The position numbers were made by a program, and so were the translations under genes. This document shows positions 1-64,000 of a stretch of DNA of 64,000 nt, piece by piece. Within the stretch, counting starts at the first letter, position 1. The number at the start of each line of letters is the position of its first letter. The notes beneath the pieces were generated by a model. It saw only the letters and a list, made by a program, of their open reading frames with translations, made no database searches and was not told the DNA's origin. The DNA is from Diplonema japonicum (lineage: Eukaryota > Protista > Euglenozoa: Diplonemea), in contig OZ025658.1 in NCBI GenBank assembly GCA_964019335.1, forward strand, positions 62,001 to 126,000. Direction: 5' to 3'.

Positions 1-742
1 CTATTTTAACACGGTTTTCGTGGATGTAGGATTGAAGGTCTGCCCATCTTAGTTTAGTGGTTTCATGGTGTTCGTGGACAGCCGGAGCGGACCAAGTGCA
101 GTATTCCAAGCTGTACTCCCTGCTGGAGTGGTACCACAGCGATCTCGGCAGCTGCGTCAAACCGTATCCTAGAAACAGAACGATCAGTATTAAACCGAAT
201 GCGTTTGAGGCTGCGATCGCCAGCCCTATACAGTTCGCTGTTGTGAGGCCTTGCTTCGACACGAAGGCCACGTACAACAGCAGTAGTACCAAAACAGTAC
301 CCATCCCTAGGTATAATTTCAGGTTTTCTTTAACCGCTCTACGGATTTTCGCTTTCGTGGTGAATTCCCCGGCTATGCTGTACTCTTGAAGGATGGGGAG
401 GATAACCCATGACAGTGCCTGTGTGGACCAGAAAATGACTCTCCAAGTGATTAACAGCCCGTCACTGTGTATTGCGGGTTGGTGGTGTGAGGATGACGAT
501 CCGGAGCTTGTTTCGTTGTTGGTGGAATCTGATAGGTGGCTTTCTCCGTATGCGATATCCACTACTAGTAGGCCGATGGGGACCATTGTTATGATGAAGG
601 AGGAGAGCAGTACTGGCATTGACAGGGTGGGCCTGACTATTTTCCAGTTCTCCTTCGTGTAGTAGAAAAGTAGACAGGCCGACAGCACTGTCGTTCCGAG
701 CACTGTGCCCATGATTCCTAGCCATAATAGGCTATCGGACAT
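1..742 (-). CDS. LMBR1-domain membrane protein (LMBRD2-like); 5' part only, runs off the left edge
   Basis: Manual translation from ATG 742, not in the ORF track: MSDSLLWLGIMG...WRVIFWSTQALSWVILPILQEYSIAGEF...ASNAFGLILIVLFLGYGLTQLPRSLW. Multiple TM helices matching LMBRD2 motifs; open to position 1. Confidence 0.85.
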   Translation of the reverse strand, partial: MSDSLLWLGIMGTVLGTTVLSACLLFYYTKENWKIVRPTLSMPVLLSSFIITMVPIGLLVVDIAYGESHLSDSTNNETSSGSSSSHHQPAIHSDGLLITWRVIFWSTQALSWVILPILQEYSIAGEFTTKAKIRRAVKENLKLYLGMGTVLVLLLLYVAFVSKQGLTTANCIGLAIAASNAFGLILIVLFLGYGLTQLPRSLWYHSSREYSLEYCTWSAPAVHEHHETTKLRWADLQSYIHENRVKI

Positions 743-1411
743 TTCTTTTTCTCTTTTTTCTCTTTTTTTTGGTTTACCCCCTCCCCTCCCTCCCCCCACG
801 CCTTGCCTCCTTCACCCCTCTCCCTACCTCCTTTTTTTAGTCTTAATTTTGTAAAATTGATTTTTGTCGGGGGGATTCTTAAAAAAAATGAAAAACGAGG
901 TAAGGAATGGGGAGAAGGGGGCTGGATAATAAAAAAGAAAAAAAAAAGAAGAAGAAGAAAAAAAAGGAAAACAAAAAAAAAGAAGCTATTTTTCTTTTTT
1001 TTTCTTTTTAAAAAAATCTTTTAGAAACTTATCAAAACTTTTGATGACGAAAAAAAAAAGGAAAAAAAAAAAAAAGCAATGGGGTGGAGAGGGGAATAAG
1101 AATAAGAAGAAATCAGGAAAAAAGGGGGGGGTTAAGCAAAGGAATAATGACCAGATACAGCAAAAAAAAAAAAAAATAAAAAAAAAAAGAATGCAACAAA
1201 GGGGGTTTCAGATAAAACCAAACAATTTTGTCGAGAAACCGTGTTGTTGGTGGCGCGACCAGAGAAACTATTTTAGAACGAGATAAAAAAATCTAATTAT
1301 GGGGAAGGGGGGGGGGGGGGGGGGCGCTGTAGCGGCATACCCTTTTGAAAGAATGTCTCTTTTTCTTTTGTTCTCCTCTCATTACTTTTCTTTTCATCTC
1401 ATTTTTTTTAA

Positions 1412-1716
1412 CCACTAAACCCACCTGTCATAAACAAATCGCCGTGATCTTCAGGAGCTCGAAACACCGATAAGTACCAAAAACTCACCGATGGGCATCG
1501 GTGTTTTTATGCATTTTTGTGCATTTTAATATTTATTTCCACTTTTTTAACTTCTTTTGGCATTGGGTCAAAAATTATAAGGTCAAAAGCCAGCTCAGGG
1601 CCTGAATGTCTCCAGAGGTCACTTCTCCATAAAAAAAACACTTTGTATGGTGAAATGCTATCATCTTTTTTTTTTTTTTTTTTTTTTTTTGATTTTAGGA
1701 AATTGAGGCTTAGTGG
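1412..1716. mobile_element. piggyBac-type MITE (~305 bp)
   Basis: TTAA-CCACTAA(A)CC at 1408-1421 and its inverse GG(C)TTAGTGG-TTAA at 1707-1720. Internal inverted AAACACCGAT/ATCGGTGTTT. No transposase coding. Confidence 0.6.
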
Positions 1717-2497
1717 TTAAAAAAAAAAGAAAAAAAAAAAAAAAAAAACTCTTTTCCTTCGCCTGGTTCGGTCTGCGAATAAGAAGAGGAAGGGGGGTGA
1801 AATTAACATCATCAAAATAATAATATGGGAGGTTTGAAAATACAATAAATCATCGTTCCTTTATTTTCTACTCTTTTTTTTCCCCCCTTAAGTTATCCTT
1901 TGAAACACTATTTAAACGACAGAAGGACGGGGGGGAAGGGGGAGCAACCACACTTTGGGAAGGCATGATCGTTTAATTTCTTTTTCTTTTTTTCTGTTTT
2001 TTTTCAATCCCCCCCCCAAAAAAAGGACCACAGCCCTATTTCACTGTACGCCCCCATACAAAAGAAAAAAAGCGATAGTCCGGGGGGATATTAAAAAAAA
2101 AATGACAAGCGTTTGCAAAAAAAAAAAAAAATCTTTTTTGTTGAAAATCTAGGAGAATAAAAAAAAAGGAGAAAAAACGAAAAAAAGGGACTTTTTTTTT
2201 TTTTTCTCATGCATCCCAAATCCCACCCTCGGAGGATTTCCCCAATTCCCCCCATGCAGCAGCAGACGCTGCAGGCTGCGGAGAGAGGTCGAACTCCAGG
2301 CTGCTGGAGTTCTGAGTTTCGCCAGTGACGCCCTTGATATTGAGCTCGTTGAGCAGAGAGAAAATATCCGGCTGAGAGGACGGCTTGGGAACGCCATCTG
2401 AAGAGGCTCCAAAAATGTCATACCCGCTTGGGGGGTCGAGGATACGCCGAGACTCCTGTTTGTTTGTTTGTTCTTTTTTTTTCCCCTTCCCCCGAAT

Positions 2498-5155
2498 TCA
2501 CACCTCACCACTAGAGCCATGCCCCAGCACGGTGTCAACAAGCTTCGCAAGGTCCACGGAACTGGGTGAGTTCACAGTGCCTCCCACCTGCTTCTTCGGC
2601 GTCCTGCATCCCTCCACATCAACGTCCAAGGCAGGCCCCGTACCTATCGGTGCCAGACCATCATTTTTCGGTTTTGTGAAACCACCATTTCCCTGTGATT
2701 TTGCCCTGTGCGCTGTTGGCGGAACAGGCGCAGCCGCATCGGGCTGAACAGGCTTGATCACACTGTAGGGGTGCATCATCTGCATCTGGTGATGGTGGTG
2801 GTGATGTCTGCCGTGGTGCATTTGATGATGAGGGTGCGGCTGATGGTGAGGGTGGGGATAGAAGCTCTGGTGCTGTTGCTGTTGTTGCTGCTGCTGTGGT
2901 TGTTGTTGCTGCTGCTGCTGCTGCTGCCCCGGTGTGCCCCACCCTGGACGGTGTTGTTGTTGTTGTTGTTGTTGGTGTTGATGGTGTTGGTGCTGGTGCA
3001 TCATCATGTGTTGGTAAAGCATCACATCAGGCATGTCGTTCCAGCCCCTTTCAGGCCGTTGCGGGTATTCCCCCTCTGCAGCATGCGTACCATTCTTGAC
3101 AGGCGGGTCTTTCTTTTCGGGTTTTACCGGTTTCGAGACGGTTGGTGTGACACCGTTTTGTGGGTGTTCCTTTTTTTCTTCAACGGGGGGTTTTTCTTTT
3201 TTCATCTCGGCGATTTTTTTCGTTGCAGCTACCTCCAAGCGTTTGTAAATCAAAAAGTTCTTTGTCTTCTCTTCTTCTTCGACCTTCCTTCGATCTTCGT
3301 CTTGCTTTCGCTTCCACTCCTTTTCTCTCTCTCTTTCCTTTTCCCTTTCCCTTTCGCGGGCGCGCTCTTCCTTCAGCTCCCTGTCGCGTTGCTCCTTCTC
3401 ACGCCTTCTTCTGTCCTCTTCTTCTTTTTCTTTTTCTCGGCGCTCCTTTTTCTTTTTCTCCTCCTTTTCCTTTTTGGCGGCCTTTTCAAGGCGTTCCTTC
3501 TCCCGTCGTTGTTTTTCGAGTTCTTTGTTCTTGCGGGCTTCGTCGTCCCGTTTTTTCCGCTCTTCTCGCTCGGTTTCTCTTCGCAGCCGCTCAAGCTCGG
3601 CTCGTTTGTGCTCTCTCTCAGCTGCCTCGCGGGCTTCCCGTTCTCGCTTCTCCCGCAGTTTCTGCAACTCGAGACGCTCCTTCTCACGGCGTTCCATACG
3701 CTCTGCTTCCTTCCGTTTCTGGTCTTCTTGTTTTTTCTTCGCCAGCATCTCGCGTTCCTCCTGTCGCTTCTGTGCCCGGTCCACCTCTTGTTGAATCCGT
3801 TTCACAGCCGTAATGAGGAATGCCCACGCTGTCGGGTCCTCCGCCTCCACCGCGCTGGCGAGCGACGGGGTTTGCTGCGTGTGCTGGTTTTGCTGTTTCC
3901 CCTTGGTGCCCTTTTTCTTTTTGTTGTTCTGCTGCGGCTGTTTCTTCTTGGGGTGCTCGTGCTCCCAGGCGGATTTAAGAATCTGAACCTCGGGGTTTTG
4001 GAGGCCGAGGATCCTCCGAAGATGCGGCGGTGCCTCAACGTTGCTGGGATGCGCAACGAGAAGCTTCGAGAACCCCTCCAAAGCAAGCGGCGCTTCACCA
4101 AGACCATCATGAGCCACCGCCTTGCGGTACAGAGCCTTCTCGTGTGTGGGGTCCATTGCGAGTGCAGCTTTGCAATCGTTCACAGCGAAGAGGAGGAGGA
4201 GGGGGTCCTTGTCGGGGGAGTCCGTCCAAAGGTGTATTCTACAAAAAGCACGGTTTGACAAAAACGAAACCCTGTTCCCGTCTCCGGGGGGCGACTGCGT
4301 GATGGCAGCGTGGTACTTCTCGATGGCCGCAGCATACTTCTTCTCCTTCACCAGCTTGTTGCCGTCCTGCCGCGCATGGTCGGCCAAGGCAACAGATCGA
4401 TCGAACCCGTCCATTGAGGAGATGATGTCATGGACGGCAGACCTTGTCTGCTTGCCCTCTTGGAAATGCTTCCCTACAAGAGCAAGTCTTTTATACACGA
4501 TGTGGCATGCTGTCCAGAGGAACATTGTCAGAAGGTACGCGGAACGAGGTGTCTCGCTTAGGTTGAAGGGCTGCAGCTCGTCGCCTTCTTCAAATGGCGT
4601 GTCGGAGTCGAATCTGAACAGAGTGGGCGTTCTGCGAACAGAGACCTTACCCAGTGACGCCGTAAAGGGCGACATGAGGTACGCTCGCATGCCTTTTAGG
4701 TTGCCGCAGGTGTGTTCTTCATCCCGTGCTGTCGAAACGCATTTTGGGACAAGTGAGTCGAACGCAACGGTAGAAGATGAGGTGTCCATTACTTTGGAAA
4801 TCTCGGATTTTATCAGAGCGCAGATTAGGTCTAATCGGTAGGAACGGAGCTGTGAGATTATCCATTTGAAGCAGAGTTCTTTGTGGCCGTCTTCGCTTGG
4901 GGGGTACCGTTGGAGATACAGGCGCAGCAGGTCGTAGAGTGCCTGGTGGCTGGTCACATTAACGATTAGTTCTTTTACGGCGGTGTCGAGGGTTTTCCAT
5001 AGCTGCCAGCAGCTTGTTTTTCCCTTGATGCTGTAGGCTGCGGGGGTGTCCAATCCCTTTGGTAGGACCTCCCAAAAACTGTCGATTTCCCCGTGTGACG
5101 TGGCGGAGTCGTCGCTGCTCTCTTCCCTGTCTTTCTCCCCCCGCCCCGTGCCCAT
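2498..5155 (-). CDS. TPR-repeat protein with long E/K/R coiled coil and Q/H-rich C-terminus
   Basis: 885-aa ORF. TPR motifs (RQDGNKLVKEKKYAAAIEKYHAAI, FLSNRAFC, KALYRKAVAHDGLG), charged helix, poly-Q/H tail. Confidence 0.85.
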   Translation of the reverse strand: MGTGRGEKDREESSDDSATSHGEIDSFWEVLPKGLDTPAAYSIKGKTSCWQLWKTLDTAVKELIVNVTSHQALYDLLRLYLQRYPPSEDGHKELCFKWIISQLRSYRLDLICALIKSEISKVMDTSSSTVAFDSLVPKCVSTARDEEHTCGNLKGMRAYLMSPFTASLGKVSVRRTPTLFRFDSDTPFEEGDELQPFNLSETPRSAYLLTMFLWTACHIVYKRLALVGKHFQEGKQTRSAVHDIISSMDGFDRSVALADHARQDGNKLVKEKKYAAAIEKYHAAITQSPPGDGNRVSFLSNRAFCRIHLWTDSPDKDPLLLLFAVNDCKAALAMDPTHEKALYRKAVAHDGLGEAPLALEGFSKLLVAHPSNVEAPPHLRRILGLQNPEVQILKSAWEHEHPKKKQPQQNNKKKKGTKGKQQNQHTQQTPSLASAVEAEDPTAWAFLITAVKRIQQEVDRAQKRQEEREMLAKKKQEDQKRKEAERMERREKERLELQKLREKREREAREAAEREHKRAELERLRRETEREERKKRDDEARKNKELEKQRREKERLEKAAKKEKEEKKKKERREKEKEEEDRRRREKEQRDRELKEERAREREREKEREREKEWKRKQDEDRRKVEEEEKTKNFLIYKRLEVAATKKIAEMKKEKPPVEEKKEHPQNGVTPTVSKPVKPEKKDPPVKNGTHAAEGEYPQRPERGWNDMPDVMLYQHMMMHQHQHHQHQQQQQQQHRPGWGTPGQQQQQQQQQPQQQQQQQQHQSFYPHPHHQPHPHHQMHHGRHHHHHHQMQMMHPYSVIKPVQPDAAAPVPPTAHRAKSQGNGGFTKPKNDGLAPIGTGPALDVDVEGCRTPKKQVGGTVNSPSSVDLAKLVDTVLGHGSSGEV

Positions 5156-5879
5156 GTTTTTTTCTTTTGGTTTAGTTTTTTTTTTTTTTGTATTTTGTCC
5201 CTCCTTTTTTTTTTTTTTTTTTTTTAATAAAATGGGTATTGGAATGTGATGTTAAAAAAAAATAGAAGAAAAAAAAAAGGGAGTAATTAATCTTTTGTTT
5301 TGTTTTTTTAAAAAAAAGAAGGAACGTGTTAGCTCGTTCGTCTTTTTTTTGTTTCTTTTTTTGTTTGTTTCTTTCCCATGTCTCTTTTGTTCTTTTAAAA
5401 AAGAGGGGGGGAAAAAACCCCCCCTCCCTTCATGTTTTCACGAGTATTGAAGCACCCTTGTTGAGATGGGGTAAAAGAAAAAAAAGAAGGGGAAAAAGAA
5501 AAGGCAAACCTCTGAATGTTACATGTAAACTCTGCGAGAGCCGCATGCCAAAAAAAAAAAGAAGAGTAAGTAATATTGATCTTTATTTTTTGAGAAAGGG
5601 TAGGCGATCCCCCCCCTTTTTCTTTTGCAAGATGATCATCTCTTGGCTGCTTCACATACTGCTAGAGTATATGGAGGGAGGGGTAAAAAAAAGTTTTTTT
5701 TTAATTTCTCGATTAGTTTTTCTTCTTGAAAAAAAAAAAAAACGGGGGAGGGGAAGAGAGAAAGAAAGAGAGAGGTGGTAGTGAAAGAGAGGAAGATAAT
5801 AAAATAAAAAATAAAACAAAAAAAAAAATAAACAAAAGCTTAATGTGCGCCTTTGGCGATAAGTGATCCGGTTTCACCC

Positions 5880-5910
<31 letters not shown>

Positions 5911-6261
5911 GGCGGGAATGAAACAGCGCATAGCCACATAGCCCGTTCCCAAAAGCCATTCGTCCAATCTTTTGATTTTGACAAGAGGACAAGGTGGAGT
6001 TGAGTAGGCAAAAATGGAAAGGGGGGGTATTTTTTTATTTTTTTATTTTTTTTTTTTGTAAAAAGAAAAAAAAGAAACAAGGCACACACGTTTATCAATA
6101 CCACAATACAATTTTCTTTTTAATTTTATTTTGTGAACTCGTAGAGGGACGCTTAAAAACACACAAAATACTATTTCTTTCGCCGTTCGTTCCATATTTC
6201 TTAGATTTTTTGGATTAAAACCCGATAAAATTTCAGCGTGCATGGGAAGAAATTCACACCA

Positions 6262-6375
6262 ATCGGTCACCGTTCTGCGATTGCTGTCTGGTGCCTGCGG
6301 TGGCTGTTTGTCGCGATGAGATGGACGGCATCTGGGCGAGAAACATTACATGGAGTCGTGCTAGGTAGGGGGCGG
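6262..6375 (-). mobile_element. 3'-end fragment of sister LINE family (degenerate)
   Basis: Encodes MFLAQMPSISSRQTATAGTRQQSQNGDR, matching the copy at 43214-43552. Nucleotide similarity to 61374-61475. Confidence 0.7.
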
Positions 6376-7728
6376 ATTAAAAAAACTTTCAGACTTTTTT
6401 TTTTTAAAAAAAACCAAATTGGGTATGTTGGCATTGCTAACGTGTATACTGTGGGAAAAGAGACAAAAAAGTAACGTTGAGAAAAAGAAGAGAAAATATT
6501 TTTTAGAGCAAAAAAAAAAAATATTTTTTCTCTTATTTTTTTTCCCCTCCTCTTTTTCCACAAGAAAAAGAAAAAAAAAAAAAGGAAACAAAACAAAAGT
6601 GACGATCGGGTGGCAAACAACAACAAAAAAAAAAATTCACTATGATAGGAACGAAGCGGTTAGCAACGGCCCACCAAAAAAAAAAAAAAAAAAAAAAAAG
6701 ACACATTTATATTTAATTTGATCACGCTTTCAATTTGTAAACAAGCTTTTCAAAAAAAAGAGAATAGAAAAAAAAAAAAAAATACCCTCCCCTGTGTGGA
6801 AGAGGGGGAAGGGGGGAATATAAGAAAGAAAAAAGAGCTACTTTGTGATCTCCCTATTTCCCCCCGCCTAATCATTTTTCTTTTTCCTTCTATCTGGGTC
6901 CCGTTCCATTCGTTTCTTTTCCTTTTTTTTTTTTTTTTCTCTACCTGATGAGGATAGCCAAGGACTGGTATCCCTAGTACCGCTATCTAGGCACCGTTCG
7001 AGAAAAAAAAAGGGAAATAAAAATGATTGGAGTGGAATGAAGAAAAAAAAAGGGAAAAAATAGGGGGGGGGAGTGGAGAGAGTGGGGAAAATAATAAAAA
7101 AGAGATTCAAAAAGGTAGGAGAGAGAAGAGGAGCATATGAAGAAAGTGCCCTCATTCTTTTTTTTTCTTTTTTTTTTTTTCCTGTATCATGGGGCAGATG
7201 TGATTCCGGGTTAAAGAAACCCTGGATCTCATCACGCAACCATGTTTTTTACCCCCCTCCTTTTTTCTTTAAATAAAGTTTTAAAATAAATTGTGATTTT
7301 GGTAAAAACAGGAAAAGAGAGAGAGAGAGAGAGAGGCAGACTCGTTCAAAAAAAATATAAAAAATCTTTTAAAAAAATCTCATTGAAAGTGGTGTATTAA
7401 TTTTCTTTTCCGCCAATTCTTCTTCAAAATCTCTCTCATTTTCTTTCTTTTTTTCGGGCGATAATATTAAAAAAAAAAAAAAAAATAGGGGAAAAAAAAA
7501 AAAAAAAATAACAGGGAGAAAAAAAAAAAGAGACGGAAAAAAAAAAAAAAAAGCTACGAATAAAAACCTGACGAGGGGGGCGTAGGAGCCGCATGAGTTG
7601 TTCCAAAAAAAAAAAAGAATTTTTTTTTTTTTAAAAACACCCCATCGCGACCCCCCTTAATATCCCGCCCTGTCAATGCCCCAGTAGGGCATATCACAAG
7701 CACACACAAAATCATGCAGCGAACATGA

Positions 7729-7762
<34 letters not shown>

Positions 7763-7771
7763 CTCTTCCTG

Positions 7772-7806
<35 letters not shown>

Positions 7807-7819
7807 AAACCCAACTCTC

Positions 7820-8674
7820 CTAAAGCACCCACTTTCTCATTGCTTTCGACCACCCTCCGGAGCAGTTCGTGGAGGTAGAGAACTCGGCTGCCTCTTTAGC
7901 ACAAGCGACAGCGTTACCCATTGCAACAGATACCCCTGATTCTTGTTTAACATAAGAAAGCATTTCGACATCGTTTTCACCGTCTCCAATAACGAGGGCT
8001 TGCGAAGGGTGGAGGGAAAGCATGTCTAGCACGCGCTGCACTCCTGTAGCTTTACTGGCCTCACCAGCAATGACTTCAACATATCCTGGAATGGACGACA
8101 GGACTACAGCTTCATGGCCGACAAGAGCCTCGAGTTGCCTACGGTGCTCTGACACAAGGTCCTCCTCCTCATCCACAAGGAGGTACTCACAGTTGAACAC
8201 CTCGTGCAAGTAGTCAGGGTGAGACAGTTTTTCGAACTCCGATCCGATTTCCCTTAGATCGTTGTCACCGAATGTGTTCATGATCTCGGCGAGCCTCTCG
8301 TCTCGTTTCGTTGTGAAGGCAGTCCCCTCGTTGTGCGCGATGAGGCGGTTGATAAACGGGAGCTTCATTAGCTTTTGGATGATGTTGTTGTGAAGGATCG
8401 TCTTTTCCGCCGCGTTTCCGGACTCGTCCAAAACAAGCCTTCCGTGTCTCAGAACAGCAGGGGTGCCGAGGGCACACCCGTGCCCCACAGCGTTGCGGAT
8501 CTCGTTGATCCATTCACCGTTGCCCCTTCCTGTGGCAAGGACCACACTGATCCCCCTCGCGTTCATGGCCCGAATGTCCTCAACAACATCACAACGGAGC
8601 TTGTAGTTCTCATCCAGAAGCGTCCCGTCCACGTCGGTGAACACCACTTTGATATCACGCTTCTCGGTGGGCAT
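7820..8674 (-). CDS. Cof-type HAD-IIB hydrolase/phosphatase
   Basis: Motifs DVDGTLL, ATGR, SKATGV, IGDGENDVEML, AMGNA. Likely start MPTEK at ATG 8674 after an A-run. Confidence 0.92.
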   Translation of the reverse strand: MPTEKRDIKVVFTDVDGTLLDENYKLRCDVVEDIRAMNARGISVVLATGRGNGEWINEIRNAVGHGCALGTPAVLRHGRLVLDESGNAAEKTILHNNIIQKLMKLPFINRLIAHNEGTAFTTKRDERLAEIMNTFGDNDLREIGSEFEKLSHPDYLHEVFNCEYLLVDEEEDLVSEHRRQLEALVGHEAVVLSSIPGYVEVIAGEASKATGVQRVLDMLSLHPSQALVIGDGENDVEMLSYVKQESGVSVAMGNAVACAKEAAEFSTSTNCSGGWSKAMRKWVL

Positions 8675-8794
8675 TTTTTTTTTTTTTTTTAATGACAGAA
8701 CAAAAGTCCTTTTTTTTGTTGAAGTGCACACCAAGTACAAGGGGGGAGGGGGGGGAAGAAAGACCACTTCCCCTCATTCTTGCCTTTTTTTTTT

Positions 8795-10486
8795 TCATGC
8801 AAATCCTCTTGAGCTCCATATCTTCACGGTGCTGTCAGCGGAGTACGTCAACAGGAACGGGCTTATCGTGTGGCAGTGCACCCCGTACACGATGTCGGAG
8901 TGCCCCGAAAGCTTTTGGAAAAGCTGCCCGCAAAGATCCGCCCCGCCCTTGCGAACGTCTGTCACATCATAAACATACGCCTGAAGGTGAGGGTTGAGGA
9001 AGAGTTAAACAATAAACGGTGTAGATGGCATACCATGCATGTTGTGGTCTCTTCGGTGTTCGAGAGGGCGCACGACCCTGTCGCCAGGAGCATGGTGTCT
9101 GACCACGTTCGCTCCTCGATGGGCTTCACCCTCATCCCGTGCACCTGGTCCCCAACCCAGAAGCTGCTGTGTATCGGGAACCCATTGTTCTTGTAGTCTT
9201 GTCCCATCAATTTGCAAGCCTGTTTTTTTTTCCTTCTTCTCCCCCCTTCTTTTATTTCTTACCATTTTAGGCTCGTTGGCTTCCGCCTTGTCCATGTCGC
9301 CTGTCAAGCCGCCTCGATCGTATAACCCTGCACAGTGTTGGGAAAACAAAAAAGACGAAGAAAATTACATACGGAGAATGTTGTCGTAGCCGTTGACGGC
9401 CATGAACCGCTCTTGTATCTGCCCATGCCCTCCTGCGGGGGTCGAGATGTGTGAGATTTGCGCACCGCTCGTGGTGGCTTGGAACTGCGAGTGGAGGACG
9501 AGGCTCGACGGCGAAGGGCGTCTAGGAGTAGGGAGCGTGAGGGAGGAGGTAGGGGTGATAGGCGAAGGCGTGTCCGGCGTTACGTCCCGCTGCTCGAGAA
9601 CCTTCGTCGGTGTCTCAAGCTCAGGGGACTCCGTCCGGCCGTGGTTCTGAGCATTCCGAATATCTATCGTAGAAACAGTACCATTCCGGTCACCGAGCAT
9701 GACCTGCCCCGTGGAAAGCACTTGTATAGAGTTCACCATACATGGGTGGGTAACCTCCATCTGAGGCTTCGAAGGTGCCCGCCGGTCGTACCAGTAAACA
9801 GACGCGCAGGAATGAGATGCAAGGAAGACGTTCGGTTCAGAGCAGTGCCACGCCGTGGACAGCATGAACCCTGTTTGGCTTGATATATATTCAGCCACGG
9901 ATTGTCCGGTTCCTATGTCCCACAGTCTGCATGTTGAATCAAAGGATGCTGAGACGAGGTACTGGGAGTCGGGTGACCATGACAGGTACGGGATCATCAT
10001 GGTGTGGCCTTCAAGCTTCTGCGATTTCTTCTCAGAAGTGTCGTATACACCGAAGATCCTCACCGTCTTGTCGAAGCTTCCGGATGCGACAAGTTTTCCA
10101 TCGGGGGAGAACCTCGCGCAGAACACGCTGCCTTGGTGCTCGTCGAACTCCTTTTGTATTGTGAATCGCGGCCGTTCTCTGAATTCCTGTTTAGGTTTGT
10201 CGCCTCTCGCCGGGTCGCTTGTCGTCTCGTCGCCGCTCCTGCTCACTTTTGGCTTTTCCGATGTGAGTAATACAGGTTGCTCGATCTGATTGGCCAGTTG
10301 CAGCCCTGCCGTCACATCGTACTGCACGTCGTACCCCTCGTGCCTCGCGTTGTCGAGCAGGAGGCTCACGTGTTTCAACTGCGCTTTCAGCATCTTGTTC
10401 TCTTGTATGGTTGTCTTCAACAACTTCTTCAGCTCGATGTTCTCGTCTGTCATGTCCTCCGTTTTTTTACTCCCGCTGCCCGACAT
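8795..10486 (-). CDS. WD40-repeat protein with N-terminal coiled coil, 4 exons (~516 aa)
   Basis: Exons 10486-9373, 9327-9263, 9219-9034, 8980-8795. GT-AG introns of 45, 43 and 53 nt restore the frame and the final WD repeat (LSGHSDIVYGV...TYSADSTVKIW). Confidence 0.88.
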
Positions 10487-10557
10487 AGTCTTCTCCCTCT
10501 CTCCCTCCCCCTCTCCACTCCTTTTTTTTTTCGTTTTAGGGAAAAATTTGGGTTAAA

Positions 10558-11874
10558 CCCATAACACTCCAAGGCGCAAATATTTGTCGTTTTGAAAAAT
10601 CGTTTTTTTCTCTAAGTACTTTTTCGTCCCCACAACCCCTGGATCTCCAAGAACGACTATAGTGAGGATTTATTTTCAACTGCAATTCATGCTGCGCTGC
10701 ATCACTTTACCTTGTTATCCACCCACCAAGTGGGTCCCAAATCCGAGTAGATAGGCTAAAAACGCAAAATAACGGGTGTGCATACTGTGCCCAAATTGTT
10801 CCCAAAAAACGCAAAGGTAAAGCCAAAACAGCTACAGACGAGGTCCAACCTTCATGGGTAAGGGAGTTGGACCCATAGAGACCATAAAATAGGTTTCTGG
10901 ACAGAATTGGTGCAAGTGGGCAAAAGCAGCAGTGCCAAGAAAATAATTAAGCATTGACGAGACACTCGTACCTTCACGGGGCAATTGGGGGGCTGCGGGT
11001 CTACTGCCCTCTCAAGCGTAAAAGATATGGCATAAAAATGGGGCTGGGGTTAACAGAGCCTTTCCGGGGAAATGACAACACGGTAGTTTGTGATAGCTAC
11101 TTTTCGACTGTGGGTCTGGCCGAAGCCCTGTGAAATAACTGTGAGGGGCTTGCATTTCGTTGGGTGTTGCGGACTCTTCTGGTGGGCCCTAGAAGTGACA
11201 ATAGTTAACTGCCATGCACTTCAAATAAAATATGGTGGGATGCCAAAGAGATATAAAACCCTGGCTGCTTTTAAAGAGCGCTTTCGAGAGAGCCTAATTG
11301 ATGGGTCCAGCGTTGCAAAAACACCGCTCCCGGCACCCAACTAGTGGTGCACACACACCCGATACCCCAGATTACACCAAACGTGACCGCTAGCCACTCA
11401 AAGGGGGCACCTCCAGGGTCTGCAGGTTGAAAGGATGCACAAAACGCACAATCTACAAATGCTACACCTGAAACCAACACCTCTGTCCAAATAAGTGCTT
11501 TTTTCGTACCACTCTCCGTCACCCCAAAAAAGCCTCTTGACGATTTCGAGGCCGATATTCCACCCGCAAATAGGCACTTCTCTCGGTCTGAGACATCTGA
11601 GGGGTCCTGATGCTGCCTTTTTTGTCCCAGGATGCTCAATTTACACCCCCCCGTGCACAACCCATTTTGACATGGTCGTTTTTGAGCACCCTACGGCCAT
11701 TCAACTCTTCATCCCCTTTGTATTTTTATTAATTTTTGAACTTTTTTTTAAATTTTCCTGGTCCAAAAAACCCGTTTTACCTGCAAACGGGGGTTAATGC
11801 TGCCATTTTTCCCCTCAAATTATGAAAAGGAGCAAAAAAGGGACCCCTATGTAGATAGGCCCCGGAGTGTTATG

Positions 11875-11876
<2 letters not shown>
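10558..11876 (+). mobile_element. Non-autonomous piggyBac with decayed, internally deleted transposase
   Basis: 13-bp TIR CCCATAACACTCC (10558-10570) / GGAGTGTTATGGG (11864-11876), flanked by TTAA(A) and TTAA. Transposase remnants SIDETLVPSRG (10950), YCPLKRKRYGIK (11002, frameshifted) and LFWWALEVTIVNCHAL...FKERFRESLI. Confidence 0.88.
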
Positions 11877-11920
<44 letters not shown>

Positions 11921-11965
11921 TGAGTTAAAGGAAGTCTTTGTGAGACGCCCCCTTGTTCTCATCTT

Positions 11966-14900
11966 CTACCTGCACCTATCCCCTTTCAGCAGCGGGTTCT
12001 CCTCCTTTGGTGGTCTTGCCGGCCTTCTCCCCAGCCTGGCCGCTCTTTCTCTTCGTTCTCTCGCCCATTGTCCTTTCAATGCCTCTAGGTCATGCTTGGT
12101 CTTCGGTGATGCAAATATCGCCCTCCTGTTCCATCCGATCACCGCCTTTGTCCTCCCGATGGATCGTAGTGTGTGCACCCTTGTGCTCGGCTCAGCTGGG
12201 AAGGCCCTCCTTCCTTTCACCTTCTTCAGTACCCTCCCTAGCTCCCATGTGTGCCAGATCTTCTTCATCAGTCCATGCAATCTCCTCGCTTTCTGCTGTA
12301 CTTCTGCGAGATCCCCCAGCTTCCCTCCAAGGGTCTTCCCGGTCACGTTCTCGAAATCCAGTGCCAGCTCCACCGTCGACACTGACGTGTTTCTGCTGCC
12401 TGCATACCAGCGCAGTTGCCGCATCCACCTCAGCACCTCCTTCGTGTACTCCCGTAGGACATCCCCTGCCGGTAGCTTGCCGAAGTCCTTGTCCGACGGT
12501 ACTGGGTGTTCTTGACCTTGTGTGATCTCCAGCCACTGGTGTGTGTGGTACACCTCCTGCCTCTTCGCTTGTAGGGCTGCGTCCCGCTCCCCCACCACCG
12601 CCAGCAGGTACCTCTGCGTTCCTTCGAGCCTTTCCCTGACATCCTTCCCTGCTCCCCTTGGCAGGATGCCATGCAGCTTCGTACACGGTTCCAGCCCCCT
12701 GCGCGTCATGCCTTCGTGTTCTTCCCGCTGTTGCACTTCCTTGGCCTTTTCGCACTCCCACAGTGCGTGCTCCAGCATGTTGGGCAGCTGTTGCTCCTGA
12801 CCGCAGATGTCGCAGTGTGCCGTCGTGGGTTCGGCCTGCTTAGCTTCTTGCTTCCTCGCCTCCGCAATCAGCCACTTTTCGGTGTCCTGTCCTTCCTCTT
12901 CTTCTTCTTCTTGTTCATCTTCAGCCTCGTCTTCATCCTCGTCTTCTTCTCCTTCCGCCATCGGGATGTGCTCCACCGTGTCCGTGCGCCATCCCCGTGG
13001 GTTGATGTAGAACACTGCCCCCGAGATGATCCTTCGCACGTCCCTTGCTGCAATCGGGTCCGTCACCACCAGCTTCCTCCACAGCGCGTTGGTCTCCGCT
13101 GCTGCCGCAGCTTCCATGCCCCCCATGGTGCTCCGTTTGCTCATGATTTCCTGTGCTTCCGCCCGCCTGAGTCGGTCCCTGATGTAGTGCTTGTAGGGCT
13201 CCTTTTCCAGTGCGTGGGTGTCCTTCAGCTGTGCCCAGCTTAACTTGATCTGAGGCAGCCACCTTTCCATCATGATGCCCACCGGTCCCACCGGTATCTT
13301 CTTCCCGCTGTACCGTTTGGCAATGGCGTCGCAGCGTGTCCACAGCTTGTCGTCCTTCTTGCAGGCTCTGTATAGGAGCATAAGTGCTCTGTATGCGGCT
13401 GTCATCTGTGGGTGGCTCGTGTGTCCCGGCAGTGTCACGGATAGTACTGTGCCTGGGTTCCTGGTGCAGTACTTCTGCCCCCAGAGCGCGTACGTGGTCT
13501 CCTTCACCAGCGTGGCCATTTGTCCCGCTTTCGGCGGTGAGAATGGGCAGTCGTAGAGGCAGCTCGGTAGGATCGTGCTGCTGATGATCTTCGCCTTCTG
13601 CTGAAAGGACAACGGCGTTGCTCCCAGCCTGCTCAGCGTCCCGAGTGCCTCCGCCGTCCTGTCGCCGTTGGTTTGCGGCCTGCCGTCTGTCCGCAGCTTG
13701 GCTCCCAGTACTCCTACAGTCCGTGTCGGCTGCAGTTCCTCGCCTTTCACCTTCACCTCCGGTGTCTTCCTGTTCACTGCAAAGGTCTTCGTCTTCCTGG
13801 TGTTGAGCTTCATCCCCACCTGTTTGCAGAAGGCTTCCACTGCGTCTACGCCTTCCTGCAACGCCGCACCGAGCCGTGCCAAGAGATATGCATCGTCCGC
13901 GTAAGACAGCGAGCGGACCCCTGTGTCGTTCTCCACCTGCTTCATTAGTACCGCCAACAGCGCGTTGATGAGTACCACTGAAATCGGGCATCCCTGAAGG
14001 ATTCCATTGGTTGTGTGGAACTCCTCCCCCACGCCTGCTGCGTACCTGAACCGTCTTCGCATGCCTGCGTACATTCCTTTCAGTGCCCTGAGGATGCCTG
14101 TGTCCATGCCCATGTCCTCCACCAGCTCCAGAACCAGCTGTTGCGGTACACTGTCAAAGCATTTCGCAAAGTCGAGTGCCACCCCGACTAGCGGTTTCCC
14201 CTCCAGAATGGATTCTTCGATGTCAAGGGCGAGGTCCAAAAGTGCGTCCTCTGTCCCGAAACCCGTGCGGAATCCGTATTGCTTGTCGTGTATCCATTTC
14301 TCCTGCCAGATGAGGATATCAGACAGTCGCGCGCATGCCCAGAGTCTGTACACCGCAGATGTGACTGTGATAGGCCTGTGCTCCAGTGGTCCCGCATCGT
14401 CGCACTTCGGTACGAGGGTAACCAGTGCCGTTTTCATGGCTTCCGGCCACCTCCCCGTTGCTTCGATCGCATGGAAGAGCATCGCCCAGGCGTCTAGTAC
14501 TGACTCTGGTAGTTTCCGTAGCTCTAGCATCCTCCACCCGTCGATGCCTGCCGCGCTTTTCTTGCTTTTCTTTCTGAGCACTTCCCTCAGCCTTGCTCCC
14601 GTCAGTTGTGTCCTCTCCATCTCATGCCGTTGCACGAACTTGCTGTACTTTGCCTTGAAGGGGGCATAGAGGGGCTCCGGTCGGGACTCGTATTTCGCAA
14701 AGACGGTCTTCCACGCCTTGCGCATGACGCTGTCGATCAGTCCGGGGGACGCAAAGAGCACCATCCCTTCCTTGACCGCCCTGGTTCCGTCGCTTTGACG
14801 TTTGCCTTTCGCGACTTTTACCAGTCTTGTTGTCTCGCGTCCTGCTGCAACCTCGGCCAGGTATTCTCGTCTCCGTGACGTGTTCGCCTCGGTCCTTTTC

Positions 14901-16390
14901 TTCCGTTCCTCAGCTGCAATTGCGTCTTCCATGTTCAGCGCTGCTGCCAGCATGTCCTCTATGAGAACAGCGTCGTGCGGCACCGGTTCAGCTGGTACTG
15001 CCAGAGCCTTTGCTTCCCTGTTCACGTTTCTTATCGTGTTCAGGGTCGGCTTGCTTAGCCCCTTGTCCTCAACTGCTTGCTCGAGCTGTTGTTGCAGTGT
15101 CCGCGTCTTGAGCTTCAGCTTTTCCAGTCGCGCTTGCCATGTTGTAGCTGCACCCACCGTTCCCGTCGTCGTTGGTGCACACACTTCCTTCTCCTTTGTG
15201 CTGGTGTGTTTGCCTCTTCCGACGTACGCTGCCCTCCCCGGCGTCCCCACTGGTTGGTCTATGAGGAGGTCTTCGGTGCACCGGGAGAGGGTCTCGAAGG
15301 CTTTTGTTATATTTCCTTCGTGCAGGTACTGTCGGAATCCGGCTGCTTCCACTGCTTCGGCTCCTTGTTCTTCCGTTGGCTCATCTGCCGTCTCCAGACC
15401 CCTCGGCAGCATGTATCGTTGTACCGTCATCCTGAATCTGTCGAGCTCAAGTGCAACCGTCAGTGTCCGGTGATCCGTCCCCTTGATCGCTTGGTTCACT
15501 TGGCATCCGGTGATGGCCGGTACTGCCTCCGGACTTGCCAGTATCCTGTCGATCCGCGTGGCGCAGTTCTCCCGTACAAACGTTGGATCAGGTTGTTTCC
15601 CTCTCCATTTTGCGCATAGGTCCGCTGTGTCCGCCCATCCTGCCTGCAGTGCCTTCCGCAGTTCCGGGGATCTTGCCTCGTCGGTGTTGAAGTCGCCAAC
15701 GACGAGTATTGGCACATTGCCGAGCTCCTTCGCCTTCTTCCGCAGGATGTAGTGGAGGAGGGTCTCCCTCTTTGCGGTCTCTTCACGTCCTGTTCCTGCC
15801 GGGCAGTATATCGATATGATATGTAGCCATCTGCGTTTGCCATCGATTGCGACCTGAGTGTGCAGCCACCTCCTGCGTTGTTCTTCAGATTGGTCGTTGG
15901 TGTCCAGAGAACCTGGCAATGCTGTCCTGGGTTCTCGGATTAGGGTTGCCAGTCCTCCCCTCTGAGCTACCCAGTTCGAAGCGATTCCCTCCACCTTCCT
16001 TCCCGGCTGCGGCGGTCCCCACATCGGCTTCCACTTCTTCTTCGTCTTCTTCCCGAGCTCCCGCTCCATCTCCTGCTGCCCAGCTAAGGTCAGCGCCGTC
16101 TCCTGCGTGCAGATCACGTCGACGTCCAGCTTCGTCGTAACCTCCTCTATTTGGTTGCGTAGGGAGGCCACGTTCACTGTCGACACGTACATGTTGGGCC
16201 CAGGGTTCGGATGTATCCCCTGCGCCGTGAGCCTCGCGAAGTCCTCTTCCTCCTCTGACCCCGGTTTCCGCCTCCCCGTTTTCAGTTGGGGAGGTTTCCA
16301 ATGCAGCTCACGCATTGTTCCCGCCTGCAGTTCTCCATGGCGCACACCCTCGCCCTCCTGCCTTTCAGCTGGCCATGACATGACCCGCAT
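11966..16390 (-). CDS. LINE ORF2: 2A-like motif, APE endonuclease, reverse transcriptase, C-terminal CCHC zinc finger
   Basis: GIHPNPGP; APE motifs VNVASL, CTQET, IYCP, GDFN, RIDRIL, TDH; RT motifs RPIT, QYGFR, LDFAKCFD, GILQGCPIS, YADD, VLG; CDICG...EHALWEC. No RNase H seen. Real start uncertain because the frame is open to 18070. Confidence 0.92.
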   Translation of the reverse strand: MRVMSWPAERQEGEGVRHGELQAGTMRELHWKPPQLKTGRRKPGSEEEEDFARLTAQGIHPNPGPNMYVSTVNVASLRNQIEEVTTKLDVDVICTQETALTLAGQQEMERELGKKTKKKWKPMWGPPQPGRKVEGIASNWVAQRGGLATLIREPRTALPGSLDTNDQSEEQRRRWLHTQVAIDGKRRWLHIISIYCPAGTGREETAKRETLLHYILRKKAKELGNVPILVVGDFNTDEARSPELRKALQAGWADTADLCAKWRGKQPDPTFVRENCATRIDRILASPEAVPAITGCQVNQAIKGTDHRTLTVALELDRFRMTVQRYMLPRGLETADEPTEEQGAEAVEAAGFRQYLHEGNITKAFETLSRCTEDLLIDQPVGTPGRAAYVGRGKHTSTKEKEVCAPTTTGTVGAATTWQARLEKLKLKTRTLQQQLEQAVEDKGLSKPTLNTIRNVNREAKALAVPAEPVPHDAVLIEDMLAAALNMEDAIAAEERKKRTEANTSRRREYLAEVAAGRETTRLVKVAKGKRQSDGTRAVKEGMVLFASPGLIDSVMRKAWKTVFAKYESRPEPLYAPFKAKYSKFVQRHEMERTQLTGARLREVLRKKSKKSAAGIDGWRMLELRKLPESVLDAWAMLFHAIEATGRWPEAMKTALVTLVPKCDDAGPLEHRPITVTSAVYRLWACARLSDILIWQEKWIHDKQYGFRTGFGTEDALLDLALDIEESILEGKPLVGVALDFAKCFDSVPQQLVLELVEDMGMDTGILRALKGMYAGMRRRFRYAAGVGEEFHTTNGILQGCPISVVLINALLAVLMKQVENDTGVRSLSYADDAYLLARLGAALQEGVDAVEAFCKQVGMKLNTRKTKTFAVNRKTPEVKVKGEELQPTRTVGVLGAKLRTDGRPQTNGDRTAEALGTLSRLGATPLSFQQKAKIISSTILPSCLYDCPFSPPKAGQMATLVKETTYALWGQKYCTRNPGTVLSVTLPGHTSHPQMTAAYRALMLLYRACKKDDKLWTRCDAIAKRYSGKKIPVGPVGIMMERWLPQIKLSWAQLKDTHALEKEPYKHYIRDRLRRAEAQEIMSKRSTMGGMEAAAAAETNALWRKLVVTDPIAARDVRRIISGAVFYINPRGWRTDTVEHIPMAEGEEDEDEDEAEDEQEEEEEEGQDTEKWLIAEARKQEAKQAEPTTAHCDICGQEQQLPNMLEHALWECEKAKEVQQREEHEGMTRRGLEPCTKLHGILPRGAGKDVRERLEGTQRYLLAVVGERDAALQAKRQEVYHTHQWLEITQGQEHPVPSDKDFGKLPAGDVLREYTKEVLRWMRQLRWYAGSRNTSVSTVELALDFENVTGKTLGGKLGDLAEVQQKARRLHGLMKKIWHTWELGRVLKKVKGRRAFPAEPSTRVHTLRSIGRTKAVIGWNRRAIFASPKTKHDLEALKGQWARERRERAARLGRRPARPPKEENPLLKGDRCR

Positions 16391-18039
16391 TGACCCTGTG
16401 AGGCTTGGTAGGTCGCAGACCAAGCATGGACATGCACCTTCTGCTTCTTCTTCTCCTTGCCTTGCAGCTTCCCTTCCGACGAGGTTGTTGGCTTCCTGTG
16501 GCCGGGGCTGCTGGGGTCGGGCTTCTTCGGCGACGGGGAGGGTGAGGGAGTCTGGCTCCTCTGTCGCTTCGGTGACGCTGCCTTGTTCGTGTTCGTGTTC
16601 GTGCTTGTCTTTTTCGGGGACACTGCACCTGCCGCCGCCGCCGTCGCAGGCTTCTTCTTCGCCGTCGGCGTCTCCGTGTTCTGTTCCGGAGTGCCGCTCC
16701 TCTGCCGCTTCGGGGATGCAGCGCTTGTCGTGGCTGCTGGGGTCGTCGCGGCCCTGTTCTCCATCGCCCTGCGTGCCACCTTCCTTAGCGCATCTTTGAG
16801 GCGGTCGACTTCGCTCTGCAACTTCGTGACGAGCATTTTGTATTGCTCTAGCTCTGTTGCGTTGATCGTGGTGTCCTTCTGTTGCTGTTGTTGTTGTTGT
16901 TGTTGTTCTTGCTTCTGCGGCTTCTTTGTCTTCTTCTTCTTCTGTTCTGTGGTCGTGTCCGCGGTCGCGTCCTTCTGCTCCCGTTCCTGCAGCTTCTCGG
17001 GGTCGGCGGCCGCCCAGTACTCCTCGCCCTTGTTCTTGCCGTAAAAACAGAGGAACTCGGGCTTGGAGTATCGTGTGTCGCAGTTTTCGTTGGGGTCCTT
17101 CCTCGTTTCCCCTTTCGCCACCACCATTTGCAGTGGTTGCTGCTTCCACGCCGCCGTCAGCGCCATCCGGTGCTCCCCCACCTGCACCTCGCCGAACGGG
17201 GGCTGCCCTGCCGACTGGACCACCGCCAGTTGCCGCCCCTTCTTCGGGATGACGCGAATGACCGTCGCGTCCTTCCACCCGTTGTTCCGTAGCAAGCCCT
17301 GCACCTGCTCGCCCGTGATCCCGCGTGGCACACTGTGGAGGTCGAACTTTCGTCCGGCCCCTGTTCCCACCAGCAAGCCGGCCTCCTGTGCTTTGTGTCT
17401 GGCGTCGTCGCTGTCCAGGTTCCCGTCTTGCACCAAACCGAGACCCCTCCCGTTGCTTGTGAGGGTGGCCGTAGGTCCTCCGATCCCCCGCGCCGCCGCC
17501 ACGTCCCACGTCCTCAGCCATAGTGGTGGCTGCTTCTCTCGCTTCCTCCTGCGGTCCTCTACGAACAAGCCCCCCGCACCAGCCTGCTTCGCCTTCCCTT
17601 CTTCGTTGGCCGCCACGTAGACCAGGAGGTCCAGCTTGGTCAGCTGTCCCTTCCAGGCCTCGCCTCTTGGCTCTGAGATCCCCCGCAGGGTGACTCCCAG
17701 CGCCTTGAGTGCCTTCACCGTCTCGTTCTTGGCGTCCGCTTGCACCTTCGCCCACCCGTCCTCCCCGGATGCGGCTCTCCACCAGATGGCTCGCAGTACG
17801 ATCGTGCTGCTGCTGCTGCTGTCGTTGTCGTCGTCCTCGTCCATCCACTTCTCCTGCACCTCCTGCACCTGACGAGAAGGCCATTCCTTCGCCGTCACCT
17901 TCTGCGCTTGCACCGGCTTCACTGACCTCGCCATTCGCGCCACCTGCACCCATGTTGATGATGCTGCCTCCTTCTGGGGAGTTTGCTCCCCCCCCTTGGG
18001 AGGGGACCCAGGGCCACCACGTGGAGGTTCCCCAGCCAT
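16282..18039 (-). CDS. LINE ORF1 (Gag-like; coiled coil, S/T/P/K-rich linker, C-terminal Cys cluster)
   Basis: 585-aa ATG-initiated ORF with protein-like composition upstream of the APE. Ends CGSCHG...VCAMENCRREQCVSC. Confidence 0.8.
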   Translation of the reverse strand: MAGEPPRGGPGSPPKGGEQTPQKEAASSTWVQVARMARSVKPVQAQKVTAKEWPSRQVQEVQEKWMDEDDDNDSSSSSTIVLRAIWWRAASGEDGWAKVQADAKNETVKALKALGVTLRGISEPRGEAWKGQLTKLDLLVYVAANEEGKAKQAGAGGLFVEDRRRKREKQPPLWLRTWDVAAARGIGGPTATLTSNGRGLGLVQDGNLDSDDARHKAQEAGLLVGTGAGRKFDLHSVPRGITGEQVQGLLRNNGWKDATVIRVIPKKGRQLAVVQSAGQPPFGEVQVGEHRMALTAAWKQQPLQMVVAKGETRKDPNENCDTRYSKPEFLCFYGKNKGEEYWAAADPEKLQEREQKDATADTTTEQKKKKTKKPQKQEQQQQQQQQQKDTTINATELEQYKMLVTKLQSEVDRLKDALRKVARRAMENRAATTPAATTSAASPKRQRSGTPEQNTETPTAKKKPATAAAAGAVSPKKTSTNTNTNKAASPKRQRSQTPSPSPSPKKPDPSSPGHRKPTTSSEGKLQGKEKKKQKVHVHAWSATYQASQGQCGSCHGQLKGRRARVCAMENCRREQCVSCIGNLPN

Positions 18040-18108
18040 CTTTGATTGCGATTATTTTGATTAATTCCAACCCAAATTACCAGCCCCTTTTTAAAAAAAA
18101 AAGAGGGC

Positions 18109-18897
18109 TCAACTCTCGTTAGATTTTTTCAGCGCACGGTTCTCTCTCTTCAAAGCGATTATCTGTAGCTTCATCTTCTCCAGCTCGTCGTCGTCTGCAG
18201 CAGGCTTCTTGTCCTCGGAGGGTTCCTTGTCGGGGGCTCGCTGCGGGATGGGGGCAGCACGTCCGAACTTCCCCCCTCCAAAGAACGTGAGATAAGACGG
18301 AAGGGACGCGTCGACGGGCTGGAAGGTATCGCCCGCCCAGTAACGAGACCGAACAAAGGCTTGTTTGATGGTGGCAAAGAACACATGGTGGTTGTATTTA
18401 TGCGCGCCCTCGAGGATTTCACAGTCAAGATGGGCTACAATATACGGGTGGTCAACGGCTGCAGGAGCGGAAAGGGAAGCAAGCGGTGTGTCCGTGGTAC
18501 CCACTGGGCACAGGGTTAGGTTGAGGGACGTGAACTTGTCAACAGTGCTACCAGACTCTCCACCTATTCTGCGGAGGAGCATTTCGCTGCCCTCCACCGG
18601 TACACATAGTGTAAACCGCCCCTTGTACCCGTCCTCAAAAAGCATTTCAGCCGACCTCCTCCCTTCGTTCATGGAAAGCATCACGACCCCGTTGTTGTTC
18701 ACGCAGCTCAGCCAGCTGATCGTCATTACGTTGAACGACTTCTCCTTCCTGCTCACCAGCATGCACACGGGGTTGGCGTACAGCACCCTGCTGAAGAACC
18801 TCTCAGGAACGGCGACAAACTTCCCATATAAATCGCCCCCCACCCCGGGAGGCACAGGGGGTACCTCAACCACCTTCCGCTTTTTACGGCTCTGCAT
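18109..18897 (-). CDS. Flavin reductase-like FMN-binding split-barrel protein
   Basis: Motifs YANPVCMLVS, NVMTISW, FTLCVP, IGGESGSTVDKF, HLDCEI, HHVFFATI. Confidence 0.75.
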   Translation of the reverse strand: MQSRKKRKVVEVPPVPPGVGGDLYGKFVAVPERFFSRVLYANPVCMLVSRKEKSFNVMTISWLSCVNNNGVVMLSMNEGRRSAEMLFEDGYKGRFTLCVPVEGSEMLLRRIGGESGSTVDKFTSLNLTLCPVGTTDTPLASLSAPAAVDHPYIVAHLDCEILEGAHKYNHHVFFATIKQAFVRSRYWAGDTFQPVDASLPSYLTFFGGGKFGRAAPIPQRAPDKEPSEDKKPAADDDELEKMKLQIIALKRENRALKKSNES

Positions 18898-18992
18898 GCT
18901 TCACCTGTGTACCCATGACAAGATCGCGGGAAGGGGGGAAAAAAAAACAGAAGATATAAGAGCCATCAGCATATAACTCTTAGAGAAAAACT

Positions 18993-21140
18993 TTATTCGA
19001 TGGTAACGACGAGAGAGTAGTGGGTAGCGGGGGTGGTTTTGAAAATACGCAAAGGTACTGCCGAGGAATAGAGCAGCTCGGGACTCGGATGGAAATCGAA
19101 AAGAACAACGTGAGTGTGCTGCGCTGTGTACGCCTCGACCTCATGTGCAGCACTGCGGAGCCACGCCGCTTTAAGGATCAAGATGGGCGTTCTTCCTATG
19201 TGCTCTCGAAGATGCGTTGGGAAGTGGTATTTGCTCGGAAGGTCCGCCAGACACAGAGCATCCCTCTCGAACCGCCCGAACCACTCCAACAGCATACCAG
19301 CAACCGTCGCGTCCTTCACAAGCACGATGCTCCCTGCAATCGTGTGCTCAGCACACCCACGGAGCATCGCTTCGTATGTGTTCGCCTTGTAACACACGGT
19401 TCCTCTGAATGTCGCATCGTTGTGAGATAAACCGTATTGTGCAAGGGTAATGGGGTCGGGCCTTCTTGGGAGGCGGGAGGGCACCCTGTGCTTGGGGTAG
19501 TGTGCTTGGAGTAGTTCGAACCCTTCTTGACATTTCAGATAAGTCTGTCCGAACACCAGGAAATCCCCGATCTGCGACCCTTTCCGGGTCATCTGCCAGT
19601 GAACGAAGTTCACCATGTTGAAGCTGACCCACGTGATGTCCGTTGGGATCGGGACGAAGGCCCCGTTGAGGATGTCGTTGGCGAACAGTATTGTGTGCAA
19701 AGTCGCACGGGCAAGGGAGCAGAGATGCCGGCTTCGGGGGTTCACGTCGAAATGCGTACGGAGCGGCACATGTGCGCTGCATGCTGCAAGGCCGCAGAAC
19801 ACCGCCTGGTAGTCCCCCACATCGAAGACTCCGTACTGCATCATGGTCACGACGACAAGGTACGCCAGCCGCAACGGCGGGCTGGACTCTTGCAGCACCT
19901 TGTAAAGGCGGTCGTCGACGAACGGGAAGAAATGCATGTACAGCTCCTTCACATCGTCCCCGCTCACCCCATTGCCCCACACCTTGTTGAGGTCCCATCT
20001 CAGAGATGGTTCCACAACGGAGTCCTCGTGCATGAGGCCATTGCAGTCGGAACGGTATTCCCGTATTAATTGTGTAGTGCGAACAGCTACGGAACATGCT
20101 TTCCAACGAATTTGTCTCGTGTGCGTGTAGATGGAGGGAAGTGAGGAGCTTTCGTACAGAACGGGGAGCCACAGCGTGGGCCGCTCGCTTGGGACGAACA
20201 GACACGCGATTTCAGAGCCGATGTCGCCCCGTTCGTACGCGGCGATGAGGTTTAACGGGGTCGTGTCAAGCGGTCTCACAGGCGTGAAGCCTTCCAACGT
20301 GAAGCACTTCAAACAATTCTCAAGATCCCTGCGGAACAATGCCGCAAGCGAGCGCACGGCCCCCGCGCCGTTCAAGGCCGACCGCAACACGTACTCCGCA
20401 GCACACCCCGACAGCTTGTCGAACATATCACCGACAGAACGTGACTGCACCCCCACCTCCTGTAGAAACACTGCCAAGCTGTTAAAGTTTGCCTTCTGCA
20501 GATCCGGGCATGATTTTCGAATCGCTTTTAAAGTACGGTGTGGGAGGAAGTCGTTCCCTGCAAGCACCGCGAACACATCCAACGACTCCACGGAAGGCAG
20601 GTTCAACTCCTTCCAGATATGTCTTCTTGACGAGATCTTGTGTCCTTGGTACGAGAGGTCGTTCAGCTTGATGTACTGATGCGCCATGATGACGAAGTCG
20701 GAATCATCACTGATGACCGTGGAGGAGGTGTCCCAGGATAGTTTTGCGATTTCTTGGTCGGCCTCTCCCCATGATTGTTTGATGGGTATTCCGGAGTCTC
20801 TTAAGAAGGATTTTGTAGCACGCTTGACAAGGGACATTGAGGGGAGCTTGTGGTGGGTGATGTCGTCTGCACTGCGAGATCTGTGGAGGTGCCGTTTCCT
20901 GCTTGTCGGTTCTTTCTTCTTGCCGCTGAAACCATCGAAGTAAACGGTTGTCCTGCCCCTCCATCTCCACAAGAATTTTTTTACTTTTGCGGTGACGTCG
21001 GAAAATTCGTGATGTTCCTCTGAACCCTTTGAGTACACCAGACAGTCACCATCTACTACCACGTGTCCGACCACGTCGCCGCGTTCTGTCGTCAGGTGAC
21101 AGTTCTTTTGTATGTGTGTTGCTAGCTTCGGTATTCCCAT
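18993..21140 (-). CDS. Asteroid/XPG-type PIN-domain protein with possible degenerate helicase-C domain
   Basis: MGIPKL start at 21140; VVVDG, VYFDG, GEADQEIA, ISDDSDF, LAGNDF acidic motifs. Confidence 0.85.
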   Translation of the reverse strand: MGIPKLATHIQKNCHLTTERGDVVGHVVVDGDCLVYSKGSEEHHEFSDVTAKVKKFLWRWRGRTTVYFDGFSGKKKEPTSRKRHLHRSRSADDITHHKLPSMSLVKRATKSFLRDSGIPIKQSWGEADQEIAKLSWDTSSTVISDDSDFVIMAHQYIKLNDLSYQGHKISSRRHIWKELNLPSVESLDVFAVLAGNDFLPHRTLKAIRKSCPDLQKANFNSLAVFLQEVGVQSRSVGDMFDKLSGCAAEYVLRSALNGAGAVRSLAALFRRDLENCLKCFTLEGFTPVRPLDTTPLNLIAAYERGDIGSEIACLFVPSERPTLWLPVLYESSSLPSIYTHTRQIRWKACSVAVRTTQLIREYRSDCNGLMHEDSVVEPSLRWDLNKVWGNGVSGDDVKELYMHFFPFVDDRLYKVLQESSPPLRLAYLVVVTMMQYGVFDVGDYQAVFCGLAACSAHVPLRTHFDVNPRSRHLCSLARATLHTILFANDILNGAFVPIPTDITWVSFNMVNFVHWQMTRKGSQIGDFLVFGQTYLKCQEGFELLQAHYPKHRVPSRLPRRPDPITLAQYGLSHNDATFRGTVCYKANTYEAMLRGCAEHTIAGSIVLVKDATVAGMLLEWFGRFERDALCLADLPSKYHFPTHLREHIGRTPILILKAAWLRSAAHEVEAYTAQHTHVVLFDFHPSPELLYSSAVPLRIFKTTPATHYSLVVTIE

Positions 21141-22010
21141 TTCCGTCTGAGCTTTTTTTTTTATTGATTGAGGAAGTTCGGGAGGGGGGGGGGGGGGGGG
21201 GTAATAAAGATTTGTCAAAAATAAGGAGTCGATATACAACTCCTTTTTTTTTGCAGAAATTTCTTCAAGGTTGGTTTACTTGTTCCAGCGGGAAGAAAAA
21301 AAAAAGGGAAAAAAAAAACCATAATGCATGGAGGTATTCCCCCCCCCCCCCCCCCCCCCCTCGTTACGTCTGCTATGATGGTTTTCTCTTTCGGTGTGGT
21401 TCTTTTCTTTTTTTTTCTTCTTTTTTCTGGAACCCTTGATTTCGAATTTTCGGGATTTTCCAGACCAATACCGGGTATGTTAAAAGGGTGGACTAGACCC
21501 CGCCCCCCTCCATGTTCGCAAAAAAAAAAAGAAAACCTAAAAAAAAGAAGAAGAAGTAAGGGAGCGGGGATACGGGTAAGTATAAAAGAAAATGTGTATA
21601 TCTTTTTTTAAGAAATGTAAAGTTTAAAAAACTGAGAGAGAAAAAAAGGGGGAAGCCCTCCAATTTAAAAAAAAAGGAGGTGGTGGGAAGAGCAGGAGAA
21701 AAAGAAAAAAAAAACAAAAAGAGGTCTTTGAGGGAACCTGCAGTATGTGACAGGATCGCCTAACGACAGTATCAAGTGTTTGATCCCTTCTGTCGTGGTA
21801 GTGCCTTAGGCCCGTTGTAGTATCTTTTCAGCAGCTTAGGTGATTCCCAGTTCCTTTTCGGAAAAAGAAAAAAAGAAAAAAAAAAGCAGTTATAATATGG
21901 AGTGGAAAAAAAAAGAGAAAAAAAAAAAAAAAAAAAGAAACAAAAAAAATTGAGATCAGAAGGAAAAAAAAAGAAAGAAAAAAAAAAAACTCATTATCCT
22001 TTTTTTTTTT

Positions 22011-23205
22011 GAGAAAAACTACACGACAAGCGAATTTGGATTTTCCACCAAACTCTGTAACCTGTTTTTTGCCCTTTATCCACGGTAACTCGAATATATT
22101 TCTCTATTGTTCACGGAAACTTGCAATTTCAAATCCACCAAACACGTTTTCAAAATATTTTGTCCACCAACAGTAACCACTTTTGAAATCCACCAACCAC
22201 GGCAACTTGGCGGCATATTTTCACCATTCACGGTAACCTCGAAAATGTTTCCCACCATCCACGGTAACCACCAAGGCTTTTTCCACCTTCCACGGTAACT
22301 TCGAAAATTATTTCCACCACCACGGTATCCTCGAAAAGTTTTTCCACCTTCCACTGTCCTTTACTTGACTGACTCCAAACCTTTATCACTACTTACCACA
22401 GCCTTCTTTGATTTATTTCGCCTTCTTCCTTATTCACAACCACGTTGCACAGCGTTCTAACTGACCCCCTGGCCAAGGACACCGTTTTCGCCACAATTGT
22501 GGGGACGGCGGTGGCCCTGTTTGGGTTTGACGAACGCAGAGCCAAGCAGAGCGTCAGAAAAAACAACCGTGCCACCATTTCTTTCCCTGTTGGCAATTGC
22601 AACATGCGGATTTGCGCCGCTGTCTCCACCAAGAATGACGCAAGCCACAGTTTCGAAAGTGGCAAGCACACAACGTAGGTGGGCCTTGGGTTCTGCTCAA
22701 AGGGCCACAGTCTCTTTCTCTGAGTGGTGCCCAGGGGGGGGGGGGGGGGGGGGTTTGAGTGTGCTGCAGGGTTGGATGTGTTGAAAACACCCTGCGTCCA
22801 CATTTGGGCTGTGGCCCGCGGGGCACAAGAACCACTTGGATCTCCTTCCCAAGTGTTTGCGGGTCGCCGCTTGGCGTTTAATGTATTTCGCCACCCCCCG
22901 CCCGCCTTCTGTCAGGGTCCTGTGTGAAGATAACCTCGTTGTAACTCAAGAACGGGGAGACCCTCGTTGGGGGATAAGAGGAAACTGAGCGAAGGAGAGG
23001 GGACACACCTGCGGCAACTGCAAGAAAGTGGGGCACAATGCCCGTTCTTGCAAGAACCCCCACCACTCGACTGCTGCGTGTGGAAAAACGAAATTGGGTT
23101 TCCGTGTTTGGTGGAAAAATGAAATTGGGTTACCGTGTTTGGTGGAAAATGAATTCGGGTTGGCTTGAACGGTGGAAAATTTTCATTTGGTTGTCGTGTT
23201 TGTAG

Positions 23206-23213
<8 letters not shown>
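22011..23213 (+). mobile_element. Internally deleted Mutator-like element (MULE) with subterminal repeats
   Basis: TIR GAGAAAAACTAC..ACGACAA at both ends, flanked by T-runs. Inverted arrays of ~30-bp CCACC..CACGGTAAC repeats. Remnants of the N-terminal Zn DNA-binding domain, SWIM (ECAAG...TPCVHIWAV) and Zn knuckle CGNCKKVGHNARSC. No DDE core. Confidence 0.82.
22040..22355 (+). repeat. Degenerate ~30-bp tandem subterminal repeats of the MULE (inverted copies at ~23080-23185)
   Basis: Repeated TTCCACCNNCCACGGTAAC(C/T)TCGAAAA on the left; GGTTACCGTGTTTGGTGGAAAA on the right. Confidence 0.8.
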
Positions 23214-23242
<29 letters not shown>

Positions 23243-23248
23243 CCCATC

Positions 23249-25607
23249 TTAAAAAGTGGTATTTGAAACCCTGCATACAGCACAGCCTAAAGCAAACTCC
23301 TCCGTCCCATTGGGCGGGTGATCCACACGGAGATTGCAAGTATGCCGCCCCTCGCAAGACGGCAGCTCGGCGATCTTCTTCTTGGTGACGAACTCACCCC
23401 GCTCCTGCATGCGGTGGCAAGAAATACAAAAATGCGTTGTTCCCCAGCAGAACCACTGTGCGACACTGCAGCAGAACTTACATTTGTACTCGATGAACTC
23501 AGATCCGTGTATCCGACAGCTTTTCAATTCACGGAAAGGAACACACGTGGCGCAAACTAACTCGGAAGGGTTGTACTTCCCTTGATCATCTTGAATATCT
23601 TCACATCTTTTAATACCCCCGAAATAAGGCCGCTCACAAACGTAGCATTGATAGTACGACAGGATTGCCTCGGCGTAACCGGGTGCGTTTTCGTAAAACA
23701 CGCCCTCCGGCGATGAAACTGCAGGGTCCTTGTCCAAGCCCTCGTGGCTGAGCCTAAGAGACGCTCCATTCCGCACCTCGCATCGAAATGCAACCAGATC
23801 CTTCAAAATGTCTACCAGCCCTGGATGTGATATCTCTGCAGAGCATTCCGGACACGACATAAACCCAAATGAGATCCTTGCGCCGGGCCATTTCTGAAGC
23901 AGTTGTTTGGTCACGCATTTATAATGAAATATATGACCGCACTTCAACACGGTACATGGCGCGCTGCGAAGCTCTCCTACATAACATATTGAGCACCATG
24001 CGGACCCGTCCTTGGCCGGGTTCGTGGGGCAGTTTTTTATAAAGCACGGCGGGCAGGTTTGCTCATTAGCAATGCCCGGGCAAGGATGGCCGCACGGCAA
24101 AGTCTTGGAACAAGCGTCCGTTTGGTACGCTTCGCATTCAACAGAATCGCAGATTTGCGGTTTCCGCTTCCGAGGCGACACCATGAAATCGGGAGGGGTG
24201 GCCACGGCACGGTCGCAGAAACGGCATAGTGTGGCTTCAGATAGGTCTTGATATTCCACACAGGTGTTGCCTAAGTGGTATGGGGTGACACAACAGCTTC
24301 CGCAGAATTCAGTGTCGCACGATGGGCATCGCAGGCGGTGGTGTACATAGTGCTCGTAGTACTTTTGGCTGAGGATTCTGCCGCCGATTTCTTTCGCGAA
24401 CACCTTTGAACAGTTCGCCGTTCCGGCGAGCCTTTCAAAGAGCATCTCGCAATGCGGGCAGTTGACAAAGGCCCCGTTGCTCTCCTCAACGAACTGTGTG
24501 ATCTCGCTTGCAAGCAGCGCGTCGTACTCTTCTCGTGAGAGGAAGTTCAACAGGTCGTACGCGGTGATGTTGGCCGTGCACTCTGCAGGGCAGCAGACGC
24601 TTCCCATGGTGGTGCCCCCTCGGGCAGCTTGCTGTTTTACGTGTTCCTTCAGACATTTCTTGCAGAACACGTGCTCGCACCCATCCATGTAGTATGGGTC
24701 CTCTAGATCGTCGTGTGCACCAGGTTCCAGTCGGAGGCTCTCGTTGCATATTTCACACGTTGGCAGCCCCGGGATCGGCACCGGCCGTGATGGGTACGTG
24801 TACCTTTGTTGTTGCCGTGACGATGCCTTTGGCGTGCTTAGACAGTTTTGCACGTGAAACTGAGTGGAAAAAAGTGGGGGGGGGTTTTTTTCTTTTTTTT
24901 TATAAAATACTTTCATCTCTTTGCAGTTCACCCGGCTTCCGCATCTCATGCACAGTTGTGTTTGGGGCTCGTCTTCAGGCCGACCTTTTTTTTTTTCCTT
25001 TTTTTTTTCCCCCTTGCAAAAGTGCACTAGTTCAGCGGAAATAATTTCTGCCCATAGCCAACGTCGCTTTCAAATGACAAGAGCACAGCAGAGCTGTGCA
25101 GCGGCCTGTGCCTGGTGGGACAGCAGAGCAGCGGAGAACTTGTGAGATCGTATCCATGGAAAGAGACGACTGCAATGACAACAGAACAGGTAAGATACCG
25201 AACATGTAGTTGAAAGTGTTCCCTGGCTGCGAGGTCTACCGCAGAATGGTGACAGGCACGTGTAAGAACCCCAGTCCACGGTGGGCACCAAGCACACACG
25301 CCAAAAATAGATCGCCCTCCCCTCCCCCATTTTTTTTTCTTCCAAAATAATTTAACATACCAGGCGTTGGATCTAAACTTATCTTTGGGTCTCCAGCATG
25401 CACCCGATGCAGGGGGCTCACCGGCGGCAGCATCGGAGCCCCTACTGCTATTTGAAATAAATTGCTGGCGCTGTTTTTTTTTTCTTTTCTTTTTTTTTCC
25501 CCCTCTTCTTTCTTTTTTTTTGTAAGAAAAATGAGGGGTGGGATGAGATACCTGGCATTAAGATTTGACGCGCTGGGTACTTCCGCCAGCCGGGGAGGCA
25601 CCGCCAT
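23249..25607 (-). CDS. E3 ubiquitin ligase: C2HC finger + RING + IBR + MYCBP2/Highwire-type RING-Cys-relay module
   Basis: C-terminus closely follows MYCBP2 (CGHIFH, WPGARISFGFMSCP, YFGGIKRC, YKCKFCCSVAQWFCWGTTHFC, HPPNGTEEFALGCAVCR). A 51-nt intron at 24860-24910 restores CMRC..EMKFHVQNC. The 5' exons (25607-25552, 25470-25361, 24984-24911) are tentative. Confidence 0.85.
25238..25314 (+). mobile_element. 3'-end fragment of sister LINE family, antisense, inside a predicted intron
   Basis: ACCGCAGAATGGTGACAGGCACGTGTAA...GTCCACGGTGGGCACCAA...AAAAATAGATCG, nearly identical to the reverse complement of 43214-43292. May extend left to ~25030. Confidence 0.75.
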
Positions 25608-25827
25608 CTTTTCCTTTCCCCTTCTTTTTTTCTTCTTTTCCCTCTACCTCCAACGTGTAATGGGGGGGAGGATGGGTGGTGTACACTGTTTTGTATCATT
25701 TTTTTTTTTGGATTTCAGAAGTGGGGGGGGAGACTAAACTTATAAACAGTGTTAAGAAAAAAAGGGGAGGGGGGTGGCAGGGGAACGAATTTGTCACTTC
25801 ACAGTGTTGTCTTCCAGTTACCCCACC

Positions 25828-26210
25828 TTACTCTGCGTAAGTAGAAATGCTCTTCCACAGCAATATTGCCCATTGGTGATGGTAAAAGTAAAGGTACGAT
25901 TTTGTTTCATGTGTCACAAAGGAGCCGAAGTTTCTACCGACAACACAGTGCCAGACTCCTTGGTGCTTCTTTTCCATCTGTTTATTCTCTTTTTTTTTCT
26001 TTTTTGTTCGCTGTACTATACCTGGTGTTTAATTTGTGTCGAAATGTCTTTTTCTTTTTGGCAGTTTTCGAAAGCCTGTGAAAAGCGTGTCCCCTCCCTT
26101 TCTATTTTTCTTTTTTTACCCACCTGCATGGCAAAATCTTTCGCATCTTCAATCAGATCTTTCTTCATATCTGCGTTCATATTCGCATCCTGCACCGTGC
26201 CTCGTGACAT
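25828..26210 (-). CDS. Dynein light chain LC8 family, 3 exons (96 aa)
   Basis: Introns 26076-26123 (48 nt) and 25978-26021 (44 nt). Spliced: ...[76 protein letters not shown]. Confidence 0.92.
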
Positions 26211-26988
26211 TTCTTTTTTTTTTTTTGTTCGCGCCCTTTTTTAATTAATTTTGTTTTGTTATTTGTGTACAAAAGGGGGAGATGGGGGAATAGATAAAAG
26301 CTTCTTAGAAAAGAAGATTTAAAGAGAAAAAGGGGGGGGGGGGGGAAGGACAACGAAGAATATATTCTCCCTTTTTTTGTTTTGTTTTCTTTATAATATG
26401 AATGTACAGCCAGAAAGAAAAAAAAACATCGGGAGAACAGAACCGTAAGAAAAGAAGAATAAAGAAAAAAATTCAGACTTTTTAAAAATAAAGAAAATAA
26501 AAATAAAAACCCACATGACAATAGCAAAACAACATGGCTCTGCAATGTAGGGGATGTAAGGCAAAAAGAAGAAGGGAAAAAAAAACCCGTTGATGGGGGA
26601 AAGGGAGAAAGTACTGGCAGCGGTCCACCTTTAAAAAAAAACCAAGAAGAAATACGGTATATAAAAAAGATGTGTACATTGAAAATATAGGAAAAAATAA
26701 TAATTCTTATGACTATGTCTTTGTTGTTCGCACGAGCAAAAAAGAAAAACCTTTTTTTAAAAGCTGTGAACGTTTTTTGCTCGGCACAAGTTGCACATAG
26801 TTATAAAAATGATCTTTTTTTTGAAAGAAAAATATTTGTAGCAGTAAAAAAAAAATAAAAAAAACGAAGTTCGATTATTTGATTTTTTTTCCCTTTTTTT
26901 TTTTTGGTGTGCAACTTCAAATTTACCTCAACGTAACTAGATGGAAAAAGAAACTCGGGGAAAAAAGAAAAAAAGAGAGAGAAGAGAA

Positions 26989-29900
26989 TCATTTCACAGT
27001 ACATCGCCTGCGTAAAGCCCAAGAAAGCGCAAAGACCAAGACCGCAATACAAATCGCGACCAAAGGGTCCAAGCCGTTCTTCTGAGATAAAACCGGCACA
27101 AGATACCGTGGGTACAACGACGCACCAAGAACATGAGTTTCCGGAGGAAGAAGAGTAGTACTGGAGTTGCACAAGGCCCATCCACCTTGCGATGTACTGC
27201 ACTCTGCTGCTGGTGGGATCAAACAAGTCCCCTCTACACATGGTGTGGCACAGTCACACACCGGGCCAAGCCCTGCCTTTCGATAAGCTTTCCATTTCCC
27301 TTCCTGGACTGCACCTTCACCCAAATACCACAGCACGCATGATGTTTCCCGCGAGTCGTATCCTATACAACCTCTGTCTTTGTCGCATCTTTCTTGACAC
27401 CCGCCGACTCCGTGTTGTACGCCCACTACCCTGTCGGCCCCTCGGAGTGGTGGTGAATACATCTCTCGCTGCTGGGTCACACGGCACAGCAAGGAGCCCT
27501 CGCCGTTCTGTACGCCGTTCAGCCAGCACACTCCGTTGCCGAAGGAGAACATTGTGCAGTTGCGCACCGCGAGGCATGCTCCTGCGCATTGTACATACGA
27601 CGTGTCGTGCTTCTTGTAAAGCGGCTGCACTGTGTTGGCCACTCCTGCTTTGCAGTCAAAGAACTCCCTCAGCGATGTGTCCACATGAGCTACGGGTACA
27701 GGCACCATGCAAGGGTGCTCCGACAGGACGGACAAAAGCGTGCAGTGTGGTGTCGTTAACACCCCTGCGCACCCTGGTGTCGCTCTGCATAGCATGACGC
27801 ACGTTTCCGGCTTCACGTTAAACGTTGCAAGTACAAAGTCGGGAACCTCGTCTGTGCACTTGTCGTGCTTCATGCAAGATGTGTACTGTTCCGTGGTTTG
27901 CACTTGCTGTGCGGACGGTGTGCGGATGCCGCATGTTGCCATGTGGTACGATATGCCAGAACACTCCTTCGTGTCCAAGCATATGGCTTTGCACTCTTCC
28001 AGACTGGTCTTCACTTCCAGGATGAGTCCTCCGACCAGTTGTACCCGTTCCGTGCACTCCAGTAAGGACATTTCAGTGGTGCTGTTTTGTTGGGAGTCTC
28101 CTACCGCCATTTCCGGTGAGCTTCGTTCACAGTACTGAAGTGTTGACGTTGCGCGGGGTCGAACCACAACCTCGCCGTTCCTAAGGCTGCACCTGCCCTT
28201 CTTCGGGTCATACACCACACCGGTACACTCGTCGCTGACCAGACGGCATCTTCCCACGCAGTCCTCGAGGCTGCTGATGTCTCTTAAGTTCAGCAGCATG
28301 CCGTCATCCACAGTGACGAGCCCCTTGCAGGTGTACTCTTGCACCAAAGGAGGCGGCTCTGGTATTTCTTCTGCCCACCCCCGCATGCATGAGGTGGCCT
28401 TGTGCATGACAATCCTTAGCATGGCAGGGTTCCCCTTCAAGAAGCAACTGCCCTCGGTTACTTCCAACGAGCGGCAGCTGGGGAGCAGTGTGCAGTGCGA
28501 AGCGCACATCTCCACACTGTGCTTCCCTTCGAGCTCCACCAACACATCACCTTCCACAACGCTGCCCTCCTCGCAAGTGTACTCTCCCATGGCCACTGTG
28601 TATGCCTCGCGAGTTGTGCTACAGACTTCCTCGTCTTCCCTCGAACCGACAACCCTGTTGTACTTGCTGCGCACTTTACACGTGTGGCCGTTGTGCGAAT
28701 AGGTAGCTGTGGCACACCCGGCAAGCTCTGCGCAGCGTTTTGAGCACTCGGCCATACTCGCCGTGCCCGTTATCACACTCAGTACGCCGCCCACAGCTGT
28801 TTGACCCTTCTCGCAAGTCAGGTACTCAGCAGCGGCGTCCCTGGTAGCCTGACACACACTGTCAGTGCCCTCTTCGATGCGCTTCACATCCTCAGCAAAC
28901 ACACTGCATGTCTGCTGTTCTTCGTTATACGCTGTGAAGCTGCAGCCCTGATACATGTCACAGATACCGTCGCAGCTACCTTGCACGATGACCTCTGGCA
29001 TCCCAATGACCATCCTGTCCGGATGGCACTCTTTCTTCATGAGCCTCTCGCTGCCGTGCCCTTTTTTCACGCACATGGTGTTGCCCGTCAAAGTCAGGTC
29101 CATCAGACACTCATTTCCGCTGAACCTGATGCCTTTGCAGCTGGTCCTGTTCTCGCACTTTTCCCAGCAGTCGTGCAGCATGTGGTGGGTGACGTGCGGT
29201 GCGTGGTGCACGGAGCATGCCTTCAACATGCTGGGCTTGCTGGTGGCATAGAGTGTAGTTTGTGTGACCCCGCTGTTATGCAGAGTGCAGAGGGTCCCGT
29301 TGTACACGGAGTGCTCGCAACGTGTGTTCTTCAAGCACGACGTGTAGCAGGCTTCTGCCTCGTCATCGTTCGTGGTGTGCAGGATGTTGCCAATCTTCAC
29401 TAACTCTGCTGACGAGATAACGCCGCCTGTCCCGTTGTTTCCGAGCAGCGTGAAGAATTGGCCACTCGCCTTGGCACTACTAATCACAGGTTCCAAGAGC
29501 AGCCGCAGCTCTCGCTTTGTGGCGACACTCGCGTCTGCTGTGACACTGACATCGATCCTGGTCGGGCCCTTCCGCACCTCGTTGCCAACCTTGACAATCG
29601 TGATACCCGCTTGTTCGAAGAGGTTGCGGTACGCCATGCCGGTTTCCTTCGGTTCCTTGCTTGTGGTGGTTGCGATGGTGACAGTCGTGGTTGTTGCCGT
29701 GTCGTGCTTCTCGTTGGTAGGCTGATGGCCGCCCTTCTGCACCTTGCACGATATGATGTTGGTGAAGCCAGGGATCGCTGTTGCAAAAGACGACCTTGCT
29801 GTGCAGACGAGCTCTGAAGGCGAGTACTCAGCAACAACGCAAGCATCGGCAGCTCTGCTGCAAAAGGCTTTGCAGTCGTCGATGGAGATGACGCTGTTCA

Positions 29901-32900
29901 CCTGGAACAGTTCGCCGCTGATATACTTTGTGCGCGAGCACTCGTACTCCATGGCGACACGTGGTTGCTCGCCAGTGACGCAGGCTACTCCTTCGAAGTC
30001 TTCTGCGTCTATGGGCACAGCGTCGCGGGTGCGCATCTCGCAGATCCCGTCATGGTATACTAGACCGTCACAGGCGGACACTTCACCGCACAGCACCCTG
30101 CACTTGCTCTCTGAAGCCTTTATAATCAGCAGCTCGCCCCCGATGAGCATCTTCTTGTGGTAGCAATGGGTGGGTGTTGAGTGGTTCACGGAGTCCTCCC
30201 GCACCTTCGAGCACGTTATGGCACCGCTGTTGCCCACAGCAGCCTCTAGCACGGCGTCGTCCGACTTCAATGAGCAAGCTTTGTCCGAGTAGCTGAACCC
30301 TACACATTCACCGTCACTGCTGCACCTGTCCCTGCACCCCTCTGCAGTGTCGCTGTATGATTTGATGGTCCCTCCGATGTACATGCCACCACATGTATAC
30401 TTTACTACCAGTCCCCTGTCTTCTACGACTGCTTTGGCAGCAGCGAGGTCGATGTCCCTCCTACTGACCTTTACGTCATGCGGTAACTTGACTGCCAAAC
30501 GCACTTCTGCCTTGTTACTCGCTTCCAGCACTCCAAACTGGCGCACAGCAATCCTGTTCCCTGCGACTCCCGTGTCGCCCGTGAGCTCTACGATCTCCAG
30601 CGTCACCCAAGAAGGGTCAATGGACAATGCTGCTGCGATGGCCTTGATGAAGCGCTGCTTCTTCGCCATGAACTCATCCGCATGAAGTGGGACCATCAGA
30701 GATACCGCCGTGCGAACGCCCTGCGGCTTCACAGCGGGGGCTGGAGTGTCACATGTGATGTTCATGCACGTCAGCACCTCACACAACACGGAAGGGTCGT
30801 GTTTGAGAACGTTCCATATCTTAGGGATGGCCTGCACCACTGCAGCGGGGATGTCTGTCTCGTCATCGGCGGCCTTACGGTACTCTCGTATGAAAGCCTC
30901 CACAGGGTCCTCTGTTGGCACGTCGATGGGCACTGCAGTGGCCACTGGTTCTTGCGTGGGAGCGATTGTTGGGTTTGCAGTAGGTTCTGCAGTAGGTTCT
31001 GCAGTGGGTTCGGAAGTAGGCTCTGCAGTGGACTGTGCCGTCGGTACTGCAGTGGGCGTGGAAGTTGGTTCGGCAGTCGGAACACTTGTCGGCTCTGCTG
31101 TGGGGGGCACCGTAGGTGCTGCTGTGCTCACAGGCTCTGTTGTCTCAGGAGCATTTGTGACCACGGGTACAGGAGTGCTCTCTATGAATGGTGTCACCTT
31201 CAGCACTTCCACCTTCTCCTCTGACACCCCAAACGTCTGAGCGACAGACTTTATCCACGCCCCTTCGTACTCAAGTTTTGACTCAAAGTCCACAGGTGCC
31301 TCGTTTTCCCCATCAACAGGAGCCTCGTTCTCTTCATGGATGCAGATGTTCGTGATGTTTACGATGGAGCTTCTGTTGGTGACCCATCCTACGGGCTCTG
31401 TGTCGCGCAGCTGTGCTAGGCCGTTCGAGACCAACACCGGATTGAGAGATGCTCGGAAGATAGATAGCGTGTCGGTCAACTCGAGGTTGAAGAGGGACTT
31501 AGCTAATGCACCGAGGTCTTGTGATACGTCGTCGAGTTTGATAGTGTACCGCGTGACGATGGTGAGCCCCTGGTTGTCGCCAGTCTCAGTGGCATTCCTG
31601 CCATCGAAGGCACGTGGAGTCAGGTGGTATGCAAGAACGGCTTCAACGTCGACGGTCGTCACGTAGCACCCGTTGGGGCTGTCGCCCTTTTGGAGTTTAG
31701 TCATCTCGATGTGGTGAAGGGTGGTGGCTCTACGGCTTTGATGTGGAGGCGTGCAGAATGTCCAACCGCCTACTTGCTCAGTCGCACACCCACGGTTGCC
31801 CACCATGCACCAGCTCGGCACCGCAGGGTCATCGCAGGCAATAGATGGGCACCCGTGCTGCTTCTCACCGCACGACCCACTCACATCTGTTCGCGTCCAT
31901 TCTTCCAGACACTCGCAGGGCTTCTTCTCAGCTTTTCTGCAAGCCATGGGTGCGTTCGGCACATTTGCCTTTCTGACTTCCACCGTCTTCAATATGCAGC
32001 TTGTTCCGTCTGCTATTACTAAAACACAGGCCTCCAGCTTGTCGCACTGCCCCTTGCATGCCTCCACAGGGATGTTCTCCAGCACTGCAAGGTCCCCTTC
32101 TATATACCCCTGTCTGTCGCACCAATAATTACCAGAGGCTTCTACTGAAGTATTAGTGTGTTTCAGGCAAGCACCACCCTTCGACTCGCTCGTCCCCGCA
32201 CTCATATCGGAGAACAAGTTGCAGCTATCTCCCAACATAGAGGTCCCCTTGCAGCCAGCAATACTCGCGCAACGTTTATTGCAGTCCTTAAGAGAGAGGC
32301 CTGTGAAGGTCACAAGGGGGGTGCCTTCTCTGATGTTTGGACCGCACTTGAAGACCATGTAAGGTACTTCGGGGACAGTGTGCTCGGAGACGTCACCGAT
32401 GGAGGGGATCCAGATCTTGTCACGGACCTCCCACGAGGCCACCTTCGTGGGGTCGGTCACATCTGAGGAGGATCGTACGATGCCCTGCTTGTGTTTCACA
32501 CCGGTACCTACAGCAACCTGCCACCTGCCCTCCGCCTTGAACAAGGTCTTGTCATTGTTCGTGTAGTCACCCTCTTTGTTCAATACGTACTCCCCACGCA
32601 GCTGTGTCACTTCTGGGAAGTCGACGTACACCTGTGCAGGCTGCGCAGCGGTGCTTAACTCTTCTTTCCTTATGCACGCCACATTGCCCTCCTCGTGCAC
32701 TATCTCTTCCTGTTTCGAGATGCGGCATTCTTTTTTGCTGTATGAGAAACATTTGCAATTTGACATTTCCGTGCACTTCGCTTCGCATTCACGTGGAGCA
32801 AGCGGCAACGTCAGTAGGATACTGTCGTCGGAGCACCCCTTATCCCTGTTGCATAAGAAGGTGGAGGATTGGATGGGGATCGCCACAGGCAGGCATGCTG

Positions 32901-43213: not shown

Positions 43214-43552
43214 CGATCTATTTTTGCGGTGCGCTGGTTGGTGCCCACCGTGGACGGGGGATCCTACACGTGCCTGTCACCATTCTGCGGTTGCATCCTG
43301 GTGCCGGCCGTCGGGGTTTGCCTGTCCGTCATGGACGGCATCTGCGCTAAGAACATCGGTCGCAGTCCCTCCAAATAGGGGGCTGTTTGGGTTGACGAGA
43401 ACAGGGGTCTCTTGTCGTAGCCATGCATCGCTGGTGCGCCCAGGTTTCTCAGGGAGTGTACTCTGGTCATCCTTCTTGCCGGGAAGCCGCTTTTGTTGCC
43501 CTTTGCCGCACATGCTTGCACTCTATTGAGGATGTACCGCAGACGTGCGGCT
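43214..43552 (-). mobile_element. 5'-truncated copy of a sister LINE family in the 3' region of the PAN gene
   Basis: KGNKSGFPARRMTRVHSLRNLGAPAMHGYDKRPLFSS...LEGL...NGDRHV* aligns by eye with the ORF2 C-terminus KGRRAFPAEPSTRVHTLRSIG...GWNRRAIFAS...LEAL...KGDRCR*. Confidence 0.82.
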
Positions 43553-43583
<31 letters not shown>

Positions 43584-43595
43584 CCTTCAACCTCA

Positions 43596-46500
43596 TCATC
43601 GCCGTCGTGTCTTCCTCCTTCTGACAACACCCGCGAAGAGCATCCCAGCAGCAAAGGAGATGGCTATGGAAGGGATAACAAAAGAGAGGCTTGGGTGGTG
43701 CAAGACAGGGGCAGGCTGAGAGGCTGCCTCTGTGGCTGCAACACGGATGGAAACATCATCCCTGATGGTATCATAAAGAGGTGAACTAGGCTTGGCTGAG
43801 ACACTAACAGCAGCAGGTGGCAGGGCGAGTGTGAGCATGACGTGTTCCTTCCATAAAGAAAGCAGCCCGTCAGTTGGTGAGGCTCCTGCTTCGTTCAGCG
43901 ACAGCAGACGCCTCTTGCTCGCTGCGGAGCTTGGCTGCTCATCCACTGGTGCTTCGTCTCCTGTAGGTGGACTGAAGGGACTAGCCCCTTGGACAGGCGC
44001 ACACTCACACTCCGACTCCTCATACACCATCACTGTCACGTCTTCACACACTACCACCACCGCAGGGAAATCTTTTTTCACTTCTTCAACAGGACACAGC
44101 CCCGCCGCCCCCATCGCCACGTTCTGCACATCCCCTTCTACTTTCACGATCAGCATCACGGACATGGTACCATCCTTTACACTGCCTTGCCTCAGCGCCT
44201 GGTACTTCTGCATGGATAAGCTCATTGCAAACCACTGTGAATAAGCAGATAGGCGGCCTATCACATCCCGCCCCTCTGCTATGTTGGACAGCACCACTGG
44301 CAGCACCAACACTGTTGTGTTGCATTGAAAGCCTGCTGAGCCGGTGATACCCAGCAGGCTCGCTTCACGTCGTGGGATAGACGCCGCTGTTTGTTCCTCG
44401 TGCGCTCGAGACGGTTCACTGTGTGTTTCAAGATTCTGCTGCTCGTGGCGTTCATGTTCCGTTGCGGTCTGAACCACTTCCTGTGGTGCCTTCTTGCCTA
44501 CGAAGAGCGGGGGGTCTACGTTGTATCCCTTCAGCGTGCCCAGTGCCTTGCTCGCGAGGTTCCCGTACATCCCAAGTCCTCTCCCGCTGTAGTCCTCGGG
44601 GACTTCCACCGTTGTTTCTAACACCACATTTCCTACATCCACTTGCGTGGCCCTCACGTCGAAGATGATGTACGCGGCTGTGTCAGGAAGGAAGCCGGCA
44701 TACTCCCTACATGAGGTCACGTTGTAGCCAGGCTTGCTGTGCGTCATGCGCATTGTTGAGAACAGCTCGCAGGACTCCTTGGTCCTGGAGAACTGGTACC
44801 CCAAGCAGCCGTCGGTTCTGCTGCACTGCGTCTCGCATGTGGCCACCTGCAAGCAGCCTTCGATGACGTACATTATCTCGCCCCGTGACGTCCCCTCCCT
44901 GCATGCGTACCGCACATCACGCATGGGCTCTTCAATGTCGTATTCACACACAACCTGCCGCCCTCCTTCGATGGGCATCACCTTCCCAGGCCCCGTGTAC
45001 AGCACACACCGCCCTCCCTCACCGTAACTTACTCTGCTGCATTGTTCCGATTTCATGCAGTACTCTTTGCAGGCACCAATGTCGCGTACACCCCTCACGA
45101 CCATCACCCGCCCTGTGCTGGAGGACCACACGAAGCCATCTCTGCACGTGAAAGGCCTTGTTTTGTTTTTCGTTGCACCTGCGAAGGGAGTGAGGGTCTT
45201 GCTGCATGTGATGCCTCCTTCCTCGTTTCGGTACCTGTTGAAGTGTCACAATGGCAGTCTTTGCATACTTTCGCGGTGCGTTGCTATACGACATGATGCA
45301 CTCCCTGGAGAGAAACGAGAAGCCCACACAGCTGGGGGTGTCAGCGCACAGTTCCTGCGTATGGTGGATGGTGGCTGTAACATGCGGCATACCCTGCAAG
45401 CCATGGTGGTGTCCACAGCGCTTGCTACTAAAGAAGATGAATGTGACGGTGACGGCAGTACTTTGTTTCCTTCGCATGTGAAGCCATTGAACAGCTGCGC
45501 TGTCTTCTCAACAGTACAGGACATGACGTCTGCTCGGGGGACTGCACTGGTGTCCTGAGACGCAGATAGAACACACTCGTCGTGGCTATACTGGATGGTG
45601 TTGCAGGCCTTGATTTTCATGCACGCTGCTTCACAGTACCCCACAGTGTGTTCGGCCAGTTCCACAGCAAACAAACGTGAGGTGACACCTGTTCCTTGTC
45701 TGCATTTCCACTTCTTCGTTGTGGACTGTTGCACAAGGTCTTGCTGTAAATTTGTGCGCCTCACACAGCTTGTGAGTTCCTCCCCCAAAACCCCACTCGG
45801 TGTAAAGGCGGGCTGCTGCAGGTATTTTTTCAGCACACAACTGTTCTTGAACGTGTTATAAGTGACGCCCTTGCACTCCATGCGTAGCTTTGAGCACGCA
45901 TCTTGACAGCTGGCTAGACTTTGCGCTTCTGTTTTCAAGATGTCTCTCCCAGAAAGGTCCATCTTGCTTTTGCAATTGTAAGCCGACTCGAGGAACGGAC
46001 GCTGCTCCGACTTTTCACATCTGAGCCCTGTTCCCCACTCTAGAGCTTTCCCAGTCTGCATGAGGCACTCGCCGTTGGCAACAACGAAACCCACGCATGC
46101 CTTCTCCTTGTTGCACTGTCCTTCACAGTCCTGCACATTCGTCTCTGGGGCGTGTTGGTTGCAATGATAGTGCTGCGTCGTGAGAGCTGCGGTTTGCTCC
46201 TTTTGCGTGCCGTCACTGCGCCTCAGGTGCTGCCCCACAACACAGGAGACGCTGCTCTCCGCGTCTACTGTTGTGAAGTTGCCCTTAACGATGCTGCATG
46301 AGCTCCCCTCGTGATGGACTCCCTTGCAGTTCTCGTCAGTCCTGCACAACGCAACGCATCCTGTGGCCGATTGGGCCTCGAACACATGCTGGTCTTCGTG
46401 GTTGTGAGGAATCAACAACGTATCGGAGAAGCAGCTCGCGGTGTGCACTTGCGGGTCTCCAGCAACACAGATCACGTCATCAGAGCCCCCATAAGAGGAC

Positions 46501-49500
46501 ATGGTTACGGCGGCGCCGGGGCCATACAAGCTGCATGTGTCTCCGCTGTACTTTGAGACACCACATCCTGTGACCTTGAGGCATTCTTCCTCACATTCAG
46601 TCGCGTTGGATACTTGCAGAGAGAACAAGGATGATGTTTTCGGCGCGGTAACGTCCCACGCACCGCACGACATGCGCATCTTGCGACTGGCTGCTGGCGA
46701 TTCTTGCCTCAGGATGCACGACACTCCGTTGGCTTTGGCTTCTTTTGCGAAGCCTTCCGCTTCGTACAGTTGACATTTGCCATCCTCATGCTGCACCCCG
46801 CTGCAGGACTCGGTCTGCGAGCAGAAGCGCAGGCATACGTTGATGTCCTGCACGGCATCGAGCTGCGTGATGAACGTGCCGTGCACCGAGAACCACTCAG
46901 ATGTGCAGGAATACTGCTCGTCGGGTAATACCATCGCGCACACAGTGCCATCAGCCCTCCCTAAGCTCACTGCGCCCATTGTTTGTATTACAATACACTT
47001 TTGCGGTGTGTACATGACTGGCAAGCGCATTGATTTTCCAAACTCTAAGCACTCCTCCACGCTGCTTGCCTCCACAGACCGCAACGGCGTGCCGCCCACG
47101 ATCGTTCTTCCCTCCACACATTTGTGGTGCTTTGTTGCGTTGCTGCGGTGCTTGCGGTAACAAATAGTATTGTTACTGGCACGAACGGGTACTTTTATCA
47201 TCGCGCTCCATCCGAAAGCCTCGCACAGTCCTTCGTCGACGGTGTACCCACGGCAGGTGCTGTCTGCTTCACACCATTCGGAGCACTCGCTGCCCTTCGC
47301 TGTCAGTAACACAGTGCTGGGATGCTTCCCAATTTCGCACGTGAATGGTCCTGACAGGCTGTAGGTGCACGCTGTAGTGCCCGGCTGGTCTCGCATTGAT
47401 ACCTCAAAGAAGAAAGCTGTGCACACCGACAACAGCTCGTTGAAGTTCACTGCAGTGCAGTGCGGGGTACCATCGGTACGCAGCTGCAGACAGAACCTTT
47501 TGCAATCTTGCAGCGTGGTGTTGTCCACTTGTACCGTCTCTGCAGTGTCCTCAGCATCGATCGTCTTGTCGCTGTGGCAGCGGAATGCCGTCACCGGTAT
47601 GTGCACGGGGTCTCTGTGCGCCACCACTACTTTAGCATCTGGCACTTCCTTCCACTGAGTGCTGTTTTTCAACCTGACAGCCCATTTGTCCAGCCTGTGC
47701 GGCGGCCTGCCACGTGCTTCCCTTACGGAGCGCGCGTCACCCTCGTTTCGCAGTACATCATCACTCGACAAGGCGATCATCCAGTGCCCTGAGGATGAGA
47801 GGTACAGCGTGCCTCCCTGCTCTGAGGTGTACAGCGGGCGGGCATGGTGGATGGCAGTAGGGTGGAACACGCCCACCACACCATTCACGTCCACGGAAAC
47901 TGACTGTGTGACCTGACCATACTGGGTTGTCTGGCAAACCAAACTCTCACCCGACCGCACCACACCGTCGTGTGTTCTAATATCGCACAGGTGTGTCGTT
48001 GTGTTGTACAGTACCTTCCCGCAAGCAGGCACGCTGTCGCAATGCTCCATGCAGCTGGACACGCTCTCCACGTGCTCGATCACGAACAGTGACCCTCCCT
48101 CTATGTCAGACCCCACTTCGCATAAGTATTTTGTGTTCTCATTGGTTTCTAGTGTTTCTGCACCGTCGGTCCTGGTGGCGTGGCCCTTCGACCGCTTCCA
48201 CATGCCATCTACACGCACCACCCACGAGCCGAACATGTCATGCTTCTTTTGCGATCGTGCCTCCACAGTCCCTGTCTTCATCAACACGTAGTACCCTTCG
48301 CCGTTTAGCTGCAACGTGACGTTCGTGTCGCCAACGAACTGTTCGATGCTACCGTCGACTGCCTTGTACCTGCCAGAGAGGTCAGAACGCTCGGGCAGTG
48401 TGATGTAGAAGACCATGCGCATACACGTTACTGCCGTAAGCGATGAGCGTGACGAGGGGACCGGCGTGCCTGTGGACAGCTTGCAGGTGTACCCATCGTG
48501 CTCTGCAGCAGTGCAGCTAGGAATCTTCCCGCACTCCAAGATGCACTCCTCTGAAGTGGGGATGTTTGAGTACGTTGTGATCTCCTCGCTGGAATGGCTC
48601 CCATTCACGCAGTGGAAGGACTTCCCGACCCACATGCTTCTCGTCGCCAAGGACTCAGCCTTGTACGGCTTGTTTCTGAAGGCGTCACGTTTGCAAGACA
48701 CGTCCTGTGAGTTCCTCAAACTTACCTCTGCCACCACGCTGCGTAGGATGCATGACCTGCGTGGCGTATAGCTGGCCACACTGCAGCCCTTTACAGATGC
48801 GCAGAGGCTCATGCAGTGGTCGAGGGAATCAACGTTTGGTGTGATCTGCAAGTCACCCCCCACGTACCCTGTGTTGTTCGAGCAAACGTATTCGTGGTCA
48901 GTTTCAAGCACGATGCTTGAGAGACAAGCTCTTGTGCTGCTGTCGGTGGTCACCTCGATGGTTTGGCTGTCGTACAGGTTGCACCTGAGTTCTTCTGCTG
49001 AGAAGATAAACGCTTTGCACTCTTTTTTGAGGCGCGTGCAGTACAGCCTGCAGAGGTCAGCTGTGGTGATGTAATGCAGCGTGAGGAGTGGTGTGTTGTA
49101 GATAGTGGAGTTCGGGAAGCACTTGTACCCGTCGTCATCGGTGGCCACGGTAGCGCTCAGAGAGCACGACACTGTTCCCTGTGACGGGTGCTTGCCTGTT
49201 GCGCCTGTACGAAGGTCGCACCTTTTATCGTGCCACGTCACAGTCCTACATTCTGGGATGAAGTTGCAATGCGCCCTGCACATGTCGACACTGCTTACCT
49301 CCTCCACAGTGACCAGTGTCCCTCCCTCGTACTCTACATCTTCATCACAGTGGAAAATGGGGTCCTTCAGTGCTCCCTGTTCACCCCTCGCCTTCCAGCA
49401 CCACAGAACCTGCGAAGAGGAAACAGCATAACCCGCCTCCGCCTTGTCGTAAAGGTCGCAGTTGTTGTTGATATAGCCAATGGAGGAGCACGTGGGGACC

Positions 49501-52500
49501 ATGTCGCAGTGCTCCATGCATGCCAGCACCGACTGGGTGCTCTCGACCGTCATAAGCGGCGACCCTGTGATGCCCGATATGCTGCATGAGTACTTCTCGC
49601 TGACTGTTTCCTCCCTTAGCGGCATGCCGTCCGTGCTCCTTGGGCGGCAAAGCACCGACTCGACGTTGCTCGGCACCACCTTGGCAGACTGGGAGTACAG
49701 CGAACAAGTATTACCCGTCAGCTGCAAGGCGGCACAGCTGCCAGAGTCGATGCAGAGCTCCTTGCAACGCGACAACTTGGCTTTGCCCTGAGAGCTGTCT
49801 AGTGAGATTGAGAAAAGGTGGCCTTCCGTGAGCTCCGACAGCACAGTGTCGCATGTAACATTCCAATGATCGGCACGGATGCTCCTCTGGGGCGCAGGGG
49901 GGACCCATGTTTCCCTTACGCATGTTGTCACGTTTGCTGACTGGAAAGTGCTCAGGACAGCTTGCGCTGATTTCAGTGTGCATTCTTTGCTGCCCAAGCT
50001 GTACATCACACCCATGCATTCTGGTATCTCAGAGCACTTCCCTAGGCATAGGTCACCCGTATCGACACCAACCGCACGGAACAGCTCGCCCCCAACCAAA
50101 TCGTTGTTGTTGCATTTAAAAGACCCGTAGTACACCTTGACAGGTCCCTTTGCCAGGCGCGTGCAGGCGAAAGACTGCTGTTCAGACACTGTGGCCGACA
50201 AGACAGCCTCCTTACCTGAGAGGATGCATGCGTCGGCTGTGAAGGTAATGCTTGTACAGTCGGGGTGGGCGTCCTCACAGTGGGTCTCGCATTGGGACAG
50301 GGAAGCCACTTTCTCAATGACTACAAGCTCAGATCCTGTGTAGGCACTATTCTGGTGGCATGTGAAGGAAGGTGTAGGTGCCAGTGCGAGGGATCGTAGG
50401 CAGATCAGCATGAGCTCGTCTACACCTTGGACAACGCTGCTGTCAGCGGAGTACAGCTCGCAGCTCTGCTTTGCTTTAGAATACCCGACTCCTGTGCACG
50501 TGCTGACCTCAGTGCACCGCACCTCACACTCTTCAAGTGAATCGACCTCATCGAAAGAGAGCAGCCGGCCATCCTCCGTGAGGGCTACGCCAGGGAGACA
50601 CCCAAAGCGTGACACTCCTGCTGTCTTCACCACCTTCTTGCATATGCGTCCCTCTCCCGTGTATACAGCGTACACATCTGAGCTGTCCAGCAACGTGCAT
50701 TCACCCTTCCTGTACAGTGCTGTCCTACACAGCGACATTTCGTCACACCTCTCGTTGCACTCCTTAAGTGGAATGTTTTGAATTGTGAAAAGCTCGTTGC
50801 CTTTGATGCTCTTCCCATCCCACTCCTCGCAAGTGGGTGCGGGCACGGATGCCTTGCGCCCTTTATGCAGGCAAACAACCTGCCCAGCTACGCTCTTTTG
50901 CTGCACAACACCGGTATGGTCTTTCAAGCTACAGGTCTTCGTAAAAGTGCAAAACACTACAGCAACGCATGTCTGGACTTCATCACACATGGTTTGGCAG
51001 GTCTCCACTCCAGATAGGTCGTCCACAGAGACAATGTCGCCACCCATAAATGAAATTGTCTCGCTGCATTGAAACTCAGCAGCCTCGCTACCAGGTCTCA
51101 CATTGTGCTTGGTGCATGTCACGCAAGCAGCGTCGTCGTGAGTCTTGTCGCTGCGTTTGGAGAGTTTACAGACAGACTGGGTATGCTCCCAAGACACCGC
51201 CATGCAGGAAGAATCAGCAGAGCATGCATCGAGGCATGCAGAGGAAGTTGACGCACTGGCGTACGGTTTCAAAGCGTCCACTGCAACACCAGGCACACAA
51301 GAATACATAGATTGAGGCATCCCCGATAACCTGATGGTAGGCTTCGCGCAGAGCACCGTACTTGCCGTTTGTGCCTTCACGACTGCTGCGTTGATGGAAA
51401 TCAGAGTGCACGTCGTGCCATCATGCACTACAGCAGCGCATGTCGGTGTGTTGCTGCACTTCATTTGGCACGCCTGCATACCAGACAACTCACTCAGCAG
51501 CCCGCCTCCAATGGCCATGTTCCCCACGGTGCAGTTGTACAGCTCGTTCATCGTTCCCCTTGGGCGGTAGCATGACACAGCGTCCTCTGCTTCAACCTTC
51601 AAAGCACTCCCCACGGGCTTCAACAAACACTCCCCGTTACTGCGGTACACCACAGCTTCACAGTTCTTCTCAACACGCGAGCACTGATGCTGGCACATTT
51701 CGACGGAGGGTATCTTGTCGAGCACCAGAGTCGAGACTCCTTCGTACTTCATACCCGCCTCGCAGATGTAGTGCGCTGAGTGCGGTGCTGCTTTTTGGCG
51801 CATGCAGGAGACCACATCATCGGTGGGCACCCTGTGGAGAGAATCGCCAGTGAGGAGAGTGCAAGTGAGTGCTGAGTATGTCATTGCTGTACAAGTGAGG
51901 ACCTTAGAGCATGCCTGGAGACACGCATCAGGCGACTGCGGGTTGTCTATAGAGAAGAGTTCCTCACCGCCGACGACCCTTCCTACTTCACACCTAAAAT
52001 GCGGTATGGGTATCAGTTCTCTGATTGCCATCACAGCTCGGTTTCCGCCTTGTTCAGACATGACCTTACCTTTTGTGGTTTTGATGGTTGCGACAAGACC
52101 CTCGCCGTCCCCACCCAGGATCCGTGCCTGTCTGGCATCGCTGCCAGGGTGCGTCACATGGATGCTGAGCTCGTTCGCAGGTACGCCACTCGCTGTTGAG
52201 ACCGTCTGCACGAACGTTTCGTGTATTGCGTTGAACTGTTCCTCGTTCAGTCCGGGGAGTGCAACCGTCAAGTCGAACCTCGTCTTACCACCGCCCTCAT
52301 CGACACTAACATCCACATTTGTTGATGGTATGCAGGACCTGCCGTCTGGCTGCAGTTCATACCCCGACCGGCAGTGGCAGGAATATGACCCCAAAGTGTT
52401 CCTGCACAACTGTGCGCACGGCTTTAGTTCACATTCATCGATATCTTCGCAACCCTCCGCAGTGAAGGACAGCTCGTGGCAGACAGCCCTGGGGGGGATT

Positions 52501-55500
52501 AGCGGGGTGCTGCGCTTCCAACCTAAAGCGCAGGAAACAGTTCCGACGGCTAGTGTTGTCGTGCCCGCAGGGGTTTCAAATACGTAACCAGCAGGCGTAC
52601 CCGGTGTGCAATGATTCTCGCTGCAAGAAGGTGCTATGCTAAAGGCGCCGTTCCTGCACATCACTGGAACACCCACACCGTTGCACTTGTGCCCAGGTGT
52701 CGACTCCCATATACATGTCTCGTCATGGGACACGATGCCCCCAGGCAGGCAGGATGGTTCAGATGACGTAATGCCTAAAGCAGGAACGGTGCACCCTGCA
52801 CGCTGGCATGTAGTGGTGCCGGTAAACCTCCCGGCCTGGCACACCTCAATCGACAATGGTGGTGTACAAGCCCATCCTGGCAGCGCGTAAAATACGCAAG
52901 ATCTCCCTTCACGTACCCTTCCGGGGCATGGTGTGCCCGTCCCCTGCATCGCCGTAACACAGTCCTTGTAGCAAGACGTGTCGCCCCCGCTGGCATCGTC
53001 ACCAGCAAGCTTCCATGTACCGCTAGAGCACGTGATGCATTTGTGACGTTGCACGTGTTCTCCTTCGTTGCACTTAATGGGCTCTGGTATGGTACTTGCA
53101 CCCACAGGGTTGTCACCTCCCGGACACCTCGTCCCAGGCTGGCACGGAACACACCTGTGCTTCTGAACATGCTCGTTTTCTTTGCAATACACCAGCTCGC
53201 ACGATGTATCGCCATCAGCAGGATAGACCTCAGCACGGGTGACGAGGCCAACGGGGCATCGCACGCAGCGGTATTTGAAAGCAAAGAAGTTTCTGGGGCA
53301 CACAATCTTTGTACATGTCGTGTCGACACCTGAGACGAGGTCCCCCCCTGGGCGCTGGTAGCCAGGTGCACAGCTCGAGCAGCAGTTGTTGCGAACGTGC
53401 TGGTTCAGCCCACACCTGGCGGACCCTGTCGTGCAGTCAGCACGGTCTGTTGCTTTCCACCCCGAGCACGACTTGCAGTAACACACCCAATCACCCAAGC
53501 TCTGGTGATTCGTGTCAGGGTCGATGCAAACCTGGCCCCCCCCACATGCAGCCCCGCCAACGCCTGCACATGAGGGGCATGCAGTGTTGCACTCGTCCAG
53601 AATGCAACTTGGAACCCTTGCCAAGGCAGAACTGGGCACCGCTGGGGGCGGGCACACGCAGTGCCAGTCACCTAAACTGTTCGCAGACATGTCAGGATCC
53701 TTGCATTCCAAACCACTGCTCGCACACTCATCACCTCCTCCACACAGAGCACCCACGGCACCATGGACCGAGTTCGAACACTCATCCACATAGCACACAG
53801 CCGCACGGGACTTTCCAACTTCACCAGTTTGGGATCCTTTGCAAGCGCACTGCCACGTACCTTCCGTCTTTTTGTCATAATCGTGGCAAAGCTGTCCCAC
53901 AGGGCATGCATGGGTTCGTGTCACGCACTCGTCTTCTAGGCTACAGTCCAGCAAACTCGTGCCCCACTGTCCACGCTCATCGCATATTCTTGCAGCCACC
54001 TGAGATGAATACCCCGTGTCGCACGTCACTTCAGCGACGGTGCCCTCCGTTCTGACATTTCTATTGTACGACATAGTGCCGTGCTTCACAGGAGGGTGCT
54101 CCAGACACACGATCAAGTTGCATGCAGGGACATCACCTTCCCACCCAGAGTCACCGCACGTCAGTGTCGACCACTTGGACAGTGAGTATCCGTTGTTGCA
54201 CCAGAAGGAGGCTGAGGATCCCAGTGCACGAGCACCCTCACCGTCCCCTGAGGAGTAGGACACTACACCATAGTCAATAGACAGTACCTTGCACCTGGCC
54301 CGGATACAGGTTGGCGACTGGCTGGACCAGACCCCATCCGTGCAGACACGGATCATCTGGCTAGTCAGCGGGAAGGAAGGAACGAAACCCGAGTGGCATG
54401 CAAAGGAGGCTTCGCTGTATTCCTCGCGCGTGTCATACCCCAGGTCGGGGTTGCGAGAGTAGGTCACAGTGCCGTGCGGGAGATTGAGTACAGAGCACGT
54501 CAATATGTCGCAGACAGGTGTGGAGGATGTCCACGTCCCGTCGCTCTGGCAAGTCTGCGTCGCCGACATCGACACCTGTGTGCCCCTGTTGCAGGTCACC
54601 GTCAGCACAGTCCCTGGTTTTCTGTTGTTCTTACTATACGATACCCTGCCGCGGGGCACAACTACAGCGGGACACCTTACTTTCGATTTTCTATTGCGTC
54701 CACTGCCCTGCGCTACAACACTGCTCTGGACGATGCACAGCGTGGACTGCATGGTGGGATCCTCGTCTTGAAGGCTCACGTCGGCGCTGTCTTTGAGAAT
54801 ACAGACTTTGTCCCACACACGGTGCACAAATGATTCACAGCTAGGTGTTCCGCGGCAGTATGCTTTGCAGGAGTCCAGGTCGGCCGAACCGTCTATCGTG
54901 AAGATGTCGTTCCCTGTAGCAGTGGAGTCCGAGACACACCCGAACTCCTGTGTGGTAGGTTCCGCCTCGTCTTGTGACACAATAGTGGCCATCTTCTCGC
55001 AGGTCACCGACTGCTTGACGGGGTCCACGTCCTCGTACACTTCGGGGAGCTTTGTCTTCAAGTCGCATGTCTTGCATGCCCCGTACTTGGGGATGGGGCT
55101 TGGGTTGGGGTTGAATGATGGACACGCAGCACGGTGCACAACCCCGACACAAGCGGACACTAAATTGCAGTGAGCTTGGCAAGTACTGAGCTCGGGCACA
55201 TTGATAACCCGAAAAAGAGTATGGGCGCGAGCCCCTGTGTCTGATTCACATTCGTATTGGATCTTGGTATGTCCACGGGATGTGCGGGGTTTGCCTAAAG
55301 TAGTGGCAAGGCGGCCAGTCGCGACGTCAGAAGCCGACGCGTGTACCTTGAGGCAGGTAAAGGCCTCTGCATCGTGCGTCATGATGTCGATCTTGTCTCG
55401 TAGCTGGCATCTGCCTAGCTTGAAGACAACAGCAATGCAAACGTCTATTTTGTCGCAGTAGGTAGTGCACTCACCTGCAGACGTGGCACCTTCGACCTCA

Positions 55501-56636
55501 GACAGCGAGTCGCCTTCGAAGCGAATGCCACCCTCGCACCGGTAGCCACGCTGCTCCTCGCTGGTGATGGAGGTGGCCGACACGTCTGACGGGAGCCGTT
55601 TGCATGACTCGGCATTGGCGTTCGTCTCCACCGAATGGTAAAAGGACTTCAAAACACAAGTGTCGCGAATGAGAACAGCAGCGACGCACTCCGCTATTTT
55701 CGAACATTCCCGTTGGCAGGTTGCCATGCCCCTCGTCCGCTCGATCTTGACCAGGTCGCCTCCCTTCAACCTGATGTTGTACTCACACTCGTACCGTTCT
55801 TCCGGCTCTATACTGTCTCGCCTCTCGGAAACGCTTGCTGTTCCTGTCGAAGGGTTCCTGACGCAAGAGGTCTGCCCGACGGCCACCCGCCTCGGAGAGA
55901 GGAAGGACTTCAAATGGCATTCCCGCACAGCTTGGGAATACGTGACTCCAAGGCAACTCGCTGTCTTCGAGCATCGGAACTGGCACTCTGGTAACGTGGA
56001 CGTCTCTGTCGTGAGCAGCATGGTACCTTCCTCATGAGCGGTGTCTTGGTAACATTTGAATTCGGAGGGATCGGGCCGGCCCGCTATTGTTCTCTCCACT
56101 ACTACCCTACAGGTGGTGTATCCCAACGCAGGTAGCGTGGTTACATAGTCCGATTTGCTGAAGAAGATTCGAAGCTGGCAGTGCTGTCGGCCTTTGTTTT
56201 GAAACACTACACTTTCACATCCTTCGAACGCTTCGCACTTCGAGAGGCAAGCGGGTAGATCCATGCGGTACCCGCTGTACTCTGTCAGGAGGAGCCCTGG
56301 GTTGTTCTTGTGCAACACGCACTCCCAGTCCTTTTTGGTGGGGGTTTGGTAGCATGCCTCGCTGTTAGCCTTCTCGTCTACTTTTATCCTTGAAGCCTGT
56401 TTGAGGGTACAGACCCCGTTCTCCACCTGTCCCACCGTGCACATGTGTGTCTTTTCGCATTCGCTCCAACAGTTTACAGGGTTTGTAGACGATATTTCCC
56501 CAATTACATCTCCTGCAATGGCGGACCCTTCCCAGCATGTAAAGGACCGTGGGGTGACACCTGATGCCTTGACACTGGCAACAAAACAGCTTGTGGTGCT
56601 GATGATGAGAAGCCAGGCTGTCCTACGCCGCGACAT
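43596..56636 (-). CDS. Giant type I membrane protein with PAN/Apple repeats plus Sushi/CCP, EGF/cbEGF and Cys-rich repeats (~4322 aa)
   Basis: Two GTATGC-CAG introns (45355-45392, 38 nt; 45235-45268, 34 nt) join ORFs 45246-56636 and 43596-45131 and rebuild a PAN domain. Signal peptide; cbEGF CEDIDEC...; C-terminal TM followed by RRRKTRRR. Confidence 0.88.
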
Positions 56637-56778
56637 TTTTTTTTTTCCCCCTCTCCTCTCCTTCTTTTTTTCTTTTTTCTTTTTTTTTTTGAATTCATTT
56701 TGTTATGTTTTGGGGAGTGTGCGGTAATATGATGATTTCCCCCTCTTTTCCTTGACCAAAAAAAAAAAAAAGAAAATT

Positions 56779-56887
56779 TTATTTCGCAACCTTCTTTGTG
56801 CTCACGGTTTTTCTCTTCTTCTTCTCACCCGCCCCGTCCTTTTCGAGGAATCTCTTGCGCATTGCAGCGAGTTTTGGATTGCGGCGG

Positions 56888-56921
<34 letters not shown>

Positions 56922-58491
56922 CCTTTTCCTTCCCACTCCTTCTCTGGTTCCTACATACCTCTTCATCGTCATCTGATAAGTCCATGTCAACCTGTTCAAA
57001 GGAAGTTGAGGCTTTCTCCTTCTTACCGCTTGGTTTCTTTGCCTTGCCCTTCGTCGCGCTAACCTCGACCATCTCGTCACCACTGTCATCGTCATCTGCC
57101 TTGGCGGCAACAACCTTTACCTTCTTCTTCTTCGCCACTTTTTTTTCCAATGGTTTCTTAGCCTCAACCACTACCTTCGGTGCCTGTACCTCCATTTCTT
57201 CTGCCTCGGAATCAGAGACGATTTCCTCATCGTCATCATCAGCGTCCCCGTTGCTTTGTTTTATGGTCTTTTGCAGAATGCGTTTCTTTGAGTCGTTCCG
57301 GACCCGGCTCTCGTCAGAGGAGCGTTTTCTCTTGGCGTTGGGGTCTTTCTCTGTTGTTGTATTCTCGACCTTCTTCTTCTTCACGGCGAGGAACGCTCCT
57401 TCGAGCTTGGGCTCCACCAATACAAACGTGTTCCTCACAGCTTTCCGGGTCTCCTTGCGCTCTGGTTCCTCATCTTGCGGCTGTTCAACCTGCTTATCCT
57501 TGTTGTCATCAAGCTCCACGGTGACATGTGTCCCCCTTTCAATTGCAATCGTGGTGTTGTTCATGAGAACCGCCTTTGATGCCGATTCCGGACGGTCGAA
57601 TTTTATAACAGCAACGCCTGTTGATGCACCGGTTACCTTGTTTCGTAGGAGCTGGACGTGGGTGACCCTTCCGCAGTGCGAGAAGACGGATCGGATGTCT
57701 TGCGTGCGGGTGGTGTCGGGGAGGATCCCGACGAGGACCTTGTTGCAGGTTGTGTTGCGAGGGGCGGGTTTTTGCTTGGGTTTTTCTTCTTCTTCTTCTT
57801 CTTGCACCGGTTCTTCTTCCTCTTCTTCTTCGAGCTTTTCCTCTTTGTACGCTTCATATGAAGGTGGGACGACAGGTCCGCCTGATTTCATGACACCAGG
57901 AGCTTGTGCGGGTATCGCAACGAGTTCCATCCCCAACAGAGGGTAGCCGTTCAATGCTGTACAGAAGTTTTCCACATCTTTCTTTGATGTTAGTGTGACG
58001 AAGCAGGAGTTTCTGTTTCCGGTCATCATTTTGATTCGTTGTATTTTGTCCGTTAGCGATGGGGCGGTGTCGGACACTACGTTTTTGATGATTTCAGGGT
58101 TCACGGGTTTTGCAAGGTGCGACAAGTAAACCTGCAGTTCGGGGTCGGCGCTCTCGTGTTTTGATTTGTAAGGTTCCTTCCTTTTCACGGGCTGGCCTTC
58201 GCCTCCAACGATGCCCTTTGGGACTTCAATTCGAAGCCGTTTTCCTTTGAACTCCACGTTGTTCTTCGCCAACGCCAACCGCACGCTGTTAGGTTTTTTA
58301 AACGTGAAGTACCCGTTGGTCTTCCCGTTCTTCTTCAGCATCTTGGTGATGTTTCCGCAGTTTAGAAACCTCTCTAACTCCCCTTGCAGCCCCTCGTTCT
58401 GCCTCGGCAGGTAATCTACGTAAACCTTTGTCAACCCGAACGGCGTCTCCGGTAGCCTTGATCCCTTCGGGGTGGGGGTTTCATTCTCCAT
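56779..58491 (-). CDS. Multi-RRM (about 3) RNA-binding protein with acidic/basic tail, probably nucleolar
   Basis: RNP-like motifs KVYVDYLP/GYFTF, VYLSHL/CFVTL, VLVGILP/GVAVIKF. Start MENETP at 58491. Possible in-frame 66-nt intron at 56893-56958. Confidence 0.82.
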
Positions 58492-59619
58492 TTTTTTTTT
58501 AAACTCTCTTTTCCTATTCCCCCATAAATAAATAAGCGAACAAATAAAAAAAGGGAAGAGTACAAAGAAAGAGTATGGGGAGGGGATCTTTTTTTTGAGA
58601 AGGGTGAGATAGAGAAGAGCAGTGGGGGGAGGGAGGAGGGCAAAAAGTTGAATGCAATATTGCGGGGAGGGGGGGGGATATTTTGGAAGCAAATAAATTT
58701 CACCTTTTTTATATCTCTGAAAGCGTATCTGGTACAATAAAAGAAAACATGTTCCACCCAAAGATATATTTTCTTTTTTTTCTTTTTCTTCTTAAATCTT
58801 TGTTTTTTTTTAATATACAAATCTTTTGATCAAAAACAACCTATGACCCACGTCTTTAGAGATATACATAGTACTTGGGGGGGGGGGGGGGGGGACCTTG
58901 ATGATACTCCTTAACAAGAATCGTAAGAGTAACTACAAAATACTGAATGGAGCAAATGGAAAGAAGAAAAAAAAAAGGGAGGGATGAAGCAAACATTGTG
59001 TAAAGATCTCAAAGGGAACCGGCCCATTTGTTCTTTTTCACAATTTTTCTTTTTTTTTTTCTTCTTCTTCTCCTCCTCTTTCATAGAAAAAAAAAAGAGA
59101 AACCACACCTAAAAAAAACACCCCCCCACGATTCTGATTCTTTACTATTTTCTTTGTTGCCGATTACTCCGGTGAGAAAGAAGGGGGGAAAAAAAAAATA
59201 GAAGGGGGGAAAAAATGATAAAAAGAATATTAAAAAAAAGAGCATCCATACATTTTGAAGCTCCCTTTTTTTCCCCATTCTTCTTCTTCTTCTTTTTTTC
59301 CCCATTTTTTTTGTTTTGTTTTGTTTGTTTTGTTGTTTGTTGCTGTTTTGCCAGACGCAACTGCATCATGGGAAACCTTTTTTTTTTTTTTTTTTTTTTT
59401 CATAAAAAATCTTTTTTGAGGGGTTTTGTTTGAAAAAGAAATAGAGAGAACAAAAATGAGAATTGAACAAAAAAAAGGGGGGAGGGGGAAAAAGAAAAAC
59501 TTGATTTTAAGTCAAGGTGGACACAAGTCAGCAGCAACACATGTGGAGTGAGTTTCTAATCTGTGTGGCAGTCACTTCTCAAACCGACGCGCCATAGCTC
59601 CCGTTTTTTCGCGGTAGGG

Positions 59620-60250
59620 ATATGGCTACGCCCAATCAGCTTTTCTTGAAAAGAAAATGGTAAACACCCCCCCCTCTTTTTTCTTCTTCTTTCTTTCTTT
59701 TATTTATTTATTTATTTGTGTTCTCCCCCCTTTTTTTTTTGTTTCTTCTTTTTTTTTTTTTTTTGCTTCCTTCAATTCACTATGATGATAGGGAGAAAGC
59801 GTCAGCCAACCATCAGGAGAAAAAAAAAAATCCAATAAATAAAACAAAAAGTAGGCTGCCAAGAATATGAATTTTTTTCTGTACGGCTCATCTTTATGTT
59901 ACTTCCCCGTGATAGAGTAGGGTCTATGGCCCCCCGCCATTCTTCCCAGAAACAGTCAGAAGTTTCTTTTTTTTTTTTTTGTTTGTATATCTCCTACTTT
60001 CTCGCAAAAAAAAAAAAAAAAAAAACAAAAAAAAAATTGGCGCTTTATTTGTTTGTGCGCACAAGCGGGAAAAGAAGGAGAAATGATGCGGTACTTGTAA
60101 AAGAAGCCGGCTTCTCCTCCTTCCCCCCTTTGCGAATTTCTTCTTCTTTTTTTTTTTTTCCCCTCCTGGAAAAAAAAAAACTCACAGTAACATGCAAACT
60201 CCTAAAGCGAAAGCCGCATGCCCTAAAAAGGAAGGGGGTATGGCCAGTAC
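59620..60250 (+). pseudogene. Possible LINE RT fossil (antisense to the gene cluster)
   Basis: WLRPISF at 59623 and CPKKEGGMA at 60219 resemble the RT motifs RPISL and LPxxxGGLG. Spacing is shorter than expected. Confidence 0.22.
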
Positions 60251-60596
60251 TAGGTGTCTCTCAGTTTCGATCTAATCTTGCGACTCCTCCAAGTGCTGAT
60301 CTCTTCAGGCAAGTAGCACCCTTCATTGGCTCCCACTAGCGGCCCAGCAGGTATGGAGAGTACTTTTCCCGACCACACAAAAAAACAAAAAAAAACAATA
60401 CATGAGCTATGTGTGAGACGTTCCCTTGTTCTCATTCTTGCATCTATCCCCCTTTTCGCAATAATCAGCAAGTAAAGCTTTTTTAAACTCTTCATCTCTT
60501 CATAATCTAACTTCATTCCAGATGATACTTTTTAAACTTGACCGGGAATCGGTGGACCCCCCGATTTCTTTTTCAGCTCGGTTCGAATGGGAGGTG

Positions 60597-60636
<40 letters not shown>

Positions 60637-61373
60637 AAATTTGATGCCTAAATTGTGACCTCTTTCCCAACATTTGACTTTTCCCATTAGGGATACTGAA
60701 TGAGGTAAGCAAGTAAAATCGAGGAGAGTAAAAAAATAAAACCACCTTATTCATGTGTCACTCTTTTGAAAAAAAAGAGGCCTTCGGCCTCGTCTCTTGT
60801 GAACTTTTTCTGTTTTCACTCGAGTGACAGAAAAATTCATAAATTCGTTGTGAATAAGTAGCATTTTTTTTTTTTTTTTTTTTTTTTACTTTCCGCATTT
60901 TTTAAAAAAAAAGATTTCTGTACTGTAAAGGAAGCAAGGTGCTTCCCGCGCCCTAGTCTGCCATCACGATGCTGGGTATAAAAAAAAAACTTCAGAAGTC
61001 AATAAGGGTTAAAATCGCCATCACTGGCCACCCCTTGCCTTCCTCTGTTAACCCGTGCTATTAATGGTATTCATAAGGGCATAAGTACAGCACCATCTCA
61101 CTTTGACTCGCTTATGGGGGAGGAATCGTCACAGACCTGAGACCTAGGCCCAAAGACCTTGGTCTTGCTGCCCCCCAAAACACATAATAAAAAAAAAAAA
61201 ATAAATAAATAAAAAGGGAATGTGAATAAAAATGGTGATTTCTTTGTTCGCCATACTGTTTCTTTTTGTAGAAAACATGAAAAAAAAACAGATTTTCTTC
61301 TTTCTTCTTCTTTTTCTCTGGTCTATCAGGATCAAATTAAATTCGATAGAAAGTTTCAGTGACACTACTCAGA

Positions 61374-61475
61374 CACCGTTTTGTGGGTGCTGCCTGGTGC
61401 CTGTGGTGGCTGCTCGCGTGGAGATGGACGGCATCTGGGCGAGAAACATAACATGGAGTGCTAGGTGCTAGGGGT
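61374..61475 (-). mobile_element. 3'-end fragment of sister LINE family (degenerate)
   Basis: Shares GAGATGGACGGCATCTGGGCGAGAAACAT..ACATGGAGT..GCTAGGT with 6262-6375. Confidence 0.7.
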
Positions 61476-61851
61476 ACGGTTTGAAAAAAAAAAAAAAAAT
61501 TGGAAAAATAATGGGGGAGAGAGAAAAAGAAAATCATAATACTACCTACTTCAGTACCTTCACCTCAGAGTGAAAGAAGGACCGAGTCCACACCCCGCAG
61601 AGTCGACCTTCAAACAATAAAAAAAAAACAAAAAAAAAAACCGGCATCCTTTCATAGCCAACAAATATTTCTTTCGTTATTATAATAACGACAATAATAA
61701 TTTAAAAAATAAAAATAAAATATAAAAAAAAAAGGTTATTCCCGTGTTTTTTTGGGAACGTTCCTTGTATCTACTTATCCATCCATATTTTTCCAAGAAG
61801 AAGAACAATAAAAAAAAAACAAAGAAATATTATTTATATGGTACAAGAATA

Positions 61852-62751
61852 TCACGCAATGCAACAGCAATTGATGGCTGACTTCGCACCGCGTGTTTTC
61901 AGCAATTTTGCGACCTCGGGGTGCCCGTTGGCAGAGGCAAGGGAGAGGGCGGTAATACTATTGGAAGCGATAGTAATATCAGCATTGGAGTCAAGGAGGA
62001 GACGGCAAACCTCAAGATGCCCACAGGACGCAGCCAACATAAGCGCTGTATACCCATGAGTAGACCGCATATTTATGTCAGCACTGTGACTAACCAAACA
62101 CCGGCAAGTATTATACCTCCCCAACGAAGCAGCGTGCATCAAGGGGGACTTCCCTTCTGAAAGCGTGTTTGGACTGCTTCCTGCATCTAATAAAAACCCG
62201 CAGATTTGATCAAATCCGTTCCAAGCTGCGATCGACAGTGCTGTCCACCCGCACCGGGATCCGATATCTATGTCCGCGCCTGCTGAGACCAGAACTTCGA
62301 TGACGGGGAGTGCTGCTGATTCCGCAGCAATGTGCAAAGCTGTTTTTCTGTTCGACCCCCGTGTTATGTCTAGATTCACGCCCACGGTGATCAACAGTTT
62401 CAGCAACCGCGTGTTCCCCTCAAAAACGGCTATCCAGTATTGTCTTTGCCATTCTGCTGGTGCGATTCCCATTTTTCGGAGTTCTGTCAAGGCCATCTCC
62501 CTCCCCGACAGGCACACGTCCACCGTGTCCTCGGCCACAAGGTTTAAGACCGCTGCGTCCAAGTTTTCGTCGATGAGCTCCTCGCCGTGCAGCCACAGGC
62601 ACTGCTTGCCCTGTTCGATGCCTGTCGCCTTTTCGACGGCTTCCTTCAAGTCCACCACCTTGTCATCGACCCCAACCTCAATTGTGGTCAGTGACCCGTC
62701 GGCCGTCCGGGCAAAAACTTGCATACGACCATCATGCCGTTCAACAGTCAT
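61852..62751 (-). CDS. Ubiquitin-like domain + ankyrin repeats + C-terminal CaaX
   Basis: MQVFARTADG..TIEV...DLKEAVEKATGI..QCL; ankyrin motifs TALHIAA, TALSIAA, SPLMHAA, TALMLAA; ends CCCIA. Confidence 0.88.
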   Translation of the reverse strand: MTVERHDGRMQVFARTADGSLTTIEVGVDDKVVDLKEAVEKATGIEQGKQCLWLHGEELIDENLDAAVLNLVAEDTVDVCLSGREMALTELRKMGIAPAEWQRQYWIAVFEGNTRLLKLLITVGVNLDITRGSNRKTALHIAAESAALPVIEVLVSAGADIDIGSRCGWTALSIAAWNGFDQICGFLLDAGSSPNTLSEGKSPLMHAASLGRYNTCRCLVSHSADINMRSTHGYTALMLAASCGHLEVCRLLLDSNADITIASNSITALSLASANGHPEVAKLLKTRGAKSAINCCCIA

Positions 62752-62856
62752 GTGTAGATGATCCTTGGGGGGGGGGGGGGGGGGGGGGTAGGTGGCAGAG
62801 TTAAAAAAGAAAAAGGAAGTCGAAAAAAAAAAGGAAAGATTTTTTTTTTTTTCTCT

Positions 62857-63889
62857 TTATACGGCCACCAACCGCAACTCTGAATCACTCTCATAATCGT
62901 CTCTCTGCTTCACTCCGGTCGGGTTTGTGACAAATGCCTCTTCGCCGAAAATCTGTGGAGGGGTTTTCTTTTTCCCAAAAAAGTTTTGGAAACACACACA
63001 CCGTTCTAAACGAATGCCCATTCATGTGCAAAGGCGCGACGCTCGGCATCAGCATCATCCAGATTTGGGGGTAGTTACCGTAAGTCTGCTGCAGGTTGGG
63101 AAGCCAGCCGAGGTCGAAGGGCGGACTCCAGGAACGTCCTGCTGTGCTTGCGTCCGCCGCCGACTGGCAGTTCCCGTAGAACTCGATCACCGTTTGATTG
63201 GTGAGTATGAGGTAACCGTTCCAAACCACAAACAACGTGATCATAACGAAGAGGACACCACACAACATGAGCTCAAGGAGCACCGTCTTCTCCAACGCCA
63301 GTAGCTTTTCCGGGTGGACTGGCCTCAGCTTCCCTAACCAGTACAGACTAAGGAAGGTGGTGATCTGTGCAGTCGCACACCATATGTACAAAAGCATGTT
63401 GAAAAAATACCGTTGATTATAGTGCCCTACACAGTTGTTGATCCAAGGGCAGTGGTGGTCCATCTTCAAGACACACCCCCCGCAGAAATGGCAATGGTGT
63501 GCTCTTGGAGGTTTCCACTTCCAGCAGGTCTTGCAGAACCTGGCCCACATTTCCCCGTGTTTCTTCTTCAGATCGGTTTCCTTCGGTTCTATAGGTGGAA
63601 GGTGCTCGTCGCAAGGCTCTCCAGGAGGGGTTACCGAAGCATGATAATGGTTGAAAAGACAGTTGAAGCTCAGCCAGCACCCCATCATAAACTGCATTCT
63701 TCCTTCAAGGCTGTCGATATCTAACAAGCAGGGTAGCAACACGCCCACCCAAGTGTAGGCAAGGAACATAATCAACGCGGTTGCGAGGCCCACACACCCG
63801 ACACCTATGGCCCACATAACCGCGGTGCCCCCCGTCAGGAGCACGGTGTAGAGCTTCAGCTGCAACCTTTTCATTGTTGTTGTTTGCAT
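62857..63889 (-). CDS. DHHC palmitoyl acyltransferase
   Basis: [39 protein letters not shown] helices, NQTVIE. Probable 49-nt intron at 62953-63001 gives the end IFGEE...LVAV*. Start 63889. Confidence 0.92.
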
Positions 63890-64000
63890 TTTTGCATTCT
63901 CTATTTTTTTTTTTCTTTTTTCTTTTTTTTTTAGATCTTTTACTTTGTTCCCTTTGGGGGGTTTCTTTTTATATTGTGTGCACCCCTTGCCCCAATGCAC

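Follow-up and report, generated by a model that had tools for sequence, protein, structure and literature searches.

The window analyzed here, a 64-kb stretch of Diplonema japonicum DNA, contains a non-LTR retrotransposon with two open reading frames, and the question raised by this locus is how ribosomes gain access to the second of them, ORF2, which is read in the −1 frame with respect to ORF1. The translation of ORF2 from a bicistronic LINE RNA is treated as an open question in the available text of PMC3894237 and PMC5009743.

The element and its two open reading frames

The element spans about 6.2 kb (11889..18090, minus strand) and is full length as judged by its ORFs, Pfam domains and ends. 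An APE domain lies upstream of the reverse transcriptase (RT) domain in one ORF, and the copies are dispersed, with a simple-sequence 3' tail and a target-site duplication. The tail is an oligo(T) of around 38 T in the sense strand (11877..11916, minus strand) that finishes in the 3' T10AA copy of the probable duplication; its 5' copy lies at 18091..18102 (minus strand), and this 12-bp, low-complexity string is the longest one common to both ends. Copies were compared by means of contigs from four runs (X1, X2, X11 and X13). The X1 contigs joined differing flanks to the element at 18091-18101, and the depth of the element contig exceeded that of the flank roughly 23-fold in X1 and 33-fold in X2. 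The element is an intact, multicopy APE-RT LINE of D. japonicum with two ORFs, and it was grouped with diplonemid relatives in a tree built without named reference clades.

ORF1 (16282..18039, minus strand) encodes 584 amino acids plus a TGA codon, starting at AUG 18039 in a strong context, and comprises a weak RRM-like core, a coiled coil, a basic tail and a Cys-rich C terminus. A HMMER search with ORF1 found 10 proteins; the alignment excluded P0031, P0034 and P0037, which share a short repeat alone, as well as the 125-amino-acid P0038 and P0029, itself a fragment of this ORF1. Homologues occur as separate proteins in D. japonicum and D. papillatum, and 15 of the 26 ORF1-region changes listed for the X13 copy are silent in the ORF1 frame. 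Judged by these comparisons, ORF1 is a real, conserved diplonemid protein. The possibility that it had been overprinted on an ancestral single ORF was rejected, given the codon bias and constraint in the ORF1 frame. No Pfam family match was found for ORF1, and word-indexed searches gave no matches when either ORF1 or the 2A-APE part served as the query. Its structure model was of low confidence (pLDDT of 50.6), and Foldseek returned no match reaching an E value of 0.001; the best rows were tandem-RRM proteins (0.0025 or worse), and these weak fold matches suggest a putative nucleic acid-binding function for ORF1p.

For its part, ORF2p (11966..16198, minus strand) would comprise 1,410 amino acids counted from the proline that follows the predicted skip, with an APE endonuclease (PF03372; E, 4e-12), a reverse transcriptase (PF00078; E, 2e-25) and a C-terminal Cys/His region. 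All 11 APE changes listed for X13 are silent.

The ORF1-ORF2 junction and the 2A-like peptide

A preliminary description of this DNA had placed an NPGP motif directly before APE, in the −1 frame and about 13 codons after the ORF1 stop at 16282, with ORF2-frame AUGs at 16390 and 16315 overlapping the end of ORF1 and a UGGAAAC just before the stop. Reexamination of the minus strand bore this out: the motif, DFARLTAQGIHPNPGP, occupies 16243-16196, the TGA lies at 16284-16282, U_GGA_AAC lies at 16300-16294, and there is an additional AUG at 16381. The existence of separate ORF1 and ORF2, also claimed there, is upheld by the conserved −1 junction and the ORF1 homologues. The alternative then offered, in which one indel in the window copy would have interrupted a single ORF, can practically be discarded, and nothing was found in its favor. 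Comparison of the junction across copies, as had been proposed, revealed no frame-breaking indel, since no 1- or 2-nt indel within 16190-16400 figures among the differences listed for the contigs of the four runs; the sequences of 11 transcript-derived proteins agree fully across the junction, a diverged second subfamily keeps the stop-to-2A spacing (offsets of 0, 15, 21 and 30 nt), and the ORF1 homologues are themselves separate proteins.

The preliminary description also invoked a frameshift at UGGAAAC. The site (16294..16300, minus strand) is in the right phase and position for a programmed −1 slip, 10 nt before the stop, although it is not an XXXYYYZ heptamer. Folding of the region 3' of it yielded z values of 0.1 and −0.27 against mononucleotide shuffles (in a model without pseudoknots), with no sign of an unusual structure that could act as a stimulator. 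The site is altered in the X13 copy, which is 95% identical, and in the second subfamily (read by hand), and such a slip would leave the upstream open frame described below unexplained. Frameshifting at this point therefore carries a very small probability.

The 2A-like peptide, DFARLTAQGIHPNPG plus the final P (16196..16243, minus strand), with the skip predicted between 16199 and 16198, contains the only occurrence of [NH]PGP in the six frames of the window. The Pfam APE match begins six residues past the final Pro (Pro 627; match at 633 to 869 of the 2,036-amino-acid frame). In the second subfamily the 2A-coding island is 86% identical while its flanks are unalignable, and NPGP-like motifs precede APE throughout the clade, being canonical in loci L013 and L024; NPGP is absent from P0003, the annotated protein of the nearest relative. 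These comparisons show that the 2A-like peptide, in which skipping is predicted, is conserved and sits immediately ahead of APE.

Set against the StopGo core (D/G/C/N)(V/I)ExNPGP, GIHPNPGP carries H instead of E at p14. The oddity of the motif had been overstated, since its G (p12) and its H (p14) have both been published as active variants: in the available text of PMC12846837, G and D are equally common at p12, and H is listed as a rare p14 variant that was more than 95% active in its own context when tested. By contrast, Crack-15_BF, an E-to-H 2A, is described as barely active (PMC3708506), and the register of residues is reported to matter (PMC12338488). The peptide shares the register L-T-x-x-G-I-x-P-N-P-G-P with the viral class B, or motif 1, consensus W-V-(R/K)-D-L-T-x-E-G-(V/I)-E-P-N-P-G-P given in PMC12846837 and PMC12338488, from which it differs in having Asp rather than Trp at position 16, Phe at 15, Arg for Asp at 13 and Gln for Glu at 9. 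There are 13 occurrences of the octamer G[IV]HPNPGP, distributed over 12 viral contigs, and in 3 of these contigs it follows W-x-x-DLT-x-E.

The missing class B Trp, together with the reported figure of 43 highly active peptides among 580 retroelement 2As (10.64898/2026.09.24.754024), would be compatible with an inactive or vestigial peptide, ORF2p then being produced from AUG 16192 by reinitiation or from a separate trans-spliced RNA. This AUG lies two codons past the final Pro, and a Met also follows the motif after two codons in L018 and after a few in the second subfamily. Such a reading is nevertheless decidedly improbable, as it does not account for the conserved island between unalignable flanks, for the canonical motifs that relatives carry at the same place or for the open frame.

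The −1 frame along ORF1

While the features listed in the preliminary description were right, it missed the main one, namely, that the −1 frame is free of stops over the entire ORF1 (16199..18076, minus strand; the proposed disposable leader). From stop to stop, the ORF2 frame is open from 18076 to 11966, 2,036 codons that span all of ORF1. Over the 585 ORF1 codons, no −1 stop was found versus some 6.6 expected (conservative P, 0.0009). Third-position T occurs at 0 of the 111 sites where it would create a −1 stop, compared with 33 of the 280 sites where it is safe (P, 9e-6), and none of 5,000 synonymous shuffles, whether local or global, left this frame without a stop. In a TGA-specific test, the count was 0 of 41 versus 16 of 99 at matched TG[CGT] sites (P, 0.0026), whereas in the element's own ORF2 core the gap was absent (17/122 versus 35/228). 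Each quarter of ORF1 lacks −1 stops, with 2.0 to 3.1 expected per quarter; the first quarter by itself is weak evidence (P0 of 0.11 and 0.27). Against this, host genes likewise underuse TGA in the −1 frame (ratio, 0.75), the TGA-only P value being 0.005; 1 of 428 control runs was equally long, and the ORF2 core contains a chance open run of 407 codons. An antisense ORF was rejected as the cause of the open frame, as each antisense frame holds 6 to 12 stops.

In the X13 copy, 2 of the 26 listed changes are silent codon-wise in the leader frame and none creates a stop, and the comparison shows the leader amino acids to be unconstrained, unlike those of ORF1 and APE.

We gathered 20 related loci, leaving out the distant matches L028 to L032; the junction is visible in six (L013, L016, L017, L018, L020 and L024), and only L020 includes a whole ORF1. 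L020 shares 33% RT identity with the window element, without similarity in ORF1 or leader, and its −1 frame is also stop-free, over 728 codons (conservative P, 0.0018; third-position test, 0/84 versus 40/500; 15 stops in the core control). The frame opens 12 codons before the ORF1 AUG in the window element and 39 codons before it in L020, while the +1 frame of ORF1 contains 11 stops in each. In L016, the 156 visible ORF1 codons are open in −1 (P, 0.025), in a frame that is not continuous with that of its APE; L024 has two adjacent TAG codons in −1; and L013, L017 and L018 join ORF1 to ORF2 through an in-frame UGA. Nothing was confirmed by an APE-based metagenome scan or by a scan of viral contigs.

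Routes to ORF2

The −1 frame AUGs of the window element are located at 17953, 17884, 17521, 16390, 16381 and 16315, in addition to 16192 beyond the final Pro. Ribosomes that finish ORF1 might restart at AUG 16315 or 16390, translate a leader of 39 or 64 amino acids and undergo skipping at the 2A; in that case the openness of the −1 frame would be a chance event or a relic. These lengths agree with the 40 to 80 amino acids usual for LINE 2As in PMC3708506, both AUGs are unchanged among the differences listed for X13, and the second subfamily has a −1 AUG a few codons before the ORF1 stop (read by hand). Precedents are found in SART1 and L1 (PMC5972666, available text). The closest upstream AUG, 16315, lies 31 nt before the ORF1 stop, a gap compatible with the loose L1-type form, and an overlapping or adjacent stop-start of the SART1/TURBS type was not found at the junction. 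However, X13 loses AUG 16381 and gains another, in L013 the stretch from the ORF1 stop to the 2A is devoid of AUGs, and reinitiation leaves unexplained why two unrelated elements should avoid stops over some 540 codons further upstream. It is therefore a somewhat unlikely route.

Low-rate −1 slips anywhere in ORF1, collected by the open frame and trimmed by the 2A from mixed N termini, would need no AUG, which fits L020, and would predict both an open −1 but not +1 frame and an unconstrained leader such as that seen in X13. We consider this quite unlikely, as no canonical X_XXY_YYZ heptamer was found in phase anywhere in ORF1, stops near the 5' end would be only weakly selected against and the openness 5' of the ORF1 AUG is unaccounted for. 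A G-run slip near the start of ORF1 was rejected, the site being altered in the second subfamily (read by hand).

We tentatively favor low-level initiation in the −1 frame near the 5' end, followed by a disposable leader of some 600 codons and StopGo between G and P of GIHPNPGP. The absence of stops from the ORF2 frame over all of ORF1 would probably reflect a minority of ribosomes that begin translation in −1 near the 5' end. The first AUG of the RNA is that of ORF1 (18039), from which most ribosomes would produce ORF1p, and the second, 17953, is in the −1 frame, the earliest +1 AUG being 16793. A few ribosomes may start at near-cognate codons just 5' of the ORF1 AUG (AUH/UUG, 18070-18044) or reach AUG 17953 by leaky scanning. 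L020 has no −1 AUG within ORF1, and therefore AUG leaky scanning cannot be general; an AUC/AUU/AUA cluster lies in −1 5' of the ORF1 AUG in both complete elements. The strong context of the ORF1 AUG counts against this model, and, by our estimate, such a cluster falls in the −1 frame with a chance of about 1 in 3 per element. The −1 ribosomes would read the leader across ORF1, the predicted StopGo would free the endonuclease-reverse transcriptase, and the 2A would give ORF2p one N terminus regardless of the entry point.

The novelty attributed at first to the combination of ORF1 with a 2A does not hold, since CR1-26_BF, CR1-53_BF and CR1-1_LG already have it, in what is reported as a minority layout, while L1Tc and Ingi have a single ORF with a 2A (PMC3708506 and PMC3894237, available text). 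Like other 2A-bearing APE-type LINEs, the Diplonema element carries the peptide immediately upstream of APE; in known LINEs it lies 40 to 80 amino acids from the ORF2 start, whereas here some 625 open codons precede it in its frame, and unlike the Ingi clade, described as single ORF without ORF1 (PMC3708506), it has a separate conserved ORF1. As in Paramecium tetraurelia non-LTR groups 1 to 3 (PMC5405496) and SART1/L1 (PMC5972666, PMC5009743), access to ORF2 is presumed to depend on recoding or reinitiation in place of ordinary initiation, and L013, L017 and L018 resemble P. tetraurelia group 3, with its in-frame stop (PMC5405496). In those cases the junction is +1, the overlap is short, or a spacer intervenes, unlike the whole-ORF1 overlap seen here. 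The available text of these three sources makes no mention of a 2A at the junction or a whole-ORF1 overlap, that of PMC5006619 and PMC10161547 yielded nothing on such a junction, and no report of the layout was found in the open-access literature searched.

It is possible that a widespread group of protist LINEs keeps the ORF2 frame open through ORF1 as an "entry lane," or relies on a leaky in-frame UGA in sister families, with StopGo removing a leader whose 600 to 770 codons or so merely carry ribosomes past ORF1. The element bears what appears to be a statistical footprint of ribosome traffic, i.e., selection against stops, and not on amino acids, over a whole overlapping gene. This footprint, present in two unrelated elements, that of the window and L020, makes the route of entry into ORF2 testable, and it suggests a role for LINE 2As beyond replacing ORF1, in which the N terminus of ORF2p would be independent of the point of ribosome entry.

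The element and its transcripts

The element (11889..18090, minus strand) is a LINE of the APE-RT type, 6.2 kb long, that carries a 3' oligo(T) tail and a probable T10AA target-site duplication. In two sequencing runs, its contig depth was, as rough figures, ∼23 and ∼33 times that of the flank, and several different flanks joined its 5' end. Transcriptome-derived proteins labelled Diplonema japonicum matched the element. The two best-matching protein clusters have 12 members, of which 11 started at AUG 17953 and were identical over at least 816 residues that span the leader (the −1-frame stretch overlapping ORF1), the 2A-like peptide and APE. Since they are ORFs predicted from Trinity isoforms, some of them chimeric, they are evidence of transcription and sequence, not of translation. 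From window ORF2 residue ∼1284, the isoforms behind P0020, P0021 and P0002 switched to a 60 to 85% identical 3' half, reflecting either recombinant subfamilies or assembly chimeras.

The ORF1-ORF2 junction

The features listed in the preliminary description were all located where it had placed them on the minus strand, namely the 2A motif (16243-16196) in the −1 frame relative to ORF1, the ORF1 TGA (16284-16282), the ORF2-frame AUGs and the U_GGA_AAC site. The APE match starts 6 residues past the final Pro of the motif. Sequence comparison indicates that the junction is real: the suggestion of a single ORF broken by an indel was not borne out, as no 1- or 2-nt indel was listed in 16190-16400 across the four runs compared, the sole gap listed being of 3 nt. 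A contig of a second, diverged subfamily aligned only in islands (offset by 0, 15, 21 and 30 nt), among them 16200-16277, with 11 differences in 78 nt; its unaligned ends, read by hand, retained Gly-Pro and an unchanged distance from the ORF1 stop to the 2A. For a 95% identical copy from run X13, 26 changes were listed in the overlap, of which 15 were silent in the ORF1 frame and 2 in the −1 frame; in APE, 11 of 11 were silent. These counts, which rest on 40 listed of 115 differences, show protein constraint on ORF1 and APE and none on the leader.

ORF1 matched no Pfam family. It has homologues in D. papillatum as well as in a different D. japonicum family, and a low-confidence structure model gave weak matches to tandem-RRM proteins. 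Residues ∼311-346 form a short RxDP..Y(T/S)xxEFxxxYG..G...W module, present as tandem repeats in other proteins, P0031 (D. ambulator), P0034 and P0037.

A stop-free ORF2 frame and its possible translation

The ORF2 frame lacks stops from 18076 to 11966, spanning the whole of ORF1, a feature that the preliminary description had overlooked, and this openness exceeds chance. Third-position T occurred at 0 of 111 sites where a −1 stop would arise, versus 33 of 280 other sites, and synonymous shuffles, global or local, left the −1 frame stop-free in 0 of 5,000. The element's own core rates predicted 6.6 stops (P = 0.0009), every 585-codon control window held at least 4, and TGA alone gave 0/41 versus 16/99, with no such gap in the ORF2 core. 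Three observations weigh the other way: TGA is under-used in the −1 frame of host genes (ratio, 0.75; TGA-only P = 0.005), one control run in 428 reached the same length, and the ORF2 core contains a 407-codon open run. Our open-access literature search found no report of an ORF2 frame stop-free along an entire ORF1; a 2A ahead of APE is already known, with or without ORF1 (PMC3708506; PMC3894237), and recoding was proposed for Paramecium LINE junctions (PMC5405496).

The mechanism we tentatively favour, all of whose translation steps we infer, is that ribosomes would enter the −1 frame at a low level at or near the 5' end, translate a disposable leader through ORF1 and undergo StopGo (ribosomal skipping) at the 2A-like peptide. 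Such entry predicts that the frame is kept clear of stops across the whole of ORF1 while its amino acids vary freely. The second AUG of the element RNA is in the −1 frame; the related locus L020 has no comparable AUG. Both carry −1-frame AUC/AUU/AUA clusters upstream of the ORF1 AUG, which are only suggestive of 5' initiation. Reinitiation at AUG 16315 or 16390, a less likely route, would yield a leader 39 or 64 amino acids long, an ordinary length, but leaves unexplained the avoidance of stops upstream of these AUGs. Dispersed slippage into the −1 frame seems unlikely. Frameshifting at U_GGA_AAC, as originally proposed, is most improbable, since the site is non-canonical, is altered in both diverged copies and showed no detectable stimulator signal.

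StopGo after 5' entry would depend on the peptide GIHPNPGP, for which we consider useful skipping activity somewhat probable; an inactive 2A with ORF2 starting at 16192 is very unlikely. According to PMC12846837, G at p12 is as frequent as D in StopGo peptides, and H at p14 is rare, with >95% activity in its own natural context. The octamer G[IV]HPNPGP occurred 13 times in 12 viral contigs, GDVHPNPGP was present in D. ambulator relatives, and canonical motifs preceded APE in loci L013 and L024. At position 16 the peptide lacks the Trp of class B 2As, the register of which was found to be critical (PMC12338488); an E-to-H Crack-15_BF was barely active (PMC3708506), and only 43 of 580 retroelement 2As were highly active (10.64898/2026.09.24.754024). 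The annotated protein of the nearest relative, P0003 (D. ambulator), has an OTU domain and lacks NPGP. This OTU-like domain lies ahead of APE; in the D. papillatum gene model P0039, one follows the ORF1 homologue, and the annotated protein also lacks NPGP.

Related loci and genomic setting

The junction was visible in 6 of 20 related loci, several of these six copies being degenerate. Independent support for the open frame comes from L020, which, with 33% RT identity to the element and an ORF1 without similarity (229-2415), has an ORF2 frame open at 111-6650 and the motif GDVHPHPGP; its stop test gave 0/84 versus 40/500, with 15 stops in the core control (P = 0.0018). The −1 frame of L016 is open through 156 visible ORF1 codons (P = 0.025), not continuously with the APE frame. 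In L024, a 2A-like motif lies in the −1 frame at the end of ORF1, with TGA at 0 of 17 sites but two adjacent TAGs; at ∼540-830 this locus bears a tandem pair of 2A-like motifs, separated by what looks like a second, decayed copy of the beginning of APE. A single in-frame UGA joins ORF1 to the 2A-like/APE frame in L013 (97-99), L017 (1091-1093) and L018 (240-242), which have 1, 1 and 2 −1-frame stops, respectively. No AUG lies between this UGA and the canonical 2A in L013, which suggests that the UGA is read through. L023-L027 are eukaryote-type LINE fragments within contigs filed as bacterial or archaeal MAGs, probably through binning contamination.

Elsewhere in the window, two intron-free ORFs of ∼3,500 to 3,800 codons (26989-37677 and 45246-56702), both with likely signal peptides, consist of Cys-spaced repeats, which we take to resemble PAN/apple modules. 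A small relic at 43503-43351 resembles the ORF2 C terminus of a distant LINE (40% over 52 amino acids), and a second 3'-end relic (60454-60379, minus strand, 74% identical) ends in a T-run. The sense-strand terminus of the element is likewise oligo(T), not poly(A) (18102-18091 and 11916-11877), and the element, which shares its strand with the surrounding long host ORFs, is inserted in a T-tract. Insertion into polypyrimidine tracts could supply the element with a trans-splicing signal and preserve one for the next gene.
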